Assembly (NCBI GenBank): GCA_963790205.1
Contig: CAWBNQ010000003.1
Location: forward strand, 896,001 to 960,000
Source of the DNA: Nitrospirota bacterium
GTDB lineage: Bacteria > Nitrospirota > UBA9217
DNA length: 64,000 nucleotides
Reading direction: 5' to 3'
Part shown: one piece after another, positions 1 to 64,000 of the stretch
Position numbering within the stretch: the stretch's first letter is position 1
Layout: each line of letters opens with the position of its first letter
Position numbers and translations under genes: made by a program
The notes under the pieces: model-generated
Seen by the model: only the letters and a program-made list of their open reading frames with translations
Database searches by the model: none
Told to the model about the DNA's origin: nothing

Positions 1-240
1 ACTGTGCAGTCACCGCCGCCGTCTCGTCCCCAGAAAAAACAGGCGGCTGCACCGCGCCAGCCTGCGGATCGGCCGAAGACCTCCGGCCCGCAACCCTTTG
101 TGGATGACGTCATGGAACAGGCTGTAAAGGCCGGCATTGTAAAAGCGCCGAAGCAGCCGCTCAAGAAAGATATTCGCAGTTCCTCCGGCGTCACGAGCAG
201 GGATAAAGAAGCCCTTGCGCGCCTTTTGGCTTCGTTTTGA
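1..240 (+). CDS. 3' end of a hypothetical protein (runs off window start)
   Basis: Open frame from base 1 to TGA at 238-240. Pro/Lys-rich linker then a helical tail (DKEALARLLASF). The next gene's RBS follows immediately. Confidence 0.6.
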   Translation, partial: TVQSPPPSRPQKKQAAAPRQPADRPKTSGPQPFVDDVMEQAVKAGIVKAPKQPLKKDIRSSSGVTSRDKEALARLLASF

Positions 241-254
241 AAGGAGCGTTGTCC

Positions 255-998
255 ATGAAACGATTTTCAATTATTATGCTTCTCTTCCTAACGGGGTGCG
301 CGACCACCTCGGGACCGCCTGTAGACAAGTCCAAAATGGCGGAAGGGTATTATTTAAAAGGGATTTCACTTTTTCAGGCGAAAAATTATGAGCTTGCGTC
401 TGTTGAATTTAACCGTTCTCTTCAGACAGACAACAACTACAAACAGTCCTATTATATGCTCGGCATCATCAGCTCGGACCAGGGAAAGCTGGATGACGCT
501 GTAAAATATTACAAAGAAGCCATCGACAGAGACCCTAACTATTCCGAGGCGTACAACGCACTCGGGACCGTGTATTCCAGACAACAAAAATGGAAAGAGG
601 CGCTTAAGTATTTCAAAAAAGCCCTGGAAAACAAGCTCTACCCCACTCCTCACGTGCCTTACCTTAATATCGGACGCCTGTACATGGCGCAGAAAGACTA
701 TAATAAGGCTGTGGACGCCTATCGTGAAGCAAAACGGTACGCAAATCAGGATTTTATTATTTATGAGCTGGGCACGGCCCTGTTCGAGGCCGGGAGAATT
801 AAAGAGGCGCTGCACGAGTTCCAGGAGGGAGTGGGGCTTGCGCCGCAGAATGCAAATTTACGGTACAGTTTAGCGCTTGCTCTCTTGAAGGACGGCAACA
901 AAAAAGCCGCTCTTGCCGAGTTTAAAAAGACGTCTGAACTTGCTCCGGGGAGTGACGTCGCGCTAAAGGCAAAAGATTATATACGAACCCTGAGGTGA
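255..998 (+). CDS. TPR lipoprotein, PilF/PilW-like
   Basis: AAGGAG at 241-246, ATG at 255, lipobox LLFLTGC, tandem TPR motifs (YSEAYNALG, PYLNIG); sits directly upstream of rodZ. Confidence 0.8.
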   Translation: MKRFSIIMLLFLTGCATTSGPPVDKSKMAEGYYLKGISLFQAKNYELASVEFNRSLQTDNNYKQSYYMLGIISSDQGKLDDAVKYYKEAIDRDPNYSEAYNALGTVYSRQQKWKEALKYFKKALENKLYPTPHVPYLNIGRLYMAQKDYNKAVDAYREAKRYANQDFIIYELGTALFEAGRIKEALHEFQEGVGLAPQNANLRYSLALALLKDGNKKAALAEFKKTSELAPGSDVALKAKDYIRTLR

Positions 999-1951
999 TG
1001 GTAATGGGGACATTAGGGCAGTATTTGCTCAACGCACGGCTGGTCAAGAACATAGATTTACGTGATGCAGCGCAACAGACCCGTATCAGCATTCAATACC
1101 TGAAGGCCCTGGAAAATGAGGATTTTTCGAAACTTCCCGGTGAAGTGTTCGTGAAGGGTTTTCTCAAGAGTTACGGCCGCTTTTTAAACCTCGACGAATC
1201 CGAGGTGATGAAGAAATACGCGCAGCTCAAGCCCCACCCGGCGTCTCCTTCGACCCCCACTCCGAACGCAGACAATGCCGTTGTGCCCGGCGAACGCGCG
1301 GAGACCCCGAAGGAAACTCCTATCGAGCCCTTTGTGTGGGGCGCCGTAATCCTCATATTGCTCCTGGTTTTCCTGTTCTCTTCTCTGCCTTCGAGGCTCT
1401 CAAAAAATGGTCAGCAACCGGCCGGTTCTGCCGTCCCGGCTGTCTTGTCTCGGGAAACCGCGTCGTCCCAGGGCGTAAAACCGGAAAAGCTGTATCTCGA
1501 AGTCATTGCAATCGAAGATACCTGGCTCCTGGTCAGGACCGATGACAGCCCGCAGAAAAAGGCCGTGCTCAAACGGGGCGAAAGTCTTACCTGGAGCGCC
1601 GATGAGAGGTTCTTGCTCAGCTATGGACGTAGTGGAGCTTTAAAACTTGTCCTGAACGGCGGAGAACTTACGGTAAACGGGACGAAAGATGCCGTGGTCA
1701 GAGACCTCGTCATCACCCGTGCCGGCGTTCTGAACCAGCCTGCTCCGGTGAGACAGGCCAGGCCGATGAAGCCGAAGCCGCAGCCTGTGGCCGGACCTCA
1801 GCAATCACAGCCTCAGCAATCACAGCCTCAACAATCACAGCCTCAACAACCACAACTACAGGGCAAGCAAAAACCCGTGGTCCCCCAGACGCCACCGCCT
1901 CCTGCGCCGGTACAAGCTGATCCCCTGGCGCCCTTGAAGCCCGCAGAATAA
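995..1951 (+). CDS. rodZ: RodZ-like protein (HTH, TM helix, DUF4115-type domain)
   Basis: N-terminal HTH (TRISIQYLKALENEDFSKLPGEVFVKGFLKSY), one TM helix, beta-rich C-domain, Pro/Gln tail. Confidence 0.8.
   Translation: MMVMGTLGQYLLNARLVKNIDLRDAAQQTRISIQYLKALENEDFSKLPGEVFVKGFLKSYGRFLNLDESEVMKKYAQLKPHPASPSTPTPNADNAVVPGERAETPKETPIEPFVWGAVILILLLVFLFSSLPSRLSKNGQQPAGSAVPAVLSRETASSQGVKPEKLYLEVIAIEDTWLLVRTDDSPQKKAVLKRGESLTWSADERFLLSYGRSGALKLVLNGGELTVNGTKDAVVRDLVITRAGVLNQPAPVRQARPMKPKPQPVAGPQQSQPQQSQPQQSQPQQPQLQGKQKPVVPQTPPPPAPVQADPLAPLKPAE
1796..1855 (+). repeat. 15-bp coding tandem repeat, about 4 copies (PQQSQ)
   Basis: CCTCAGCAATCACAG unit repeated with minor variation. Confidence 0.85.
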
Positions 1952-2062
1952 CGAGAGAGAAGAATCGGAGAGGACGGATGTCTCGCTCTCGCTAAAGAGA
2001 AGAGGTGATTTGCCCGGTTGGGGCAGGGCTGAATTACTCTTTTCGGAATATGATTATTGTTA

Positions 2063-2542
2063 CTAAGGCCCGGACCTGTTTGAGGAACCGGGCACTTTTT
2101 TATTCGTCTCCGTCAATCCCATCCTCCCGACATGCGTTCCCATCCAATACACCCTTTTACAGGTCATGCACTGTAAAAACGTCTCATGCTTTTCGTAGAC
2201 ATAGAACGGCACGAGGTCCTTTACTTTTTTTCGGGAAATTGCGGCGAGCGGTTCATTGCATACGGAACAGCGGGTGAGGGGCTGCGGAAGCACGCTTCGT
2301 GGAAAAGCGGCAAGGACTTGCCGCATTTGCGCGCGGCTATCGTCGTTGGTAATCAAGAGGTGGTTGGCTGCCAGGGGACGTTCGGCAAGGGCGGTATCCC
2401 GCGTCAGGATTACCCGGTCCTGCTCGAGAGAAAGGCGGATAACTTCGTTGTCATCGTTCGTCCTGTCATAGAGGACGTCGAATCCGAGCAGTCTCATCCG
2501 CTTCGCGAGCCTGCCCAGCATGACATCGGCGATGAATTTCAT
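2063..2542 (-). CDS. Mut7-C RNase domain protein
   Basis: FIADVMLGRLAKRMRLLGFD, ILTRD, RCSVCN and CMTCKRVYWMGTH motifs. Confidence 0.9.
   Translation of the reverse strand: MKFIADVMLGRLAKRMRLLGFDVLYDRTNDDNEVIRLSLEQDRVILTRDTALAERPLAANHLLITNDDSRAQMRQVLAAFPRSVLPQPLTRCSVCNEPLAAISRKKVKDLVPFYVYEKHETFLQCMTCKRVYWMGTHVGRMGLTETNKKVPGSSNRSGP
2068..2101 (+). terminator. Probable intrinsic terminator for the TPR-rodZ unit
   Basis: GCCCGG..CCT-loop-AGG..CCGGGC stem followed by a T run. Confidence 0.5.
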
Positions 2543-2549
2543 AAAAGCG

Positions 2550-2579
2550 AGTAGGCAGTAGGCGGTAGGCAGTAGTCAG
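2550..2579. repeat. Intergenic heptamer repeat (AGTAGGC)n
   Basis: agtaggc agtaggc ggtaggc agtagtc. Confidence 0.7.
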
Positions 2580-2632
2580 GGGTATGACAGGTTTAAGCAT
2601 TCCCTGTATGCTGTCTACTGTATATCGTATAC

Positions 2633-5074
2633 TTACGAAAATCTTCTCAATCTTAACGAGTTCGACACCACGCTCACCGAGCTGAAGGCCATGGCCGCCG
2701 AAGCGTACATGGGATTCAGAAGCCCAGCGGTTCCCAGAAAAGGGTAAAGCGCTCCCGCCGCCACGGGGATCCCGATCACGTTATAGAAGAAGGCCCAGAA
2801 CAGGTTCATCTTGATCGTCTGCATGGTCCGGCGGGAAAGGCGCATAGCGGCAGCCACCACGCGCAGGTCGTCCTTGAGCAGGGTGACGTCCGAGGCCTCG
2901 ATGGCCACATCCGTGCCGGTGCCGATGGCGATGCCCACATCAGCCTGGGTAAGGGCGGGAGCGTCGTTGATGCCGTCGCCGACCATGGCCACGACGCGGC
3001 CCTCGGCCTGCAGGATCTTTATTGTCTCCATTTTGTCCTCGGGAAGCACCTCGGCAAGGACGCGGGTGATGCCGAGCTCTTCGGCGATGGCCTGGGCCGT
3101 GCGGCGGTTGTCTCCGGTGAGCATGACGACCTCGATCCCGAGCGCTGTGAGCCCGATCACGGCCTCTTTTGAATGTTCTTTGATCGTGTCCGCGACCGCG
3201 ATGACGCCGGCGGCCTTATTATCAATCGCAACGAACATGGGAGTTTTGCCGCGGGAAGAGAACTGCTCCGCCCTGGCATGGAACATTCCGAAGTCAATAT
3301 GTCTCTCCGACATCAACCGCTCATTGCCGACTATCACCTCTTTGCCTTGGAGCGCTGCCCTGATCCCATGGCCCGGGAGCGCTTCGAATTCGTCCACCTG
3401 CTCAGGCCTGATCCCTTTTTCGAGCGCCCCGCGCACGATCGCTTCGCCGAGCGGGTGTTCGGATCCTTTTTCCGCGGACCCTGCGAAGAAAAGGAGCTCC
3501 TGTTCGCTCATGGTGTTCCGGATAACATCCGTCATTGTCGGCTCGCCGCGCGTGAGCGTGCCGGTCTTGTCGAGCACGACCGTATCGATCTTCTGGGCCC
3601 GTTCGAGGCTTTCCGCGTTCTTGAACAGGATGCCCTGCTCGGCGCCTTTTCCGGTCCCGACCATGATCGCCGTCGGCGTTGCCAGACCCATTGCGCAGGG
3701 GCAGGCGATGATCAACACGGCGATGAAATTGACGAGCGCGAAGGTAAATTTTGTCTCTGCGGGGCCGAAGAAATACCAGAGGCCGAAGGTTATGATCCCC
3801 AGGCCGATGACGGTGGGGACGAAAATACTCGAGATGTAATCCGCGAGACGCTGGATGGGCGCCTTGGAGCCTTGGGCCTCCTGCACCATGCGGATGATCT
3901 GGGAGAGCATCGTGTCTTTGCCGACCTTGGTGGCTTCGAAGGTAAACGTTCCGGTCCTGTTGATCGTCGCGCCGATGACCGGGTCCCCGTCTTTCTTGTC
4001 AACAGGCAGGCTCTCGCCGGTCAGCATGGATTCATCTATGGATGAATAGCCGTTCCGGATGACGCCATCCACGGGTATCTTTTCTCCCGGCCGCACGATG
4101 ATGAGCTCGCCTGATTCGACGTCTTCGATCGGGATGTCCAGCTCTTTGCCGTCGCGCATTACCCGCGCCGTGCGCGGCTGGAGCCCCATGAGCTTTTTGA
4201 TGGCCTCGCCCGCCCGTGTCTTGGCCCTGGCTTCGAGGTACTTGCCGAAGAGGATAAGGGTTATGATGACCGCCGCCGTATCATAGTAGGCGCCCCCGTG
4301 CGCCCCGTAGTGGCCCAGTGCCGAGGGGAAAAAGGTGAGTACGGCGCTATAGCCGTACGCGGCCGAGGTGCCCACGACCACGAGCGTGTTCATGTTCGTG
4401 CTGCCGTGTTTGAGCGACGCCCAGGCGTTCTGGTAGAAGTGTCTGCCCGCCCAGAACTGGACAGGCGTGCACAGGAGGAACAGGATGAGCCACATGGTCT
4501 GACGGGGGACGAGCGCGAAGAAGGGGAGCATGTCCTGAAAGCTGCCGATAAGCACGAGGGCCGAAAGCACGGCGCTCGTGATGAGCTTGGTCCGCAGTTC
4601 GGCAAGCTCTTTTTCACGGGCCTCTTTTTCGATGTCGAGCGCGGAGCGGCCTTCTGCCTGTTGGGGCAAACGGAACCCGGACTTTTCGATCGTCCTCCTG
4701 ATATCGCGCAGGCCTATCTGGCCGGGAACATATTCAACATCGACTGTCTCCGCACCCGCGTTGACGCGGGCCTTGAGGACGCCGTCGATCGCGGAAACAA
4801 TATGCTCAAGTTCCTGTGACCGTGACGCGTCAAGGTCGATGATCGGGATCGTCACCGTTTCCGTGACCGCCCGGTACCCGAGCTCATGAATGCTGGAGAT
4901 GAACTTGTCCAATCCGACGGAAGTGGGATCGAACTCGACGACTGCCTTTTCATTCGCATAGTTGACGTTCGCGCTTATCACGCCCGCGAGCTTTGAAATG
5001 TCCTTCTGGATGGCCGCCGCGCAGTTGACGCAGGTCATGCCTTTTACGGGGATGATTGCTTTTTTAGTTTCCAT
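2633..5074 (-). CDS. copA: Cu(I)-translocating P1B-1 ATPase
   Basis: GMTCVNC HMA domain (second HMA lacks CxxC), TGES, CPC, DKTGT, SEHPL, GDGIND, YN and MAFSS motifs. Confidence 0.93.
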
Positions 5075-5461
5075 GGACGCATTTTACCACAAAGTCTGCC
5101 GGGGACAAAGGGGGAAGAGGGGGATACTTTTGGAATAAAACGGTTTTTGATTGTGAAGGGGTTAACGACGAAGATCTATGATATAAAGCCTGTCAGGTCA
5201 AAAGGCGCTCAAGTGAGTGCAAACTTCATCATAGGATCTTGCACTGTTAAACAGTGAGACCATCGATTGCTTCACCTTCAAACAGGCTTCAACAGATTGA
5301 AACTCTCACGATCGCTCTTCGGAACATTCACAAGAGCGGTCCATCGTTGATTGAGGTGCCCTGGATGTAATTTCTCCCTGCGAGCTCTCCAGCGGGAACC
5401 GGCGGTATCATGTGGACAAACTCAACTAAAAGAATGAACGTTGTTGCATGTGCAAGAAAGG

Positions 5462-8400
5462 CTATTTGCCGTCGGGACTTTTACTATTTTCATCATTCAC
5501 TTCAAACCTTCCGTACTTCAGTGCAAGAATCGGGAGCACCAGAAGATTGAGCGCCGTAGAGGTCACAAGACCGCCGAGTATGACGAGGGCCATGGGACCT
5601 TCGATCTCGCGGCCCGGCGCTTCGCTGCCGATAGCGAGAGGGAGCAGTCCCAAAGCCGTGACGAGAGCAGTCATAAGAATGGGCGCGAGCCGTTCCCGCG
5701 CGCCGCGCTCCGCTGCTTCGGGTCCCCAGGTCATGCCTTCTGCCGTCACCAGGTGCTCATAGTGCGAGACCATCATGATGGAATTTCGCAGGGTGATGCC
5801 GAAGAGCGTGACAAAGCCGATCATCGAGCCGAGGGACACCATGCCGCCGGAGCCGAATACTGCAAGCACTCCCCCGACAAGGGCAAAGGGAAGGTTCGCC
5901 AACGTGAGCAGCAGGCCCCGGCCGCTGCCGATGACGATTGACAGGAGCAGTAGGATCCCCGTCCCTGCCAGAAGGGAATGCATGACGAGTTCCCGCGTGG
6001 ACCGGGTTTGGGCCGCCGCTGTGCCGGTGAATTCCAGATAGTTCCCTGCGGGCAGGACGACCCCGGCAGCGATCTTTCTTTTCGCCTCGTCCGTAAAGGA
6101 ACTGACGCTTCGTCCCGTCACATTGCACGTCACGGTCTGGACGCGCCGCGCACCCTGATGCAGGACCACGTACCGGCCCGAAGTCTCCCGGACGTCGGCC
6201 AGCTCCCGCAACCGCACGTACATGCCCGCGGGATTGCGCAAGGGGAGAGCGCCCACGTCCGCGATGGTCCGGCGCTCACGAGGGTCAAGGATTACAGAGA
6301 CGTCGAAGACCCGGTTCCCTTCGTACACCTGGCCGACGATGTCGCCCTCGTATGCGGTGCGTACGGCATCCAGGACCTGGACCGGGTCGAAACCCCAGTA
6401 ATCGAGCCTCTCTTTTTTCAGACGCACGGTGAGCTGCGGTGTGCCGGGCGGGGACTGGACCCTGAGATCGACGATCCCGGACAGTGTGCCGAGCACCCGG
6501 GCGACCTCCCGGGCCTTTTTGTCCAGAAGGTCGAGATCATTCCCGAAGATGTTGATGACCACCGCAGCCGAATATCCGGAGAGCGTTTCTTCGACCCGTT
6601 CCGTAAGAAACGTGTTGACGGAAAAATCGGCGCCGACGAACCGGGACAGCGCACGCCGGATCTGGGCCTGGGCGAGATCGGCCTGGTTCCCGCTGAGCGG
6701 CTTGAGATCCACCTCGAACTCGCTGTCCTGGGTCCCGAGAATATCATCGGCCGTCTCGGCCCTTCCCGTCCGCTGGGCAACTGAGCGGACGGCGGGTATT
6801 TTTAAAAGCTCGGCAGTCACCCTGCGTCCGATCTGCATCGATTCCGCAAGCGAGGTCCCGGGGACGGCGGACATATGAACGATGAAGTGTCCTTCCTTCA
6901 GCTCCGGCAGGAAGCTGCCGCTGAAAAAGGGGATTGCCGAGATTCCCGCCGCAGCCAGAAGCACCACGCCAAGAATGGTTGGGCGCGGTCGGCGAAACAG
7001 GCCCTGAAGGAGAGCTCCGTAGCGCGCCTGGAGCCAGTGCGCCAGCGGCGGTTCCCGGAACTCCCGGCCGCGCAGGAGTGCCAGACACATTGCCGGCGTT
7101 ACCGTCAAAGCTACGAGCAGTGAAGCGAGCGTGGCGAGGATGAAGGCAATGCCCAGCGGTGCGAAAAGCCTGCCCGCGAGCCCGGACATGGTCAACACGG
7201 GAACGAAGACCAGCGCCACCGCCAGGCTTGCGTAGGCAACGGCGTGCCGTACCTCAAGGGAGGCATCGAGCACGACCTGGATCGCCGGCAGGGGATTCCG
7301 GAGGGCACGGTTCTCGCGAAGGCGCCTCAGGATGTTTTCCACGTCGATAACGGCGTCATCCACGACGATTCCTACTGCAATTGCCAGCCCTCCCAGGGTC
7401 ATGGTGTTGAGGGACATGCCCAGCCGTTCCAGGACCGATACCGCCGCGAGCAATGACAGAGGAATGGCGACTACGGAGATGGCCGCCGTGCGGAGGTTAA
7501 AGAGAAAGAGCGCCAGTATTATAACCACCAGGACCGTTCCGATGAGCAGTGACGACCGTATATTGCCGATGGCCGTCTCGATGAAGTTCGCGGGCCTGAA
7601 GATGTTCGGGTGGATGGCCACACCCTGTGCGTTCAGCGCGGGGCGGAGCTCTTCCAGGGCCTGATCGATCTTCTCCGTTACTTCCCGGGTGTTTGCTCCG
7701 TACTGCGCCGAGATCATGAAGATGACGCCGGGTTGACCCATGATCTCAGCGGCGCCGATGGGCGGCTCCGGCGCCTCCGTCACTTCGGCCACATCCCCAA
7801 GGGTCACGTTCACGCTCACGTCGGCGCCGCTTCCCCGGATTAAAGCGGTCCCGGCAAGCTCCGCCGCGGTCAGGGACTGCGCCTGGGTCTGAAGCACGAT
7901 CCTCTGGTTGACGCTGTCGATAAAGCCTGCTCCACGTATGCCGGTGGCCCGACGCGCGGCATCGAGCACGTCAGCGAGCGCAAGGCCGTACTCTACCAGC
8001 TTCCGCGGTCGAAACCGTATCTGAAACTGCTTCACCTCGCCGCCGAAGACTGCTGCCTTCGCTACACCCGGCACGGCAAGAAGCCGCTGTTTTACGGTCC
8101 AATCGGCGATGGTCCTGAGCGCCATGAGTGAAAGCCGGTCGGAGGTCAGTCCCACCGCCAGAACGATGCTCGTGGAACTGGTCAGCGGAGTCATGACCGG
8201 AGCCTGCACTTCCCGCGGCAATTGGCCTGCGAGCGTCGTCAGCCGCTCGGCAACCATCTGGCGATCAAGGTAGATGTCCGTGTCGGGACGGAACGTGATC
8301 GTGATGAATGACAGGCCCTGGATCGACCCGGAGCGGAGGGACTCGATTCCTGCCACACCGTTCACGGCATTTTCGATCGGCTTGGTGACGAGGACCTCGA

Positions 8401-8581
8401 CCTGTTCGGAAGAAAGTCCCGGGGCCTCGGTCTGGATCACCACCTGGGGCGGCGCAAACTCGGGAAACACGTCGTACTTGGCCCGCGAGAGCGAATAGAT
8501 CCCGTAGCCGGCGAGTATGAAGGCCAGGGCGATGATCACGCCCCGAAAGCGGAGCGCAAACCGGACAATTGCAGTCAACAT
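5462..8581 (-). CDS. CusA/CzcA-family heavy-metal RND efflux permease
   Basis: 1039 aa; DVFPEFAPPQVVIQTEAPG, GLAIAVGIVVDDAVIDVEN, ERLAPILMTAL. Confidence 0.92.
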   Translation of the reverse strand: MLTAIVRFALRFRGVIIALAFILAGYGIYSLSRAKYDVFPEFAPPQVVIQTEAPGLSSEQVEVLVTKPIENAVNGVAGIESLRSGSIQGLSFITITFRPDTDIYLDRQMVAERLTTLAGQLPREVQAPVMTPLTSSTSIVLAVGLTSDRLSLMALRTIADWTVKQRLLAVPGVAKAAVFGGEVKQFQIRFRPRKLVEYGLALADVLDAARRATGIRGAGFIDSVNQRIVLQTQAQSLTAAELAGTALIRGSGADVSVNVTLGDVAEVTEAPEPPIGAAEIMGQPGVIFMISAQYGANTREVTEKIDQALEELRPALNAQGVAIHPNIFRPANFIETAIGNIRSSLLIGTVLVVIILALFLFNLRTAAISVVAIPLSLLAAVSVLERLGMSLNTMTLGGLAIAVGIVVDDAVIDVENILRRLRENRALRNPLPAIQVVLDASLEVRHAVAYASLAVALVFVPVLTMSGLAGRLFAPLGIAFILATLASLLVALTVTPAMCLALLRGREFREPPLAHWLQARYGALLQGLFRRPRPTILGVVLLAAAGISAIPFFSGSFLPELKEGHFIVHMSAVPGTSLAESMQIGRRVTAELLKIPAVRSVAQRTGRAETADDILGTQDSEFEVDLKPLSGNQADLAQAQIRRALSRFVGADFSVNTFLTERVEETLSGYSAAVVINIFGNDLDLLDKKAREVARVLGTLSGIVDLRVQSPPGTPQLTVRLKKERLDYWGFDPVQVLDAVRTAYEGDIVGQVYEGNRVFDVSVILDPRERRTIADVGALPLRNPAGMYVRLRELADVRETSGRYVVLHQGARRVQTVTCNVTGRSVSSFTDEAKRKIAAGVVLPAGNYLEFTGTAAAQTRSTRELVMHSLLAGTGILLLLSIVIGSGRGLLLTLANLPFALVGGVLAVFGSGGMVSLGSMIGFVTLFGITLRNSIMMVSHYEHLVTAEGMTWGPEAAERGARERLAPILMTALVTALGLLPLAIGSEAPGREIEGPMALVILGGLVTSTALNLLVLPILALKYGRFEVNDENSKSPDGK

Positions 8582-8685
8582 GCTGTTATCCCTGTTCTTG
8601 GTATTATCCAGATCTCTTATCGCTGAGAAGCGCGAAGTGAAGAGCGGTTTAAATCCCGAACTATGTCAGCGTCCGCAGCTTCTCG

Positions 8686-9210
8686 TTAATCACTGATCCG
8701 GATCTGTGACCGGAATTCCTCGGATAGTAACAGTTGTGCTCCCTCCACCGCCACCCGGTCGCCGGCTGAAAAGTTCTTCATTACGAGCCAGCCTTCCCCC
8801 GTTCGATGCTTCTGAGAGACCTTGTGTCGGACAAATCGGTCCGGGCCTTCCTGTACGTAGGCCCAGGCCTTGCCTTCCAGCCAGACTACGGCGGAGTCGG
8901 GCACGATGGCCCCGGATATCCGCTCCTGTCCCGGATAGGGGGCCTCACCATATCCGGGCTCCTTTTTTCCGATGAAGCCGGGAGCGAGGGCTTTGGTAAC
9001 AATGCCGTTTAACCTCTGCGTTGCCTTATCCAGACGGATCACGGTCTCGCCGTGTGAAACAGAAACGCGGGAGGCGGCGCTGACGGGCCGCTCGCCTTCC
9101 TGTTCCACGGCCATTTCCTTTTTTCCCTGGAGAAAGGACCAGACCAGGAAACCGATTACGGCGCAGAGTGCGAGCACCGTTGCGATGGTGTTCAGCCGGG
9201 AAAGTCTCAT
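8686..9210 (-). CDS. Internally shortened RND periplasmic adaptor (membrane anchor and membrane-proximal domain only)
   Basis: N-terminal TM, then VPDSAVVW..GDRVAVEGAQLLLSEE adaptor C-terminus; only 174 aa; lies between the TolC and RND genes. Confidence 0.7.
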   Translation of the reverse strand: MRLSRLNTIATVLALCAVIGFLVWSFLQGKKEMAVEQEGERPVSAASRVSVSHGETVIRLDKATQRLNGIVTKALAPGFIGKKEPGYGEAPYPGQERISGAIVPDSAVVWLEGKAWAYVQEGPDRFVRHKVSQKHRTGEGWLVMKNFSAGDRVAVEGAQLLLSEEFRSQIRISD

Positions 9211-10622
9211 GGCTCCCTCCCTTGTTCCGGCCGCGGATTCTCTTCTTGCGTTGTCGGGGCCGGGCCCGGCTGATCCAGTGGACGCCGGAGAGCGTCCTGC
9301 AGCAATCCCAGGGCCTGCTGCGCCTTGACAAGCGCGTCCAGGTGCGAAAGCTCGGCGGAGATGAGGGAGACCTCGGCGCTCACCAGGGTGAAACGGGAGG
9401 CCTCACCGGGCCTGAGCCTAAGCCGCAGGGTCTTTTGTCGGGCGCGTTCGGCATCGAGAAGGTCTCGGGCGGTCTCGAAGGTTTTTTGCGCGGCCCCATA
9501 GCCGGCGAAAGTGCGGTCGATCTCGTTGATGACGTTCGCCTGAAGCGCAGTAAAGCCGGCTGCGGCCTGCTGCCTTCGAGCTTCGGCCTCGGCGATAGGG
9601 CCCTTGTTGCGGTTGAATACCGGCAGGGTCAGAGACAGCCCGATGGACCACTTGTTCTCCCCCTGGTCCCAGGTATAGCCGGGGCCTGCCTGGATATCGG
9701 GGTACTGTTTGGCAATTTCAAGCTGGAGTGCCGACTGGCTTGCAGCGTATTCGGCGAGGCTGGACAGGATATCAGGACGGTTCAATAGTGCCTGTCTCCG
9801 TGCCTCCTCTCCCGGCAAATCCTTAAGAAGGACGGCGATAAAATCGAAGTCAAGGTCGATGCCCGCCAGCGCGCGGACCGGAAGACCGAGACTCGCTGCA
9901 AGCTCTCCATATGCCTCGGTTTCCTGCTTTTTTGCCTCATCCAGGGCGAGACGGGCCCGGTCCCGGGCAATGCGCGCCTCGGTCACGATGGGCAGGCTGA
10001 TCATGCCCGAGGAGAAGCGCTGCTCAAGCATTCGCGTAAACGTGTCCCGGACTTCGAGCTGTTTTTTGAGCAGGGCTTCCCGCTGCTTGGCGGCGTAGAG
10101 GCTGATGAGGCTTTGGCGCACACGGCTGCGCACCAGCCAGGCGGCATTCGCGATTTGAAGACGCGCCGCCTCGGAAAGCGCGCCTGCACGGGCGATGCGG
10201 TACCCTCGCTTGCCCGCGGTCTCGACGGGGACGGTGAAATTGAGCCCCAAGGTCCAGGGAGAAAAGCCGGCAGCCGGATTGGCATCGTACTGGAACAGGG
10301 TCCCCAGATTCGGATTGGGGCGAGCTCCTGCGGTGATCACTCCCGCTCTGGCAACAGCCCACTCCGCGCGCGCCACGTCCATGTCCGGATGGTAATAAAG
10401 AGCCGCGAGGGTGAGCATGATGAAATCCCAGGATTTCGGAGGAAAAGGCGCAATCTCTTTTCGGAGATTCTTCTCCATGAACCCTTTGAGATCCCGATTG
10501 TCCAGCGTGCGGGCCTCAAAAACAGAGATCGTACCGGCAGGCTCGATTGGTTTCGGATGAAAGGACGCGCATCCCGCCACGATCAATAAAAACAGTGCGC
10601 CGCCGAAATGTCTTTTCAGCAT
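9207..10622 (-). CDS. TolC-family outer-membrane efflux lipoprotein
   Basis: Lipobox LIVAGC, two OEP repeats (ARPNP, NRPDI, QYPDI, LPVFNRNKG). Confidence 0.9.
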   Translation of the reverse strand: MLKRHFGGALFLLIVAGCASFHPKPIEPAGTISVFEARTLDNRDLKGFMEKNLRKEIAPFPPKSWDFIMLTLAALYYHPDMDVARAEWAVARAGVITAGARPNPNLGTLFQYDANPAAGFSPWTLGLNFTVPVETAGKRGYRIARAGALSEAARLQIANAAWLVRSRVRQSLISLYAAKQREALLKKQLEVRDTFTRMLEQRFSSGMISLPIVTEARIARDRARLALDEAKKQETEAYGELAASLGLPVRALAGIDLDFDFIAVLLKDLPGEEARRQALLNRPDILSSLAEYAASQSALQLEIAKQYPDIQAGPGYTWDQGENKWSIGLSLTLPVFNRNKGPIAEAEARRQQAAAGFTALQANVINEIDRTFAGYGAAQKTFETARDLLDAERARQKTLRLRLRPGEASRFTLVSAEVSLISAELSHLDALVKAQQALGLLQDALRRPLDQPGPAPTTQEENPRPEQGREP

Positions 10623-11047
10623 TTCAGATCTCCTTCGGATTGATTCCGTAGAGAGTTTGCGCGTGAATACATGCAGAAACGGTTCCGGATAGCCTTATTT
10701 CTGGTCCTTTTTCGAGAGCCGAAAGCGACAGAAAGGTCCCATACTGCGCCGTTGCTCGTGCACAACGTTTGAGCGACATCGTCCGGTGTGCTCTCACCGA
10801 AGATCGGTCGTACGAAGAACGATCGTTTAGGGTGGCAGGAAAACGATGCAATTCACATAACCCGGCTTTGTCTGATAACACTATCAATTGATGAATGTAC
10901 TCTTTACGAAGCCCTTAGCTGTGAGCAGACTTCGGTAAGTACTTTTTGCCAAGCAGGCATATCGTACTCCGAGATTTCAAACAGCATTTTCAATCGGTCA
11001 TCGTGCAAGAAGAGAGCATAATTTTGTGCCAAAGCAGGCGGAATGGT

Positions 11048-12139
11048 TTATTTTTTTCGGTAGAACGGCAGCTCGACGATCTTGGCGGCGATCTCCCGGT
11101 CCTTGACCTCGATCTCGATTTCCTGTCCCGGCTGCGAGTACCTGCTCACGACGTAGCCGAGGCCGATCCCGTTCCGAAGGTAGGGGGAGTGGCCGCCGCT
11201 GGTAACGACGCCGATCTCGCGGTTTTCCGAGAAGATGCTGCCCCCGGTCTTCGGCACGCCCTTGTCGAGGAGCACGAACCCCGCGAGTTTCTGTTTTATG
11301 CCCTCAGCCTTCTGTTTCAACAATGCGTCCCTGCCGATGAAGTCCTTCTTAAGATCGACAAAGGCCTCGAGTCCTGTTTCAAGGGGAGTGTGCGTCTCGT
11401 CTACATCGCTTCCGTAGAGGAGATATCCCATTTCCAATCGCAGGGTGTCCCGGCAGGCAAGTCCGCAGGGGAGGAGACCCGATCCGCGTCCGGCATTCAG
11501 GAGCGCCTCCCAGAAAGCCTCTGCGCGGTCCGCGGGGAGGAAGAACTCGTAACCATGCTCTCCGGTGTAGCCGGTCCGGAAAACCAGCACGGGAATGCCG
11601 AGGACGGTCAACTCTCTCATGGACCTCACTTTTATCTTTTTGAGTCGGACCTCTGCAAGTTTTTCGAGGATCGGGAACGACTGGGGGCCCTGGAGGGAAA
11701 GGTGGGCGGTGCTTTCCGTCACGTCCGATATTTGCACCTGCGCGGAGGCATGCTGCGTGAGCCAGAGCAGGATCTTTTCGGCGTTCAGCGCGTTGGTTGA
11801 AAGGATGTAGCGGTTGCCTGCCTGCTCTTCAGGGAGACGGAAGAGGACCGTGTCATCGAGGATGAAGCCTGATTCGTTGCAGATGAATCCGTAGTGCGCC
11901 GACCCTGCCGCCATTTTCCCCGTGTTCCGGGTAAATACGCTCTGAAGGAAGGCGGCCGCTCCCTGGCCGGAGATCTCGATGCGTCCGAGGGAGCTGATAT
12001 CGAACAGGCCCGCGGCCGTTCGCACCGCATGGTACTCGTCCATCGCATCGGTATACTGGAGCGGGACCTGCCACCCCTGGAAGTCCGTCATTTTCGCTTT
12101 TAGCTGGATATGCTTTTGATGGAGAACGGTCTGTTTCAT
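11048..12139 (-). CDS. gcvT: Glycine cleavage system aminomethyltransferase T
   Basis: F.GW..P.QY, GLFDIS, RTGYTGEHGYE, GLACRDTLRLEMG, C-terminal LPFY. Confidence 0.93.
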   Translation of the reverse strand: MKQTVLHQKHIQLKAKMTDFQGWQVPLQYTDAMDEYHAVRTAAGLFDISSLGRIEISGQGAAAFLQSVFTRNTGKMAAGSAHYGFICNESGFILDDTVLFRLPEEQAGNRYILSTNALNAEKILLWLTQHASAQVQISDVTESTAHLSLQGPQSFPILEKLAEVRLKKIKVRSMRELTVLGIPVLVFRTGYTGEHGYEFFLPADRAEAFWEALLNAGRGSGLLPCGLACRDTLRLEMGYLLYGSDVDETHTPLETGLEAFVDLKKDFIGRDALLKQKAEGIKQKLAGFVLLDKGVPKTGGSIFSENREIGVVTSGGHSPYLRNGIGLGYVVSRYSQPGQEIEIEVKDREIAAKIVELPFYRKK

Positions 12140-12235
12140 GCAGCCCTCCTCATAGCAACGAGAGTACGGGGTACAGAGTCCTTAGTCCAAAAAGTTTCTT
12201 AAAATGGGCGGCTCATGCAGGTTGACGCGGTGACG

Positions 12236-13297
12236 CTACTTTATTCTGATTTTTTCAGGGTCGGTCTTGCCGTCGGCAAGTTTGTGGATGTCCTTCGGGT
12301 GGAACGCGCCCTTTTCGGTGATAATGGCGGTAATGTAGCGGGCGGGCGTTACGTCGAATGCCGGGTTGGCGACTTTTACTCCGTCCGGAGCTATCTGCAC
12401 TTTTCCGAACACATGGGTGACCTCGCGGGGATCACGCTCCTCGATGGGGATCAGGAAACCCGATTCCATCTTGAAATCGACGGTGGAAAGCGGGGCCGCC
12501 ACATAGAAGGGGATGCCGTGCTCTTTGCAGAGGACGGCGAGACTATACGTGCCGATCTTGTTGGCAACGTCGCCGTTTGCGGCGATGCGGTCCGCACCGA
12601 CGATCGCGAGGTCGACCATATCGTGGTACATGAAGTAACCGGCCATATTGTCGGTTATCAGGGTGCAGGGAATATTTTCCTGCATGAGTTCCCAGGCCGT
12701 CAGGCGCGCGCCCTGGAGCACGGGGCGCGTCTCGTCGACGTAGACATGGATCTTTTTGCCCGCCTCTACAGCCGCGCGCATGACGCCTTCCGCGGTCCCG
12801 TAGCCCGCCGTGGCGATCGCGCCCGCGTTGCAATGGGTGATGATGTTGTCCTCGCTGGACACGAACACGGCCCCATAGCCGCCGAGCTTCTTATTGGTCG
12901 CGATGTCCTCGTCCAGCATGCGCTGGGATTCCTCGACGAGGAGATTCCGGATGTCGTCGAGGGCCCGGTCTTTGTGGTCCTGCGCGAACTTCTTGATCCG
13001 CTCGATGGCCCAGAAGAGGTTCACCGCCGTTGGCCTTGTCGCTGCCATGGAGGCGCAGATCTCCTCGAACCCGGGCCAGAATTCGTCGAAGGTAGATGCC
13101 GGGACCTGTCGCGCGCCGAGGGCGAGCCCCATGGCGGCGGAGACCCCGATCGCGGGCGCGCCGCGCACCCATAGCTCTTTAATGCCGCGCGCCACGGTCT
13201 GATAATCTTTGCAGTCATTGTAGACGACTTCAAGCGGCAGTTTTGTCTGATCCAGCATCCGAACGATGCCGTCTTTCCATTCGACGGTCGGGATCAT
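12236..13297 (-). CDS. mtnA: S-methyl-5-thioribose-1-phosphate isomerase
   Basis: [59 protein letters not shown]. Confidence 0.95.
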
Positions 13298-13454
13298 GCG
13301 GGTCTCCTTAGGGGTTGGCGGTTGTAAAAGGCGAGCAAATTCTTTCTTTAAATATAATGGAACGGATGTTGATTGTCAAAAAGAATTTAAAGGTTTTTCA
13401 GGCAAATAGCCTGTTTGGGCGGGTTTCCGTGACGCAGCAAAGCGGGCCGGGCGA

Positions 13455-14366
13455 TCAATTGGCTTTGCATGATTGTACGGCAAGCGCGCCGCTGCGGCCG
13501 TCGATCGTTCCGGGGGTCAGATCGCACACGGGAATGCTTTCCGGGTTCTTTAAAAGTTCTCGCGCCAGGTCGTCCAGTTTTACGACCCGCATTGATTGCG
13601 TTTTCATTTGTGTCAGGAAGGATTCGAAGTAGGAAAGCTGCCGCATGCCCTCAAGCTCGGCATGGATGGTGAGCACGTTCAGCTTGCCGGGGAGCACGAG
13701 GGAACGATAATGGTCCGCGATGCGCGCAACGGGATATTCAGGCCTTCCCAGCAGCTCGTCGAGCGTCGGGAGCGTGGTCGGTATCTGCAGGGTCTTATAC
13801 ACGACGCCTTCCACACGGGGGAAAAAGGGGTGCGTCCCGCGGCAGTCGCTCGCGTAGCGCAGGTCCGCCTCGTCATAGGCCGCAAGGCTGAAGCCGTTCG
13901 CCTGCCAGCCCGCTGATCCGGCGGTCTTTGCAGGGGTCCTGAAAATGCGCTCGAACTCTTTTCGCGCTTTGCCGAATTCGATAAACACTTCGTCGCGTGT
14001 CATGCTTGCGAGCCCGTCCTGCCAGCGGATGTGATCGTAGCAGTGGATGCCGACCTCGTGGCCCTTGTCGCGCGCCATGCGCATCACACCTTCGTTCCGG
14101 CGGCCCACGTGCGGACCGGGGAGCAGGACCCCGTTCAGGAGCGTGCGGACCCCGTAAGTGGATACCACGCTGGTACGGCTCACCTTGCTCAGGAATCCGG
14201 GACGAAAGATACGCTTGATGGCGCGGCCGGTATTGTCCGGTCCGAGGGAAAAGAGAAAAGTAGCCGGCACCGCGAACTCGTCGAAAAGAGCAACGAGATT
14301 CGGCACGCCGATACGCGTGCCCCGGTCGGTGTCAACGTCCACTTTAATGGCGAGGGTGGTTTGCAT
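13455..14366 (-). CDS. arnD: Undecaprenyl-phosphate L-Ara4FN deformylase (polysaccharide deacetylase fold)
   Basis: IKVDVDT, GPDNTGRA, HEVGIHCYDH, IPTTLPT.DEL, TIHAELEG; last gene of the arn operon. Confidence 0.88.
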   Translation of the reverse strand: MQTTLAIKVDVDTDRGTRIGVPNLVALFDEFAVPATFLFSLGPDNTGRAIKRIFRPGFLSKVSRTSVVSTYGVRTLLNGVLLPGPHVGRRNEGVMRMARDKGHEVGIHCYDHIRWQDGLASMTRDEVFIEFGKARKEFERIFRTPAKTAGSAGWQANGFSLAAYDEADLRYASDCRGTHPFFPRVEGVVYKTLQIPTTLPTLDELLGRPEYPVARIADHYRSLVLPGKLNVLTIHAELEGMRQLSYFESFLTQMKTQSMRVVKLDDLARELLKNPESIPVCDLTPGTIDGRSGALAVQSCKAN

Positions 14367-14481
14367 AGTTCGTAGTCAGGAGTTCGTAGTCCAGAGCCCG
14401 GAGTGCGGAGTCCGGAGCGCAGGGTCGTTCGCAGCGCAGCATAGGGTTTTACTACGAACTCCAGCTCTACACTCCCAACTG
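14367..14481. repeat. Intergenic heptamer repeats with an inverted counterpart
   Basis: agttcgt agtcagg agttcgt agtccag agcccgg agtgcgg agtccgg ... actacga actccag ctctac actccca act. Confidence 0.65.
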
Positions 14482-14484
14482 TAT

Positions 14485-15527
14485 TTAAACGTCCAGTTCC
14501 TTTGACGGCCTGCCGAGATGATAGTCGAGGGTCTTCCGGAGCGCGGTCTTGAGGTCTGTGGTCGGTTTCCAGCCGAGGTACTTTGCGGCGTTCTCGACGG
14601 ACGGTACGCGGGTCAGGATGTCCTGGTATCCTTCACCGTAGTACTCTTTGGATTGCACGTTCACGAGCTTGACGCTTTCGGCGAGCTTCGCGTACTTCGG
14701 ATAGGTCTTGATGAGGGCGATCAGCGTCTCCGCCAGTTCCCGGATCGACATGTCGTTGGCGGGATTGCCGATATTGAAGATGCGGCCATCCGCGGCAGTT
14801 GTCCCTGTTCTCGATGATGCGGATGAGCGCATCGATGCCGTCGTCGATATAGGTGAAGCTCCGCCGCTGGGCCCCGCCGTCCACGAGCTGGATGTCCTTG
14901 CCGCGCAGGATATTGCCGATGAATTGGGTGAGCACGCGCGAGCTGCCTTCCTTGGGCTCCAGGATGTTGTCGAGCTTGGGGCCGATCCAGTTGAAAGGAC
15001 GGAAGAGGGTGTACCTGAGCCCCTCCTTCATGCCGTAGGCGTGGATCACGCGGTCCATGAGCTGCTTGGAACAGGAATAGATCCAGCGCGGCTTGTTGAT
15101 CGGGCCGAGCACGAGGTTCGACGTCTCTTCGTTGAACTCGCGGTCCGCGCTCATGCCGTAGACCTCGGACGTGGACGGGAAGAGCACTCGTCTTTTTGTA
15201 CCGTACGCATTGCCGCACGATCTCGAGGTTGGCCTCGAAGTCGAGCTCGAAAACGCGCAGGGGGTCCAGGACATAGGTCGCCGGCGTCGCGATGGCCACC
15301 AGAGGAAGGACCACGTCGCATTTCTTGACGTGATACTCGATCCATTCCCGGTTGATGGTGATGTCGCCCTCGACAAAATGAAAGCGTTCATGCCCCAGGC
15401 ACTGGTCGAGTTTGTCTGCGGCCATGTCCATGCCATAGACCTCCCAGTCCTTGTGCTTGAGGATATACTCGGTCAGGCTGTTCCCGATAAAGCCGTTTAC
15501 GCCGAGGATCAAAACTTTCAGACTCAT
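14485..15527 (-). CDS. arnA: UDP-glucuronate oxidase/decarboxylase (stand-alone ArnA C-terminal domain); 2 frameshifts in this assembly
   Basis: [45 protein letters not shown] spread over three frames; +1 insertions near 15191 and 14797; RBS GGAGAG before ATG 15527. Confidence 0.85.
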
Positions 15528-15560
15528 GGTTGTTCTCTCCATTTTTGGTTGATACGTGCG

Positions 15561-15612
15561 GTCATTCCGGGTTTGCAAGCCTGCTCTGCAGGAGTAACGC
15601 AGCGGGAATGAC
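15561..15612. repeat. REP-like palindromic element GTCATTCC...GGAATGAC
   Basis: Terminal inverted repeat (9 of 10 bases match) in the intergenic space. Confidence 0.6.
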
Positions 15613-15638
15613 GAATAAAATGACTTACACTTCGTATT

Positions 15639-16562
15639 CTACGTTCCGAGAACCTGCCCGACTTTCAATCCCGTCGCTTCCGCCGGCGCATCATCTTCAT
15701 CGGCGTCATCCCATTCCATATTGATGATCTCAAGGCTTCCTGAACCCGTTGTCACCAGCAGCGGATCGAGTGAAAGGACCTCTCCCGGTGCTCCCGTTGC
15801 CGGTCCGGCCGGCTTTGCCCACCAGATGAAAAGCCGTTTCCCCCCGACCTCGGTGAAAGCCCCGGGGTAGGGCTCGGTCACGGCGCGGATGAGATTATAT
15901 ATCGTTTCCGCGCTCTCTGTCCAGTCGATTCGGCCGTCTTCGGGTTTGCGGCCGCCGAACGTGGTGGCCAGCGTCTCGTCCTGTTTACGCCGCGGCGCTG
16001 TGCCCTGCGTCAGCGCGGCGAGCTGACGCTCAAGCACGAGGCGCGCTGCCTTCACACATTTGTTGAAAACATCCTGTGAAGTGTCCTCGTATCCGATAGG
16101 GACCGTTTCCTGGTCCACGATGTCGCCGGCATCGGCGCGCTTTACCATATGGTGCAGCGTTACGCCGGTCTCTGTTTCTCCGCTGCAGTACGGCCCAGTT
16201 GATCGGGAGCGCGGCCGCGGTATTTCGGGAGGAGCGAACCGTGCATGTTGAAGGCCCCGAGGCGCGGGATGTTCAGGATCTCCTCCTTGATCATGTTCCG
16301 GTAGTAGAAGGAGAAGATAAGGTCCGGCTCCCATGCTTTGATCCGCTCGATCCATTCCGGGGTGTTTACCGACTCGGGCGCATACACGGGGATGCCGTAG
16401 TGGCGCGCAAGACCGGCCACCGACCGGAACCAGATCTCTTCGCTCCGGGTTGTCCTCATGGGTGATGACGGCGAGTATGTACTCGTCATTCTGGATCAGC
16501 ACATCCAGACACTCATAGCCGACGTCGTGGTACGCGAAAACCAATATGGCGGGTTTACTCAT
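15639..16562 (-). CDS. arnA: UDP-L-Ara4N formyltransferase (stand-alone ArnA N-terminal domain); 3 compensating +1 frameshifts
   Basis: VFAYHDVG, then [21 protein letters not shown] in another frame (ORF 16160..16489), INWAVL in a third, then [21 protein letters not shown]. Insertions near 16444, 16204 and 16184. Confidence 0.85.
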
Positions 16563-17509
16563 TCTTCGATCCTCTCATAGACCTTACGGATAACGAAGCG
16601 GGGCCGCCGCCTGCACTTCCTTGTAGATACGGCCGATGTATTCGCCGATGATGCCGAGTCCCATGATGCCGACGCCGACGAGGAAGTACAGGATCGCGAA
16701 GAGGGTGAATACGCCCTCGGCCTCGGGTCCCACGATCAACCGCCGGATGAACAGGTAGATCACGAACAGCGTGCTCAGGATCGATACGACCATGCCGAAG
16801 AGCGTGAACACCTGAAGCGGCACCACGGAGAAGCCGGTCATAAGGTCGAAGTTCAGCCGGATCAGGTCATACAGACCGGTACTTGGACTCTCCCGCCGCG
16901 CGCGCCGCGTGCTCGACCTCCACTTCCGTCGGTTTGGCGGCATAGCTGTACGCGAGCGCCGGGATGAAGGTCGAGGTCTCCTGGCTCGCCACGATGCTCT
17001 CGATGATGTTCTTCCGGTAGGCCCGGAGCATGCAGCCCTGGTCCTTCATCCGGATGTTCGTGATCTTCGCGCGAATGCCGTTGATGATCTTCGATGCGTA
17101 CTTTCCGGAAGAAGGAGTCGTGACGGTTCTTGCGATAGCCGCCGACCACGTCGTGCCCCGCCTCGATGGCGGCGAGCAGTTTGGGGATCTCTTCGGGCGG
17201 GTTCTGCAGGTCGGCATCGAGCGTCACGACCACCTCGCCGCGCACCCGCTCGAAGGCGGCCATGATCGCCATGTGCTGGCCGAAATTGCCGTTAAAGTCG
17301 ATGAAGCGGACCTGTCCCGGGCGCTGCTTGTGGAACTCTTCGAGCATGGCGCCGGACCGATCGCGGCTCCCGTCGTTCGTGAACAGAATTTCATAGGGCT
17401 TGCCGAGCTTGTCCATGACCGTGGTCAGGCGCGTAAAAAGGGCATGCAGGTTTTCCTGCTCGTTGTAGACCGGGATGACGATGCTTACGTAAGGTTTGCT
17501 CATGATCAT
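16559..17509 (-). CDS. arnC: Undecaprenyl-phosphate L-Ara4FN transferase (GT2); 3 frameshifts in this assembly
   Basis: IPVYNE, NDGSRD, NFGQHMAIMA, LDADLQNPPEEI, DQGCMLRAY, two C-terminal TMs, GEYIGRIY..RRPRF. Insertions near 17101, 16875 and 16612; corrected stop overlaps the next ATG. Confidence 0.85.
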
Positions 17510-18666
17510 TTCCTCTGGAACAGGTCGGCCATGGCCGCGATCACCCGGTCCTGGTCCGCGTCGGTCATTACCGGGAAGAGCGGCAGGCTCACGATGCGGT
17601 CGGAAATGGTCTCGGCATTCGGAAAATCGCCGCGTTTGAAGCCGAAGTGTTCGCGGTAGTAGGGATAGAGATGGACGGCCCGGTAGTGGAGGCCGGTCCC
17701 GATGTTGCGCTCTTTCATCCCCTGCATGAAAGCGTCCCGGTCCATGCCCGCGGCATCGGGATTGACGAGCGGCGTGTAGAGGTGCCAGGCATGGAGGTGC
17801 GAATAGGCCGGGGCCGCGGGCAGCGATACCTGGGGCCAGCCGGCAAGGAGCTTCTGGTAGCGGAGGGCGAGCTCGGTGCGTCGCTTGATGAAACCGTCGA
17901 GTTGTTTCAGCTGATGGAGCCCGAGCGCCGCCTGGATGTCCATCATATTGTACTTGTATCCCGGCGCGATGATCTCGTAGTGCTGGCTTCCCTTTTTGCC
18001 GAAGCGGTTCCAGGCCTCGCGGTCCATGCCGTGGAACCGCAGGAGCGCCACCGCCTCCGCCATCTTGTCGTCGCGGGTGACCACGCAGCCGCCTTCGCCG
18101 GTCGTCATGTTCTTGTTGGGGTGGAAGCTGAAGACCTGGACGTCGCCGAAGCTCCCGATGCGTTGCCCCTTGTACTCCGTGCCGATGGCGTGCGCCGCGT
18201 CCTCGATCACGCGGAGGTTGTGCTTCTTCGCAATGTCGTACAGCGGGTCAAGGTCCACGGGAAGGCCCGCAAAGTGCACGGGCATGATCGCGCGGGTGTG
18301 TTTGGTGATCGCCTTTTCGAGCTTTGCCACATCCATATTATAGGTGCCCGGCTCGACGTCGACGAGCACGGGCTTGCCGCCCGTGAGCACGATCGTGTTC
18401 AGGGTCGCGGCAAAGGTCATCGGCGTGGTGATCACCTCGTCACCGGGCTTGAGCTCAAGCGCGGCCAGCACCAGGTGCAGCCCCGCCGTGGCCGACGAGA
18501 GCGCCAGGGCGTGGGGGGCCTGGCAGTAGGCCTTGAGGTCGTCCTCGAACTGCTTGACCCGGGGGCCGGTGGTTATCCATCCGGACTTGAGGCACGCCAC
18601 GACCTCGTCAATGGCGTCCTGGCTGATGGACGGCCGGGAAAAGGGGAGAAATTCTTCGTTCGACAT
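17506..18666 (-). CDS. arnB: UDP-4-amino-4-deoxy-L-arabinose aminotransferase (DegT/DnrJ family)
   Basis: FLPFSRP, SGWITTGP, EDAAHA, FSFHPNKNMTTGEGG, PGYKYN, GTGLHY. Confidence 0.92.
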   Translation of the reverse strand: MSNEEFLPFSRPSISQDAIDEVVACLKSGWITTGPRVKQFEDDLKAYCQAPHALALSSATAGLHLVLAALELKPGDEVITTPMTFAATLNTIVLTGGKPVLVDVEPGTYNMDVAKLEKAITKHTRAIMPVHFAGLPVDLDPLYDIAKKHNLRVIEDAAHAIGTEYKGQRIGSFGDVQVFSFHPNKNMTTGEGGCVVTRDDKMAEAVALLRFHGMDREAWNRFGKKGSQHYEIIAPGYKYNMMDIQAALGLHQLKQLDGFIKRRTELALRYQKLLAGWPQVSLPAAPAYSHLHAWHLYTPLVNPDAAGMDRDAFMQGMKERNIGTGLHYRAVHLYPYYREHFGFKRGDFPNAETISDRIVSLPLFPVMTDADQDRVIAAMADLFQRK

Positions 18667-18721
18667 TTGGCATCCTCGTTATTAATTAATAAAAAATAAG
18701 TAGAAAAAAATCTAAGGCATC

Positions 18722-18799
18722 TCTCGCAAAGGGCGCCAAGAACGCCAAGAAAACCGATGCTTGATTTAAAACCTTTGCGACCTTTGCGCCTTGGCGAGA
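18722..18799. repeat. Intergenic 9-mer repeats forming an inverted pair
   Basis: tctcgcaaagggcgccaagaacgccaag ... ctttgcgacctttgcgccttggcgaga. Confidence 0.7.
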
Positions 18800-18816
18800 A
18801 AAATGCTTTGTATTTC

Positions 18817-19182
18817 TCAGCTTTTCGTCACAAAATACACTCCCACGCAGATGATCAGGATCCCGGTGATGCGCGAGAGGGAAAGGTTCTCCTGGAACAG
18901 GTAGTACCCCGCCACGGCGTTCACGATGTATCCCACGGAGAGCAGGGGATAGGCGAAGCTCACCTCGACGCGGGACAGGACCAAAAGCCAGACCGCGACG
19001 CTGACCACGTAGCAGGCCAGGCCGCCCAGGATGAAGAAGTTCCCGGCGACCTGTACGGCGATGGGGAAGAAGTTGGCCCAGACAAACTCGAAGTGGCCGA
19101 TCCGGCGCATGCCTTCTTTCAGGAACAGCTGGGCCGCGGCATTCAGCATGACGCCGAGCATGATGAGGGGAAGATAGCTCAT
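18817..19182 (-). CDS. ArnE/ArnF-like SMR/EamA flippase subunit
   Basis: 121 aa, 4 TMs, LSRVEVSFAYPLLS; inside the arn operon. Confidence 0.85.
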   Translation of the reverse strand: MSYLPLIMLGVMLNAAAQLFLKEGMRRIGHFEFVWANFFPIAVQVAGNFFILGGLACYVVSVAVWLLVLSRVEVSFAYPLLSVGYIVNAVAGYYLFQENLSLSRITGILIICVGVYFVTKS

Positions 19183-20861
19183 TGTTTGACCTCTTTGTTG
19201 GAAAGCACGATATTATTTTCGTCCCGCATGACCGGATACAGTTTGACGTGCGGATTCAAGGTCCTCACAATGTCATAGTTCTTAACTTCCATCAGCAGGT
19301 ATATCGTCTCCGGGCCCATCCAGCGTTTCCAGAACGCGGCCGAGTCCATCATCCAGGCTTTCGTATCTTCAACCTCGGTCCCGAAATCGAGCTCGCCCTT
19401 CCAGTCCACGACGATGATGCGCCGCTCAAGGTAGACCGGCAGGTCCTGGTAATAGTCCAGATAACTGGCGACCTCATCGCCGGGTTTGAGCATCGGCTTG
19501 AGGCTGACAGCCAGCGTCTTGATCGATTTGGTATCGATACGGGGGGCGGCCGCATTCAGTTCGATCAGGAACAGCGCGGCAAAGATCGCCACCACTATGA
19601 AGGCAAAACGAATGCCCCGAAAACGGGCCAGGGCCCCGGTAAGCGCGGCCCCGACCAGGAGGGTGCATCCCGCGGCGGCGGGATAAAGACCGAGGGCCCG
19701 CACATCAGGTGTTCGCCAGACGAACGGCAGGGCGAGCATGGCTGCGCCGAGAAGGACCTGAGCAACGAGGAGCATAGCATACCCTGCCCGGATGCCAGGG
19801 AATTCGCGGCTGTCCCAGGCATCGCTGAAGTACCTGCCGATCAACAGGGCGAGCGCCGGAAAGACCGGCAGGATATAGGGCACCAGCTTCGAATCCGAGG
19901 CGGAGAAAAAGAGGAACACCAACCCTGCCCAGAGAATGAGGAAGAGCGCGTCGCGATGTTCATGCCGTTCGCGCCAGCTCGACGGGAGACTGTGCTTGAT
20001 CGCCTGGACCAGAAAGGCGCTCCAGGGGAAGAGGCCGAGGAGTATGACGGGAATAAAGAACCAGGGAGGCTGATACCGGCTGTGCATGGTGGTCAAATAC
20101 CGCAAAAAGTGCTCCTGGATGAAATAAAAATGGAAAAACTCGGGGTTGGTCCGCATGACCATGACATGCCACGGCGCCGCGATCAGCAGGAACAACGCCA
20201 GGCCCGTGGGGAGATACATGGTCTTGAGCACGCGCCATTCCCCGAGGATCATGATCCAGGCGCCGATGATCATGCCCGGGATGAATATGCCGATCAGTCC
20301 TTTGGCCAGGACCGCCAGTGCTGAAAAAGCGTAGAAGCTCCAGAGGTAGAGCCTGCGCCGGGGGCCGGGCACTTCGTGCATGCCGACGAGAAAGGAGAGG
20401 AGCGCCGCGGTGAGCAGGACCGAGACCGGCATGTCCAGGATGATCGCGCGGCCCAGGCCGTAGTAGAGCAGGTTGGTGGCAAGCACCACTGCGGCAATCA
20501 AGCCGCTCCGCCGCCCGTACAGCCGTCTTCCGGCGCCGTAAACGGCAAGGCACCCGAAGAGGGCGAACAACGCGGGCCAGAGCCGGAGGGTGAACTCCCG
20601 GAGGCCGAACAGCTTGATCGAGAAGCTCTCGAGCCAGTAGAACAGCACCGGTTTTTCAAAGTATTTGACGCCGTTGAGGCGCGGGGTGATGTAGTCTCCC
20701 GTGCTTACCATTTCGCGGGGGATTTCGACGTAGCGGCCTTCATCGGGCACGGACAGGGCGCGGTTCCCGAGCATGAAGGCGAAGAACATGCCGATCAGGA
20801 TGGAGAGCACGAGGACGTCGAGTAAAACCTGCCGGCTATTTTGTTTATTGTCCGTTTTCAT
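19179..20861 (-). CDS. arnT: Lipid A L-Ara4N transferase (GT39/GT83 type)
   Basis: PDEGRYVEIPREM, YFEKPVLFYW, LAKG, SKLVPYILP; many TMs. Confidence 0.9.
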   Translation of the reverse strand: MKTDNKQNSRQVLLDVLVLSILIGMFFAFMLGNRALSVPDEGRYVEIPREMVSTGDYITPRLNGVKYFEKPVLFYWLESFSIKLFGLREFTLRLWPALFALFGCLAVYGAGRRLYGRRSGLIAAVVLATNLLYYGLGRAIILDMPVSVLLTAALLSFLVGMHEVPGPRRRLYLWSFYAFSALAVLAKGLIGIFIPGMIIGAWIMILGEWRVLKTMYLPTGLALFLLIAAPWHVMVMRTNPEFFHFYFIQEHFLRYLTTMHSRYQPPWFFIPVILLGLFPWSAFLVQAIKHSLPSSWRERHEHRDALFLILWAGLVFLFFSASDSKLVPYILPVFPALALLIGRYFSDAWDSREFPGIRAGYAMLLVAQVLLGAAMLALPFVWRTPDVRALGLYPAAAGCTLLVGAALTGALARFRGIRFAFIVVAIFAALFLIELNAAAPRIDTKSIKTLAVSLKPMLKPGDEVASYLDYYQDLPVYLERRIIVVDWKGELDFGTEVEDTKAWMMDSAAFWKRWMGPETIYLLMEVKNYDIVRTLNPHVKLYPVMRDENNIVLSNKEVKQ

Positions 20862-21255
20862 GAATTCCGGAGTGAGCGCATTCCCCGCGGATGCCTATAC
20901 GAACCTTCACTTGCTGCGGGGAGCCTCAATAATCTTTCCGCGGGTAATCTTGAGAAGCGTAGCCGGGGGGTCGATACGAGGATATATCGCCTTTTCTCCG
21001 GCCGTTTTATCGTGATGACCGAGCTTTTGTTATGGTTTTGAAAGGAAGATTCTACATCGCATGGTGCGGTTTGTCAAACATTTTATCTTTGTGCTCAATG
21101 GGTTGCCAAGTGTGCGCGGCATCCCCGGAGGGGGAGGGAGGACACAGAGGAAGTTACCCCATACCTTCAAAATCTTTTCTGTGCGCTTTGCGGTTCATTC
21201 TTGACATTACGAGGGGCAAAGGGGAGAGCGGCGCGCGGGCGATGTCCTGCCTCAT

Positions 21256-21939
21256 TCAGCGTTGCGGCGTTTTGCGCGCGGCCTCGCAGGCCATATGGCG
21301 GATGACCTTCCCCTTGACCATGTACACGACCATTTCGGCGATGTTGGTGGCGTGGTCGGCGATGCGCTCCAGGTACTTTGCGATATAGGTGAGGCGCACG
21401 GCGCGGGCAATGTTCTTGGGGTCTTTGAGCATATAGAGCAGCAGCTCGTTGAAGATCTGCTGGTTCAGGTTGTCCACGAAGTCATCGCTTTCGCAGACCC
21501 GGAGGGCGAGGTCCGCGTCCTTTGCCACGAAGGCATCGAGGCTGTCCTTCAGCATCTTTTGCGCCGCCTCGGCCATGCGGGGGATGTCGATGTAGGGCTT
21601 GAGCGGCGGCTCGTCGAGCATTTCCACGGCGCGTTCGCAGGTGTCCACGGCCATGTCGCCTATGCGTTCGATATCGGTGATGATCTTGATGGCGGTCGTC
21701 ACGAAGCGGAGGTTGCTGCCCGTCGGCTGCCAGAGGGCCAGAAAACGGATGCACAGCTCCTCGATCTCGACGTCGAAATTATTGACAATGGCGTCGCCGT
21801 CGATCACGGCGATCGCAAGTTCCCGGTCGCGCTCGACAAGGGCTTTGATGGACTTCCGGATGGCGTCCTCGACGAAGCCACCCATTTTGAGGATCTGTTC
21901 TTTTATATTTTCAAGGTCCTGTTCTTTCTGAGCGGGCAT
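21256..21939 (-). CDS. phoU: Phosphate signalling complex protein PhoU
   Basis: Two PhoU repeats (DIERIGDMA, YLERIADHATNIAE); follows pstB. Confidence 0.95.
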   Translation of the reverse strand: MPAQKEQDLENIKEQILKMGGFVEDAIRKSIKALVERDRELAIAVIDGDAIVNNFDVEIEELCIRFLALWQPTGSNLRFVTTAIKIITDIERIGDMAVDTCERAVEMLDEPPLKPYIDIPRMAEAAQKMLKDSLDAFVAKDADLALRVCESDDFVDNLNQQIFNELLLYMLKDPKNIARAVRLTYIAKYLERIADHATNIAEMVVYMVKGKVIRHMACEAARKTPQR

Positions 21940-21967
21940 GGGGTTCTCCTTTAAGATAGTCGAAAAC

Positions 21968-22020
21968 AGTCAGCAGTCATCAGTCGGCAGTCAAAGACTA
22001 TCGACCGCGGACTATCGACT
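21968..22020. repeat. Intergenic heptamer repeats with an inverted counterpart
   Basis: cagtcag cagtcat cagtcgg cagtc aaa gactatc gaccgcg gactatc gact. Confidence 0.65.
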
Positions 22021-22023
22021 GGT

Positions 22024-22788
22024 TTATCCGAATCGACCGGTTATGTAATCGTCGGTCTGTTTTTTGTCGGGATTCGTGAAGATCTTCTCCGTGGTCCCGT
22101 ATTCGATGAGTTCTCCCAGGTAGAGAAAGCCCGTCATGTCCGACACGCGCGCCGCCTGCTGCATGTTGTGCGTCACGATGATGATGGTAATGTCCTTCTT
22201 CAGGCCCGCGACAAGCTCCTCGATCTTCGCCGTTGAAATGGGGTCGAGCGCGGAGGTGGGCTCGTCGAAGAGCAGCACCTCGGGGTCAACGGCCAGGGCG
22301 CGGGCGATGACGAGCCGCTGCTGCTGTCCGCCGGAGAGATCATAGGCGCTGGCGTTCAGCTTGTCCCTGACCTCCTCCCAGAGCGCCGCGTGCTTCAGCG
22401 CCTGTTCGATGCGGCCTACCAGCTCGGATTTGTTCCTGATGCCCTTCAGCCGGAGGCCATAGGCAATGTTTTCGGCGATGGACATGGGGAAGGGCGTCGG
22501 CTTCTGGAACACCATGCCGATGCGGCTCCTGAGATTGATAAGGTCAATGTCGCTTGCCAGGATGTTCTTGTCCTGAAAGAGTATTTCTCCTCCATACCGG
22601 TGGTTGGGGTACAGATCGTGCATCCGGTTGAAGCAGCGGAGCAGCGTGGTCTTGCCGCAGCCCGAGGGGCCGATGAGCGCCGTGACGTTATTCTTGCCGA
22701 TCGGCAGAGATATCCCCCTGAGGGCATGGATGTTCCCGTTATAGTAAAAGTCCAGGCCCTTGACCTCGATCTCGATAGTTCCCGTCAA
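22024..22788 (-). CDS. pstB: Phosphate ABC transporter ATP-binding protein
   Basis: [44 protein letters not shown]. Confidence 0.97.
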
Positions 22789-23627
22789 CGCTTATACCTC
22801 CACCGGATGATGAGTCTCCCTGCGATCGTGAGCGCGAGTATGAACAGGGTGATCACGAACGATGCTCCCCACGCCTGTGAATGCCAGTTTTTGTAAGGGC
22901 CCATGGCATACTGAAAAATCGTGACCGTCAGCGACGCCATGGGACCGTTCATGTTTCCCGAGAAAAAATTGTTGTTGAACGACGTAAAAAGGAGCGGCGC
23001 GGTCTCGCCCGCAACGCGGGCGATCGAAAGCAGAATGCCGGTCAGGATGCCCGCGGCCGCGCCGCGGTACACGACCTGGATGATCACCTTATAGTACGGC
23101 GCGCCGAGCGCAAAGGCCGCTTCGCGCAGGGTCCAGGGCACGAGGGACAGCATGTTCTCCGTGGTCCGGAGCACCACGGGTATCATGATGATCGCGAGGG
23201 CGACCGCGCCCGACCAGCCGCTGAAATGATGGAGGGGCCGGACGAGGACCGCGTAAATAAAGGCGCCTATCACGATCGAGGGAACGCTGACCATGATGTC
23301 GGAAAGAACGCTGATGACCCGGCTGATCTTTGTCCCCCGCGCGTATTCGGCCAGGAACGTCCCCCCGAGCACGCCGACGGGAACCCCGATCAAGGTGGCG
23401 GCGCCGGTGATCATCAACTGGCCGACAAAGGCGTTTTTGAGCCCTCCGCCCTCGACGCCGGCGGGAGCGGGATCGTTGAAGAACAGATCCAGGTTGAGCG
23501 CTCCGATGCCGTGGATGAGGACGTCTGACAGGATGTAGACGAGCCAGAAGAGGCCGACCGCCGCGGCAAGACCGGAAAGGCTCAATGCGATGACGCTTTC
23601 TATTTTACGTTTCTGTTCGTAGGTCAT
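22785..23627 (-). CDS. pstA: Phosphate ABC transporter permease PstA
   Basis: [30 protein letters not shown]; start could be 23627 or 23648. Confidence 0.95.
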
Positions 23628-23644
23628 GATCGCAAACAAATTTA

Positions 23645-23812
23645 CCACAGAGGCACACCCTGCACTCGCGGTTCCATTCGTAAACGCTGGGCGCAGGCTG
23701 AGGCGCCGAGAAAATAATAAGCTCTTATGCTGAGAAACGTATGATACAAATATTCAGGTTCTTCCTTGATACTAAACTTGTTGCTTTGGAGTTACTCTCT
23801 GCGTCTCCGTGG
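23645..23812. repeat. Intergenic 9-mer-type inverted repeat element, apparently interrupted by a short insert
   Basis: ccacagaggcac...gaggcgccgaga ... ctctctgcgtctccgtgg. Confidence 0.45.
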
Positions 23813-23820
23813 CTGACGTG

Positions 23821-24762
23821 TCATCTTGAATATTTTCTCTCGGCCTTGAGAAGAAAGAACTTCGCCATCGCCAAAATGATGAAGCTCATCACGAACAGCA
23901 CGAGCGCCAGATAATAGAGAGAGGAAAGATAGAGCGCGCTGTCCGCTTCCGTGAATTCATTGGCAAGGCTGACCGTAATGGTGGAGGCCGCGTCAAAAAG
24001 CGACGTGGCGATCTTGTGGTTGTTCCCGAGCACGAAGGCCACCGCCATGGTCTCACCCAGCGCCCGCCCCAGGGACAGGGCCGCGCCGCCGAACACGCCG
24101 AGCTTTGAGTAGGGGAGGACGACGTTCTTGACCACTTCCCACTTTGTTGCGCCGACGGCGTAGGCCGACTCCTTGACCACGGCGGGGGTGAGATTAAACG
24201 CGTCGCGCGCGATGCTCGCCGTGAACGGAATAACCATAATGGCGAGAATGACGCTTGCCGTCAGCAGGTCGATGCCCATGGGAGTGCCCTTAAACAGGAT
24301 GCCGACGAGGGGCAGTTTCCCGATGGTGCCCTGGAGCGCAGGTTCGATGTACTGCGACATGATGGGCGCCAGGGTGAATAGTCCCCACATGCCGTAAATG
24401 ATGCTCGGGATAGCGGCCAAAAGCTCGATAGCGACCCCGATGGGGCCTTTGAGGAAATTCGGCGCGATCTCGGTGACGAACACGGCTATGCCTATGGCAA
24501 TGGGTATGGCGAAGACCAGGGCAAGTGCGGTTGTGACAAAGGTGCCGTAAATCGTGGTCGCCGCCCCGAAGATGCCCGTCACGGGGTTCCAGGCCGTGGA
24601 GGTCAGAAACCGTACAAGCCCGAACTTCCCTATCGCGAGTGAAGACTCCTTCAAAAGCACTGCTATGATGCCGATGATAAAAATGACGACGGTAAAGGAC
24701 GCGACCGCGGTAAGGGAGGAAAAAAGCAGCTCAGGGATGTTTTTCCTGAAAGATATGGCCAA
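23821..24762 (-). CDS. pstC: Phosphate ABC transporter permease PstC
   Basis: ELLAAIPSIIYGMWG, ESAYAVGATKWE, LGRALGETMAV. Confidence 0.95.
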   Translation of the reverse strand: MAISFRKNIPELLFSSLTAVASFTVVIFIIGIIAVLLKESSLAIGKFGLVRFLTSTAWNPVTGIFGAATTIYGTFVTTALALVFAIPIAIGIAVFVTEIAPNFLKGPIGVAIELLAAIPSIIYGMWGLFTLAPIMSQYIEPALQGTIGKLPLVGILFKGTPMGIDLLTASVILAIMVIPFTASIARDAFNLTPAVVKESAYAVGATKWEVVKNVVLPYSKLGVFGGAALSLGRALGETMAVAFVLGNNHKIATSLFDAASTITVSLANEFTEADSALYLSSLYYLALVLFVMSFIILAMAKFFLLKAERKYSR

Positions 24763-24872
24763 AGCACGGACCTTTCTGCTCTAAAGAAGGATGAAGAGAA
24801 ATGCAACGGGTCAGATATGAGCAGTATATATACCTGACCCGTTGATTTCAACTGTTTTTTTACGCCGCTGTG

Positions 24873-25883
24873 TTAATACTTGATGCCGTGCGACTTCCAG
24901 TAAGCGCGGATTTTGTCTTTCAGCGATTTCGGGAGAGGAACATAGATGAGCTCCTCCGCCTTTTTGTCGCCGTTGGTAAACGCCCAGTTGTAGAACTTGG
25001 TCACCTTCATGTTCGAGTCCTGCTTTTCCTTGCCGAGCAGGATGAACGTGGCGCCGGCGATGGGCCAGGCCTTCTTGCCCGGAGCATTATTCAGCCAGAG
25101 GTAGAAGTCCTTTTTCGGGTCGAAGCTCGCCGTTGCAGCCGCGTCCTCGAAGGTCTTGAAGCTCGGCGCCACGAACGCGCCCGCATGGTTCTTGAGGAGC
25201 GTGTAGGTCAGGTTGTTCTGCTGCGCATAGGCGAACTCCACGTAGCCGATGGAGTTTTTCTGCTGCTGCACATAGTTGGCAACGCCCTCGTTCCCTTTGC
25301 CTCCTATTCCCGCGGGCCAGCTCACGGAGGTGCCGGTGCCGACCTTCTCTTTCCAGGCAGGGCAGACATCGTTCAGGTAGCCGGTGAAGATGGCGGTCGT
25401 CCCGGACCCGTCGGAGCGATGGACCACCGTGATGTCGCTGTCCGGGAGGTTGACTTTGGGGTTCAGCCCCTTGATCTTCGGGTCGCTCCACTTTGTGATC
25501 TCACCCAGGTACATTTTGCAGACCGCTTCGGAATCGAGTCTCAGCTCTCCCGCTTTTATACCGGGAATATTGACGACCAGAACGACGCCGCCCATCACCG
25601 CCGGGAACTGGAGCAGATTGTTTTTTGCCAGGAACTCGGGCGTTTGGGGCGCGTCGGATGCGCCGAAGTCGACCGTCCGCTCCGTGATCTGCTTGATGCC
25701 GCCGCCTGAACCGATGGACTGGTAGTTCAGCTTCACGCCGGTGATCTTGTTGTACTCGTTGGCCCACGCGGAATAAACGGGATACGGGAACGTGGCGCCT
25801 GCGCCGTTCAACATCTCCTCCGCGAGAGCTGTTGTTGCCAGGGCCAGTACGGCGATTAATGCTAGTGCTGCGATTTTTTTCAT
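24873..25883 (-). CDS. pstS: Phosphate ABC transporter substrate-binding protein
   Basis: Signal peptide, GAGATFPYP, YQSIGSGGG, DFGASD, HRSDGSGTT, GKGNEGV. Confidence 0.97.
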   Translation of the reverse strand: MKKIAALALIAVLALATTALAEEMLNGAGATFPYPVYSAWANEYNKITGVKLNYQSIGSGGGIKQITERTVDFGASDAPQTPEFLAKNNLLQFPAVMGGVVLVVNIPGIKAGELRLDSEAVCKMYLGEITKWSDPKIKGLNPKVNLPDSDITVVHRSDGSGTTAIFTGYLNDVCPAWKEKVGTGTSVSWPAGIGGKGNEGVANYVQQQKNSIGYVEFAYAQQNNLTYTLLKNHAGAFVAPSFKTFEDAAATASFDPKKDFYLWLNNAPGKKAWPIAGATFILLGKEKQDSNMKVTKFYNWAFTNGDKKAEELIYVPLPKSLKDKIRAYWKSHGIKY

Positions 25884-25926
25884 TGTGTGTCTCCTCCTTT
25901 AGAGTGTTGTGCTTTAATGTTCGCCA

Positions 25927-25969
25927 AATATACCATGGCGATGTTACAATACTGTTACAATTATATTAA
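25927..25969 (-). promoter_or_regulatory. Pho-box-like array plus -10 box (pstS promoter)
   Basis: + strand GTTAC 25943, GTTAC 25954, ATTAA 25965 (11-bp period); -10 TATATT at 25932-25927. Confidence 0.8.
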
Positions 25970-26383
25970 ATTATCATGAATCGTGCCGTGTTCCTCATCA
26001 GCGCCGGCAGGCAGGTTGAGATACTGGTTTACACTTTTTTTCAGATTGTTGATGTCCCCCTTGCAGATATATCCCCGCACGCCATGGGTCGCAACGCATT
26101 CACGCAGGCTGTCCTCGTCATTGGAGGAATAAAAGACTATCGGAACATGACTGGTATCGCTGTTGGAGCGGAGCAGGGTCGTCAGCTTGTCGCCGGAGAG
26201 GGCAGGCATGTTGATGTCGAGCAGAACAAGATCGGGTTGCAACTGTTTCATGAGACTCGTCACCCCGAACCCGTGCTGATGGGTGATCACGTCGAATCGA
26301 TCATCCTTGAGCAGCTCCCTGGCCGTGTAGAGATGCAATTCATCATCATCGACCACCAGTACCTTCTTTTTATTCCGTGTCAT
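25961..26383 (-). CDS. Single-domain response regulator
   Basis: GGGAGGA RBS before ATG 26383; VLVVDDD, LLDINMP, FYSS, YICK. Confidence 0.88.
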   Translation of the reverse strand: MTRNKKKVLVVDDDELHLYTARELLKDDRFDVITHQHGFGVTSLMKQLQPDLVLLDINMPALSGDKLTTLLRSNSDTSHVPIVFYSSNDEDSLRECVATHGVRGYICKGDINNLKKSVNQYLNLPAGADEEHGTIHDNLI

Positions 26384-27572
26384 ATAATCCTCCCTGTTCG
26401 ATATTCTGTAGCGGCAAGGAAAGGGTAAACGTCGTTCCCCTGCCGAAGGCGCTCGCTGCCGAGATGGATCCGCCGATGAGCCCGGCAAGGTTTTTACTGA
26501 TTGCCAGGCCGAGGCCCGTACCCTGGTGCATTTTGGTCTTGGCGTCCTCGATCTGGCTGAATGCGATGAACAGCTTGTCGAGGTCCTCTTCTTTAATGCC
26601 GAGGCCCGTGTCGCTGACCGTGATTTCCAGCCGGCTCCCCGCGATGGCGAGCGTTATGACGATCCTGCCGGATTCCGTGAATTTTGCCGCATTGCTCGCC
26701 AGGTTCGTAACGATCTGGCGCAGCTTGATCGGGTCCGTGGTGATCATGATCGGCAGGGAGGGTGCTGAGACCTCGACCGTCACCGGTTTGTTCCCGACCA
26801 GGATGCGCGTCGTCTCCGCAATTTCAGAAATGAGCGGCACTACGGCAACCTGCCGGTTCGTTACCTCCATCTTCCCCGCTTCCATTTTGGACAGATCGAG
26901 AATGTTGGTGATGATGGCCCTGAGGCCGGTTGCGCTCGAGATCATGAACGAGAGCCGTTCTTTTATCTGTTCGATCGAGTCCTTTTCCGCCGCCATGCGC
27001 AACAGCTCGGCCAGCCCGATAATGGCATTTACCGGCGACCTGAGCTCATGGGTGACGTTCGCGAGGAACTGCGACTTCACCAGGCTGATTTTTTCGAGCT
27101 CCTGCGCGCGGGCGCTCGCCATCTCCTTCTGGAGCACGCTGCTGGCCAGGGCGTTGCTTTGCTGGATCACGAGTTGCTTGACCGACAGGAGGCCCCGGTA
27201 CATCCCCTTGGGGCAGGTCACGATGATCTCATCGTAGATGTCCTGCGGCGGCCGCTCCAGGGCCTTGTCGATGACCACATCGAGCCGTTCATCCTCGGGC
27301 ACGATGAGCGGGGCGGTGTCGGCAATGACGATGATCGGGTGCTTTCCGTAGAGCTCGAAGCCGAACCTTCGAAACAGGGTGAAAAGCAGTTTTGTCCGCG
27401 TCACGAGGCCCACGGGTTCCTTCCCCTCGACCACGGCGATCGCATCCAGCCCGGTGGTCGTAAAGAACCGCTCGGCCACGCTGTTCACGATGGCCTGCGG
27501 CGCTGCCCGCTCTTCCGAGGTGATGAGCTTCCCCACGGGAAGCACGTTGTCAGGTACGGTTACCGTCTGCAT
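26370..27572 (-). CDS. Cytoplasmic histidine kinase with an N-terminal CBS-like pair
   Basis: CBS-like segments (AIAVVEGKEPVGLVTR; IIVT..YRGLLSV), H-box THELRSP, NAAKFT, DTGLGI, GTGLGL; no TM. Confidence 0.88.
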   Translation of the reverse strand: MQTVTVPDNVLPVGKLITSEERAAPQAIVNSVAERFFTTTGLDAIAVVEGKEPVGLVTRTKLLFTLFRRFGFELYGKHPIIVIADTAPLIVPEDERLDVVIDKALERPPQDIYDEIIVTCPKGMYRGLLSVKQLVIQQSNALASSVLQKEMASARAQELEKISLVKSQFLANVTHELRSPVNAIIGLAELLRMAAEKDSIEQIKERLSFMISSATGLRAIITNILDLSKMEAGKMEVTNRQVAVVPLISEIAETTRILVGNKPVTVEVSAPSLPIMITTDPIKLRQIVTNLASNAAKFTESGRIVITLAIAGSRLEITVSDTGLGIKEEDLDKLFIAFSQIEDAKTKMHQGTGLGLAISKNLAGLIGGSISAASAFGRGTTFTLSLPLQNIEQGGLYDTE

Positions 27573-27859
27573 ACTGCCTCCTTTTTTTCTTCGTTCAGGC
27601 TCCGTTTTTTAAGGGCCTGGAGATTTCCGACCCGGACGATCAGTTCGTCCATTTCGTCTGTCGCGCTGTTCAAAATTCCCGCAATCTCCGCGCATCGGTC
27701 TTCTCCGGCCGCCGTCTTTATGATTTCCCGTGTAGCCCAGACCTTGTTGATCACGATATCCGTAACGCAGTCAAGATGCTTGGCATTGGTGATAAAGCAT
27801 CCGGCAGTGTCGTTTCCGCAGATGGTTTTGCATCTTTTCACCAGGTCATCCATCGGCAC
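27560..27859 (-). CDS. Hypothetical helical protein
   Basis: RBS GAGGAGG before GTG; fills the gap between two kinase genes and overlaps the downstream one. Confidence 0.6.
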   Translation of the reverse strand: MPMDDLVKRCKTICGNDTAGCFITNAKHLDCVTDIVINKVWATREIIKTAAGEDRCAEIAGILNSATDEMDELIVRVGNLQALKKRSLNEEKKEAVCRR

Positions 27860-27873
27860 CTCCTCTTGCGTGC

Positions 27874-28965
27874 TCAGGCCACATCCTGAGCAGGGTGGAG
27901 CGCTGCATCGCTCGCTCTTATGAACGACACCGTAAAGGTACTGCCCGAGCCCGGGTTGCTGGCAACCGTGACTTTGCCTCCCATGGCTTCCATGAGGAGC
28001 TTTACGATGTAGAGCCCGAGACCCGCGCCTTTCGAGTTTTTGCTCCCGGCGACACGGTAAAACTTTTCAAAGATCCGGGAAAGCTCGTCGTGCGGGATGC
28101 CGCCTCCCTCGTCCTTGACGGAGATATCGATCCAGTTGAACATGCTGTCAAAACGGATACAGATCTTTCCTCCATCGCTGCTGTACTTTACGGCGTTGGA
28201 AAGGACGTTGACGAGCACCTGACGCACGGCGGTCTTGTTGCCTTTGACGAGGGCGTCGCCGGCGTTCACCGTGACGATCTCGATCCGCCGTATTTTTGCC
28301 TGATCACGAAAGAGGTCGGCAACTTCCGAGACCAGGGCGGTAATATCGACCGGTTCCACGGGCAGGGTCCCGCCCGTTTTCTCCAGCCGGGCAAGGAGCG
28401 AGGCGTCATTGAGAAGGCTTTGAACGTGAGCGGCGGACATTTTGATCGTTCTCAGGTATTTTGCGGGATTTTCCTTCTGGAGAGCCAGCGAGGAAAAACC
28501 GCCGATCACGGTCATTGCATTCTGCAGTTCGTGGACCAGATAGCTGAGGGACGTATCCTGCTCCTGTTCCCGGGCCCGGAGATACTTGATCATCTGCTGC
28601 CGGTCGATATGGTTTCTGATCTTGAGCAAGAGCTCCTTCAGGGAAAAGGGCTTGGTGAGATAATCATCGGCTCCGAGGGTGAGTCCCTTGATGCGAGACT
28701 GTTCGTCCGAAAGGGCCGTGATCATGATGATCGGCACTGACTTGCCTTTTACGCTCTCCCGCATCATTTTGCACACTTCCCACCCGTTCAGTTCCGGAAG
28801 CATGATGTCAAGGAGCACGAGGTCAGGGACGTAGCATTGTATCGCGTCAAGGGCCGCCTCCCCGTTCAGAGCAACGAGCGTTTCGTAGTTTTCTTTCTCA
28901 AGATTATACCGGAGGAGTTCCACCGTATCTTTTTCATCTTCGACAATAAGGATCTGTTTTTTCAT
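27874..28965 (-). CDS. Hybrid protein: OmpR/PhoB-like receiver plus HisKA-HATPase
   Basis: ILIVEDE..LLRYNLEKE..LLDIMLP..GADDYLTKPFS, then VHELQN, NAVKYS, DEGGGI, FEKFYRV, GAGLGL. Confidence 0.88.
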   Translation of the reverse strand: MKKQILIVEDEKDTVELLRYNLEKENYETLVALNGEAALDAIQCYVPDLVLLDIMLPELNGWEVCKMMRESVKGKSVPIIMITALSDEQSRIKGLTLGADDYLTKPFSLKELLLKIRNHIDRQQMIKYLRAREQEQDTSLSYLVHELQNAMTVIGGFSSLALQKENPAKYLRTIKMSAAHVQSLLNDASLLARLEKTGGTLPVEPVDITALVSEVADLFRDQAKIRRIEIVTVNAGDALVKGNKTAVRQVLVNVLSNAVKYSSDGGKICIRFDSMFNWIDISVKDEGGGIPHDELSRIFEKFYRVAGSKNSKGAGLGLYIVKLLMEAMGGKVTVASNPGSGSTFTVSFIRASDAALHPAQDVA

Positions 28966-29097
28966 AATGCGTTTGTCCTGAGCTTTGCTGTTATCGTTGC
29001 AGGTACTATAGTGCGGCTTTGTTCCATATATAGATGGTACGGCTGCATTACCTGTTTGGTAAACCGGTCCGGATGCGACCTGCCCCCGTGATCACGG

Positions 29098-29979
29098 CTA
29101 CCGTGGTCCGTCTGAGGTCGCCGGCGACTGCTGTTCCGTCCACCTGCGTGAACATGCCGCGTTTTCCTGCGGCTCCAGCGGGAGCGTAACCTCGACGATC
29201 GTTCCCCCCCTTGTTTTACTCGCTACGGAGATGCTGCCGTTCAGCTGTTTCACGAGTTTTTTGACGATCCTGAGGCCAAGACCGGTTGCCGCCGTGCCGT
29301 TCACCTCATCGTCATATCCATGGTCTGAGGACGTAAAGACCGCATCGATCTGTTCCAGGGACATCCCGCTGCCGGTGTCCGTCACGGTGAGCCTGATCCG
29401 GTCATCATCCTTGTTCAGGATCACGGCGATCCTTCCGCGGTCCGTGAACTTGACCGCATTGCTCATGAGACCCGTCATGATCCGCCTGATCTTGGAGGGG
29501 TCCGACACAATGACCACGGGGCCGGTTGCGGAGGCATCGATCACGGTGACAGGCTTGTTCCCGGCCATGGACCGCGCCGCATCCGAAATTTCATGAAGCA
29601 GCGCAACGATATCGAAGGGTTGGCAGGCCGTCCCGGCGGGTTCCGATTCGATCTTCATGAATTCGAGCAGTGTGGAAAATGTTGATGACAGTGCGGCCGC
29701 CTCCGACAGGATGATCGAGAGCCGGTCCTGAACGCTTACCAGCTCTCCCTTCTCATAGGCCACCCGCATGAGTTCCGCCATGCCGAGCAGCTCGTACAGC
29801 TTCGACCCGGCTTCCCGCATGGCCCTGGCCATGGCCGGTGATTTGGACCGGGACGGCGGCGCCGGAGCCTGCTTGCCGGCAGGGGTGACCGTTCCTGCTG
29901 AAGAAAGGCGCGAAAGAGCGGGACGCGCGCGGCGGAACGGCTTTTTTGCGAACTGAACCTTATTCGGTACTGTCTCCAT
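29098..29979 (-). CDS. Histidine-kinase-like ATPase lacking the phospho-acceptor His
   Basis: NAVKFT, DTGSGM and TGLGL boxes present; the H-box region reads AMREAGS instead of xxHELRS. Confidence 0.8.
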   Translation of the reverse strand: METVPNKVQFAKKPFRRARPALSRLSSAGTVTPAGKQAPAPPSRSKSPAMARAMREAGSKLYELLGMAELMRVAYEKGELVSVQDRLSIILSEAAALSSTFSTLLEFMKIESEPAGTACQPFDIVALLHEISDAARSMAGNKPVTVIDASATGPVVIVSDPSKIRRIMTGLMSNAVKFTDRGRIAVILNKDDDRIRLTVTDTGSGMSLEQIDAVFTSSDHGYDDEVNGTAATGLGLRIVKKLVKQLNGSISVASKTRGGTIVEVTLPLEPQENAACSRRWTEQQSPATSDGPR

Positions 29980-30075
29980 GATTGTCTCCTTTGCCGACGT
30001 TCTTCCTGATCTTGAGCATGCCCGTCTATTTTGTCCTGACAGTGTTTCGTGTTGAACAGCGCTTCGCTTCCTCTC

Positions 30076-31206
30076 TCAACGATCCATGACGCGGTGCACC
30101 CCGTTTTGTTCAGGCGCAGCAACGGTCTCTTCCATAGCACCCGGCGTTTCTTGCGGTCCCCTCCTGAACAAGAGGAAGAGAACGGCAGCCACGAGCACAA
30201 GAAAATAAAACATGAGGAAGCGCCATGCAGCCGTCACCACTCCGATGGCGCCGGCGGGCAGAAATGCGCGATAGAGGAGAGAGAACACCGCCTCCGCCCC
30301 GCCGGCCCCGCCCGGCGTCGGAATGAATGTTATCAGGGCAAAAACGATCACCTGGAGCGCCATGAACAGCAGCGGCCGCGCGGGAATGCCCATACCGGCC
30401 AGAAGCAGCGAAATAACGGAGTAGCGACACAGCCATTGGAACGAAGTCAAGGCCATGGTAAGCGCAAAAATGCTTTTTCCGCGGAGTACAATGATATGAA
30501 AAGTTGTTATAAAATTGCCGTATGAAGACCTGATCGTTCCCGCGAGTGTGCGCAGAACAGGCGCCTTCCGTATCCATCGCTCTGATCGACGCCGCACCAG
30601 CGCCGTGACAATGCAGAGAACAGCCGCGATACCCGCCAACAACACCCAGAGCGACGGATTCCCGAGCCCTTTCATGCCGTCTTGTACGGCAGGCAGTCCC
30701 CATGATGACGAGAGGGTAAGGGCGATCGGGACCATGATGATGAAAAAGATGCTGTCCTCCAGGCTTTCCAGCACGGAAAGGGACAGGGCGGCGCCGCCGG
30801 TGAATCCCCGGCGCATGAGCATGCTGATCTTCACGGCGCTGCCCGCGATCAGCGGCGGGCTTACGGCTGCTCCGAGCTCGGCGCTGATCGCTATCCTGAA
30901 CATGTCCCAATAGCGTATTTTCCCGCCGAGAAACCCGCTCCAGATGAACAGCCGGAGCGAACCGGTGAACCAGGGCACGAGACTCAGGAGCGCAGCAAGG
31001 ACGAAGTAGCCCGGTGCAACATGCACAACGGAACGGACCATGGCGCGATCGGTGACGGCAAAGGAAAAAATGAGGTTGCCGATGATCCCCAGCGGGATGA
31101 GAAAGACCAGTTTTCCGAACAACGTATTCGTCCGCGCTTCCAGAGCGGCCGCCGGCGCGGATGGCCCGGTGCTTATTTGTGTCCCGGTTTCATGCGCAGG
31201 TTGCAT
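30076..31206 (-). CDS. Lysylphosphatidylglycerol-synthase TM domain / flippase-like membrane protein (UPF0104)
   Basis: Multiple TMs; FIPTPGGAGGAE and WRFLMFY motifs. Confidence 0.82.
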   Translation of the reverse strand: MQPAHETGTQISTGPSAPAAALEARTNTLFGKLVFLIPLGIIGNLIFSFAVTDRAMVRSVVHVAPGYFVLAALLSLVPWFTGSLRLFIWSGFLGGKIRYWDMFRIAISAELGAAVSPPLIAGSAVKISMLMRRGFTGGAALSLSVLESLEDSIFFIIMVPIALTLSSSWGLPAVQDGMKGLGNPSLWVLLAGIAAVLCIVTALVRRRSERWIRKAPVLRTLAGTIRSSYGNFITTFHIIVLRGKSIFALTMALTSFQWLCRYSVISLLLAGMGIPARPLLFMALQVIVFALITFIPTPGGAGGAEAVFSLLYRAFLPAGAIGVVTAAWRFLMFYFLVLVAAVLFLLFRRGPQETPGAMEETVAAPEQNGVHRVMDR

Positions 31207-33040
31207 GGCGTTCCCGGCTCACTGCCTGATGATAACCCAGAAATCGGCGAGCGCCGTCCCTGCCCATATACCGTTCCAGCATCCGCGGTTCGGTCCTCGT
31301 CAGGTCGACGATGATCAAGCCATCGAGGACATTGCCGAAGGAGGGATCAATATTGAAACCGGCGATCTCTCCTCCCAGTTTAAGATACTGTTTCAGCAGG
31401 ACCGGGACCCCCTTACGGTCAGTTTCCACGCTGGATATCAGCTCGGATAGGCTCTCAATATCATCCTTCAGAAGACGGACCGTCGCATCGACGTCCCAGC
31501 CTTTCAATCGCTTCGCAGGGAGCGGCTTTTTAGGTATGACGTAACCGGCCATTTCGTCGCAGTATCTGGCCTTTTTCAGATAACCGACCAGCAACTGCTT
31601 CGACAGCGCCTGATACTCGTCTGTAATGCTCACAGGACCGAAGAGGGTCCTGTACTGTTGATTTTCGACAAGGAACCTGCCGATGCCTTTCCAGAGGAGC
31701 AGGAGGGGAGCAAAGGACCTTTGATATTCCGGCCGGATGAACGAGCGTCCCATTTCCAGGGCAGGCCCCAGGTGTTCGAAAAATCCCGGTCTATAGCGAA
31801 AAAGCGTGCTCGTATAGAGGCCGCGTACGCCCTTTTGTCTCAGGATCTCATCGGTCCTGCCGAGGCGATAGGCGCCGACCACTTCTTTCTTTTCCCGGTT
31901 CCAGAGAAAGAGGTGGATATAGGAGTGATCGAACCGGTCAAGGTCAACGGCCTTTCCGGTCCCTTCGCCCACGGCCCGAAAGGTGCTCTCCCGCAGCCTG
32001 CCGATCTCGAGCAGGATATGAGGGACCTGGTCGGTCGTTGCCTGGATCACGGAATGTTCGTTGCTCTCGATGAGCGTCTGGCTCGGCAACAGCCTGCGGA
32101 TCTCTTCCGCCATGACGTCCGGGTTCTGCGGCGGCATGATCGAACCGTACGTTTCGTGTTTTGCCTTTCGAATAAAAGCCGCGATGCTGGGTACCTCTGT
32201 TTTGTCGCGATGCTCCAGAATATAGGTGCGCAGCCGCAGGTACGCAGTCATGTCGTCATCCCGATCGAAGGCCTGCAGCTTCGTGATGGGTACAAGGTCG
32301 CCGACGCGCACCTGGATGATCTTGCGGCTCTTGTTGAACAGTTCGTTCGGCAGCATGGCCGTCCGAAGAACAGGATGCACCATGCCCGCCATATGAAAGG
32401 CCGCACTGTTCGTCCCCTGGAAGAACACCGGGAGCACCGGCGCCCCGGTCTTCCGGATAATGCGCGCAATGCTCGGGCTCCAGGCGGGATCGGTGATCGT
32501 GCCTTTCCGGGCATCGAAGTGAGAGACCGCGCCGGCGGGGAATACCACGAGCATGCCGCCGTCCTTCACCCACTGAATGGATTCTCTGACCGGCCTGATA
32601 TTGTCGCGGACCGAGGTTTTCCCCTGGAAGGGGTTCACGGTGATCAGCAAGTCCCGTATTTCGGGTATCGCGTTCAGCAAATAATTGGCCATGAACTTTA
32701 CATCGCAGCGCATCGAGCGGAGGACCGATGCGAGGATGACGGTTTCGATGCCCCCGAAGGGATGGTTTGCCACAACGATCACGGGACCCCTGGGAATCAT
32801 GATACGGGAAAGGTCCGTTTCCGGCACATCGTATGAAACGCCCAGTTGTTCCAGGACCTTGTCCGGGAAGGGCCGGTTGTCATGCAGCCGGCTGACGTCA
32901 TCGTAGAGGCGGTTCATCCGGGGAAAGTCGAGGACATGCTCGAGCGGTCCCTTGAACAGGGAGAACAGTTTGTTTTGCAGCGGGTCTTTAAAGGTCATGT
33001 TCAGGTTGAATATCCGGTTCGACTGAGCCTGGTTCATCAT
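31190..33040 (-). CDS. Bifunctional PlsC-type acyltransferase plus GNAT (OlsF-like ornithine/amino-lipid synthase)
   Basis: N-domain VANHPFGGIE, FPAGAVS; C-domain EIGRLRESTFR, DLDRFD, VGAYR, LEMGRSF, LWKGI, LLKQYLKLGG. Confidence 0.8.
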   Translation of the reverse strand: MMNQAQSNRIFNLNMTFKDPLQNKLFSLFKGPLEHVLDFPRMNRLYDDVSRLHDNRPFPDKVLEQLGVSYDVPETDLSRIMIPRGPVIVVANHPFGGIETVILASVLRSMRCDVKFMANYLLNAIPEIRDLLITVNPFQGKTSVRDNIRPVRESIQWVKDGGMLVVFPAGAVSHFDARKGTITDPAWSPSIARIIRKTGAPVLPVFFQGTNSAAFHMAGMVHPVLRTAMLPNELFNKSRKIIQVRVGDLVPITKLQAFDRDDDMTAYLRLRTYILEHRDKTEVPSIAAFIRKAKHETYGSIMPPQNPDVMAEEIRRLLPSQTLIESNEHSVIQATTDQVPHILLEIGRLRESTFRAVGEGTGKAVDLDRFDHSYIHLFLWNREKKEVVGAYRLGRTDEILRQKGVRGLYTSTLFRYRPGFFEHLGPALEMGRSFIRPEYQRSFAPLLLLWKGIGRFLVENQQYRTLFGPVSITDEYQALSKQLLVGYLKKARYCDEMAGYVIPKKPLPAKRLKGWDVDATVRLLKDDIESLSELISSVETDRKGVPVLLKQYLKLGGEIAGFNIDPSFGNVLDGLIIVDLTRTEPRMLERYMGRDGARRFLGYHQAVSRERHATCA

Positions 33041-33052
33041 GCCTCCTTGTAT

Positions 33053-33108
33053 TCTGAACTTTGCACTCTGAACTCTGAACTACAAACTTTGAACTCCGAA
33101 CTCTGAAC
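33053..33108. repeat. Intergenic heptamer repeat (TCTGAAC)n, about 8 copies
   Basis: tctgaac tttgcac tctgaac tctgaac tacaaac tttgaac tccgaac tctgaac. Confidence 0.8.
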
Positions 33109-33110
33109 CG

Positions 33111-34349
33111 TTACGCAACGCGGGCGCGAATGCTGTCCGTGATGCGATAGCCCCAGGACCATACGCCGGTGTCCGGGCAGGGCGACAGCCGGGAATCCCT
33201 TCCTATCACATACCGGTTCCCCCGCCAGACCACCGTTGAACTCAAAAGCGGCACGAACCACAGCATTCCGATGATAATGTCCTTGACCGGAACAAGGAAA
33301 TAAACGAGGGGCGATTGTTTGTGAAGATATGTGCGCGCTGCCGAGGCTTCGATCGCTCTTCCGAGCAGGGAATCGCCAAGGACCTTTATGAGTCCTGTGA
33401 GGGCCGCAAAGGAGAGCGTTTCGCGCGACGGGCCCTTGAGCAGGACCGGCAAGGTTGCCATGAATACCGGATTGGCAAGCAGTTCGGACAGATATTTCGC
33501 TCCGCCGATCTTCCACCGGAGCTTGCCCCATCGCGTGTGGCGGTTCAAAAATCGCCTGATGCCCCAGTACTCATTGACATTGCTGACCAGGTAGCTTGAA
33601 AGAACGACTTTTTTCCCGCTCCGCTGCATCTCCCTGCCGATGATGAAATCCTCGGCCAGGATGTCCTTGAAGGCGGCCAGCCCTCCCAGCTTCTCCAGGT
33701 CTTCTTTTTTCATGAGCATAGACTTCCCGATGACGCAGGGCATGCCCAGGAAGCGGTCGAGAAAGCTGACGCTCCCGAGGATGAAGGAATTTAAGTGAAG
33801 ATTTTCGAGGGTGGCGCCGATGCTGCGGCCGCCTGCGCCGCGGATCACATTGCTGACGAGGCCGATTGCCGGGTCGTGCGCATGGCGCGTGATCTCGCTC
33901 AGATAGTTTTCATCGACCATGACGTTGCTGTCGCTGATCAGAACAAAGGGATGGCGGGCCTTCCGGTATGCGGGTATGAGGTTGTTCACCTTGGGGTTGA
34001 GCCCGACCGCGCACCGCTCCACAACGATGGTAATGTTTTTGTCGGGAAACCTGTCCTGTACCTTTTTAGCCACTTTGTACGCGGGGTCGTTATGGTCCTG
34101 GAGGGAGAACAGGATCTCATATTCAGGATAATTCTGGGTGCAGAAGCTCGCGAGGTTGTCGAAAAGGTTGTCGTCAAGGCCCCGTAACGGCTTGAGGATC
34201 GAGACGGGCGGAAGTGCGGGTCCCCGGGCCGGAATAAAATCGGGGGATTTCCGTTTTTTCGCGATGAGCGACCAGGCTGCTCCCGCCTGGAGCAGGTAGA
34301 GCACGGTCCCCACGATCGAGATCGCCGCGCATATGCCGAAGAGTGTCAT
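33111..34349 (-). CDS. Ceramide glucosyltransferase-like (GT21/HpnI-like) glycosyltransferase
   Basis: SILKPLRG, GLNPKVNNL, ISDSN, AEDF, RHTRW, VVWRGNRY. Confidence 0.85.
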   Translation of the reverse strand: MTLFGICAAISIVGTVLYLLQAGAAWSLIAKKRKSPDFIPARGPALPPVSILKPLRGLDDNLFDNLASFCTQNYPEYEILFSLQDHNDPAYKVAKKVQDRFPDKNITIVVERCAVGLNPKVNNLIPAYRKARHPFVLISDSNVMVDENYLSEITRHAHDPAIGLVSNVIRGAGGRSIGATLENLHLNSFILGSVSFLDRFLGMPCVIGKSMLMKKEDLEKLGGLAAFKDILAEDFIIGREMQRSGKKVVLSSYLVSNVNEYWGIRRFLNRHTRWGKLRWKIGGAKYLSELLANPVFMATLPVLLKGPSRETLSFAALTGLIKVLGDSLLGRAIEASAARTYLHKQSPLVYFLVPVKDIIIGMLWFVPLLSSTVVWRGNRYVIGRDSRLSPCPDTGVWSWGYRITDSIRARVA

Positions 34350-34399
34350 GTGATCCCTCCTTTTTGGTGATGCCTGTTTGTCGAAGTATTCGTCATGCT

Positions 34400-35092
34400 C
34401 TAATTCCTGAAGAGTGTGATGGCGACGCCCTTATTGTGTCTGATGCACTGCTTCACCGAGTCGACGTTCTTTTCGCAGTTGAGCAGCGTTTTCCATGAGT
34501 AGAGATGCCGGGCCTGGTGAAAATCGCTGTTTGCGATGTAGGGATATTTTTTCAGGCTGATCACGTTGAATACATCGTCCCGGTTCGCTATTTCCCAGGC
34601 GTCGATGTATTTCGCGTATTTGTCCCGGTTGTTCCAGAGAAAGAGCGTGTCCTTATTCACGAGGTCGGGCGTGTGATGGGGATGGCAGGCAACGGTCAGG
34701 GCATTTTGATTCTTTGCCTCGAGAAAAATTTCTTCGTAGTCCATGCAGGCGGGAATGAATTCTTTGATGTCGAGAAGAAGGATATGGGCTGATTTATTCT
34801 TGGAGAGATAGTTTTTGCTGATTTCCACGCCCGGGATCACGAGCATCTCATATTTTTCCCAGGCCCGTTTTGCTTCCTCTTTGATGGAGTTGAAATATTC
34901 GTCAAAATTATCCCCCCGGACCGACAGATTGAACTGCCTGGCGAATTTGCCGATCGAGTTGTCGCCGCTCACGACATGGTCCGTAACGGCGATGACATCG
35001 AATCCGGCCTGGCCGAAAAGATCGACGGTGTCCCTCATCTCAAGCGAGCCGTCCGAGAAATTTGTGTGGATATGAAAGTCACACAGCATCAT
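34400..35092 (-). CDS. PHP-domain phosphoesterase
   Basis: DFHIHTNFSDG, VTDH, GVE, CHPH, NSDFH. Confidence 0.88.
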   Translation of the reverse strand: MMLCDFHIHTNFSDGSLEMRDTVDLFGQAGFDVIAVTDHVVSGDNSIGKFARQFNLSVRGDNFDEYFNSIKEEAKRAWEKYEMLVIPGVEISKNYLSKNKSAHILLLDIKEFIPACMDYEEIFLEAKNQNALTVACHPHHTPDLVNKDTLFLWNNRDKYAKYIDAWEIANRDDVFNVISLKKYPYIANSDFHQARHLYSWKTLLNCEKNVDSVKQCIRHNKGVAITLFRN

Positions 35093-35100
35093 TGACGGGA

Positions 35101-35154
35101 ATCATACGTTTTTTCTATTACGGGAGTATTACGGGAATATTAAGTTTCTGTTAC
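35101..35154 (-). promoter_or_regulatory. Pho-box-like array plus -10 box (PHP-GT21-OlsF operon)
   Basis: ATTAC 35117, ATTAC 35128, ATTAA 35139, GTTAC 35150; -10 TATGAT at 35106-35101. Confidence 0.78.
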
Positions 35155-35190
35155 GGAAAAGCCGTGGTCCGGAGCGGTTCTGGAAAGAAA

Positions 35191-35216
35191 GGGTGGGGCA
35201 GTTTCCTGCCCCACCC
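35191..35216 (-). terminator. Hairpin downstream of the porin gene
   Basis: GGGTGGGGCAG-tttc-CTGCCCCACCC perfect stem, followed by TTTCTTT on the - strand. Confidence 0.7.
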
Positions 35217-35308
35217 GGAGGGGGGGATATACCACCGATGAAGATGGTAACCTGGTTTTAGAAGCCCTGGGCCAGGCTCAGGGCAACGTAAAAAGCATCA
35301 TGCTGCAC

Positions 35309-36703
35309 TTAGAACTTGAAGGTCAGGACGCCCTGGGCGCCCATGACCTTATCGGCGCTCGTATTCACGCCGGCAACAGCCGTGGGGGAGTCATAGGCCT
35401 CGCCGGGCTTGAAGTAGCCGAGGGTCCAGTTCCAGGAGAGGTTGTCATACATCTGCCAATTGACCTTCACGTCCACCTCGGCCCCGAGCTTTCTCGATGT
35501 GGCAGGCGTTGCGCCGTCCGACAATACCGCTTTGTTGAGCGCTACCGCCTGGACCGCCTGGAGATACCACAGGTCAACGCCGACGTTCAGGCCCTTGGCT
35601 GCGGCCACCATCGCGCCGACGTTGAGCGCCGTGGTGTTGGCAAAGCCCGTGTGCGTTTTTCCGGCGGCCGTGCTGACCTTGTACTCATACAGAAAAGAGT
35701 AGTGGGGATCGGCATCCATGAAGTTTACGAATTGACTATAATCATTCTGGTTCAGTTTTGCCCCGGTGCCGCGTCCAGCGGTGAAGTTGATGGTGGCGGG
35801 GTCCATCGCCACTTTACCCTCGATCACGACCTGGTTGCCCTTGAACTTTGCGTCGCCGCTCGGTCCGCCGAGCGATGGATTCGTCACCAGGTTCGCATCC
35901 TTCGCTTTGCCGGCCTGGAGGTCGGCTTCGGCCTTGAGGCCGAGAGGGCCGAACTTGCCGTTCAAGTTCAGTCCGAGGTTGTATATCTGCGTTTCGGGAG
36001 TTGCGGTTGACGGGATGGGGTTCTTGGCGAGCCCTATCGCGTTCTTACGGTCTTTCACCAACGAAAGGTCCGCGCCGACCGTCACGGCATCATTCAGCTT
36101 CAGCACATCGAGGAGCGCATAGGCATCGACGTCGTCTGCCTTACCGGGGTCTCCTTCGCCGACCTTAATGTCCGCAAATGCCGCAGTGTTGCCGCCGGTC
36201 ACATTCGCGACCACCCAGGCATCATCGCCGTACTTCATGTTGCGCAGGAACCAGCCGTTGCCGAGCTGCAGGAGCTGATGGCCGGCGTTCACATTGATCG
36301 GGAGGCCGGGAAGATTGAAGTTGATCCACGCCTCGCGGACGTCGAGCGATACCGGTTTTGCCGATCCCGTGCCGTTATTCCCGCCCCAGTCTTTTGTCGT
36401 TGTCTGGCCGTTGCCCTGCGGCGCCTCGAGCCTGCCCCAGTCGTCCCAGTCGTTCTCGATGGAGATCCTTCCCTTTACATCGTTTCCGGCCTTTGCGTCC
36501 ACCGTGAGCCGGACCCTCTCCTGGGTGTCTCTTGTCGTGCCGTTGTCGCCGGTAAAATCACTGGGATCGGCCTTCGTGTTCATGAAGTCCCTGCTCCGGA
36601 TGTCCAGGCTGCCGCTTACGGTCACGTCCGCGGCAAAGGCCGCGGCGCTGAAACACGTCAGGGCCGCAACTGAGAGTACCACAACTAACTTCTTCATCAT
36701 CAT
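35309..36703 (-). CDS. Outer-membrane beta-barrel porin
   Basis: Signal peptide (AAFA), alternating beta-strand pattern, C-terminal LTFKF. Confidence 0.82.
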   Translation of the reverse strand: MMMKKLVVVLSVAALTCFSAAAFAADVTVSGSLDIRSRDFMNTKADPSDFTGDNGTTRDTQERVRLTVDAKAGNDVKGRISIENDWDDWGRLEAPQGNGQTTTKDWGGNNGTGSAKPVSLDVREAWINFNLPGLPINVNAGHQLLQLGNGWFLRNMKYGDDAWVVANVTGGNTAAFADIKVGEGDPGKADDVDAYALLDVLKLNDAVTVGADLSLVKDRKNAIGLAKNPIPSTATPETQIYNLGLNLNGKFGPLGLKAEADLQAGKAKDANLVTNPSLGGPSGDAKFKGNQVVIEGKVAMDPATINFTAGRGTGAKLNQNDYSQFVNFMDADPHYSFLYEYKVSTAAGKTHTGFANTTALNVGAMVAAAKGLNVGVDLWYLQAVQAVALNKAVLSDGATPATSRKLGAEVDVKVNWQMYDNLSWNWTLGYFKPGEAYDSPTAVAGVNTSADKVMGAQGVLTFKF

Positions 36704-36810
36704 GTATCCTCCTTTAAGTAGTTTTGTCCGGGGTTTCCCCGAAACATTTTGACATCATTGTTGGATGGTTATGATCCTTGTCTGACTGCTTTTCTAGGAT
36801 AATGCGCGAC

Positions 36811-36864
36811 AGCATAGGCGCTGACTGTTACAGAAATATTACGAAAGTATTAAGTTTCTGTTAC
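36811..36864 (-). promoter_or_regulatory. Pho-box-like array plus -10 box (porin)
   Basis: GTTAC 36827, ATTAC 36838, ATTAA 36849, GTTAC 36860; -10 TATGCT at 36816-36811. Confidence 0.78.
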
Positions 36865-37109
36865 ATAATTGGAGCGGTCTTGAATGAGGCTTATTTCGAG
36901 AGAGTTGAAATCGGCGCGATGGATTTCAAACAGATGCTCTTATTCATACCCCCTGAATGATAAGAACAAGGAAGAGTATTCCGATGAGCAGCCCGGCGAT
37001 ATACAGGAAATATTCAATTGCTTTCAGGGTTATCTTTTTCATGCGAGAGTAGCTCCTTATCATGAATCAGTCAGCGCTCCTTTGCCGAAGCCGTCGGCAT
37101 CCGGACTCC

Positions 37110-38501
37110 TCATATCGGCAACAGTTTCAGATTAAATCCCCGCTCGATAAGCCAGGTAAAACCCAGCATGAAAATAACCAACGACACTCCGAAGGTCACT
37201 TTTCTGAATTCGATCTTATTTTTCAAAAGGTGCAAGACAGGCAGCATGATCAGGAATATTATTACTTGTCCGAGCTCCACGCCCAGGTTGAAGGAAACTA
37301 CCGATACGAGGAGGTTTGCTTTTCCGGCAATCAACTCCTGGAGAACGCTCGCGAAGCCGAAGCCGTGGACCAGCCCGAAGACAAAAGTCACGAGCCAGCG
37401 ATAATTCACTTTTTTCTTGAACAGGTTTTCAAGTGCGACGAAACAAATGGAAAAAGCTATTACCGATTCCACCACCCTGGAGTTCAAACTGACGACCTGC
37501 ATTGCCGCCAGGAGCAGGGTAATGCTATGCGCTATGGTAAACGCGGTTATTATCTTCAGAACTTCCTTGATAGACAGGCCGATCACAATGAGCGCCAGCA
37601 GAAATGTTATATGATCATATCCTGTCAGAATATGCTCGATGCCGAGCACTATGAATTCTCTTATATTTGCCCATAGAGACCTTTTTGCAGGGTTAAGTGA
37701 TAGAGAACCGTTCTCATTACCTTCGGGAGGGGGTTTGCTCGCAGAATCTGCCGATGGGGTGAACATCTCAGTAGGCAAGTTTTTCATGCCGCCGTTCAGC
37801 GCTTTTGTTTTTTTATTCAGCGGAACTCTTGCAGTATTTTTTCGTACTGCGGTATCCTTAATGCTGTCTGAACTGCCGCTTACAACGGTATTTCCGGTTT
37901 TGTGCCCTTCAGCAGGCACAGATGCAGGACCGTTAACGGAGAATTCCCATACCGGCGCGTTATGATCAAAAGTGGTCTGCATCGCAGGCGGGGAAAAATC
38001 AAAAACTTTTTGCAGGGCGTCTCCGGTAGCATCGGACAAATATCCATAGGCGAGGTTCACGTGCGCATTGTTCGTCTCTTCAAACAATAAGGTGTAATCG
38101 ATCTTGACCGGGTTTACAGGGTCATTAAAGCTGATATCATCTGCTGACAGCCATATGGTATATATGTTGCCGTTTCTGACTACCTTGTTTACCTTTACAG
38201 GATACGTTTTGCCATCGACTGTTATGGAAAGTTTTTTGTCTATATAAGGCTGCAGGATATCGGCTCCAATGTGCTGCAGTTGCTCATCGGAAAGTGCATC
38301 AGGGTCATAATGTCCTTCCTTTATTCCTTTTATTTCGGCCAATAAGGACGGGCCAAGATCTATGTTGCCGATAATAGTGTTTTTGCCAAAACACCACCTG
38401 GAGCCGCCCATGGGCAGGTTGTGAGCAGAAACAGGAACAGTGATTAAAAGGAATAAACCTGTTATGACGAATAAAAATAATTTTCTGAATGGCATAAACA
38501 C
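37110..38501 (-). CDS. HupE/UreJ-family membrane protein with a large periplasmic N-domain
   Basis: Signal peptide ending VSA-H; GIEHILTGYDH, AFTIAHSITL, FGLVHGFGFA, FNLGVELGQ. Confidence 0.88.
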   Translation of the reverse strand: MFMPFRKLFLFVITGLFLLITVPVSAHNLPMGGSRWCFGKNTIIGNIDLGPSLLAEIKGIKEGHYDPDALSDEQLQHIGADILQPYIDKKLSITVDGKTYPVKVNKVVRNGNIYTIWLSADDISFNDPVNPVKIDYTLLFEETNNAHVNLAYGYLSDATGDALQKVFDFSPPAMQTTFDHNAPVWEFSVNGPASVPAEGHKTGNTVVSGSSDSIKDTAVRKNTARVPLNKKTKALNGGMKNLPTEMFTPSADSASKPPPEGNENGSLSLNPAKRSLWANIREFIVLGIEHILTGYDHITFLLALIVIGLSIKEVLKIITAFTIAHSITLLLAAMQVVSLNSRVVESVIAFSICFVALENLFKKKVNYRWLVTFVFGLVHGFGFASVLQELIAGKANLLVSVVSFNLGVELGQVIIFLIMLPVLHLLKNKIEFRKVTFGVSLVIFMLGFTWLIERGFNLKLLPI

Positions 38502-38523
38502 AAAAAGGCCTCCTTTTCAGCTC

Positions 38524-39141
38524 CTAAGAGTCGATTCCCGAATTCAGGACACGGCCTTCCTCGGATGATAACGAAACGTGCTTCTCTTTGGCCCGCAGGA
38601 ACACGATCAGGCTGGATACGGCCAGTAAAAAGCTTAACATACTCATAGGCGGCAAGCCTCCATTCCACTTCTGGACATTCAGCGTATCCTTGTAGCCCAT
38701 CGCAAAAAGATGGCCGGCGACGAAGGTACACGCCAGGACCGTCAGCGTCCGTCGAACGGCCGGCTTTATTCCGGTCGCGTGCAGGCGCCAGAAACAATAG
38801 ACAGCCAGCACTCCCATAAGCAGCACCAGTTCTCCGGTCAGGCTCATCTTATCGCCGTCAAAGAAATTGGCGTAATAACCCTGCGAGAGGATCCCGAGCG
38901 ACAGAAAGATGTGGACGAACACCAGCTGCGAACACGCGTTGGTCCAGAAACGGACCTTGTCCTGCTCCGCGTGCATGAAGCCGAGGGACGCCATAAGCAG
39001 CGACTCTACCGCTGTCATGCATATCGCTTTGTTCATTATATAGACCGGCAGGTGAATGAGAGCAACATGGCCGAACCCGGCATACCGAATGACCGCGTAC
39101 ACAAGCGTAAACAGAAATGCTGTCAGAAATTGTTTGACCAT
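38524..39141 (-). CDS. Multi-TM protein resembling the STEAP/ferric-reductase TM domain
   Basis: About 6 TMs; HLPVYIMNKA, VHIFLS, GHLFAMG..W..GLPP; by-eye similarity only. Confidence 0.55.
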   Translation of the reverse strand: MVKQFLTAFLFTLVYAVIRYAGFGHVALIHLPVYIMNKAICMTAVESLLMASLGFMHAEQDKVRFWTNACSQLVFVHIFLSLGILSQGYYANFFDGDKMSLTGELVLLMGVLAVYCFWRLHATGIKPAVRRTLTVLACTFVAGHLFAMGYKDTLNVQKWNGGLPPMSMLSFLLAVSSLIVFLRAKEKHVSLSSEEGRVLNSGIDS

Positions 39142-39144
39142 TCT

Positions 39145-40332
39145 TCAGTCCTCCTTGGTTTGTCGTTTTTCTAAGATCTCCGGTGACGCCGCCGCGTCCA
39201 CGAACGGGCACTCCGGATCGGAAGCGTAGAAGTCGCCGTCGACGAACCCGGCCACGGCGCGGCAGCCTCCCTTGCAGATCTCGAGATAATCGCACGACCG
39301 GCAGGGCTCCGGGGCCCGGTCGGTCCAACTGCGCAAGCGAGAGAGATGTTCCGAACCGCTCCACAGCCGGGGCAGTTTGAAAATGCTCTCCTCACCGGAT
39401 AAGAAGGAACAGCCCGCAAACCTGCCGTCCGAGCGGACCCCCAGCAGGACGTTGCCGGCCTCGCAGCCGTAGGCTGAGAACTGTTCCATCATATTTTTGT
39501 CCGGCCTGTGCCAGCAGAACATCGGGACAAAGGAGCAGTCGATCTTGGCCGGGACTCCGTATTCCATGGAGAGGCGCCTGATCGTCGGATAGAATTCCCG
39601 GTTCTGCAGCGGCGTTAATCGCCTTTCGAAATAGTCCAGCATTCCCCGTCCCGAGGGCTTCAGCCTCAGGAACTCCACATCGGCAAGTCTCCGCTCCCCG
39701 GCAAAGACAAACACCCCGGGCAAATGATCGAAGCTCTGACGGGTCACGACACAGTTCAGACCGACGTTGACGCCCGCCTTCAGAAGCATATCCATACCCC
39801 GTATTGCCGCTGCGAGAGCAGCGGAACTCCGCCCGGCTACCTCGAAACCCGCAGTGCCATCGATGCTGACGTTGACCTGGCCGAAAATTCGGCACTTTGC
39901 AGCGGTCTCTCTGGTCATCAGGAGCCCGTTGGTGGTCAGGTTCGGAACGATGCCGCGGGCGCGCACATAAGCGGCCAACTCAAAAAAGTCGGGGCGCTCC
40001 AGCGCCTCTCCGCCTCCCAGTGCCATATGGAACACACCCATCCCGGCCAGGAGGTCGACGGCCTTGCGAAACTCTTCAGACGACAGCTCTCGCGCATCTC
40101 TTTCCCCTGAATCCATATAGCAGTGCCCGCACCGGAGGGAACAGGCATTGGTCACCGAAAAATGGACTTCCAGCGGAGCGGAGAGAAGAGCTGTTTCCGG
40201 CATTTCCCACAACGGGCTGTGCTCATGGACCAGGCGGCGCATAAAGTCCCGGTCCACGTGCACCAGCATCGGAGGATTTTCCAGGGCCAGGATCCCTCCA
40301 AACGATTCAAACCGATACTTCATAACGCTCAT
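39145..40332 (-). CDS. Radical SAM protein with SPASM domain
   Basis: CSLRCGHC, GGGE, TTNG, VSIDG; SPASM cysteines GCEAG..GCSF..CRSCDYLEICKGGC..DPECP. Confidence 0.92.
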   Translation of the reverse strand: MSVMKYRFESFGGILALENPPMLVHVDRDFMRRLVHEHSPLWEMPETALLSAPLEVHFSVTNACSLRCGHCYMDSGERDARELSSEEFRKAVDLLAGMGVFHMALGGGEALERPDFFELAAYVRARGIVPNLTTNGLLMTRETAAKCRIFGQVNVSIDGTAGFEVAGRSSAALAAAIRGMDMLLKAGVNVGLNCVVTRQSFDHLPGVFVFAGERRLADVEFLRLKPSGRGMLDYFERRLTPLQNREFYPTIRRLSMEYGVPAKIDCSFVPMFCWHRPDKNMMEQFSAYGCEAGNVLLGVRSDGRFAGCSFLSGEESIFKLPRLWSGSEHLSRLRSWTDRAPEPCRSCDYLEICKGGCRAVAGFVDGDFYASDPECPFVDAAASPEILEKRQTKED

Positions 40333-40544
40333 CCCTTCTCTTCCCCCTGACTGAGTACGGGCATTTCTTTTAATTCTTCCGGTCGCCCGTGCTCATGGAC
40401 CTTTGCCGCGCTAAGGACCGCAGCAAGAGTGTTGAAAAGGACCGTCATGGCCGCTCCAGCGGTGAAGAAGGCTATTACATCTACGCCGATACTGCTTGAG
40501 TTCGGGTTGTAGCCGGTCTTGATCTTCAGAATTCGTCCTTTCAT
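40329..40544 (-). CDS. Small membrane-anchored peptide with a GYNPNSSS motif, putative radical SAM substrate
   Basis: 71 aa: basic N-terminus KGRILKIKTGYNPNSSSIG, hydrophobic helix, charged tail; stop overlaps the rSAM ATG. Confidence 0.75.
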   Translation of the reverse strand: MKGRILKIKTGYNPNSSSIGVDVIAFFTAGAAMTVLFNTLAAVLSAAKVHEHGRPEELKEMPVLSQGEEKG

Positions 40545-40636
40545 TTCCCTGCCTTCCTGCTTGGTTTTCTCTTTGTCACGACAGCTTTGCAGATCCTTTC
40601 CTTGTTCTCTCCTGGATAAAGTGTCCGCTGGTCCAT
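40541..40636 (-). CDS. Putative 31-aa basic ORF (MDQRTLYPGENKERICKAVVTKRKPSRKAGK)
   Basis: TAATG overlap with the upstream stop and ATGA overlap with the downstream start. Confidence 0.35.
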   Translation of the reverse strand: MDQRTLYPGENKERICKAVVTKRKPSRKAGK

Positions 40637-41763
40637 TACGGAAGCCTCCCTTCTTCGGCCCAGCGCTGATACTGGGCAGAAAAGACGTCTATGATCTGAG
40701 GTCCGTTCGGCTGGTGGATAATGAAGAGGTAGAAGACGGCCGTAGTCATCAACAGGGTGAGGACAGGACTGAGCCAGCGCAGAGCTCGAGGCCGGGTCTG
40801 CCAGAACTCCCCCCTTGTCAGAAGCAACAGCCAGAAGAGGGTTGTCAGGTTGAGGCCGGCCGCGATGTAGACCACAGTGTCAGGGATTATGATTGGATAG
40901 CCCGTGGTCTCCATGGAATAGAAAGTCGGCATTCTGATTGCGGTCAGCAGCACCCAGAGGAGAACCAATATCAGAAAAGTCCTGATCGAGGCCTGGGTAA
41001 GCCGCTTCCAGGGTTTCATCAGCAGGGCGGCAGCCCAGAGCATGACTACGACTCCCCACGCGACCCATCCCCAGGCCGATGTTTCTTTCCAGTAGCGGCT
41101 GGCCGTTTCGTAGGCCTCCTGGTCGCTTGTGGAGAGTTTTTTCCCGCCGTTCCCTGAAAGGGCCTCAAAGGCGAGATAGCTTTGCCTGCGCTTGTCCATG
41201 CGAGCATAGGCATATCCCAGTTCCCTCTGGACCTCTGCCTTCAAAAGAAAATCAGGGTGGTCCTTCAGCAACGCTTCGAACTTCTTCACCATGATTTCAT
41301 CGCCCTGATCGGCGAACAGAATCGCCTGATAGGTCTTGAAGGCCGCCTCCTGCTGTATCAGTTTTTCGAGGGAGGCCAGCTTCTCCTGGTAAAAGGAAAC
41401 CTGCCGGGGGGAGGCGTATTTCTCCAGATATTTCCGATCCCACTTGATCGCCTTCTTTATATCGACAATGTTGTCTTCATACAGGGTCCCCAGCATCTGC
41501 ACGGCGTAGCGGGCCGCCTCGCTTTCAGGATGCTTCCCGGCGATTTCCAGGTCGATGGCAGCTGCGTCGGCATAGCGGCCGTTGATATAGGCATGCTGGG
41601 CCTTTTGCCTCAGCTCGTTCACTGCCGGGCTGTCCTGGGCCGCAAATCCGGCGATCGGCAGCAAGAACAGGCCCCCAAAGAGCGTAAGAATAAGCAATGG
41701 AATGAGCTTGGTGCGCCTGATGGCGACAAGCTTTAGCACCAGCTTGTCCGTTATGGTTGCCAT
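40636..41763 (-). CDS. Exported TPR-like protein with C-terminal TM helices
   Basis: Signal/TM N-terminus, helical TPR-like repeats, about 4 C-terminal TMs; GGAGG RBS. Confidence 0.75.
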   Translation of the reverse strand: MATITDKLVLKLVAIRRTKLIPLLILTLFGGLFLLPIAGFAAQDSPAVNELRQKAQHAYINGRYADAAAIDLEIAGKHPESEAARYAVQMLGTLYEDNIVDIKKAIKWDRKYLEKYASPRQVSFYQEKLASLEKLIQQEAAFKTYQAILFADQGDEIMVKKFEALLKDHPDFLLKAEVQRELGYAYARMDKRRQSYLAFEALSGNGGKKLSTSDQEAYETASRYWKETSAWGWVAWGVVVMLWAAALLMKPWKRLTQASIRTFLILVLLWVLLTAIRMPTFYSMETTGYPIIIPDTVVYIAAGLNLTTLFWLLLLTRGEFWQTRPRALRWLSPVLTLLMTTAVFYLFIIHQPNGPQIIDVFSAQYQRWAEEGRLP

Positions 41764-41791
41764 TTATAGCCTCCGCCATTTTTAGCACTAC

Positions 41792-41846
41792 ATGATACTC
41801 CCTTATTTATTACGTTAATATTACATGGATGTTATATTTTCGTTAC
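41792..41846 (-). promoter_or_regulatory. Pho-box-like array plus -10 box (radical SAM operon)
   Basis: ATTAC 41809, ATTAC 41820, GTTAT 41831, GTTAC 41842; -10 TATCAT at 41797-41792. Confidence 0.72.
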
Positions 41847-41874
41847 AATGGAAAAAAACCGCCACGGAAATGAA

Positions 41875-41897
41875 ACCGGGGGCCGAAGGCCCCCGGT
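41875..41897 (-). terminator. Intrinsic terminator after the phosphatase gene
   Basis: ACCGGGGGCC-gaa-GGCCCCCGGT perfect stem with a T-rich tail on the - strand. Confidence 0.7.
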
Positions 41898-41930
41898 CTG
41901 CAGACATAATTACTGCAATTTTTTCTCCTA

Positions 41931-42296
41931 TTCCTGCAATGTCACAGGGGCAAAAGGTAAGGCTGGTATTATTCGAATTAATGCTTTCAGTGGTCCGATT
42001 CATGCTGAACTGCAGCGGAATGACGATCTCGTCACCGGCTGCCAGGCCGTTGGCCGTAGCCCTTATCATCGGTTCGCCATTGTTCGAGCCGGTTGCATTG
42101 AGGCCGATGTTCTGGTTCCTGCAATACCACAGGCGTAAAGGTGATTTCGGTGTTATTCGGGTTGCTGAACGAGAGCGGAACGACAATCGAGTCCCCCGCG
42201 TCCAACCCGGTATGCTTAACCCTTATCATCGGTTCGCCATTATTCGAACCGGTCGCATTGACCAGCGTGACGTCCGTGATGAGGCCGGTGTTCTGG
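41931..42296. repeat. Diverged tandem duplication of the phosphatase 3' end (41931-42115 and 42116-42296)
   Basis: Both copies encode NATGSNNGEPMIR..GL.AGD.IV.PL.FS..NNT..TF.PV.LQE. Confidence 0.85.
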
Positions 42297-43801
42297 GCGA
42301 TCTTTGAGACAAGTTGCGGGGTGGTGGTGCTGTATTCGTTATCTGCGCTGCCGATTCCCTGGAGGTTGACAATACCGTCCAGGACAACGTGGATATTACC
42401 GGTAAGAGCTGGGCCGTTATTCGTGATCTCCAGGTTGCATCTGTACAGCTTGGTCGTAGGATTGTAGGTCATGTGGGTGGTTTTTACGCCGACCTGCGAT
42501 GAGACGTCGGTGAAGTGATTGAGAACGATCGTCTCGATCGGTGAAAGGGTCAGCGCCGACGACGGCTGAATCGCCGTTGTGCTCGCGTTGTTGACCTGGT
42601 AGGCGGTCATGGTGAGGGTCTTTCCTTCTACGTCAAAGGTCATGAACTCCATGGCCGGCCAGGCGGTGATGACGTGCGGAAAATTGCCCATATTGGTCAT
42701 GTCGGGCTGATAAACAGGCGCGCCGCCGCCGCCGCTGGTGATGTGCGGGACATTCAGGGCAATCTGGTCTCCGTTTGCCTGGGCGAGGGTATAAGCCCCG
42801 GTGCGGGCATAGTTGTGGCTGTGGCCGGCATAGACCAGGTCCACATTATACTGGGTAATGAGAGGTTCAAGTGCCCTCACTTTGAGGTTGTCGCCGTCTT
42901 TGCCTGCGGAATACGACGGCTCGTGGTACACGAGTATCTTCCACGGCTTGGTGGTCGTGGCGAGGTCGTTGACAAGCCAGTTGTACTGGTCGGAGCCGGG
43001 AGCAAAGCTTGAGTACTCGTCAACAACGGTGAAGTGGACCGGGCCGTAATCGAAGGACCAGTAGAGGTTATTGTAATAAGGATTGCCGCTGGCATCTGTT
43101 GTAGGAGCAGCTGTTTTAGAAGTCATATTCGTGTACGGAAAGGGAAAGTACTTCGGGAAAGTGGCGCTATACCCTGAAGCGTTATCATGGTTGCCCTTGC
43201 ACCCGTCGATGGGCGAATTCGCCGTGAACGTGACGATGTCCGTCTTGGTCGGGTCGAACCACTGGGAGGTCCAGTAGCTTTCGCCGTCGGTGCTTACCCA
43301 GTCACCGTTGTGAATAGTAAGGCGCTGATAATCCTCGTTGCCGGGCTGTGAATAGAAGGAGCGCATCGCCTGCATGACGTTATCCAGGGCAAACGGTTGG
43401 CTTCTTGAGTCTCCCATGGCGAGGAACCGTATCGAAGTGGCATTGTCCTCGGGCGCGGTAATGAACGATCCGGTGCCGTAGACGGCGCTGCTGGTCTGGT
43501 CAGCCACATGGTAGTAGTATTTCGTATTCGGCGTCAGTCCGGTGATCGTGTACCCGTGCTGCCGGTCGCCGAACTCGGGCGCCGTTACCGTCCCCATGCT
43601 GAAGATCGTGTCGGTGCCCCAGCTGACGATGTTCGTCTCGCCTGCGGTGTCGTCCTGCCAGACCACCTCCATCTGTGTATTCTGCCCCGGGTAGATCAGG
43701 TAGGGATGTTTCAGAATGCCGGCGAAAGCCGCCGTGCTGAACACGGCAAAGGCCAGCACAAAAACTAAACCGGTCAAAGCTTTTTTCGTCATGGTATTCA
43801 T
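42032..43801 (-). CDS. Secreted purple-acid-phosphatase-like metallophosphoesterase (FN3 plus calcineurin-like domain)
   Basis: AGGAGA RBS before ATG 43801; signal peptide; GLTPNTKYYY; MGDSR, NGDW, GNHD, YHEP, GHSHNY. Confidence 0.88.
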   Translation of the reverse strand: MNTMTKKALTGLVFVLAFAVFSTAAFAGILKHPYLIYPGQNTQMEVVWQDDTAGETNIVSWGTDTIFSMGTVTAPEFGDRQHGYTITGLTPNTKYYYHVADQTSSAVYGTGSFITAPEDNATSIRFLAMGDSRSQPFALDNVMQAMRSFYSQPGNEDYQRLTIHNGDWVSTDGESYWTSQWFDPTKTDIVTFTANSPIDGCKGNHDNASGYSATFPKYFPFPYTNMTSKTAAPTTDASGNPYYNNLYWSFDYGPVHFTVVDEYSSFAPGSDQYNWLVNDLATTTKPWKILVYHEPSYSAGKDGDNLKVRALEPLITQYNVDLVYAGHSHNYARTGAYTLAQANGDQIALNVPHITSGGGGAPVYQPDMTNMGNFPHVITAWPAMEFMTFDVEGKTLTMTAYQVNNASTTAIQPSSALTLSPIETIVLNHFTDVSSQVGVKTTHMTYNPTTKLYRCNLEITNNGPALTGNIHVVLDGIVNLQGIGSADNEYSTTTPQLVSKIAQNTGLITDVTLVNATGSNNGEPMIRVKHTGLDAGDSIVVPLSFSNPNNTEITFTPVVLQEPEHRPQCNRLEQWRTDDKGYGQRPGSR

Positions 43802-43958
43802 CGCTTCTCCTTTTTGCAAAAAGTTATGCTGCTGTTTGTGACACTTCTTAACCTTAGTATTGCCTGATGAATGATTATTCCACCTCCTTTCACGGTGCTG
43901 TGCAGCAGTCAAAAAAACAACTATTGCCGATATGGGTTCATTGCTCTATTGATCAGGT

Positions 43959-44627
43959 TTACGGGTTTGGCGACTCGCTATCCAGGTTCGCCTCGCTCAT
44001 GTCCGTCCCGTCCGCGTTCGCCCCACTCATGTTCGCCTTGCTCAAATCCGCCCCGCTCAAGTTAGCCTTTCTCAAGTCCGCCCCGTTGAGGTTAGCCTTG
44101 CTCAGGTTCGCCTTGCTCAGGTCCGCCCCGCTCAAGTTAGCCTTGCTCAAGTTCGCCTTGCTCAGGTCCGCCTTGGTCAGGTCCGCCCTGCTCAGGTTCG
44201 CTTTGCTCAAGTTCGCCTTATTCAGTTTTGACCTGCTCAGATCCACCCCGCTCAGGTCTTTCTCTTCCAAATTAATGCCGTTCAGGTCTGCCCCATTCAG
44301 ATCCGCCCCGCTCAGGTTCGCCCCGCTCAGATCCGTCCCGACCAGGTTCGCCCCGCCCAGGTCCGTCTCAGTCAGGTTCGCCCCGCTCAAGTCTGCCCCG
44401 CTTAGGTTCGCCCCGTTCAGGTTCGCCCCGCTCAAATCCGCCCCGTTCAGGTCCCGCCCCTCCAGGTTCATCCCGTTCAGGTCCACCCCACTCAGGTCAC
44501 ACTGGGGACATTGATTGGTTGCCCGTAATCTATCCAAATCAGCCTGCTCGAAGCCATACACGACGCTGCCCTTCAGAAACACGCAAAGGATGATTATCCC
44601 CAGCAGTGCTGCGGTCCTTCTTTTCAT
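43959..44627 (-). CDS. Exported pentapeptide-repeat protein
   Basis: Signal peptide, CPQC, about 35 A(D/N)LSG/K repeats. Confidence 0.92.
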   Translation of the reverse strand: MKRRTAALLGIIILCVFLKGSVVYGFEQADLDRLRATNQCPQCDLSGVDLNGMNLEGRDLNGADLSGANLNGANLSGADLSGANLTETDLGGANLVGTDLSGANLSGADLNGADLNGINLEEKDLSGVDLSRSKLNKANLSKANLSRADLTKADLSKANLSKANLSGADLSKANLSKANLNGADLRKANLSGADLSKANMSGANADGTDMSEANLDSESPNP

Positions 44628-44784
44628 TTTTCTGTCTCCTTTTCACAAAGGATCTTTAGTCGCATATCCATACGGAAAAATTCCATTGGGCGGTTGGAAG
44701 TAACACTCGTACGTTCGAGTACTTCGAGACAAAGAAAAAAATGCGTTTTCTGATGACGCGGGATCATCCATTCGCTTCGAGTCG

Positions 44785-44838
44785 AGGATAGAGGAGAGGT
44801 ATTACGCGAGTGTTACGGAAATATTAAGTTTCCGTTAC
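44785..44838 (-). promoter_or_regulatory. Pho-box-like array plus -10 box (pentapeptide/phosphatase unit)
   Basis: ATTAC 44801, GTTAC 44812, ATTAA 44823, GTTAC 44834; -10 TATCCT at 44790-44785. Confidence 0.78.
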
Positions 44839-45164
44839 AATGCTGAACGGCTTTGAATGAGGTAAGAGTAGTACGTTGCGGCGTATGTCGGCATGCGTTC
44901 GAGTAAACGTCTTTCACAGGGTCATTATAGAGAGCGCCTTCCTTCACGATGAACTCCCAGCTGTTCAGGCTGTAGCCGAAGGATTCGCGCTTAACGAAGC
45001 GCAATATTGTATTTCCCCGCTTGATAAAAGGGATAAACCATGGAACAGTTGCAATGGATCACGTCATACTTCATATCCCTAAAGCTGTCGTCGTGCGAAA
45101 ACAGGCGGGTGAAGTGATGAATTGCGATGGAGAAGTTTGGTCCCGGTCCTCGTCCCGGAGGTCC

Positions 45165-45572
45165 TTATGGAGAATGCCCCAGCCCGTCACAGTATGCTGA
45201 AATGACCGCGAAATCCGCAGCGACCCAGTCGAGCGACCGCAACTCGTGCGAAGACAACCAGAGCAGGGCCTTATGTTCGTGCAGCGTGATCTCACCCGAG
45301 ACGATGGCGCAGATGAAGGGGTACAGCGTTACGGAAAAATCTGGATAGTCATGGCTTACGGATGGCAATAGCCGGCCGGCTGTAATCTGCAGGCTCAGTT
45401 CTTCGGACACCTCACGGACAACGCATTGTCCAGGCGACTCGCCCCGTTCGATTTTTCCGCCGGGGAACTCCCATTTGAGGGGCAGGTTCATGCGTTCGCT
45501 GCGCTGGACGGCAAGGACCCTGCCATTACGCTCTATGATCGCGCAGGCGACCCGCATGGTTTTCTTAGACAT
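45165..45572 (-). CDS. MutT/NudG-type (d)NTP pyrophosphohydrolase
   Basis: KWEFPGGKIERGESPGQCVVREVSEEL Nudix box, WVAAD. Confidence 0.9.
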   Translation of the reverse strand: MSKKTMRVACAIIERNGRVLAVQRSERMNLPLKWEFPGGKIERGESPGQCVVREVSEELSLQITAGRLLPSVSHDYPDFSVTLYPFICAIVSGEITLHEHKALLWLSSHELRSLDWVAADFAVISAYCDGLGHSP

Positions 45573-45790
45573 GTTCTTGAGACCGGGTGCCCGGCATGAC
45601 GGCGAATGCCGCCGTATGCTCTTTCTTTATCGTCCGCGTATGGAAATAATCTTATCATAGACACGGATGTTCTGCACCCGGCCCTTCGTCGGATTGCAGG
45701 GGGACCGCTGAGAAGAAAAGATTATAACAATGTTCCTGACAAGGCCTGTCTTTTAGTGTCATAATAAGTGTCATAATAGAAGGGGACAGG

Positions 45791-46525
45791 TTGGACGGAA
45801 ATCCACTGCCCGACCCGCGGATGACTATGGACTTCGCTTTTCCATTCGGCCTTGCGATCGCCAAGCTGCTGGCTTCCGACTACGTCTCCAGCCGCATACA
45901 GGTCAGGACTGAGTATGAGTCCGTGAAACGGATTCTCGAACTGTTCACCGCGCAGACCGTCAGGATCGTGGTAAACGTGCTCGTCCTGCTGGTGGCTGTT
46001 TATGGCGCCGGTTGGATCCTCAACCGCAGAATGAGCGTCCTGGTCATTTGCTCCGTGTACATGGCGTCGGTTGTCGAAAGCCTTGTGCGGCTGCTCCGGG
46101 GGCTGCCCGACCTTTTTTCTCTCCTCTTTGTGCACCACGGCAATCCCCGCTCTTTTATCAGCAAGCGGGTGCATCAGGAGGTTTACCAGCGACTCGTCGA
46201 AACCGATGCGCGCAGCTCGATATTCAAGCGATTGTTTAAGCAAATCATGCTCCGTTCGAATGAAGAGATCGCGCGCGAGGTGGCGCGAAAGGCCACCTCC
46301 GCGATCTGGAGCCGGGTGGTCGGACGGTTCACGGCCACGGCGACGGCCCTTCTCGCATACATCGTTGTTTTCCGGTTCATGGTCGCGCCCTATCTCATCA
46401 CCGGACACACGAAGCTCACGGTTTGGCAGGCGTTGCTCTATCCGATCGCCTACGCTTCCGACTACTTCTTCGGCACCTCTTTCCTGCATTATGTGCGCTC
46501 GCTCCGTTTTCGGCTTTTTGGGTGA
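45791..46525 (+). CDS. Hypothetical membrane protein
   Basis: 244-aa ORF with several hydrophobic helices; start uncertain. Confidence 0.6.
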   Translation: MDGNPLPDPRMTMDFAFPFGLAIAKLLASDYVSSRIQVRTEYESVKRILELFTAQTVRIVVNVLVLLVAVYGAGWILNRRMSVLVICSVYMASVVESLVRLLRGLPDLFSLLFVHHGNPRSFISKRVHQEVYQRLVETDARSSIFKRLFKQIMLRSNEEIAREVARKATSAIWSRVVGRFTATATALLAYIVVFRFMVAPYLITGHTKLTVWQALLYPIAYASDYFFGTSFLHYVRSLRFRLFG

Positions 46526-46796
46526 AAGAGAAGCAGCGCTTTAGGCAGGATATCGGAGATACCAACAGTGACAATTTCAGCAAAAAAGATTCAATTGGTG
46601 CGTGTTTCCCGGTAAGCCTCATCGGCCGGCAGTAATGCAGTAATATCGTCACAGTGCAGACGCTCGAAGAAGGTTCTCGATTTTCGAATCCAGGTCCCGT
46701 GCGACAGCGAGAGCGTCCGGGTTTCCGCAGGGGGCCAGAAGACCGGCCATCTTGTCGTACGAAAAGCGGTTCCTGATGAACCTGATTTTTCGTATT

Positions 46797-47357
46797 CTAC
46801 CTTAAGACCGTAGGAACTTCCGCTATGATTGTTCCCAATACCGCGGCCTCTATCTTGCTCATCTCGCCCAAACTGCCGCGTCGTTCCGTCATACGCCGGA
46901 AGCGGGTGAAGTCTGTCGGCAGACCTTCGGTGTCCACAAGATAAGCAATTTTTTGGATGATCATCCTGATGTCTTCCGGATGTTTTATCCGGCCTTTTAT
47001 CTTGGGGAAATAGGTCACCTTCATCCGGCCCCTGGAGCTGTCGAAGTCGACATCCGTCACCCGGTGCAGCGCGAGAATAACATAATCCCCGAGTGATTGC
47101 CAAAAGATCTCGTCGTGGTCCTTCCAGGAGGGAAGGTGAAAGCGCAACAAGGCGGGCTGTTTTTTTCCATTTGGCATGATGCTCTTATAAAGAAAGACTG
47201 GAAAATCAGCTACCTCTTTAGTGTCGATCTTTTCGAGCTTTTCGAACAAATTGATCCTTTGCTGCTTTCGAAAGATCTTATCGATCTGATCTAAAACGCC
47301 GCCCTGCCCGAGACCGTCTTGAACTTTCTCGAGTACCGTTGTTAATGTGTTTGTCAT
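46797..47357 (-). CDS. Hypothetical protein
   Basis: AAGGAG RBS before ATG 47357; normal composition; no recognised motif. Confidence 0.65.
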   Translation of the reverse strand: MTNTLTTVLEKVQDGLGQGGVLDQIDKIFRKQQRINLFEKLEKIDTKEVADFPVFLYKSIMPNGKKQPALLRFHLPSWKDHDEIFWQSLGDYVILALHRVTDVDFDSSRGRMKVTYFPKIKGRIKHPEDIRMIIQKIAYLVDTEGLPTDFTRFRRMTERRGSLGEMSKIEAAVLGTIIAEVPTVLR

Positions 47358-47513
47358 TGTTCGACTCCTTTGACCGCAAGCTTTGAGTTTCGCTGCAGCG
47401 ATCTTAATTGCTGCGTCCCGATCCAAAAACCCGTCCGAACCTTTTTTACTATCTTACCACAAGCACATACAGTAATAATAGTGCAGCAGGCATTAAATCC
47501 CTATCCGGGGAAG

Positions 47514-47814
47514 TCAACTGAGTCGGTTCAGCACCTTTTCCGCGGCCTGCTCTATAACTTCATCTGACGTTTTTGCCTTGGAGAGAATAAAATAACCCTT
47601 TTTCCCGAGGAAAGCGATGAGCTGTTCGTATTTGATTTTTTTTTCATCGAAATGAATCAATGCGCTGCCGATAACAGGGTTTGTTGCCACAGACGTTATT
47701 CCTTCCAAATCCTGGATGCTTATTTCAAAGATCGCCGCATTCCGCGGATTACTGTGGATAAAGGGCGTCTGGACGCCTCAGTCTGCCGGGCACATAATGA
47801 TAATAATAATCCAT
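47514..47814 (-). pseudogene. HMA2-domain (FezC-like) gene with one +1 frameshift
   Basis: GAGGAG RBS; MDYYYHYVPGRLR, extra base near 47775, then VQTPFIHSNP..EGITSVATNPVIGSALIHFD; paralogous to 59456..59827. Confidence 0.7.
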
Positions 47815-47968
47815 ATTGCTCTCCTCAGGTCAAAAGTCCGGAGCATAAAAATAATACCCGATGCCGAGCGTAAACGCGAAATTGCCGTAAAGCGCGTGTT
47901 CGATCGAAACGGCCAGGAGCGATCTACTTCCCAGATAGGTCGTCGCCCAGAGGAGAGCGGCAACGTCC

Positions 47969-48661
47969 TTATTTGCATTCCCACAGTGTGTACAGTTTTT
48001 CAGGGCTTCTCTCAACAACAAGCACAAGAAAGCCGCCGTCACGATGGCGGGCAACGAGCACGCCGTAATCCTGCAGTTTCGCGGCACTGGCCAGTTTTGC
48101 AGCTGCGCTCCACACTTCATAGAGACTCTGTACTCGTTCGCTCCTCGCCCCGTCGAAGAATCCGCGAGCATCGCTTCGCAACCGGACAATATGAATATGA
48201 AGTTGGTCCTGGCTTCTTGACCCCGGCGGGTTGACCACGAGTGCGATGGCGTCCTCGTCGGCAATTCGCTTCCTGGCCGCGGCCCAGGCAATGCTCCATA
48301 TGTCTTCGGGCCGCCGCGGGTCTTCGACACCCCTGATCCGTGCGCGCGGGATAACAAGGCCGTGTACAAAGCCGGGAACACAGCCGCACATTTTCCTGTC
48401 GCGGATCACGACATAAGCAGCGGTCTCGTCCCAGACCTCCGTCGTTGCCTTGCAGTCCAGGTTCCGCGCACAGGGGCTTTCGAGTCTCGGTGCCGGGCAG
48501 TGCTCGCAATAATCTGGAGTGTTGATATCGAGGCAGTTTGAAACGATGGTGAGGAGCGCATCCCGGGATTCAGCGGCGACCGCGCTCTCCGAGAGAAATG
48601 CGGCCGCAAGCAGCAGGCCCAGGAGCACGGTCCGGGCATAACGGAGAGAAAACAAGCTCAA
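47969..48661 (-). CDS. cdh: CDP-diacylglycerol diphosphatase-family protein, exported
   Basis: Signal peptide; L.IP..RIRGVEDP and SRSQDQLHIHI motifs. Confidence 0.75.
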   Translation of the reverse strand: MSLFSLRYARTVLLGLLLAAAFLSESAVAAESRDALLTIVSNCLDINTPDYCEHCPAPRLESPCARNLDCKATTEVWDETAAYVVIRDRKMCGCVPGFVHGLVIPRARIRGVEDPRRPEDIWSIAWAAARKRIADEDAIALVVNPPGSRSQDQLHIHIVRLRSDARGFFDGARSERVQSLYEVWSAAAKLASAAKLQDYGVLVARHRDGGFLVLVVERSPEKLYTLWECK

Positions 48662-48709
48662 GAGGACCCCTCCTCATGCCTTCCGCCACATACTTTCGCA
48701 ACGCTCATA

Positions 48710-49159
48710 TTACCCCTGCATACCCAGAGACCATTCGGCTGTCATAGGATCAGCGGGATGATTGAAATTATCCAGATAGAAACTATCATTCATCATTGCG
48801 CAGACGATCCAGCCCAGACTGTCCTCTGTGTTCGTGATCTTGAAGGGGCCGGGACCGTATGCTCCACCGACAAACCGACCATCCTGAGTAAGTACCAGCG
48901 TAAGCGCGGACCATTTAGGGACCCCGTTAAACACCGTACGAGGATCACCCGCAGGCCCCCAATAGGGACGGCTTTTCCCGGGCGACCACTGACCGTGAAT
49001 GCTGATGGTTCTACAAGTGCCGAAAAAGATCGTACCTACATAGGTTAACCCCGTGGGATCCAATATCTTCGTATCAAGGATGATCTTAGGTGATGTGCCC
49101 AATAGTTTTGTTATATCAAGATTGGGCGCATTCAGTTCAAGTGCCAGCTTCGCAGTCAT
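48710..49159 (-). CDS. Hypothetical protein
   Basis: AGGGGG RBS; 149-aa beta-rich ORF. Confidence 0.6.
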   Translation of the reverse strand: MTAKLALELNAPNLDITKLLGTSPKIILDTKILDPTGLTYVGTIFFGTCRTISIHGQWSPGKSRPYWGPAGDPRTVFNGVPKWSALTLVLTQDGRFVGGAYGPGPFKITNTEDSLGWIVCAMMNDSFYLDNFNHPADPMTAEWSLGMQG

Positions 49160-49262
49160 TTATACCCCCTTTGTTTTGCCGGTTTTTCGCCCCTTTGGAA
49201 AAAACATGCAGTAACCAGCCGTTCAAGGTTTGACCTATTGTTCTGCATGCGGTTGTACAGTT

Positions 49263-49955
49263 TCAAATCGGCCCTGTCCCGCTGCGATCGAACCTGCCGT
49301 GCTTGAGGAAATGCGCGACCTGCCTCATCACCAGCGGGTCTTTCATGATAAACGTGTGGGTGTTGGGGACGATGATGAAGTCGCGCATCTCCGGCAGCAT
49401 GGCGCTCTTCACCGAAACCATGCCGTCGTCAGGCCCGTCCAGGAAAGCGGAGAACACAAGATTGATGCTGAAATTGCCCGCGATCACGCCGACGTCGATC
49501 CCGACCGGCTTCAAGCGATTGACCACGGACCCCGGCCCCCTGCCGATCTCCTGGCCGGCCGGGCCGGTGACCCAACGGTAGAGGGGGACCCGCATGAGCA
49601 GGTCGACGAGCTCGCTTCCCTGGTTCGGCGGGGAGAGCATCACGAGCCTGCTGCCCGCTGGCATTGAATGCCGCTGCAGGTACTGACGGACGATAAGGCC
49701 GCCCAGGGAGTGGCCGACGAAATGGATCTTGCCCGCTCCCTGCGCTTCGCAGCCTTGTACGGCGCGCGCAAGATGCGTTTCGGCGATCGTCTCGATCGTT
49801 TTGGTTGTTGAGGGATAGGCAAGGTTGACGGTCGAATAGCCGAGGCTTTGCAGATGCTGCTCAAGCCCGCGCAGGGACTGTCTGAAGCGGCCCAGGCCAT
49901 GGAGGAGGACCACCCATTCACCCGCGTCATCCATTGTTTGATTTTCTATGTTCAT
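49263..49955 (-). CDS. Alpha/beta hydrolase (lipase/esterase-like)
   Basis: LLHGLG, GHSLGG, PPNQGS, DGMV, HTFIM. Confidence 0.88.
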   Translation of the reverse strand: MNIENQTMDDAGEWVVLLHGLGRFRQSLRGLEQHLQSLGYSTVNLAYPSTTKTIETIAETHLARAVQGCEAQGAGKIHFVGHSLGGLIVRQYLQRHSMPAGSRLVMLSPPNQGSELVDLLMRVPLYRWVTGPAGQEIGRGPGSVVNRLKPVGIDVGVIAGNFSINLVFSAFLDGPDDGMVSVKSAMLPEMRDFIIVPNTHTFIMKDPLVMRQVAHFLKHGRFDRSGTGPI

Positions 49956-50151
49956 CTCGACGGTTTCTTTGAAAAAAATCCTGTTTGACGCTTTGGCCGC
50001 GATAAATACTATTATACAATATCACAACAGGCAAGAGCATGTTTGGAACAGGTTCTTGGACTATGGACGCTCGGTACGGAACCGGAATTGCGTCCACTAT
50101 GTTATACTGGAAATAAAGCAATGAACATTCCATACCACAGGGAGGTGACCG

Positions 50152-50535
50152 ATGGGCTATCTGGAGGGCTTTAACTGGGACGCGATCAAGAAAGACCTGC
50201 AGCAGGGGCTGGAAAAAGGCATGGCGGCAGTGAAGCAAGGCGCCGTCGTGGTGCAGAAGAAAGCCGGGGAACTCACGGAAGAAGGAAAACGGCAGTACAA
50301 GGTATTAAGACTCAAAGCAAGGATCCACGAGGCGATTGCCGACCTCGGCGCAAAGACCTATGTGCTCATGAGCGGTGCCAAAGCCAAAAACCCCGCTCTC
50401 GATGCAGGGGTGAAGGAGATCATGGTCCGGATCCAGGACCTTGAAGCGCAGCTCGGGGTGCTCGAAGGCAAGAGCAGTGAGGGGCGCCCTAAAGCTCGCC
50501 CCAAGGCACGCACGAAAGCACATAAAAAGAAATGA
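50152..50535 (+). CDS. Hypothetical coiled-coil protein with a basic tail
   Basis: GGAGGTGA RBS; amphipathic helices; KARPKARTKAHKKK tail. Confidence 0.75.
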   Translation: MGYLEGFNWDAIKKDLQQGLEKGMAAVKQGAVVVQKKAGELTEEGKRQYKVLRLKARIHEAIADLGAKTYVLMSGAKAKNPALDAGVKEIMVRIQDLEAQLGVLEGKSSEGRPKARPKARTKAHKKK

Positions 50536-50617
50536 AACAGAGAAAATATCCGCCCCAGAGTCCGCCACGGGTGCTTTTTTCCATTCGGGATCTTGGCTGA
50601 TGCCGGCTGGGACGGCC

Positions 50618-50893
50618 TCATATTTTCGGAACTTTCGTGTACGTCCTGCAGTCAGGATATCCCGAGCACCTGAAACGCAAAATCGTCCCTTCATCCTTGT
50701 ATAGATGCATGATGCTGCCGCAGGCCGGGCATAACGGCCTCTTCTCGACTTTCGTGCGACGGCCCTCGGTAAACTGCTTCCCGCATAGCAAGCAGAGATA
50801 GCGTTGCTTACCTGTCCGTGCAAACCCGTCGCGATATACGTTACTCGACTCACACGCCGGGCACTGTACGTTATTGATCGTGTCTTTAGGCAT
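50618..50893 (-). CDS. Double zinc-ribbon protein (IS1 InsA-like ribbon plus topoisomerase-like C4 ribbon)
   Basis: CPACES..YRDG...GKQRYLCLLCGKQF, then CPACG.IM...FRCSGYPDC. Confidence 0.8.
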   Translation of the reverse strand: MPKDTINNVQCPACESSNVYRDGFARTGKQRYLCLLCGKQFTEGRRTKVEKRPLCPACGSIMHLYKDEGTILRFRCSGYPDCRTYTKVPKI

Positions 50894-51123
50894 TACTCAA
50901 GATTATAGTGGGCACTCTTCCTGAAAATTGCGCACGAATGTATCGCTGCCGACGGTGTGTCTGCAACAGAGAATAACGGTTGCCAGCCATGATGGTCGCA
51001 GTTCACTTTTACTGCAACCGATCTTTTACTCCCGGCTCGCCACGATAGGCGGAAATGCTTTCACTTTGGCATCTTTTTTCAGCTCATCCTGCATCTCCCG
51101 ACAGGACCGGCTAACTCCTTCCC

Positions 51124-51336
51124 CTAGGAATTACTTCGTAATATTTTTGCCAGGAATATCGGACATTGATCGTAGTTCTCGGTGCGGCAATACGCGGCGT
51201 CTTGTCGCTTGCTGGGCGCCAATGTCATGACGGACGCCGAGCAATTCAAGCTATGCTCGCTCCTGTAGGGACAAAGTGAGGTGCAATCGCCCGGCGATGG
51301 AACTTTAGTTGCAGTCATTGAGCGAGAAATGTACAT
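51124..51336 (-). CDS. Small Cys-rich hypothetical protein
   Basis: GAGAGG RBS; C..CPY..CSAS..YC.TENYDQCPIFLAK; own promoter array upstream. Confidence 0.65.
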   Translation of the reverse strand: MYISRSMTATKVPSPGDCTSLCPYRSEHSLNCSASVMTLAPSKRQDAAYCRTENYDQCPIFLAKILRSNS

Positions 51337-51359
51337 AGTTACCTCTCAAAGTTGCATGA

Positions 51360-51414
51360 AGCATACTTGATGAATGTTACGTGAGTATTACAATGAACGT
51401 TAAATTCCGTTTAA
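51360..51414 (-). promoter_or_regulatory. Pho-box-like array plus -10 box (small Cys-rich gene)
   Basis: GTTAC 51376, ATTAC 51387, GTTAA 51399 (12-bp step), TTTAA 51410; -10 TATGCT at 51365-51360. Confidence 0.65.
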
Positions 51415-51446
51415 AAAAAGTTGTAGGTAAGTAATGAAAGAGAAGA

Positions 51447-51475
51447 TAGACTTTGCATTAACACGCGACTACAAT
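51447..51475 (+). promoter_or_regulatory. Putative sigma70 promoter of the ATPase operon
   Basis: TAGACT-17 bp-TACAAT, then AAAGGAGGT RBS. Confidence 0.5.
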
Positions 51476-51501
51476 TGAGTACATAGAAAGGAGGTCACAC
51501 C

Positions 51502-51810
51502 ATGGCACTTTTGGACAATGGATTGAAAGGAAATCTTGCTACCGGTCTGGCGATCGGCATCGGTGCCGCAATACTGGCACCCGTAGTCATTCCTCTGTTT
51601 GCCAATATCGCGAAGCCGTTGGCAAAAGCCGCAATCAAAGGAGGCATGCAGCTGTATGAACGCGGAAAGGAAACATTTGCAGAGGTCGCTGAAATTACGG
51701 AAGATATTGTGGCTGAAGCAAAAGCGGAATTAGCTGAGTCGACAGCGGCAGCGGCGGCAGTTGCGGCAGCACCGGCTGCAGACTCCGAAGGCGGGTCAGT
51801 CACGTCATGA
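51502..51810 (+). CDS. DUF5132-like / FezA-like small membrane protein
   Basis: GLAIGIG GxxxG helix, KPLAKAAIKGG, acidic helix EITEDIVAEAKAE. Confidence 0.78.
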   Translation: MALLDNGLKGNLATGLAIGIGAAILAPVVIPLFANIAKPLAKAAIKGGMQLYERGKETFAEVAEITEDIVAEAKAELAESTAAAAAVAAAPAADSEGGSVTS

Positions 51811-52292
51811 TCCCGCCCGCTGTCATTGCCCATGCTTCAGCCGGGAGATTACGGATCCGGATCTCCTCACAAAAAGGGAACCTTGCAGCACTTAAGTCCG
51901 GGGGAGATCAGCTTGCCGCGTGTCCGGGGATTCTCTCCATTGAGGTGAACCCGGGTACGGGGAGCATACTTGTACTTCACCAAACGACGGTGCAAGTGAT
52001 TGCGGAGTATGCGCGGTCCAGGAGCCTTTTTTCGTTGGAGGACCAAAGGATATCAAGGGTGCCGTCTGCGGAGCTTCGCCGGGACCTTGGCGGTACGTTC
52101 AAGAGCATTGATCGGCAGATACAGAACCTCACGGGTGGAGATTTGGACCTAGGCGGGTTTGCAGTCGGAGCCTTGGTTATAGCGGGTAGTTTGCAAATCT
52201 TGTCAGGGACTGCAGGCCCAATACCGTGGTCAGCAGCGTACTGGTACGCATACAATCTCTACTCAAAAACAAAGGATGGGGAGAAAAAATGA
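51807..52292 (+). CDS. HMA2-domain (FezC-like) membrane protein
   Basis: HASAGRLRIRI, GILSIEVNPGTGSILV, then TGGDLDL, TM helix, PWSAAYWYA. Confidence 0.78.
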   Translation: MIPPAVIAHASAGRLRIRISSQKGNLAALKSGGDQLAACPGILSIEVNPGTGSILVLHQTTVQVIAEYARSRSLFSLEDQRISRVPSAELRRDLGGTFKSIDRQIQNLTGGDLDLGGFAVGALVIAGSLQILSGTAGPIPWSAAYWYAYNLYSKTKDGEKK

Positions 52293-52582
52293 CATAAGCA
52301 GCACCGAGGGAAGTAGGAACCCTTCCAGTCCGTGTCCGCCTTGTCAGCAACAAAAGTTTCTCGTTATAGAAAAAATCTGAATTTCTGAAAAACCCGTTTC
52401 CAGCATTATCACAACAAAAAAGTACGATAACGCTTTTGGGAACCTTGACAGGAGTAATGCTTATGAGCGACCGCAAACAAAAGGCACCGACGAAGAAGAC
52501 CGTGAAGCGCAGCTCGCGCGACTCGTCGTCGGAATCGGATCTGAAAATCACAACTACGAGGACTACAAAAGGAGGAGCAGAC

Positions 52583-53191
52583 ATGACAAACGCAGAAACC
52601 ATAGGTGGGGAAACGTCAGCCCAAGACATCGGCAAAGCAGGATCTGCCGTGAAAGAGGGCGTCGTGAGCAGTCTCAAAGGGATCAACGAGATCGAAGCGG
52701 AGATCGTCAGCCTCGTCAGGAACACCGTATCCAACACGCTTCGCGCAACAGGCTCAGTGGCCGATGAAGCAGTCGGCATCACGAAGGATGTGGTCAAGGG
52801 AGCCATTCAGGCCACGGAAGAGGTCGGCACCGGCCTCATTTTGAGCACCAAGAGCGTGGCAAAAGGGGTGGTCATGGGCGTGAGCGATGTTGGCGGCGAC
52901 ATTATTTCCGTGGCAGGCCAGACCGTCAAGGGCGCAGTCAAGGGTGCGGCCGAGGTCGGCGCGGATGTCGCCATGGTTGCCCGGCGGGCCGTGGACGGCG
53001 TGATCGAGGCCACCAAGGAAGTCGGGGGGAATGCCGAAGAGGTGGCGAAAGTCGCCGTCACTGGCGCAATTGAGGCGGCATCTGTAATCGGCAACACGGC
53101 GGTCAAGGCGGTCAAGGACATGCTGGTTGGAGTTGTTGAAGGAGTCAAAGAGGTCGCGAGCAGCGCGTTGCCGAAGACGAAAACGACTTAA
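52583..53191 (+). CDS. 22-residue amphipathic repeat protein
   Basis: AAAGGAGGAG RBS before ATG 52583; at least 7 tandem 22-mers such as GDIISVAGQTVKGAVKGAAEVG. Confidence 0.82.
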   Translation: MTNAETIGGETSAQDIGKAGSAVKEGVVSSLKGINEIEAEIVSLVRNTVSNTLRATGSVADEAVGITKDVVKGAIQATEEVGTGLILSTKSVAKGVVMGVSDVGGDIISVAGQTVKGAVKGAAEVGADVAMVARRAVDGVIEATKEVGGNAEEVAKVAVTGAIEAASVIGNTAVKAVKDMLVGVVEGVKEVASSALPKTKTT

Positions 53192-53246
53192 TCCGTCATC
53201 GCCTGGCTTGTGACCAGCTTCCATTTCAGAAGGGGAGGTATCGTAC

Positions 53247-56200
53247 GTGGTCCAGGCCGTTCATACGTCGGTAAAAGGACGGGCCCGTTATAAGGTAGAG
53301 GGTCTGTACCGCTCGGAGCAGTTGAAACAGCAGATCGAGCAGAATCTTGCGCAGCACAAGTGGATCCTGAGCGTTTCGATCAATACCCTCACGGGAAGCG
53401 TTCTCGTGCTGTTCGATTCGCAGAACGGCAACCATGCATCGGCTGTAGCCTCCCTGCTGAATGCCGCGGTGGAACGTACCAACGGCGGGCCGGTCCAAGG
53501 AAAGGGAGACCCTTTCCCTTCTGTGTCGCAGGGGGAAGGAACGGTTATGGTACGCACCGTGCGCACCGTCGCCTCTCCTCTCCCCACTCCCGCTGGCAAG
53601 GAAGTGCCGAGCCTCCGGACCGTTCGCAAGCAAGTTTCCCGTGCCGATGACCAGCAGGGAGAAGCATGGCATTGCATGTCAAAGGGAGATGTGCTTCAGA
53701 GATGGGGTACGTCAGCGTCCAACGGTTTATCCGAAGAAGCAGCCCGCCTCTTGTTCATTCAGTATGGTCCCAACCTTCTGCCTGAGTCCGTTCCCCGCTC
53801 CGGCTGGAGCATGTTCTTCGATCAGTTCAAGTCCCTTCCCGTAGCCCTCCTCGGCGTTGCGGCCGGCATTTCCGTTGCTACCGGCGGATTTGCGGATGCC
53901 GTCGTGATCATGGGGGTCGTCGTCACCAACGCCTCAATAGGATATTATACCGAGAGCCAGTCGGAAAAGATCATCCACGGATTGAAGAGCCTCGTGCAGC
54001 CGACCTCAACCGTGATCCGCGACGGGGTCATGACGACCATCGATGCCAAGGTGGTCGTGCCCGGAGATCTAATCGTGCTGAGACCGGGAAGCTATGTCGC
54101 GGCGGACGCCCGTCTCATCGAGGCAAAATATCTGAGCATCGATGAATCGGCGCTCACCGGCGAGAGCATGCCGGCGATGAAAACCACCGATGAACTGCAG
54201 GTACCGGACATCCTCCTTGCCGACCGCACTAACATGGTCTATATGGGCACCCTGGTCACCGGGGGACAGGGCCTCGCCGTCGCGGTGGCGACAGGACGCT
54301 TTACCGAGGTCGGAAAGATCCAGACCATGGTGGGAGAGGCGCGGCCGCCCGAGACGCCCCTGGAACGGCAGATGGACCACCTGGGGGTCCAGTTGGTTTA
54401 TATCACCTGCGCCGTATGCGGCATCGTGTTCATCGTAGGCATCCTCCGCGGTTATGGTTTTCTCCAGATGCTGAAGACCTCCATTGCCCTTGCCGTAGCC
54501 GCCGTGCCCGAGGGGCTTCCGACCGTTACGACGACGACCCTCGCGCTCGGCATCAAGCGCATGCGCGGTCTGAACGTGCTCATCCGCCACCTTGACGCGG
54601 TCGAAACGCTCGGGTCGGTCGAAACCATCTGTCTTGACAAGACCGGCACGATCACTATGAACAAGATGTCGGTGGTCCAGATGCATGCCGGCATGCGCCG
54701 TCTCGATGTTGTCGATGGCAGGATCTTGGCGGAAGGAAAAAATATAAACCCCTATACGAGCGAGGACGTCCTCCGTCTGCTCCATTTGTCCGTGCTCTGT
54801 AATGAATCGATGGTATCGGGACAGGAAGGCGACTACGTTGTGGAAGGGTCATCAACGGAAAACGCCCTGGTGAACCTCGCGCTCACCGCCGGCGTGGATG
54901 TCAATTCGCTTCGCGCGCAGCACCCCATCGTGAAGATGAACCACCGATCGGAAGACCGGCATTATATGAACACCGTACACCGCTCGAACGACCAACAGCG
55001 GCTAATGGCTCTCAAGGGGAGTCCTTCCGATGTGCTGTCACTCTGCAAATGGTACGTCAACGACGGCCGGCAACTGGAGCTTGACGACGATGCCCGCGCG
55101 GTCTTCTACGCAGAAAATGAACGGATGGCCGGTGAAGCGCTCCGCGTGCTGGCCATGGCGTACGCCGTGACCAACGGGGACACCCTGCACAGCGACGGGA
55201 TCATTCAGCAGGGACTCGTCTGGGTCGGCCTCGTCGGCATGGCGGATGTGGTCAGGAGCGGCGTCAAGAATCTCATCAACACGTTCCACCGGGCCGGGAT
55301 CGATACCGTTATGATCACCGGTGACCAGAGCCCCACTGCCTATGCGATCGGCAAGGAGCTCAATCTGAGCAAGGGCGAGGAACTGGAGATCCTGGACTCC
55401 GCCAACCTTAGCCGGCTTGAGCCCGAGGTCATGAAGGCGCTTGCCGGGCGTGTCCATGTCTTCGCCCGCGTGAGCCCGGCCAACAAGCTCCAGATCGTCC
55501 AGGCGCTCCAGTCCGCAGGAAAGGTCATCGGTATGACCGGCGACGGCATCAACGATGGACCGGCGCTCAAAGCTGCCGATATCGGGATCGCCCTGGGACA
55601 CACGGGGACCGACGTGGCGCGGGAGGTAGCGGACGTGGTCCTGGAAGACGACAACCTCGAGACCATGATCGTGGCCATCAGTCAGGGGCGGACGATCTAC
55701 AATAATTTACGAAAATCGGTCCGCTACATGCTTTCGAAGAACACGAGCGAGATCATGATCATGTTCACGGCTCTTGCCGCCGGCATGGGGCAGCCGTTCA
55801 ACGTCATGCAGCTTCTCTGGATCAACATGATCTCGGACATCTTCCCGGGCCTTGCCCTTGCCCAGGAACCGCCCGAGCCGGATGTGCTCCTGCGGCCTCC
55901 CCGCGACCCCGAGGAACCGCTCATCAAGACCGCGGACTTTAAAAGGCTCCTCTTCGAGGCTTCCACTATCTCGGCGGGGACGCTGGCGGCGTACGGCTAC
56001 GGCGTTCTGCGCTACGGGCAGGGGCCCCAGGCCAGCACCATGGCTTTCACGAACTTTGTTACAGCAGGACTCCTGCATGCCATCAGCCATCGTTCCGAGA
56101 CCCACAGCATCTTTGACGCTGACCGGCTCGCACCGAACAACTATCTCACCGTGGCTCTGGCAGGCTCGTTGGGGTTGCAATCTCTTACCCTGGTCGTCCC

Positions 56201-56393
56201 GGGCCTCCGGAGCTTCCTGGGAATGAGCCCGCTGAACCCCTTCGACCTGGCAGTTTCGATCGGGACCGCTGTCGCTCCTTTGCTCATCAACGAGGCGACA
56301 AAAAAGATTGCTGCTCCGCCGTTGGTGCTGAATGGCAGTTCATCGGCCCCGATTTCGATATTGAACGGTAATCACGTTGCTGCAGTCACTTGA
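53247..56393 (+). CDS. P2A-type cation-transporting ATPase with an N-terminal HMA2-like domain
   Basis: VHTSVKGRARYKV..NTLTGSVLV N-domain; TGES, VPEGL, DKTGT, KGSP, TGD, GDGINDGPALK, SKNTSE, WINMISD. Confidence 0.9.
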   Translation: MVQAVHTSVKGRARYKVEGLYRSEQLKQQIEQNLAQHKWILSVSINTLTGSVLVLFDSQNGNHASAVASLLNAAVERTNGGPVQGKGDPFPSVSQGEGTVMVRTVRTVASPLPTPAGKEVPSLRTVRKQVSRADDQQGEAWHCMSKGDVLQRWGTSASNGLSEEAARLLFIQYGPNLLPESVPRSGWSMFFDQFKSLPVALLGVAAGISVATGGFADAVVIMGVVVTNASIGYYTESQSEKIIHGLKSLVQPTSTVIRDGVMTTIDAKVVVPGDLIVLRPGSYVAADARLIEAKYLSIDESALTGESMPAMKTTDELQVPDILLADRTNMVYMGTLVTGGQGLAVAVATGRFTEVGKIQTMVGEARPPETPLERQMDHLGVQLVYITCAVCGIVFIVGILRGYGFLQMLKTSIALAVAAVPEGLPTVTTTTLALGIKRMRGLNVLIRHLDAVETLGSVETICLDKTGTITMNKMSVVQMHAGMRRLDVVDGRILAEGKNINPYTSEDVLRLLHLSVLCNESMVSGQEGDYVVEGSSTENALVNLALTAGVDVNSLRAQHPIVKMNHRSEDRHYMNTVHRSNDQQRLMALKGSPSDVLSLCKWYVNDGRQLELDDDARAVFYAENERMAGEALRVLAMAYAVTNGDTLHSDGIIQQGLVWVGLVGMADVVRSGVKNLINTFHRAGIDTVMITGDQSPTAYAIGKELNLSKGEELEILDSANLSRLEPEVMKALAGRVHVFARVSPANKLQIVQALQSAGKVIGMTGDGINDGPALKAADIGIALGHTGTDVAREVADVVLEDDNLETMIVAISQGRTIYNNLRKSVRYMLSKNTSEIMIMFTALAAGMGQPFNVMQLLWINMISDIFPGLALAQEPPEPDVLLRPPRDPEEPLIKTADFKRLLFEASTISAGTLAAYGYGVLRYGQGPQASTMAFTNFVTAGLLHAISHRSETHSIFDADRLAPNNYLTVALAGSLGLQSLTLVVPGLRSFLGMSPLNPFDLAVSIGTAVAPLLINEATKKIAAPPLVLNGSSSAPISILNGNHVAAVT

Positions 56394-56420
56394 ACAGACA
56401 CCGTGCATGGAGAAGATTAA

Positions 56421-57620
56421 ATGAAAAAAGACTTCATGTTCACCTCGGAATCGGTGACCGAAGGCCATCCTGACAAGCTCTGCGATATCATCAGCGATGC
56501 CATCGTCGATCATGTCCTGCAGAAGGACCCGTATGCGAATATCATAGCCGAGTGCGCCGTTTCCACTGCCATTGTCTTCATCGCAGCGCGGTTCGCGACC
56601 TCGGCCAGGGTCGATTATGCCAATGTCGCCCGGCAGGTCATCAGCCAGGTCGACTATGAGGAGCGGGCCTTTAATGCAAAGACCTGCAGCGTCATAACCA
56701 GCCTCACCGAGGTACCGTTGGACGGCCGTCCGCTGGTTGATGAACGGACCCTGAGCGAGGAGGAGATCGAACGCATTCCCGTGCGGAACCTGGTGACGGT
56801 GTTCGGGTTCGCCTGCGATCAGACCGCGGCCTTTATGCCGCTTCCCGTCTGGCTCGCCCACCGTCTTGCAAGGAAACTCGTGGCCGTGCGGCTCCAGAAA
56901 ACGCTCGATTATCTTGCGCCCGACGGCAAGACCCAGGTCGGCATAGAATATTGTGACGGCAGACCGTCGCGTGTTCACAGCATCACCATTATTGCAAGCC
57001 AGAAGCGGACCGCAGCCAAAGGCGGGCCCGATGCCCAACGGCTCCAGGCCGATATCCGGGAGACAGTGCTGAACCCTGTTTTTCAGGACGAGGAGATCAA
57101 ACCGGATGCGCACACCCGGATCTTCGTCAATCCCGACGGACCTTTCATCGGCGGCGGTCCTGCCGTACACTCAGGGTTGACCGGGAGAAAGAACGCAATC
57201 GATACTTACGGCGAATACTCCCGCCATAGCGGGGCAGCCCTGAGCGGGAAAGATCCTTCGAGGATAGACCGGATCGGCGCCTATGCTGCCCGGTATGCTG
57301 CAAAGAATATCATCGCAGCCGGACTTGCAACCTCCTGCGAGGTGCAGCTCAGCTATTCCATTGGATTTTCGCGGCCGGTGAGCATCCAGATAGAGACCTT
57401 CGGGACCGGCAAAGTATCTGATGAAAGAATTGCCGATATCATAGAAAATAATTTCGACTTTCGGCCGGCCGGTATCATACGCCATTTCAACCTTCGATGT
57501 CTCCCTTCTCAGATCAAAGGCGGTTTTTATCGCAAACTAGCGGCGTACGGTCATGTCGGAAGAATGGACATCGGCTTGCCCTGGGAATTGACAGACAAGG
57601 CGCATCTCCTGAAAGGGTGA
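56421..57620 (+). CDS. metK: Divergent methionine adenosyltransferase (MetK) paralogue
   Basis: ESVTEGHPDK, DGKTQV, GLTGRK, SGKDPS.IDR, AAYGH; GAGDQG motif absent, so the function may differ. Confidence 0.8.
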   Translation: MKKDFMFTSESVTEGHPDKLCDIISDAIVDHVLQKDPYANIIAECAVSTAIVFIAARFATSARVDYANVARQVISQVDYEERAFNAKTCSVITSLTEVPLDGRPLVDERTLSEEEIERIPVRNLVTVFGFACDQTAAFMPLPVWLAHRLARKLVAVRLQKTLDYLAPDGKTQVGIEYCDGRPSRVHSITIIASQKRTAAKGGPDAQRLQADIRETVLNPVFQDEEIKPDAHTRIFVNPDGPFIGGGPAVHSGLTGRKNAIDTYGEYSRHSGAALSGKDPSRIDRIGAYAARYAAKNIIAAGLATSCEVQLSYSIGFSRPVSIQIETFGTGKVSDERIADIIENNFDFRPAGIIRHFNLRCLPSQIKGGFYRKLAAYGHVGRMDIGLPWELTDKAHLLKG

Positions 57621-57647
57621 GAAAGGCAACGGAAGGGTCGGCGAACC

Positions 57648-58556
57648 ATGCATGAGACAGAGGAAAAGCACGTAAAAGGCCAGACGCTCGTTCTTGTTGT
57701 AACAATAGCCTATTTTTTCGTTGAATTGATCGGGGGGTTCTATTATCACAGCATCGCCCTCGTGACTGATGCGTCGTTCATGGCCGTCAATATCTCGGGG
57801 CAGGTCATCGCACTATGGGTGACCAGGCTTGCCCGCAGACAGCCGGACAAGGTCAATACCTTCGGGTACGAGCGCGCGAAAGTGCTGTCTGGCCTGTTCA
57901 ACGGGGTCCTGGTCGGCTTCATCCTGTTCTATGTTTTCACGGAAGCTTTCCAGAAGATTCTGCACCCTCAGCCCATTGAAGCGGATAAGGTTCTGGTGAT
58001 AGCCGTCCTGGGCCTCGCTGCGAACGCCTTCGGTCTCGTACAACTGTACCGGTACGCAAAGGACGTGAACATCAGAGGGGCGCTGCTCCTGCTCCTGAAT
58101 GATACCCTGGGTTCGGTCGGTGTCATTGGTTCTGCCATCATCATACGTTATACCCATCTTTATTTTGTGGACCCGCTTGCCGGCATCCTGATCGGCTGCC
58201 TTGCCGCGTATCCGACTTATTTTTTGATCAGGGACAGCATAAAGATCCTGATGGAGGGGACTCCTGCCAGAATCGATGTCGATGACGTCGCAGGATTTCT
58301 GCATCAATCGTTCCCCCAAATACATCTTGTCAAGGATATGCATATCTGGGGTCTTTCACCGGAGAAGGTTATCCTCGTGGCAAGAATCAGGACGAATGGA
58401 GCGGGATATGACCGGGATACCATAAAACTGATGAAGAACATGCTGCGGGAAAAATTCGGCTTATTTGACATTTACCTAGAGGGATACGAAACGCGGCAAC
58501 ACGAAGCAGCAACGGTGGCGCACGATGTGCTCACACCGAACTATCAAAAGGACTGA
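57648..58556 (+). CDS. Cation diffusion facilitator (CzcD/ZitB-like) with an atypical metal site
   Basis: TFGYERA, EAFQKI.HP, NIRGA, DPL, ILMEGTP, DMHIW. Confidence 0.85.
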   Translation: MHETEEKHVKGQTLVLVVTIAYFFVELIGGFYYHSIALVTDASFMAVNISGQVIALWVTRLARRQPDKVNTFGYERAKVLSGLFNGVLVGFILFYVFTEAFQKILHPQPIEADKVLVIAVLGLAANAFGLVQLYRYAKDVNIRGALLLLLNDTLGSVGVIGSAIIIRYTHLYFVDPLAGILIGCLAAYPTYFLIRDSIKILMEGTPARIDVDDVAGFLHQSFPQIHLVKDMHIWGLSPEKVILVARIRTNGAGYDRDTIKLMKNMLREKFGLFDIYLEGYETRQHEAATVAHDVLTPNYQKD

Positions 58557-58612
58557 AGTCAATTATAGTCCTATTTGAGAGAAGCCCCGGATTAGGAAGG
58601 GGGGAGCTAAAA

Positions 58613-58873
58613 ATGAACAAACGCACTCTGCAGGACATTGAGACGGGACCACGTCATCACGAGGTCGCGGTCGAAAACCTTGCGCAAAGCCTGAACCGGC
58701 CAAAAGAGCGTATAACGACCCTTTACCAGATAGTGTTGAGACACTATTCACGGACGGCACGGATCAAATTCTTTCTCTCTGCCCTCGTTTCGAAGCGGGT
58801 CAAAGACCTGCTGCGGGATAATACAACGACGGCTGATATAGAAAGCCGGAGGGGCCATTCGCGGGAGTTGTGA
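58613..58873 (+). CDS. Small helical protein (DUF3562-like)
   Basis: GGGGGAG RBS; ARIKFFLSALVSKRVKDLL motif. Confidence 0.6.
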   Translation: MNKRTLQDIETGPRHHEVAVENLAQSLNRPKERITTLYQIVLRHYSRTARIKFFLSALVSKRVKDLLRDNTTTADIESRRGHSREL

Positions 58874-58946
58874 ACAGAATTGCTTCCTGTTGCGGTTCTA
58901 TTATTTGAGATTATATCGGGGTTTGCAGATCCACAAGGAGAAGCCA

Positions 58947-59249
58947 ATGCAGGGATGCGGTACGCGCGAGTACAGGAATATCAGTAAAACGAGGATCGAT
59001 AAACTGCTTACTGAGGCAGTCTCGCAGGGGGCCGTTATAACGGGATCTAACCCATGGGACATCGAAACGCGTCTGCACGGAATAGTATTACGAGGAAGGT
59101 GGGATGAGACCGAAAAGACCTTGGCAATCAGCGTAGTAGATGTTAAGTGGTATGTACCGTGCGAGACCGTATGGAGCAATATCGACGTCATGCTGCATGA
59201 TTTCATCGAGCAAAAGAAGAATATGGAAGGCGTAATGGATTTTGGATGA
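58947..59249 (+). CDS. Hypothetical protein
   Basis: AAGGAG RBS before ATG 58947; 100 aa. Confidence 0.65.
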   Translation: MQGCGTREYRNISKTRIDKLLTEAVSQGAVITGSNPWDIETRLHGIVLRGRWDETEKTLAISVVDVKWYVPCETVWSNIDVMLHDFIEQKKNMEGVMDFG

Positions 59250-59455
59250 CCGACGATTGGTCCCGGCGAATCAAAATTTACTCAAAAGGGAAACAAAATT
59301 CAGACGCGATGGCCTAAAAAATGAACCGGCCACTTGGGGATTCCTCTAAGGCACTAGGAAACATGAAGAATGATGAAATCAACTCGATAAAAGAGAACGG
59401 AGCAGCGCAGATTTGACGCATGCAGGAAAAGAGGATAGACGGAGGGGACGTTGTA

Positions 59456-59827
59456 TTAAAGCAATAACGTCAGAAATGACAAGCCCGTACCTGAAAGGGC
59501 AGTGTCAATGAAAGCTCCTGATACCGCTTTGGCTACCACGTTGAATGCCGTAGTCGTCGCCTGATGAATCACTTGATCGTTGGTGACTGTTTTGTCGGGA
59601 TGATAAAAACCTCCCCTCGCAAGGGCGCTCAGGATGTCCTGATGATGAATCTCTGCCGGGTTGTAATGGATCAGAAGGCTGCCCGTCGTCGTGTTGAATT
59701 CGGCGGTTCCGATACCATGACCCATATCAACGAGGGCCTTTCGAACCTCATAGTGGACCGGGCTGTTTTTGAACAAGGGATTTTTTATCCGCAGTCTTCC
59801 CGGCACATTATGAACATAGCTTTTCAT
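59456..59827 (-). CDS. HMA2-domain (FezC-like) protein with a hydrophobic C-terminus
   Basis: YVHNVPGRLRIK, NTTTGSLLIHY; AGGAGG RBS. Confidence 0.82.
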   Translation of the reverse strand: MKSYVHNVPGRLRIKNPLFKNSPVHYEVRKALVDMGHGIGTAEFNTTTGSLLIHYNPAEIHHQDILSALARGGFYHPDKTVTNDQVIHQATTTAFNVVAKAVSGAFIDTALSGTGLSFLTLLL

Positions 59828-60116
59828 GAGATGAAACCTCCTTCTTGAACGGGATTTTTACATACGATTTACAGTCAGGATATTCCGAGCACCTGAATCG
59901 TAACCCTATTTTTTCATGCATGTAAAGGTGCATCTTGAGGCCGCAGATGGGACAGGTTGGACGATTCCTCAATTCATGCCTCGTAAAGCCGAGAACAAAC
60001 TGTCTTCCGCACAAAACGCATCTGAGGCGCTGCTTTCCAGTTTTCACATGACCGTATTTATAAACTGCTTCAGAAGCGCACACCGGACACTTGAGATTGC
60101 GTATTTTCTCCGTCAT
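59808..60116 (-). CDS. Double zinc-ribbon protein, paralogue of 50618..50893
   Basis: CPVCAS..YKYG..TGKQRLRCVLCGRQF, then CPICG.KM...FRCSEYPDC. Confidence 0.8.
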   Translation of the reverse strand: MTEKIRNLKCPVCASEAVYKYGHVKTGKQRLRCVLCGRQFVLGFTRHELRNRPTCPICGLKMHLYMHEKIGLRFRCSEYPDCKSYVKIPFKKEVSSHEKLCS

Positions 60117-60143
60117 TATCAAGTTCCTCAATTCTTTCTCAGA

Positions 60144-60197
60144 ATGATAGAGGAGCCACATGACATATATGTTACGGAAATATTACATTTCGGTTAA
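60144..60197 (-). promoter_or_regulatory. Pho-box-like array plus -10 box (zinc ribbon-HMA2 unit)
   Basis: ATGAC 60160, GTTAC 60171, ATTAC 60182, GTTAA 60193; -10 TATCAT at 60149-60144. Confidence 0.75.
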
Positions 60198-60322
60198 ATG
60201 TTTTCAGGTTTCTGAGCAGGTCTTTATGAAGTCAATATCAATGGGTATCCTATTTTTCAAGAGCATTGGGTCGATGATGCGGGTGCGAAGACATTGAAAA
60301 GAATGAGAAACCGTGAATTGTA

Positions 60323-61585
60323 TCACATTTTTGACCTGCTCTGGATCAAGTAGGCATAATAGGTAGCGGCGTACGTCGGGGTGCGTTCGAGCGTTTCGAA
60401 GTCCACACGGTAGAGCCCGAACCGGGCGTCCAGCCCCTGGAGCCATTCGTAGTTGTCGATCAAGGTCCAGTAGAAATATCCCCTCACATCGAGCCCGTCA
60501 CGGATGCATTTCTCGACGATATCCACGTGCTTCTTCATGTATTTCACTTTTTCCTCGGTATCATGCGTGGCAATCCCGTTCTCGGTTATCATGAGGGGGA
60601 GGTTGAGCCGTGACGCGTACCGGACGACCTTTTCCAGTCCGCGCGGATGGATCTCCCATCCCATTTTGGTCAGACCGTGACCGTCCACGTCCGCGTACCG
60701 GATCTCGACGCCCATTTTCTTGAACGGATTGAACCGGAGGTGGATGCGCGTATAGTAATTGATGCCGAAAAAGTCGAGTTTGTTCTTGATGGGCACCTCG
60801 ATCTCCACGGGCTTCGAGAAGGGGAACTTGACGATGAAGACCCCGGTCTGGAAAGCATTAATGATCGAATGATTATAAAAGTAGTTTGCCGTCTTTTTCA
60901 GGAGGCGGTCCAGGGGGTTCCATCTTTTCCACGGCGCAAAAGCGGACATGTTATGCGCGAGGCTCACCTGGGCGTCGGGAACATAGCGATGGATGATGTC
61001 GTATGCTTTCCCGTGGCAGGTGAAGATGTTTTTGAGGGCCATGAGCGAGCGGGGGACGTCCCTGAGGCCGGGAGGCGTGCAGCCTTCCAGATATCCGCCG
61101 AGCAGGATGACGTAGGGCTCGTTGAACGTGAGCCAGTAGCGTACCCCTTTGAGGGAGAAGACCAGCATCTCCGCAAAGCGGAGAAATTTTTCGATCGACG
61201 CTGTCCGGTGCCAGGGAGAACGCTCCATGAACCAGCGGGGATGGGTGAAGTGGTGGAGGGTGAGCATCGGCTCTATATGGTAGCTCCGCAGGATGTCGAT
61301 GATCTCCTGGTAATGCGCAATGGCCTCGTGGTCCCAGGTGTCTTCCTGCGGCTGGATCCTGCTCCACTCGATGGAAAAACGGTAGGAGTTGACCCCCAGC
61401 TCCTTCAGGAGCTTGAGGTCCTCGCGGAACAGGCGGTAGTGGTCCGTTATCTCCGGCTTATTGCCTATCAACGGGTCCCAGGTCGCCCAGTCCGCATGAA
61501 GAGAGCCTTCGAGTTGAAAGGCAGATGTTGCTACGCCCCACTGAAAATCTTCGGGAAAGACCTTTTTCTTATTCCGCTCCTTCAT
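60323..61585 (-). CDS. Glycoside hydrolase family 1 (beta-glucosidase-like)
   Basis: WGVATSAFQLEG, YRFSIEWSRI, TFNEP, ITENG, WTLIDNYEW, RFGL. Confidence 0.93.
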   Translation of the reverse strand: MKERNKKKVFPEDFQWGVATSAFQLEGSLHADWATWDPLIGNKPEITDHYRLFREDLKLLKELGVNSYRFSIEWSRIQPQEDTWDHEAIAHYQEIIDILRSYHIEPMLTLHHFTHPRWFMERSPWHRTASIEKFLRFAEMLVFSLKGVRYWLTFNEPYVILLGGYLEGCTPPGLRDVPRSLMALKNIFTCHGKAYDIIHRYVPDAQVSLAHNMSAFAPWKRWNPLDRLLKKTANYFYNHSIINAFQTGVFIVKFPFSKPVEIEVPIKNKLDFFGINYYTRIHLRFNPFKKMGVEIRYADVDGHGLTKMGWEIHPRGLEKVVRYASRLNLPLMITENGIATHDTEEKVKYMKKHVDIVEKCIRDGLDVRGYFYWTLIDNYEWLQGLDARFGLYRVDFETLERTPTYAATYYAYLIQSRSKM

Positions 61586-61608
61586 GAAGTCTCTCTGTTC
61601 TCCCGTTC

Positions 61609-61713
61609 CTATTTCCAGTGTATTACCATGAAAAGAAGCCCCGCCATCAAAACCACGAGCAGGAGTATCTCTTCGCTTTTTTTTAAGTTGTTCTTATTCA
61701 TGCTGTTATCCAT
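61609..61713 (-). CDS. Putative 34-aa single-pass membrane protein
   Basis: MDNSMNKNNLKKSEEILLLVVLMAGLLFMVIHWK; GAGG RBS; overlaps the psiE stop and fills the gap to the GH1 gene. Confidence 0.5.
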   Translation of the reverse strand: MDNSMNKNNLKKSEEILLLVVLMAGLLFMVIHWK

Positions 61714-62131
61714 GTTTTGCCTCTTCCGTCTCTAAGAATTTTTCCGGTGAAAATACGACCGCGAGCGTCCTGAGCACTCCGATCACGAGAATCAGCGTTG
61801 CAAGCGCGATGATCATTTTCGCCTCCAGGCTGTGCTGGTAGAGCCCGATCATGATCTCGCGGAGTACAAAGACCAAGGCGGCATCGGTAATGAACGTTAT
61901 TTTAAGCCGGTGCACGGTAAAGTACTCTATGACGCTCCGAAGCAGTTCTATGACGATGAACATCGAAAGGATGTTGGTCACCATCATGTCGAAGGCCGCC
62001 GCGATGGTCTGGCTCCCGAAAACAGCGCGCAGGTCAAGCAGGACCCGCGCGATCCCCATCATCAGGGCGATGATCACGATCGGGATCATGAACTTGATCA
62101 TGCTGTCGACGATCCGGGTAAAGTATTTCAT
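61706..62131 (-). CDS. psiE: Phosphate-starvation-inducible PsiE-family membrane protein
   Basis: 4 TMs; FIVIELLRSVIEYF, ITDAALVFVLREIM. Confidence 0.85.
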   Translation of the reverse strand: MKYFTRIVDSMIKFMIPIVIIALMMGIARVLLDLRAVFGSQTIAAAFDMMVTNILSMFIVIELLRSVIEYFTVHRLKITFITDAALVFVLREIMIGLYQHSLEAKMIIALATLILVIGVLRTLAVVFSPEKFLETEEAKHG

Positions 62132-62198
62132 GTCCTTTTGCCCTTCGTAATCGTGAAAAGACGTTGCGCAATTCCTTCGCTTACCCTGTGTGAGTCAT

Positions 62199-62252
62199 AT
62201 ACTGTCACGGTTTTATTACGCGCATGTTACAATTGAGTTAAAATTTCATGAC
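62199..62252 (-). promoter_or_regulatory. Pho-box-like array (psiE operon)
   Basis: GTCAC 62204, ATTAC 62215, GTTAC 62226, GTTAA 62237, ATGAC 62248 at an 11-bp period; -10 box degenerate. Confidence 0.75.
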
Positions 62253-62347
62253 ATGCGGCCTTTTCATTTGCATTGCGACATCTTTATGTTATTGTATGCG
62301 CATACAGTGACCTGCACTTTAAGACTGCATATTGCGGGAGACAAACA

Positions 62348-63061
62348 ATGAAGATGGCGATATTCGGGGATATTCATGGAAACATTGAGGCCCTCAAGGC
62401 TGCGTACAGTGAGGCGCTTCGCGTCAAGGCGGATAAGATTTATCACTTGGGGGACGTGGGCGGGTATGCCCCGTTCGTGAACGAGGTCGTTGATTTTCTT
62501 GTTGAGCACGGCATCGAGGGCGTTCAGGGAAATTACGACGAAGCAGTGGCGAAGGACCGCGAACACTGCGGGTGCAAATATGAAGACCCGGTGCAGGCAG
62601 AGATGGCGCAGCTGTCCTTCGAGTGGACAAAAAAGAACGCATCGGTGAAAAGTAAAGAATACATGAAAAAACTGCCTTCTGAGATTTCACTCACCTGCAG
62701 CGGGAAAAAAGTTAAGCTCTTTCACGCAACGCCGAATAAGAACAATCTCTACTGGTATGAGGAACGGCCGGAGAAGTTTTTCAAAGAGATGACGGAAAAA
62801 ACCGACGCCGATGTTTTGATCTACGGGCACACTCATAAGCCTTATCGAAAGGACATCGACGGGAAGGTATTCATCAATGCCGGCAGCGTGGGCAAGCCGA
62901 AAGACGGCGATCCGAGGGCGTGCCTCGCCGTTGTGGAAGTAACATTCGGGTCAGTAACCACGGACTTTATCCGCGTGCAGTACGACGTGGAAAGAACAGC
63001 CGCCGCGATCATCGAAAGCGGTCTGCCGCCTTATTTTGCGGAGCAGTTGAAAAAGGCCTGA
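62348..63061 (+). CDS. Metallophosphoesterase (YfcE/calcineurin-like)
   Basis: GDIHGN, LGDVG, GNYD, GHTHKP, NAGSVGKPKDGDPRA; GGGAG RBS before ATG 62348. Confidence 0.9.
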   Translation: MKMAIFGDIHGNIEALKAAYSEALRVKADKIYHLGDVGGYAPFVNEVVDFLVEHGIEGVQGNYDEAVAKDREHCGCKYEDPVQAEMAQLSFEWTKKNASVKSKEYMKKLPSEISLTCSGKKVKLFHATPNKNNLYWYEERPEKFFKEMTEKTDADVLIYGHTHKPYRKDIDGKVFINAGSVGKPKDGDPRACLAVVEVTFGSVTTDFIRVQYDVERTAAAIIESGLPPYFAEQLKKA

Positions 63062-63174
63062 AAAAGGCCTGACCAAAAAGAGACGTTCAGTGTCAAATTG
63101 TCCGTGTCATCGCCCTGGAGATCAATAGAATGCGGAGTGCGGAGTTGAATTCAGAAGAAAGAATTAAGAACTCA

Positions 63175-63246
63175 GACCTGGAGGCTGCGCTGGAGCAGTT
63201 CAGGGAGTTTGTTACTGATGTAGGCAGCGGGAAAAATAACGGATAG
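63175..63246 (+). pseudogene. Short remnant resembling a type I restriction-modification HsdM C-terminus
   Basis: Translates as DLEAALEQFREFVTDVGSGKNNG*. Confidence 0.4.
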
Positions 63247-63448
63247 GGAGAGTAAATGTTGTGTCTCGATTAAAAATGGCACAGCGTGATGACGGATGCG
63301 AAGGGCGGGAAGATAAAAGCGATTGCGACCATGAAAGGGCGAAGGACAGGACCATGCAAATAAACCGGAGTTCCTTCTTAAGCATCTTAGGGCCGGGGTT
63401 CAGGCCCCTTCTCGCTTGACGACCTTTTTCATAGGTGACCCATAAGGT

Positions 63449-63479
63449 AAAAAAAGGGCCCCGGCTGGGGGCCCTTTTT
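63449..63479. terminator. Bidirectional intrinsic terminator
   Basis: AAAAAGGGCCCC-ggctg-GGGGCCCTTTTT. Confidence 0.85.
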
Positions 63480-63495
63480 GTGATTGACGGCTCGG

Positions 63496-63999
63496 CTACG
63501 GCGTAAGGGTAAAGTTTTGCGTCACATCTCCCGCTGAAAGGTCCACATTGACGGATTGGGTCTGGTAACCGCTTGCCGAAGCCTCGGCCGCGTACAGACC
63601 GGCAACGTCGGGCTGCGGCGTCAGAGGGATCGGGAGCGTGCCCGTGCCGTAACTGCCGAGCAGCGGTGCGCCGATGGGGAGCGCGAGCGAGTAGGCGCCG
63701 GTCAGCAGGTCAGCCCCCATGGACTTCACGGTGATCGTCGGGCCCGCGGTAAAGGTCTGCTTCGTTGCGAGGTAAGCGACCGTGCTCGTGCTGGCTGTAT
63801 TCGTATTCAGGGTGATGATACCGCTGAGGGTTTGCATGGTCGAGGTCGGCAGACTGATCGGCAAGACGCTGGTGCTCGTGATCGTCGCGCCGGTTGTCCC
63901 GGTGGCGCTCGAGACCGGCACGCCGCTGATCACGGCCGTGACATGATTGTCAGCAGTGATGACAACGTCGTAGGCCCCCGCAGTGAGGTTGGAGAGGAA
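63496..63999 (-). CDS. C-terminal part of an exported beta-rich protein (DUF4382-like; runs off window end)
   Basis: Open frame to the window edge; AYDVVITADNHVTAVISGVPV..GYQTQSVNVDLSAGDVTQNFTL. Confidence 0.6.
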   Translation of the reverse strand, partial: FLSNLTAGAYDVVITADNHVTAVISGVPVSSATGTTGATITSTSVLPISLPTSTMQTLSGIITLNTNTASTSTVAYLATKQTFTAGPTITVKSMGADLLTGAYSLALPIGAPLLGSYGTGTLPIPLTPQPDVAGLYAAEASASGYQTQSVNVDLSAGDVTQNFTLTP

Positions 64000-64000
64000 A

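Follow-up and report, generated by a model that had tools for sequence, protein, structure and literature searches.

A radical SAM/SPASM enzyme and a membrane microprotein with a conserved GYNPNSSS motif as a likely enzyme-substrate pair

Several described systems place a radical SAM/SPASM enzyme beside a tiny conserved peptide, as is the case for mycofactocin (MftC/MftA/MftB) and PQQ (PqqE/PqqA/PqqD). The locus examined here resembled them in this respect, but its RRE was fused to the enzyme, the peptide core lay near the N-terminus and was followed by a helix, and there were no downstream tailoring genes. A closer likeness was found to SuiB/SuiA (PDB 5v1s and 5v1t), which has the same combination of RRE, radical SAM, and SPASM parts and which matched the fold of the whole enzyme model, including the N-terminal sheet. 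The SuiB leader is described as sitting in the barrel (PMC8326336). The two enzymes showed 17-18% identity, the RRE of our enzyme was shorter, and, unlike SuiA, our putative substrate was a membrane helix without a KxxxW motif and without an exporter. The anSME/AtsB enzymes were similar in that our enzyme likewise has enough cysteines for two fully ligated auxiliary clusters, and they served as the model for the lead chemistry discussed below; anSME is described as targeting the Ser C-beta (PMC8326336). However, anSME has no RRE, and the match was lower (E 2e-13; Z 24). Sulfatase-type anSME substrates carry the motif C/S-x-P-x-R. Neither this motif nor a sulfatase was found here or among the neighboring genes, a result that does not test the Ser-oxidation chemistry itself.

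The window was a 64,000-nucleotide stretch of a Nitrospirota genome (contig CAWBNQ010000003.1). The initial annotation had described a compact five-gene unit behind a repeat array, and the coordinates bore this out: the five genes all lay on the minus strand, the stop codon of the 71-aa peptide overlapped the start of the radical SAM gene as ATGA, and the array of 11-bp repeats was real. The features were as follows.

37110-38501, minus strand: HupE/UreJ_2 protein with an exported N-terminal domain and a membrane domain; accessory.
38524-39141, minus strand: polytopic membrane protein of 205 aa with conserved His30/77/144; accessory.
39145-40332, minus strand: radical SAM/SPASM enzyme of 395 aa with a short RRE-like N-terminus.
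40329-40544, minus strand: membrane microprotein of 71 aa; likely substrate.
40636-41763, minus strand: TPR/TM protein of 375 aa with an exported TPR domain and four C-terminal TM helices (TPR-4TM).
41804-41847, minus strand: Pho-box-like array of four direct repeats with an 11-bp period, which begins 84 nt ahead of the TPR gene.
42032-43801, minus strand: exported metallophosphoesterase just upstream, with a purple-acid-phosphatase N-terminal domain (PF00149, PF16656).

The microprotein consisted of a leader strand (residues 3-11), the YNPNSSS core (residues 12-18), a TM helix (residues 19-37), which was its single hydrophobic segment by hydropathy, and a variable tail. We found 297 homologues in many phyla, and the GYNPNSSS motif was near-invariant in the family. 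Over 135 DNA copies, the third position of every motif codon was variable, which indicated that the constraint acts on the protein. Together with the number of homologues and the zero Rfam matches in the window, this result argued that the peptide is not a chance ORF. Among the motif carriers, which made up 146/148 distant representatives, N13, N15, and S16 were unchanged, S17 was conserved in 99%, and the helix was retained in 144/146. The Tyr12 position was aromatic in 138/146 bacterial representatives and was Leu, Val, Met, or Ser in the other 8; at locus L336, a peptide with Thr at this position directly preceded an intact enzyme. Cysteine was absent from the peptide and from the conserved columns of the family; with no Cys in the core, a sacti- or ranthipeptide identity was rejected.

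As the initial annotation had stated, the peptide belonged to no named precursor family: Pfam, NCBIfam, PHROG, and PADLOC gave no match, and the Atlas gave no usable one. A literature search with several spellings of the motif found no paper on it, although subscription papers or supplements might hold a genome-mining mention. Fused forms accounted for 2 matches among 8000 scored longer proteins, and one of these (P0262) resembled a spurious extension, which weakly suggested that the peptide stands alone as a separate protein. Lys/Arg values within 10 residues of the helix were 0.19 on the N-terminal side and 2.25 on the C-terminal side; over wider stretches, the values were 2.5 (20 N-terminal residues) and 3.2 (15 C-terminal residues), and the topology was less clear-cut. 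Family searches detected no peptidase or exporter in the five genes, in agreement with the earlier description, and none in the scanned recurring neighbor clusters. The product is likely to be retained in the membrane and not secreted as a RiPP, as first proposed; the cofactor and the metal-capture or redox role that were first suggested alongside are conjectural.

The enzyme carried the radical SAM motif CxxxCxxC at C64/68/71, and PF04055 scored above its cut-off. Eight more cysteines (C266, C290, C308, C344, C347, C353, C357, and C375) were invariant in 45/45 aligned relatives, and C344/347/353/357/375 fit the auxiliary motif CxxCx5Cx3Cx17C. The description of a full SPASM enzyme held for these cysteines but not for the Pfam SPASM model, which gave no match at E ≤ 0.01; on sequence grounds, the enzyme can be assigned to the radical SAM/SPASM superfamily. 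It fell below every NCBIfam cut-off shown and passed into no named family. The best-scoring NCBIfam model was MftC (TIGR03962; 158.5 versus a cut-off of 265), and PqqE (TIGR02109) reached 92 versus 381. PqqE was the best PDB sequence match. Scores for NirJ/AhbC/AhbD (TIGR04051, 04054, 04055, 04545, and 04546) were 112-131 bits versus cut-offs of 500-650, and the score for GeoRSP (TIGR04303) was 116 versus 400, with no separate PqqD-like gene at the window locus. These identities were rejected, and the enzyme stayed outside the small-molecule family NirJ/Ahb, as the initial reading required. A PqqD-like gene, labeled by inspection, was visible in loci L305-L317.

The AF2 model of the enzyme (pLDDT 91.8) had SuiB as its best structural match (Z 30.4, rmsd 3.4, 365 residues aligned). 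Its N-terminal three-stranded sheet (strands 5-9, 12-18, and 21-27) aligned with SuiB from residue 1, and only two short helices (28-33 and 40-43) preceded the core, compared to the three helices of a winged-helix RRE. The first ~45 residues are predicted to be RRE-like, which agrees with the early suggestion of an RRE fold in the N-terminal ~50 aa, and the peptide docked there in the complex model. The peptide-enzyme complex model scored 0.90, compared to 0.01 for the best of 3 controls; the mark for this score was reached by 116/157 solved and 2/215 mismatched pairs, counts that are only rough here. Runs agreed in at least 80% of contacts, and partner pLDDT was at least 76. Peptide residues 5-9 lay on enzyme residues 23-27 (strand 3 of the RRE-like sheet), a pose that matches the description of CteA on CteB (PMC8326336). 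The invariant core (residues 12-18) threaded into the barrel, so that contact was not made with the RRE alone. Tyr12 and Pro14 touched N131, G151, Q152, and N154, which, judged from contacts and not from distances, would put residues 15-17 nearer the SAM end. The complex model may have passed in part because it resembles RRE-peptide structures that are already solved. We consider it likely that the peptide is the substrate of the enzyme.

The genomic distribution of the two genes was examined in counts that include kin and hence are not independent. The peptide, the enzyme clade, and the TPR-4TM gene occurred in the identical 7/201 related genomes; the enzyme scored above 630 bits in those 7, and the next best score among the 201 genomes was 192. 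The enzyme was present in the fetched locus for 70/94 distinct peptides and was nearby for 31/38 peptides having at least 5.5 kb of flank on both sides. When 10 genomes were picked for a peptide without a nearby enzyme, 8 carried the enzyme elsewhere or in pieces, and G202 and G207 had the peptide with no clade enzyme found. These counts upheld the expectation that the motif is conserved and linked to one enzyme clade.

Adjacency to a TPR-4TM gene was also seen for 70/94 distinct peptides when FN3 matches in phosphoesterases were excluded, and in 16/17 two-peptide loci both peptides had a separate TPR-4TM gene within ~0.9 kb. The protein showed homology to the three remaining peptide-adjacent families and had a signal-like segment and four TM segments by hydropathy. 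It had no match in the family libraries, and a fold search with its model (pLDDT 81.9) returned generic TPR matches only, with the membrane part barely covered. We infer that the TPR-4TM protein is the cognate partner of the peptide. The metallophosphoesterase family occurred in 46/80 loci and stood beside 26/32 long-flank non-LGVD peptides. Thus, the steady partners of the peptide were the TPR-4TM protein (one per peptide) and the exported metallophosphoesterase, both of which the initial annotation had overlooked. In the LGVD subgroup, a TPR-4TM or phosphoesterase neighbor was found in 0/6 and only weak TPR matches were found genome-wide, so these partners were not universal.

The STEAP-like and HupE genes were present in 7/80 and 19/80 loci, respectively, and therefore neither was core. 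In the HupE/UreJ_2 protein, PF13795 matched residues 283-428 (E 6.8e-47), and a role in metal uptake is probable; the membrane tail of the phosphoesterase showed no detectable relationship to it. For the STEAP-like label of the 205-aa protein, the Atlas gave a lead (score 0.85; 19% of members with PF01794), but neither Pfam nor PDB profiles matched, and a ferric-reductase-like haem protein is a possible identity, as a lead only. The island also carried genes for phosphorus-free lipids. Two-peptide cassettes carried thioredoxin-like modules and redox modules that we take to be CcdA-like from their motifs.

The claim of a Pho-box-like promoter fared well, since the same array type preceded pstS and psiE, and Pho-type control of the gene island in this lineage is likely on this basis. 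In a scan of the 4.34-Mb genome with a matrix built from five relatives only, the top 7 arrays all lay in the window, among them this array and those of pstS and psiE, and several relatives had a conserved array ahead of the orthologous gene. A sigma-70 scan found no promoter at the array on the minus strand, and the terminators that were predicted did not exceed chance. Directly ahead of 20 c5 genes in two-peptide cassettes, the array was not detected (best score 9.5); thus, Pho control was evidenced only for the cassette type of the window.

A further link, also overlooked initially, was to phage proteins. The bacterial motif and the N-terminal tags of an unnamed phage system (phrog_7397/phrog_7293) had the common 12-residue register K-[IV]-[KR]-x-G-aromatic-x-x-N-S-S-S, and an NSSS tag lay within 5 kb at 72/80 phage radical SAM loci, where a single enzyme was surrounded by as many as 11 tagged proteins. 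Five motifs common to the bacterial and phage enzymes lined the modeled peptide site. In contrast to the microprotein, the phage tags head many soluble proteins and have VS or VT, not NP, as middle residues, and the phage enzymes mostly have one auxiliary cluster. The peptide had no profile match to phrog_7397, and the bacterial motif pattern matched 0 viral stretches. The phage enzyme profile ranked the bacterial clade first among non-members; however, the reverse profile favored GeoRSP/Ahb-like enzymes (127-174 bits) over the phage enzymes (L318 119, L144 65), so the ranking was one-sided. Bacterial and phage enzymes were not recovered as one clade in four trees, the later of which used 38-40 of 51-53 rows (others were dropped for speed or long branches), and a joint clade was not rejected (p-AU 0.36, 0.42, and, with Avap1-like rows, 0.26). 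The outgroups formed one side in 0/200 bootstrap trees.

The KpAvs2 operon has a small gene (Avap2) beside a radical SAM gene (Avap1), as in the window, and the available sections of its description report no modification (PMC11564622). Avap1-like enzymes differ in having no SPASM cysteines, the Avap2 partner is soluble, and the role is defence. The seven best scores of an Avap1-like enzyme in a 51-sequence set were the window enzyme clade, DUF6375 proteins start with M-K/R-I-W-x-G-Y and have a Ser where the peptide has Ser17, and at locus L318 the gene for an NSSS-tagged protein, that for a related enzyme, and Avs2 were consecutive. DUF6375 matched neither the peptide nor the L318 protein, PF19902 was absent from the genome, and Avs2 had no match in the three core genes of the window. 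By sequence, Avap1/Avap2 looks like a distant third branch of the motif-plus-enzyme pairing. The broader idea, that one radical SAM tagging chemistry on a 12-residue K-I-x-x-G-aromatic-x-x-N-S-S-S head has three uses (phosphate-scavenging envelope microproteins, phage protein arrays, and Avs2 accessory subunits), with the 71-residue peptide as the minimal substrate, is plausible but falls just short of an even chance.

The explanation of the whole locus that we favor, and regard as fairly probable, is that the enzyme modifies the NPNSSS core to give a retained, tagged helix that works with the TPR-4TM protein in a phosphate-scavenging envelope assembly. Leader residues 5-9 are predicted to pair with the third strand of the RRE-like sheet while residues 12-18 enter the barrel; a 5'-deoxyadenosyl radical would then abstract hydrogen within Asn15-Ser17, and an electron would be taken away by two auxiliary clusters whose ligands are all Cys. 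The modified helix would be kept in the membrane, probably working with the neighboring TPR-4TM protein. By analogy with anSME, the chemistry that we tentatively rank first is an oxidation that turns Ser16 or Ser17 into an aldehyde (formylglycine type), with a Tyr12-Asn15 cross-link in second place. The chances seem slightly better than even that the helix inserts with its modified head outside by the TPR domain and offers the exported phosphoesterase and the metal/redox helpers a reactive handle or a signal for assembly. The same pair could instead produce a cyclophane, in which a carbon cross-link from the aromatic residue to Asn (or Ser) makes the YNPN head a rigid TPR ligand. Dynobactin is reported to contain a Trp-x-x-Asn link. 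The best fold match, SuiB, is the streptide Lys-Trp cyclase and has a Cys that aligns with C266, the aromatic-x-x-Asn spacing is common to both tag families (aromatic in 138/146 bacterial and 254/254 phage members), and radical SAM cyclophane synthases work on 3-5-residue motifs (PMC11851443). The non-aromatic residues in 8/146 representatives and the Thr of L336 before an intact enzyme speak against this product, which would also leave the serine run without explanation, and we regard it as unlikely.

Other readings change the role of the peptide. The ranking of MftC and PqqE as best NCBIfam and PDB sequence matches, and the redox modules of two-peptide cassettes, would fit a precursor that is first modified and then excised to yield a small diffusible cofactor, in the manner of PQQ or mycofactocin, but no peptidase, oxidase, or tailoring enzyme recurred among the neighbor clusters, the helix is kept almost throughout the family, and two distinct peptides, each with a membrane partner, suit a retained subunit better; this reading is improbable. 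We give a similarly low probability to a peptide that anchors or regulates the enzyme while the real target is a small molecule, a lipid, or a different protein. An inhibitor or adaptor could dock in the same way, the phosphorus-free lipid genes share the island, and Avap2 is described as binding Avs2 and acting against one phage without Avap1 (PMC11564622); however, the invariant core filled the modeled barrel and not the RRE site alone, and many tagged proteins per phage enzyme suit substrates better. That the motif is a DNA/RNA element or chance ORF beside a haem or small-molecule enzyme (NirJ/Ahb) is very improbable. Those models did give scores, and one tree grouped the clade weakly (84/77) with GeoRSP/Ahb-like enzymes, but the enzyme clade was separate at 100/99 and Rfam gave no match, and the scores far under the cut-offs, together with the free variation at synonymous sites, largely refuted this reading.

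The favored reading, a retained and tagged membrane helix, presents a defined, unnamed enzyme-substrate pair in many phyla, for which two genes and a mass spectrometer would be enough for a test. A radical SAM product that stays on a membrane helix in 1:1 partnership with a TPR membrane protein is absent from the outcomes covered in the available sections of the reviewed literature. If the link to the phage tags and to Avap1/Avap2 is true, it bears on the roles of Avap1 and Avap2 in Avs2 defence, which are called unclear in the available sections of PMC11564622. It would also address a common unannotated phage motif and could yield a short, portable protein-modification tag. A comparable pairing of motif and enzyme in phage and anti-phage proteins suggests that such tagging is more widespread and represents a chemistry not described before.

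The initial annotation had described a closely packed five-gene unit in which the stop codon of the peptide gene overlaps the enzyme start, and the gene coordinates, all on the minus strand, bore out both points.

37110-41763, minus strand: cassette encoding, in order, a TPR-4TM protein (exported TPR domain plus four TM helices), the 71-aa peptide, the radical SAM enzyme, a 205-aa membrane protein, and a HupE/UreJ_2 protein

Only two of the five gene products matched Pfam families: the enzyme (PF04055) and, at the end of the unit, the HupE/UreJ_2 protein. The enzyme matched 61 NCBIfam models; it reached none of the cut-offs among the 25 matches listed, and its highest score was to MftC (158.5 versus a cut-off of 265). 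The 3' end of the phosphoesterase gene at window positions 41950-42250 looked tandemly duplicated (double matches), and its frame extended about 30 residues beyond the stop position of relatives. A G+C hairpin past the phosphoesterase stop (about 41865-41900, minus strand), for which a terminator scan made no call, was also present in loci L009-L012.

The peptide had 297 close homologues, whose first 20 residues were nearly invariant and whose source names were Nitrospirota, Geobacteraceae, and Syntrophobacter. A profile search identified 380 representatives at an E value of ≤0.001. The motif (YNPNSSS, residues 12-18) was conserved, being present in 146 of the 148 new representatives listed; the other two were truncated. 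In the 146 listed members, N13, N15, and S16 were conserved in 100%, S17 in 99%, S18 in 98%, and P14 in 97%, the Tyr12 position was aromatic in 138, and a hydrophobic helix followed the motif in 144. All third codon positions of the motif were variable across 135 DNA copies. A genome scan located the peptide in at least 129 stretches, and the matches listed included Myxococcota, Planctomycetota, Desulfobacterota, Nitrospirota, Bacteroidota, Spirochaetota, Fibrobacterota, Acidobacteriota, Elusimicrobiota, Clostridia, and others. The Ser16 codon was TCN in 134 of the 135 copies (loci L015-L143; the search pattern permitted both Ser codon families), and both families were used at Ser17 and Ser18.

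Of 201 related genomes, 7 had the peptide, and exactly those 7 also had the enzyme clade and the TPR-4TM gene, a count that left out one weak peptide match (E value of 0.004, within a long ORF) and one weak TPR match (E value of 4e-11). The enzyme cluster was found in 58 of 80 fetched loci, and 70 of 94 peptides had the enzyme in the fetched locus (31 of 38 where the flanks were long). Co-occurrence of the motif with this clade was found. When we chose 10 genomes for having no enzyme near the peptide, the enzyme was located elsewhere in 8 (in one case, in two pieces) and was not found in G202 or G207. In locus L013, a ~4-kb insert with a TonB-receptor-like gene (5012-8973) separated the peptide from the enzyme.

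Two locus layouts dominated.

Layout of the window's type: phosphoesterase, TPR-4TM, peptide, enzyme, HupE
Second layout: FN3/TPR-TM, peptide 1, thioredoxin-like, phosphoesterase (CxxC plus membrane tail), peptide 2, TPR-TM, enzyme, DUF2950-like

The four membrane families adjoining peptides were homologous (hhalign 88-99% in five of six pairs). One of them lay within 1.1 kb of 29 of the 32 long-flank peptides outside the LGVD peptide subgroup, and 16 of 17 two-peptide loci had a separate membrane partner for each peptide. No such TPR-4TM-type partner was nearby in the LGVD subgroup (0/6), so the minimal unit is the enzyme plus the peptide. LGVD-type peptides were downstream of TRAP-T (TatT, DctP) genes in L017, L018, L020, L021, and L053, and their enzyme was separate, elsewhere in most of these genomes. 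In L082 (6089-8380) and relatives, a phosphoesterase with seemingly changed metal motifs (GDND) was joined to a CxxC domain and to a membrane tail, which carried two conserved Cys and looked CcdA-like from its motifs. In 11 loci, the FN3/TPR gene and peptide 1 flanked a conserved lipoprotein-like gene with no Pfam match (cluster c13; L024, 6079-6891, and relatives).

The enzyme model (pLDDT of 91.8) most resembled SuiB, with the alignment beginning at residue 1; the N-terminus, with its three strands, was RRE-like in the model, as had been suspected. All eight auxiliary Cys were invariant and would suffice for two fully ligated clusters. A modelled complex of the enzyme, peptide, SAM, and three clusters scored 0.90 (best control, 0.01). 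Among solved pairs, 116 of 157 attained the mark, as did 2 of 215 mismatched ones, counts that are only a rough guide for this complex. Contact agreement between runs was at least 80%, with a partner pLDDT of 76 or more. Enzyme residues 23-27 paired with peptide residues 5-9 in the modelled pose, and Tyr12 and Pro14 contacted N131, G151, Q152, and N154. The model supports binding of the peptide by the enzyme. The pair would act in the manner of an RRE-dependent RiPP maturase and its substrate, yet it falls outside every named family compared.

A similar system was found in phages. A viral scan for an NSSS phage motif gave at least 154 stretches. The tags were frequently arrayed (up to 11 tagged genes) and used both Ser codon families at every Ser. 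On 33 of 58 contigs, the 5 kb fetched also contained a related enzyme. In the reverse search, a tag was present at 72 of the 80 best enzyme loci (shuffles, 0-1/80) and at 47 of 52 on contigs not used before. Anchoring on the leader only placed N-S-S next in 201 of 202 tags, and phage tags and bacterial peptides shared the register K-[IV]-[KR]-x-G-aromatic-x-x-N-S-S-S. The phage enzyme profile scored 85 bits against the window enzyme and 33 against the next enzyme of the same genome. Over the 201 genomes, with scoring limited to 10 candidates in each, the seven clade enzymes ranked immediately below one true member, L318, in which a tag gene was upstream of the enzyme and Avs2 was downstream. 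The order at L318 (146-3985) was HNH-domain gene, NSSS-tag gene, radical SAM gene, and Avs2, and the radical SAM gene had sequence features intermediate between the bacterial and phage clades. Five enzyme motifs, picked post hoc from the alignment, were present in 40-45 of 45 clade, 24-26 of 26 phage (KP.G, 8/26), and 0-1 of 20 outgroup enzymes, and mapped to the modelled interface. Trees set the bacterial and phage clades apart with weak support and did not reject a common clade. One study describes Avap2 (DUF6375) as a binder of KpAvs2 and the radical SAM protein Avap1 as required against some phages (PMC11564622). Two DUF6375 loci had a similar head, Ser at the Ser17 position, and an adjacent radical SAM gene; these two loci provide a lead that DUF6375/Avap1 may be a third branch of the tag system.

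The Pho-box-like array ahead of the cassette was borne out by an array scan. Its four repeats had an 11-bp period and started 84 nt upstream of the TPR gene. When a matrix derived from five relatives, with the window left out, was scanned over the 4.34-Mb genome, all seven top-ranked arrays were inside the window.

Seven top arrays: upstream of the TPR gene, pstS, the porin, the PHP/glycosyltransferase/ornithine-lipid operon, the pentapeptide/phosphoesterase pair, and psiE, plus one more site
21256-25883: pstSCAB-phoU
13455-62348: compact phosphate-starvation island holding all seven arrays; members are pstSCAB-phoU, psiE, the porin, phosphoesterases, an OlsF-like ornithine lipid synthase, an HpnI-like glycosyltransferase, and an LPG-synthase-TM gene

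Because the TPR gene shared top arrays with pstS, psiE, and other window operons, the cassette is likely to be under Pho control. Array scores were 28-29 in three relatives outside the matrix set (L057, L061, and L079) and below 3 in 6 of 16 orthologous upstream regions; none of the 20 c5 (a neighbour cluster) upstream regions of two-peptide cassettes exceeded 9.5. Within 13455-22623, pstB and the arn-like genes for lipid A modification looked short or fragmented (partial Pfam coverage), possibly through frameshifts or assembly errors.

We propose that the enzyme carries out a radical oxidation within the Asn15-Ser17 stretch. By analogy with anSME, which oxidizes Ser to an aldehyde, a Ser aldehyde would be the most likely product; an aromatic-Asn cross-link is the main rival. 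The modified peptide would stay in the membrane, and its head would likely be on the outer side. K/R residues within 10 residues of the helix numbered 0.19 on the N-side versus 2.25 on the C-side (2.5 versus 3.2 in wider windows). As the weakest step, the modified peptide might serve an envelope assembly built around the exported phosphoesterase. The motif was absent from the literature searched, in which the motif-enzyme system is undescribed; the system is real and is open to direct testing.

Follow-up and report, generated by a model that had tools for sequence, protein, structure and literature searches.

A P2-type ATPase operon with FezA/PacL-like scaffold and CoBaHMA parts in a Nitrospirota bacterium

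Ferrosome (fez) clusters encode the GxxxG proteins FezA and FezE, the P1B-6 ATPase FezB, FezC and other R-rich proteins (bioRxiv 10.1101/2020.01.10.902569). In mycobacteria, scaffold proteins called PacL form plasma-membrane efflux clusters ('effluxosomes') and not organelles; in the portions available of the reports on them, PacL spans the membrane once, bears a Gly motif and contacts the N-domain of the ATPase through Glu/Ala repeats, and the systems are described as PacL/ATPase pairs (10.1101/2021.10.01.462712, PMC13460109). In Microcystis aeruginosa PCC 7806, DUF5132 and CoBaHMA genes flank ccyA and a Ca/H exchanger (10.1101/2024.07.07.602159). The CoBaHMA family is defined, in the accessible part of its description, by the lack of CxxC, a His in strand beta-0 and basic residues in beta-1 (PMC8890360).

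An operon of a Nitrospirota bacterium was analysed within a window of 64,000 nucleotides, the window being the whole stretch of DNA. Ferrosomes produce granules; this operon, known from its genes, would be a calcium-type system built on a scaffold of the ferrosome/PacL type. No description of this system was found in the literature searched, in which coverage of key papers was incomplete.

Operon layout and distribution

The operon comprises eight + strand ORFs at 51502..59249. ORF and Pfam checks recovered in full the co-oriented eight-gene layout described by an earlier note on this DNA:

51502..51810, + strand: DUF5132 protein, 102 aa (DUF5132 E 1.9e-14); GxxxG membrane segment and acidic Glu/Ala helix
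51807..52292, + strand: CoBaHMA (HMA_2) domain with C-terminal hydrophobic segment, 161 aa (HMA_2 E 2.3e-13); FezC-like architecture
52583..53191, + strand: 22-residue-repeat protein, 202 aa; predicted soluble helical solenoid, no Pfam family
53247..56393, + strand: P2-type ATPase with N-terminal CoBaHMA, 1048 aa; HMA_2 at residues 4-60 and a full P2 ATPase
56421..57620, + strand: MetK paralogue (MetK*), 399 aa; MetK fold, methionine pocket replaced by R57, H250 and R281
57648..58556, + strand: CDF-family transporter, accessory; both transport-site His ligands missing
58613..58873, + strand: DUF3562 protein (Pfam DUF3562), 86 aa, accessory
58947..59249, + strand: 100-aa protein of no known family; no Pfam hit, close relatives only

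For the last gene, homologues favour the ATG at 58947 over the TTG at 58890, and the repeat protein is taken to start with the ATG at 52583; from another ATG further upstream, at 52463, it would be 40 aa longer. Kinship of the 58947 protein with the PHA-granule-type proteins of two related loci (L020, L033) was ruled out (P 0.16%). An Rfam scan of 44000-64000 gave no match. The flanking genes lie on the opposite strand:

50618..50893, - strand: second double zinc-ribbon gene, on the divergent side
51124..51336, - strand: 70-aa Cys-rich protein, encoded behind a Pho-like box and divergently from the operon
59456..59827, - strand: stand-alone CoBaHMA protein, 123 aa, convergent on the operon; relative in 37/61 family loci
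59808..60161, - strand: double zinc-ribbon protein; its gene precedes that of the stand-alone CoBaHMA protein

The operon core is shared by loci of Nitrospirota, Desulfobacterota and Planctomycetota; Nostocales-like loci have a reduced form of three genes only (gene order from three loci). Of 49 full-length family loci, 39 have the MetK* gene after the pump, 34 of them with a gap within 100 bases; the arrangement is therefore far beyond chance, and conserved co-occurrence, which the earlier note had looked to, was borne out. The CDF gene, found in 11 of 61 family loci, some of which end near the pump, did not hold up as a regular partner, and the CDF, DUF3562 and 100-aa genes are accessory. 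The pump is also present in some loci without MetK*, one case being a Microvirga locus in which two CYTH-family genes precede the cluster. Plasmid searches returned the full pump fusion in Microvirga only and the repeat protein not at all; the plasmid MetK-like records are annotated as ordinary metK, with identity of at most 49%. One soil metatranscriptome contains contigs of relatives, of which 148 were aligned and none is 99% alike; they are neither host nor single-transcript evidence. The MamB profile, a possible magnetosome link, passed its cut-off in 0 of 151 genomes and was uninformative.

Those recurrent neighbours that carry names are phosphate and calcium genes, and no iron-homeostasis genes (Feo, Fur/DtxR) were found among 49 scanned ORFs, 44 of them from the window. 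FezH-like P1B pumps adjoin the operon in loci L024, L132 and L137. Genes of the phosphorus-free-lipid type lie in the same phosphate-starvation island as the operon.

Scaffold proteins and their relatives

The DUF5132 protein carries its GxxxG inside a hydrophobic segment, followed by a helix (residues 52-80) of net charge -6. Using hhalign, it was matched to six FezA-like proteins (P 87%, E 4e-6) and two FezE-like proteins (P 88%), all taken from beside FezB-motif pumps as stand-ins for the D. magneticus proteins, and the pump N-domain was matched to FezB N-domains (P 97%, E 6.5e-11). The HMA_2 domain occurs on the pump, the 51807 protein, the 59456 protein and FezB-type pumps (P 97-99%). Twelve unrelated control families all stayed below 1%, and 40 column shuffles per pair gave maxima of 0.7% and 8%. 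By these profile comparisons, the DUF5132 protein and the pump N-domain are homologous to FezA/FezE-like and FezB N-domain parts, as had been suspected for the small GxxxG protein and the N-domain (87-97% vs <1% in the controls), and DUF5132 is judged more distantly homologous to PacL-like scaffolds. The H..GR.R and N..TGS.L motifs, noted before as a common domain of the HMA2+TM protein and the pump, were found in both the 51807 protein and the pump N-terminus.

Across 43 pump N-domains, G11, R12 and R14 are invariant and H6 is kept at 90% or more; these domains show the CoBaHMA family traits, having no CxxC, the beta-0 His and beta-1 basic residues. The 51807 protein has one segment above hydropathy 1.6 and is set beside FezC (HMA plus two membrane helices) by architecture only. 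The genome has four HMA_2 genes, all inside one 12-kb stretch, and its sole DUF5132 gene is among them. Complex prediction for DUF5132 with the pump N-domain scored 0.19 (mark 0.32), evidence for neither side. In the Atlas, DUF6110 and DUF1490 clusters rank behind DUF5132 (0.89, 0.88) as leads only, and an uninformative DUF6110 search of 81 Bacillota genomes gave no match. The repeat protein has a 22-residue period with z 9.7 against 300 shuffles. Its model matched designed helical repeats only (Foldseek best E 1e-3; VIA Z 15.6, rmsd 2.8 over 162); neither fold search named a natural family, and its Atlas matches are without Pfam family and of low recognition value. The repeat protein was ruled out as a DUF5132 or FezA-like homologue (P under 1%).

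Like a fez cluster, the operon combines a homologous GxxxG scaffold, one central P-type ATPase bearing an R-rich/CoBaHMA domain that is also found on membrane and soluble partners, several CoBaHMA proteins and starvation-linked neighbours. Unlike FezB, its pump is of the P2, ten-helix Ca type with PEGL and lacks D[Y/F]SCA and HNxxT, the latter a FezB mark seen in none of the genome's listed P-type ORFs; the neighbours are phosphate and not iron genes, and MetK* and the 22-mer repeat protein are added. Because the pump forms a distinct P2 branch and is not P1B-6, the operon, as read from its genes, is not a ferrosome. With the PacL-Ctp effluxosome it shares a single-pass, Gly-motif, Glu/Ala-helix scaffold whose gene precedes that of a P-type ATPase carrying an HMA-type domain at its N-terminus, but the scaffold is DUF5132 only in Pfam (not DUF1490/DUF6110) and lacks the His-rich tail, the partner is P2 and not P1B, and there are several extra genes. 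The ccyA neighbourhood likewise has DUF5132 and CoBaHMA proteins adjoining a calcium transporter, although there the transporter is a Ca/H exchanger, the marker is ccyA and no P2 pump or MetK* is described.

Since the same scaffold class builds mycobacterial plasma-membrane effluxosomes, it is no proof of an organelle, and since it occurs in PacL effluxosomes and also beside ccyA, the FezA/PacL-CoBaHMA scaffold is best regarded as a shared docking module and not as a ferrosome marker. Nor is the module a marker of carbonate inclusions, because Cylindrospermum stagnale PCC 7417, listed as 'no' for calcium-carbonate inclusions (supplement, PMC8890360), carries MetK* (the check covered this gene).

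The P2-type pump and MetK*

The catalytic motifs of the pump are intact (DKTGT, TGES, TGD, GDGxND), and the SERCA-like M4, M5 and M6 motifs reported earlier are all present (M4 E422; M5 K831-N832-x-x-E835; M6 N860-x-x-S863-D864), with E422, D464, N832, E835, N860 and D864 kept in 49/49 family pumps. Its best solved relatives are SPCA1, LMCA1 and SERCA, and its earlier placement as P2 rather than P1B agrees with model scores, with the SPCA1 alignment and with the tree, where it branches apart from FezB-type pumps. These P2A Ca2+-ATPases share with it the catalytic motifs, M4 Glu, M5 Asn/Glu and M6 Asn/Asp; the pump differs in its separate branch, its CoBaHMA fusion and the Arg that replaces the adenine-stacking Phe of the N domain (54/54 family alignment rows), and its family in having Gln or Gly at M8, leaving the second site without the M8 acid. 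The reported M8 change from Glu to Gly is right for this pump, where G941 aligns with the SPCA1 M8 acid position, but it marks a clade only: the family has Gln in 33/49, Gly in 14/49 and Glu in 1/49, Gly being limited to the window's clade and always found together with M5 Lys. The pump is predicted to hold one complete Ca2+-type site (site II ligands M4 Glu, M6 Asn and Asp). Ca-pump models give it its highest scores, which at 532 < 703 and 617 < 798 fall below the SERCA and PMR1 family cut-offs (TIGR01116, TIGR01522), so Ca2+ is a putative substrate assigned from motifs only.

Transport of a different cation, or inward transport (Na+, H+/K+, Mg2+ or Mn2+), for a role in phosphate starvation such as lipid remodelling or phosphatase metal supply, is unlikely. 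The coupling of M5 Lys with M8 Gly in the window's clade speaks for it, the Lys resembling, by motif spacing and not by alignment, that of gastric H+,K+-ATPase, where in the part of the report available a Lys at the matching place blocks one cation site (PMC6706254); a conserved M8 His and the adenine-pocket Arg of the family, and CorA neighbours in 3/61 loci, point the same way. It is opposed by the Ca2+-pump type of the M4, M5 and M6 ligands in every family pump, by the model ranking and by recurring CaCA neighbours.

Export is the more serious competitor. Bacterial P2A pumps are generally exporters. The operon may encode an effluxosome-like platform, in which DUF5132 is a PacL-type chaperone that stabilises and clusters a plasma-membrane pump, MetK* is a phosphate-status sensor or regulatory subunit, and the exported Ca2+/Mg2+ would otherwise precipitate or compete with scarce phosphate. 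The PacL architecture and the Atlas leads cited above favour export, as do a CaCA exchanger that takes the MetK* slot right behind the pump in loci L026, L035 and L036 and a putative MntP manganese exporter after the operon in L001. The CoBaHMA-TM, stand-alone CoBaHMA and repeat proteins, however, go beyond a PacL-pump pair, DUF5132 has no His-rich metal-binding tail, and the host has other P2A-type pumps available for plain export. On balance, export is possible, and nearly as likely as the store described below.

MetK* passes the TIGR01034 cut-off (371 > 309) and shares with MetK its fold (TM-score 0.83), the catalytic His of GHPD and the metal and triphosphate ligands, the His14 equivalent and D163 being invariant. 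It differs at residues with known methionine-ligand roles, E55, Q98 and D238 (PMC1282579, PMC8727953): E55 is Arg in 41/45, D238 is His in 45/45 and Q98 is variable, and the GAGDQG signature is gone. An ordinary metK, 42% identical, lies elsewhere in the host genome. Because D238H and K269R are invariant (45/45, and 120/120 in the cyanobacterial set among the matches listed), MetK* is probably not a SAM synthetase; decay of the gene was rejected, since the replacement residues are invariant. MetK* appears to serve the pump, because it adjoins the pump stop and the pump is also found without it. That MetK* is instead an adenosyl-transferase for a new small molecule (signal or lipid precursor), with the pump a co-regulated neighbour and neither mineral nor platform, is very improbable: its invariant catalytic residues, new pocket residues as conserved as the old and the phosphorus-free-lipid-type genes of the island would fit, but MetK* lies within 100 bases of the pump stop in most loci that have both, and the adenine-contact positions R229 and F230 are variable.

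Phosphate setting and proposed function

The region upstream of the operon and the facing flank hold the following elements:

51376..51403, - strand: Pho-box-like triple 11-bp direct repeat, 40 bases from the 51124-51336 gene and 99 bases upstream of the 51502 gene
51424..51439, + strand: conserved 16-base element immediately ahead of the -35, with 27 more sites in related loci
51447..51475, + strand: sigma-70-like promoter (-35/-10, 17-base spacer), position kept in relatives
60171..60197, - strand: Pho-box-like triple repeat oriented towards the unit of zinc-ribbon and stand-alone CoBaHMA genes

The 16-base element, whose best genome match reaches 33.7 bits (next 21.8), is a probable binding site of a dedicated regulator. 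Strict triple-repeat matches number 10 in the genome vs 0-2 in 10 shuffles, and predicted Pho-like boxes stand at seven window sites, including before pstS and psiE. The box at 51376..51403 is oriented to the divergent gene, away from the operon; the position of the 60171..60197 box is the commonest in relatives, and predicted boxes face DUF5132 directly in the distant loci L119, L141 and L144. No tandem box was found upstream of the three Nostocales-like loci, and SAM synthetase is absent from the cyanobacterial Pho-regulon predictions of PMC1906773. The phosphate-starvation setting proposed earlier is consistent with these boxes and with the phosphate genes clustered round the operon. Phosphate genes occur in 16/48 family loci vs 1/34 other P2 loci, and CaCA exchangers in 7/48 vs 0/34, counts in which the control loci are not lineage-matched and the query proteins, mostly from family loci or the window, bias toward the family.

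This setting would also suit a cation loader for a classical, acidocalcisome-like polyphosphate granule, as would the presence of MetK* in Chlorogloeopsis fritschii PCC 9212, in which Ca-rich polyphosphate inclusions have been reported. Such a granule is highly improbable because a search of the host genome, 98% complete, yielded no ppk1 and no ppk2, which weakens the polyphosphate version of the mineral or polyphosphate compartment first envisaged. Among sampled Nitrospirota genomes ppk1 is present in 1/24 MetK*-positive and 22/127 MetK*-negative ones, a lineage-structured contrast and not an independent test; with ppk1 so scarce throughout the host's family (1/36), no long-range ppk1-operon association is put forward.

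The reading ranked first, narrowly ahead of the export platform and tentative, is a calcium-phosphate mineral store. The P2 pump and the FezA-like and CoBaHMA scaffolds would assemble into a membrane patch or vesicle, probably readied during phosphate starvation. We infer that the acidic helix of DUF5132 binds the basic CoBaHMA faces of the pump and its partners in the way PacL docks on CtpC, that GxxxG segments cluster these proteins, and that with each ATP the pump would move a single divalent cation, Ca2+ (or Mg2+/Mn2+), into the store. MetK* may bind nucleotide triphosphate or triphosphate, its basic pocket (R57, H250, R281) taking an oxyanion or water in place of methionine, and would deliver PPPi/PPi/Pi at the pump, or bring it back into use there, with no polyphosphate kinase involved. 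Ferrosomes fill once starved cells regain iron, and by analogy the store would fill when phosphate returns.

Several observations run against a store: the operon core has no phosphate transporter, the nearest Pho-like box in the window faces away, the Nostocales-like version is cut to three genes, and PacL proteins, which belong to this scaffold class, build efflux clusters in the plasma membrane in the available reports. Of the earlier proposal that fez-like scaffolding was coupled to a Ca/Mg/Mn-type pump, scaffold homology and the P2 pump stand, and the compartment is conjectural. Rather unlikely is the fuller version, a third mineral organelle from the ferrosome toolkit: a membrane-bounded calcium-phosphate store with a new P2 subfamily and a MetK-fold enzyme making or splitting triphosphate, banking phosphate without polyphosphate kinase.

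These comparisons show that transition-metal P1B pumps are not the only partners of the FezA/PacL-CoBaHMA docking module, and one parts list connects ferrosomes, effluxosomes and cyanobacterial calcium inclusions, three separate literatures. MetK* would constitute a large mis-annotated family, the methionine pocket being lost in 120/120 cyanobacterial-set proteins among the matches listed, of which those with a name are called SAM synthetase or methionine adenosyltransferase. The questions touched are where calcium is placed under phosphate stress and how phosphate is stored in hosts without PPK, and they become directly testable because cultured strains, Anabaena variabilis ATCC 29413 among them, carry MetK*. 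If the organelle reading is true, bacteria without polyphosphate kinase could bank phosphate, and a cut-down form of the system would be widespread in Nostocales.

The operon and its recurrence

All eight genes between 51502 and 59249 share one orientation, with these Pfam assignments:

51502, +: DUF5132
51807, +: HMA_2, with a C-terminal membrane segment (CoBaHMA-TM)
within 51502-59249, +: 22-mer repeat protein, no Pfam match
53247-56393, +: pump, HMA_2 and all P2 domains
within 51502-59249, +: altered MetK paralogue (MetK*), three MetK domains
within 51502-59249, +: CDF gene, Cation_efflux
within 51502-59249, +: small gene, DUF3562
58947, +: no Pfam match

HMA_2 is the CoBaHMA domain, according to the available parts of two sources (10.1101/2024.07.07.602159; PMC8890360). 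In the host genome (98.3% complete), all four HMA_2 matches and the sole DUF5132 match fall inside the window. The fourth CoBaHMA reading frame (47514-47771, -, 87 codons) has an HMA_2 match that starts before the earliest common start codon, and is either truncated or read from a different start; a 209-aa ORF with relatives in 8 other loci comes after it (46797-47426). The repeat protein has a genuine 22-residue period (z 9.7) and was modelled as a helical solenoid (pLDDT 82). Some of its relatives (P0007, P0028, P0047, P0077) carry a fused MucR/Ros zinc-finger domain (PF05443).

Parts of this set recur in the nearest of 79 loci retrieved by the pump (L001-L036 and L042), and those nearest to the window carry Nitrospirota labels. 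Across 61 loci of the family, that is, P2 pumps with an N-terminal CoBaHMA domain, many of them shortened by contig ends, DUF5132 was found in 51, MetK* in 46, CoBaHMA-TM in 45, a stand-alone CoBaHMA in 37, the repeat protein in 34 and the CDF in only 11. The earlier note had named DUF5132, MetK-like and CDF proteins as partners to look for; the first two recur and the third largely does not. In 10 of the 11 aligned family copies of the CDF, F/N and L/D stand in place of both transport-site His ligands, the eleventh having lost the first and kept the second; the host's two other CDFs keep H/D-H/D. The operon's CDF gene, which is absent or broken in several close relatives, is accessory.

Among 151 Nitrospirota genomes, 25 have DUF5132, 24 MetK* and 23 both. 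A P2 pump was present in 16 of 20 regions around DUF5132 matches, fragmented in one and truncated at the region end in another; of the other four, one has a P1B-type pump and three are without a pump in the stretch. HMA_2 was found in 20 of the 151 genomes of a second sample (the phylum of genome G151), where 12 of 20 regions carry a P2 pump of the family and 6 one with the FezB motif. The cluster is also present on a Microvirga plasmid, and three Nostocales-like metagenome loci, two examined gene by gene, combine a DUF5132 fusion with pump and MetK*. In the Nostocales-like loci L159 and L161 the fusion joins DUF5132 to the C-terminal portion of CoBaHMA-TM, and a pyridoxamine-oxidase-like stress gene is divergent from the cluster (L159 4959-5871, L161 5344-5787), as is ChaB in L159. 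In another relative (L121, G036:C3, 13069-16035) the pump gene lies in four pieces in different frames, either a broken gene or an assembly error.

Pump and altered MetK

The closest solved relatives of the pump are SPCA1 (E 1.6e-150), LMCA1 and SERCA, and its score falls below the PMR1 and SERCA family cut-offs. In a quick-mode tree of 55 rows, root unresolved (31 family rows chosen for spread, 16 other P2, 8 P1B), the other P2 pumps lie behind a branch of length 0.92 (SH-aLRT 99) and the P1B pumps behind one with SH-aLRT 100, which sets the family apart from both; the earlier statement that the pump is not P1B agrees with this phylogeny.

Pump residues were aligned to SPCA1 and are given SERCA-style site labels. 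E422, D464, N832, E835, N860 and D864 are present in 49 of 49 family pumps. At M8, 33 pumps have Gln, 14 Gly and 1 Glu, and one lacks the position; the 14 Gly rows are identical to the 14 rows with an M5 Lys and form one clade, and so count as a single event. Lys at the matching M5 place, a likeness drawn by motif spacing only, blocks a cation site of the gastric proton pump (PMC6706254). An Arg occupies the adenine pocket in 54 of 54 family rows, at a place taken by Phe or Leu in the P2 rows outside the family. From these residues we infer an active pump with one Ca2+-type site.

An ordinary metK lies on host contig C8 and is 42% identical to MetK*. Residues of 45 operon copies were numbered by mapping on it: H14, D16, D163, K245, K265 and D271 are kept in all 45, R244 in 44, and E42 and K165 in 43. 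D238H and K269R occur in 45/45 and E55R in 41/45, while Q98 and the GAGDQG signature are lost. The kept set includes triphosphate and metal ligands. H14 is the catalytic acid of MetK, and E55, Q98 and D238 are methionine ligands, as given in the available text of PMC1282579 and PMC8727953. E55R, D238H and K269R are found in 120/120 of the best 120 of 2473 matches to a Nostocales-like copy, including A. variabilis ATCC 29413 (ABA24496.1), C. stagnale PCC 7417, 'Nostoc azollae' and Chlorogloeopsis fritschii. In the best 150 representatives at 50% identity, E/D/K is present in 89 and His at 238 in 23, the remainder being partial or mixed; a gammaproteobacterium and an Acetobacteraceae genome are among the named members.

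The predicted MetK* structure retains the MetK fold (TM 0.83; residues 250-272 low-confidence). The pocket appears to have turned from acidic to basic with the triphosphate site kept, which suggests that the nucleophile is an oxyanion or water, or that the pocket binds (tri)phosphate. CYTH enzymes use triphosphates as substrates; in one case, on the Microvirga plasmid (L080 4728-6339), a cluster without MetK* is preceded by phnM and two CYTH-domain genes.

Relation to ferrosome, PacL and ccyA scaffolds

FezB stand-ins, 13 pumps with their small neighbours, were chosen by motifs from the available part of bioRxiv 10.1101/2020.01.10.902569. All three FezB-type pumps scanned (two FezB-motif, one divergent) have an HMA_2 match below its cut-off, and two FezA-like neighbours match DUF6110. 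In profile comparison, DUF5132 (47 rows) matched FezA-like proteins (6) with P 86.9% and E 4e-6 and FezE-like proteins (2) with P 88%, and the pump N-domain (49 rows) matched that of FezB (12) with P 97.1%. Against unrelated small-protein families, all twelve control comparisons stayed below 0.4%, and 40 column shuffles per pair reached at most 0.74% and 8.1%. Measured against these controls, the proposed homology to Fez parts holds for both DUF5132 and the pump N-domain. By membership, the operon is not a ferrosome.

Mycobacterial PacL has the same protein plan as the DUF5132/FezA-like scaffolds; it carries DUF1490, related to DUF6110, and clusters P1B pumps in the plasma membrane (10.1101/2021.10.01.462712; PMC13460109, available parts). 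In Microcystis, ccyA and a Ca/H exchanger are flanked by two DUF5132 and two CoBaHMA genes (10.1101/2024.07.07.602159, in the text available). Together with the Fez homology, these arrangements indicate that the scaffold module is a general docking device serving organelles as well as efflux patches.

A Nitrospirota locus (L126, G150:C60, 3268-10431) combines two DUF5132 genes, an HMA_2-bearing P1B-type pump whose M4 motif is unusual, a CoBaHMA-DUF454 fusion and a CaCA exchanger, a parts list equal to that around ccyA in Microcystis. HMA_2-type P1B pumps adjoin the P2 operon in L024 (3024-5300), L132 (3759-5963) and L137 (12021-14279), divergently in L024 and L137. They carry an [A/S]CPCAT motif, the type, labelled FezH-like here, found together with pumps of the FezB motif in L130 and L134. 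The window's own copper-type P1B ATPase (2633-10622, -; CPC motif), beside an RND efflux set, is ordinary and unrelated to the operon.

Full-text searching of the literature on DUF5132, PF19991/IPR033456 and CoBaHMA found no account of the operon or the MetK paralogue. Gaschignard et al. 2024 reportedly survey CoBaHMA fusions to transporters and may mention a CoBaHMA-P2 pump. No mention of the system's parts was found in the available portion of PMC11672702.

Phosphate setting and destination of the cation

Neighbours were compared between 48 family and 34 other P2 loci of at least 9 kb, with 13 family and 8 control loci below 9 kb dropped. Against these controls, which were not lineage-matched, phosphate genes occur in 16/48 versus 1/34, CaCA exchangers in 7/48 versus 0/34 and triple Pho-like boxes in 25/48 versus 2/34. 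The window's phosphate-starvation island (21256-44627 and 61706-63061) contains pstSCAB-phoU, purple-acid-phosphatase-like, PHP and metallophosphoesterase genes, psiE and a porin-like gene. It also holds a GNAT/acyltransferase and glycosyltransferase set that may make phosphorus-free lipids. Aminoarabinose-type (arn-like) genes at 14633-17509 (-) are broken into overlapping ORFs, which suggests frameshifts or errors in the sequence.

The triple 11-bp repeat, searched with a loose pattern, has 11 matches genome-wide; the window holds 10, at seven sites between 25943 and 62241, some ahead of pstS and psiE; a stricter pattern gave 10 in the genome versus 0-2 in 10 shuffles. Read on the pstS strand, the repeat resembles the cyanobacterial three-repeat Pho box CTTAACCT (PMC1906773, available text). 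A PhoB-like gene 13 kb beyond the window (C3:973126-973797) scores 276 bits, below its 296 cut-off. Across the family, the box is most often oriented towards a unit of zinc-ribbon and stand-alone CoBaHMA genes, as is the one at 60171-60197 in the window; it faces DUF5132 in L119, L141 and L144, and the window box at 51376-51403 faces the divergent gene. The operon's own element at 51424-51439 is unique in the genome, with 27 other sites in related loci. Paralogous double zinc-ribbon genes (InsA-type and Top1-type ribbons; 50618-50893 and 59808-60161, -) flank the operon and accompany it in 22 of 61 loci; their products are candidate regulators of the 51424 element.

The earlier note had proposed a new metal-phosphate compartment, possibly of polyphosphate. 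The phosphate-starvation setting is in keeping with the former, and the polyphosphate version lost ground: ppk1 and ppk2 were not found in the host genome, with control searches positive in 8 of 14 genomes each, and ppk1 occurs in 1 of 24 MetK*-positive genomes and is also rare in the host family (1/36). Tentatively, the pump would load a calcium-phosphate store. This reading is favoured since the multi-CoBaHMA parts list fits the two mineral systems better than the two-gene PacL pairs, since ferrosomes likewise fill after starvation for their own element (bioRxiv 10.1101/2020.01.10.902569, available part), and since MetK* would have a role in banking phosphate independently of PPK. Export from a plasma-membrane platform is nearly as likely. 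For magnetotactic Nitrospirota, the available portion of one source describes carbonate inclusions, with no mention of 'ATPase' (10.64898/2025.12.07.689555).

The operon is a scaffolded-pump type with a previously undescribed enzyme. That this enzyme is a non-SAM-making MetK partner of a scaffolded P2 pump, linked to phosphate starvation, is well supported.

Follow-up and report, generated by a model that had tools for sequence, protein, structure and literature searches.

Gene content of the locus

The window, that is, the whole stretch of 64,000 nucleotides of Nitrospirota DNA that was analysed, harbours a same-strand run of genes in which a P2A-type cation ATPase is directly followed by an intact open reading frame for a MetK-like protein. 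The features that matter for the analysis are the following (positions in the window):

51502..51810, + strand: DUF5132 protein, which opens the same-strand run
51807..52292, + strand: HMA_2 (CoBaHMA) protein
52436..53191, + strand: Ala/Val/Gly-rich protein with no Pfam match and an uncertain start, which precedes the pump in most loci outside the cyanobacteria
53247..56393, + strand: P2A-type cation ATPase of 1048 aa with an N-terminal HMA_2 (CoBaHMA) domain, ending 27 bp before the MetK-like start
54945..54947, + strand: codon of pump Arg567, which replaces the Phe of the N-domain ATP cleft
56421..57620, + strand: MetK-fold paralogue of 399 aa, with metal and triphosphate ligands kept and basic residues in place of the methionine pocket
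56589..56591, + strand: codon of Arg57 (E. coli E55 position)
57168..57170, + strand: codon of His250 (E. coli D238 position)
57261..57263, + strand: codon of Arg281 (E. coli K269 position)
57648..58556, + strand: CDF cation-efflux transporter, in a variable part of the locus (CorA or MgtE nearby in other loci)
58613..58873, + strand: small DUF3562 protein, a frequent neighbour
59456..59827, - strand: second free-standing HMA_2 protein, behind the zinc-ribbon gene
59808-60161, - strand: zinc-ribbon gene
61706-62131, - strand: PsiE-family gene

Across related loci, the recurring neighbours are DUF5132, HMA_2, the Ala/Val-rich protein, DUF3562, a zinc-ribbon protein and CDF, CorA or MgtE. The Ala/Val/Gly-rich protein is 52% to 90% identical among non-cyanobacterial loci and was not seen in cyanobacterial ones, and an atlas search with it returned only unnamed or phasin-labelled clusters at a low recognition score. 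Two paralogous double zinc-ribbon genes (50618-50893 and 59808-60161, - strand; 53% identical) flank the operon, and many loci couple a zinc-ribbon gene to a free HMA_2 gene. Scans for promoters and terminators gave results near chance.

Two known types of gene cluster resemble this arrangement. In Microcystis, DUF5132 and CoBaHMA/HMA_2 proteins lie beside the calcyanin gene ccyA much as they do here (bioRxiv 2024.07.07.602159), and the fez clusters of ferrosomes have a similar layout in which a P-type ATPase is accompanied by HMA-like, R-rich and GxxxG small proteins (bioRxiv 2020.01.10.902569). The ferrosome ATPase FezB is a P1B-6 ATPase, whereas the window pump is of the P2A type, which sets the locus apart from ferrosome clusters. 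The parts of these two descriptions available to us name no MetK-like gene in either the ccyA or the fez clusters (bioRxiv 2024.07.07.602159, bioRxiv 2020.01.10.902569), and keyword searches of the literature found no description of the MetK-like family, though subscription papers (including work on CoBaHMA) and supplements may mention the pump.

Residue pattern of the MetK-like protein and its clade

The MetK-like protein shares with E. coli MetK (PDB 1RG9/1P7L; TIGR01034; PF00438/PF02772/PF02773) the fold, the length, the GHPDK motif and the ligands of Mg2+, K+ and triphosphate. At 42% identity to the E. coli enzyme, it matches all three MAT Pfam domains and scores 370.7 bits on the metK model TIGR01034, above the curated cut-off of 309.4 bits, with the canonical MetK of the same genome at 605.3 bits. 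The MAT fold was recovered by Foldseek with a TM-score of about 0.78 to E. coli MAT, starting from an AlphaFold single-chain model (pLDDT 76, below 50 at residues 251-275) that served for the fold search only, its quality around the active site being insufficient for any judgement of the pocket geometry.

We aligned the protein by MAFFT with the RefSeq record of E. coli MetK, the canonical MetK of its own genome and 197 homologues, which combine 120 proteins and 77 of 80 loci (three partial loci were excluded, and the two sets overlap). The ligands of Mg2+, K+ and triphosphate are all present and near-invariant in the close clade (E. coli residue first: H14=H16, D16=D18, E42=E44, K165=K170, R244=R256, K245=K257, K265=K277, D271=D283), and D163 is retained as D168. 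The methionine ligands are absent, with R57, V98, H250 and R281 in place of E55, Q98, D238 and K269 and PVRNLV in place of the GAGDQG motif, and R229 has become P241. A sequence-only reading of this DNA had listed all of these residues as retained or changed, and the alignment bears it out in each case and adds the exchange of D118 for N123. The trio R55/H238/R269 is common to 192/197 homologues; the remaining five are canonical cyanobacterial MetK proteins.

These changes differ in what they can tell about function. According to the structural literature, E55 and D238 bind the amino group of methionine and Q98 and K269 its carboxylate, while F230 stacks on the adenine and R229 contributes no more than a carbonyl (PMC3853416, PMC1282579); the human equivalent of Q98 is nearly dispensable, with 75% activity left (PMC6850014). 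The sequence-only reading had spoken of acid-to-base swaps, which is true of E55 and D238 and does not apply to K269>R, a conservative exchange of one basic residue for another. The loss of R229 is real but uninformative, as only its backbone carbonyl makes contact with the adenine (PMC3853416) and just 30/72 canonical enzymes have R at this position. Similarly, GAGDQG is indeed replaced, but L at the position of Q119 is near-private to the window gene (Q in 191/197). With K269>R conservative, R229 variable even among canonical enzymes and Q98 of little consequence in its human counterpart, the informative changes are E55R, D238H, the loss of S99 and I102 and the replaced gating loop.

The claim that the protein keeps its ATP site has to be split as well, since it holds for the triphosphate half whereas the adenosine side is changed at S99, I102, D118 and D238. 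Among the adenosine contacts, D163 and F230 are present, S99, I102 and D238 are lost, and the gating loop is replaced. The close clade keeps F230 in 186/197 sequences, D163 in 197/197 and K165 in 194/197, and its new gating loop contains a near-invariant acidic pair, D107/E108, that is absent from several deep members.

A profile run against 1.84 billion cluster representatives retrieved the deeper members, at 39% to 54% identity, from which 16 deep variants were chosen by tree and partly by eye on their pocket residues, one of them a fragment without the N-terminus. The triphosphate and metal ligands are conserved in this set (H14, D16 and K17 in 15/16, E42 in 15/16, R244 and K245 in 16/16, K265 and D271 in 15/16), as are H238 (15/16), R269 (15/16) and an R or H at position 55 (13/16). 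On the adenosine side, F is found at position 230 in 2/16 deep variants vs 68/72 canonical enzymes and K at position 165 in 6/16 vs 72/72, while S99 and I102 are lost and E8 drifts as well.

The expectation that the substitutions define a clade was upheld by a quick IQ-TREE phylogeny, in which 25 variant rows fall on one side of a branch with an SH-aLRT of 99 (pocket columns included). Beyond its residues, the variant thus differs from MetK as a separate tree group, and also in being fixed behind a P2A pump and usually a second copy. Its members are spread over Nitrospirota, Thermodesulfobacteriota, Myxococcota, Cyanobacteriota and Pseudomonadota, so that the substitutions are not private to this genome. 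The variant clade is under purifying selection, with a dN/dS of 0.07 to 0.14 in seven pairs that include the window gene and of 0.04 to 0.10 in four cyanobacterial pairs (11/11 low). The window gene is 70% to 72% identical to cyanobacterial variants, compared with 57% to 58% between the canonical enzymes. A collection of 159 plasmid records contained no MetK-like member above 60% identity.

The P2A pump and its linkage to the variant

The pump resembles the P2A Ca2+ pumps LMCA1 (Listeria), SPCA1 and SERCA in its phosphorylation site, its TGES and PEGL motifs and the Asn, Glu and Asp residues of TM5 and TM6, and SPCA1 and LMCA1 are its best PDB matches. DKTGT, TGES, PEGL and the TM5/TM6 cation ligands N832/E835 and N860/D864 are invariant (64/64). 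The protein reaches 617 bits on TIGR01522 and at most 227 bits on P1B models, at a level below the equivalog cut-offs of both TIGR01522 and TIGR01116. Unlike LMCA1, SPCA1 and SERCA, it has an N-terminal HMA_2 domain, an Arg for the Phe of the ATP cleft, TGDQ for TGDH/Y and no acidic residue in TM8. Other invariants specific to the clade are A588, W659 and Q694 (of TGDQ).

At the ATP cleft, the pump reads HRSEDRH, in contrast to the PF[DE]SxRK shared by LMCA1 and by three P2A paralogues encoded in the same genome. R567 is found in 86/86 clade pumps (83 with and 3 without the variant) and in 119/119 database homologues (the sets overlap), whereas outgroup P2A pumps have F at this position in 6/6 cases and K five residues on; in the clade, this Lys is replaced at residue 572 by N, H, Q, P or S. 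The other cleft residues E538, K590, R633 and L635 are kept (64/64), so that only the Phe is replaced, in a mapping onto SERCA numbers that runs through an alignment with LMCA1 and that we presume to hold. The cleft of SERCA consists of E442, F487, R489, K515, R560 and L562 (PMC7313052). Arg567 could still stack on adenine and is no proof of lost ATP use. As a separate observation, residue 831 in TM5 is Lys in 9/64 pumps, including the window pump, and Thr in 55/64, and the Lys goes with Gly for Gln at 941. It resembles the TM5 lysine of H,K-ATPases and may mark a pump subgroup with other ion coupling.

The proposed tie of the MetK-like clade to HMA_2-bearing P2A ATPases proved to be very close. 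We collected 80 genome loci, 75 with variants (72 of them with upstream DNA) and five with canonical metK, and found the clade pump directly upstream of 72/72 variants, at a median distance of 28 bp (range -3 to 287 bp), and of 0/5 canonical genes. An independent metagenome scan of 80 MetK loci (8 variants, 71 canonical, 1 partial) gave the same picture, with the pump upstream of 7/7 variants with upstream DNA vs 0/71 canonical genes, one of which has an unrelated P-type ATPase downstream. Among 141 genomes of cyanobacteria, 12 have the pump and 10 have the variant, which always lies beside it; isolates with the pair include Fischerella sp. PCC 9431, Hydrococcus rivularis NIES-593 and Cylindrospermum sp. 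NIES-4074. In the Nitrospirota sample, 24/25 listed clade pumps accompany a variant (in one pair, the two genes are separated by contig ends), and an additional variant follows a frameshifted pump. Three loci (L118 on G036:C3, L110 in G066, and L044) combine a split or frameshifted pump gene with an intact MetK-like gene, by assembly error or real loss.

A variant without the pump was not seen wherever upstream DNA exists. Three genomes (G085, G157 and G252) have an Arg-type pump with canonical metK only, which makes the variant an accessory that the pump does not need. An obligate coupling between Arg567 of the pump and the variant was considered and rejected on the strength of these same three pumps. 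A search for pump positions that would mark linkage to the variant gave 14 differences, mostly conservative, against a contrast set of only three sequences, which is too few to be informative. Complex prediction for the MetK-like dimer and residues 473-673 of the pump, its N-domain, gave a score of 0.00, which is no answer and counts neither for nor against binding. In a soil metatranscriptome sharing 6% of words, we found contigs from relatives (mostly less than 95% alike), one of them across the pump-MetK junction, though contigs of this kind cannot show transcription.

Phosphate genes are frequent around the variant, with pst or phoBR within about 8 kb in 21/46 non-cyanobacterial and 4/29 cyanobacterial variant loci vs 0/76 canonical loci and 0/8 of the (short) metagenome variant loci, a count biased by queries drawn from variant loci and by relatives that are not independent. 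In the window genome, pstSCAB lies about 26 kb upstream of the MetK-like gene (window positions ~22027-25823, - strand) and phoBR about 14 kb downstream of it (G000:C3:971379-973803), and together with the PsiE-family gene they form a possible phosphate-starvation island. A Pho-box scan with a consensus sequence gave 18 matches vs 12.9 +/- 4.1 expected by chance, none of them just upstream of the operon.

Candidate functions of the MetK-like protein

The MetK-like protein is very probably not a SAM synthetase. It passes the metK HMM and fails at the methionine ligands, and should therefore not be filed under that function; the annotation of the variant as metK, at scores above the curated cut-off, would then be a systematic misannotation. 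SAM synthesis is, to our knowledge, the only reaction ascribed to the MAT fold, and an old sister family in several phyla without the methionine pocket would represent a second function for this fold.

We tentatively favour a putative Mg/K-dependent tri- or polyphosphate hydrolase accessory to the P2A cation pump, a reading of the residue pattern to which we give a little less than an even chance. R57, H250 and R281 would repel the amino group of methionine and hold extra phosphate groups beside the triphosphate site. Of the two MAT steps, the enzyme would carry out the second alone (PPPi -> PPi + Pi), possibly with longer chains as substrates, and would in this way trim, supply or clear polymers of inorganic phosphate for a pump module that handles divalent cations and often lies beside phosphate-uptake genes. 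We take human MAT1 D258 and K289 to be the equivalents of D238 and K269. MAT enzymes make SAM and PPPi and then hydrolyse PPPi, and mutations on the methionine or adenosine side can abolish the first step and spare the second, as in human MAT1 D258G and K289N and MAT2 S114A, where SAM formation is lowered or abolished and phosphatase activity is unchanged (PMC6850014). The PPPi-hydrolase reading fits both these mutants and the retained residues, and it appears best supported because the residues of the second step are kept while the amino-binding acids are now basic and the adenine contacts are drifting. The sequence-only reading had suggested an anionic co-substrate or an ATP/PPPi hydrolase that would supply phosphate. 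As regards ATP, the drift seen in deep members speaks against its being the conserved substrate, although it may still bind in the close clade, where F230, D163 and K165 are kept. The acidic pair D107/E108 counts against a hydrolase, as it could bind an amino group.

The replaced residue in the ATP cleft of the partner pump raises the question of whether a P-type pump can use inorganic polyphosphate. Judged from Arg567 in place of the adenine-stacking Phe, it is conceivable but doubtful that the pump is powered by an adenine-free phosphoryl donor such as polyphosphate, PPPi or PPi, which the MetK look-alike would trim or supply. If this were true, the two proteins would serve, under phosphate stress, to fill a phosphate-rich compartment with divalent cations.

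Among the alternatives to a hydrolase, a sensor with slow catalysis or none is unlikely, yet fares better than the others. Its ligand at the dimer interface would be ATP, PPi, polyP or some other phosphorylated signal, and it would act directly on the pump as a regulator. The variant never being seen without the pump where upstream DNA exists and the pump occurring without the variant are what one would expect of an accessory subunit, and the conservation of the binding residues together with the drift of K165 and E8 in deep members would suit a sensor as well. Against it stands the near-invariance of the catalytic His14 and all metal ligands, which extends to the deep members and would be expected rather of an active enzyme. 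Rather unlikely, too, is an adenosyltransferase with a new nucleophile, which would convert ATP and an anionic S or O acceptor (e.g., a deaminated methionine analogue or a thio-acid) into an adenosyl product and PPPi. The cationic new pocket and the presence of H14, D163, K165 and F230 in the close clade are consistent with such a reaction, but the deep members do not conserve F230, K165, S99 and I102, and what recurs beside the gene is transporters and small proteins, with no recurring enzyme gene that could use such a product.

It is improbable that the variant makes SAM as a second synthetase whose methionine pocket has been rearranged. The archaeal-type MAT (PF01941; Thermococcus kodakarensis MAT) is a precedent for other residues binding the carboxylate (PMC3853416), and the score above the TIGR01034 cut-off and the acidic D107/E108 loop of the close clade would fit a synthetase. 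However, the archaeal-type enzyme belongs to another sequence family and keeps its amino-binding Asp, whereas both amino-binding acids are basic here; the equivalent of S99, which human MAT2 needs for SAM synthesis (PMC6850014), is lost, several deep members lack the acidic loop, and a SAM synthetase would have no evident reason for a fixed place behind one pump.

The inventory of MAT genes in variant-bearing genomes also speaks mostly against this role. A canonical metK with all methionine ligands, whose presence elsewhere in the genome had been suggested as a check, was found on contig C8 of the window genome, and the variant occurs in 24/151 Nitrospirota genomes (25 genes), 21/24 of which have a second MetK match (20 listed at 44% to 48% identity, one not listed). 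The three Nitrospirota carriers without a second match belong to one genus (g10), in which canonical metK is missing from 3/3 genomes and an archaeal-type MAT lies 4 to 5 kb from the variant in 2/3 (see also loci L003, L004 and L005). In G107 (89% complete) we found neither canonical nor archaeal-type MAT, and in G153 the variant is the sole bacterial-type MetK found by a search that covered the bacterial type; these two gaps leave a small chance that the variant is a SAM synthetase after all. A decaying metK duplicate, dispensable for SAM beside the canonical copy, is refuted by substitutions shared over several phyla, by the low dN/dS and by an identity to cyanobacterial variants above that among canonical enzymes, and has next to no chance of being true.

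The window genome also encodes an archaeal-type MAT (L087; G000:C14:131733-132917), which scores above the NF003363 cut-off, so that this one bacterial genome has three MAT-type genes, canonical, variant and archaeal-type. Some other genomes carry two separate pairs of pump and variant, namely G128 (L027, L025), G154 and G155.
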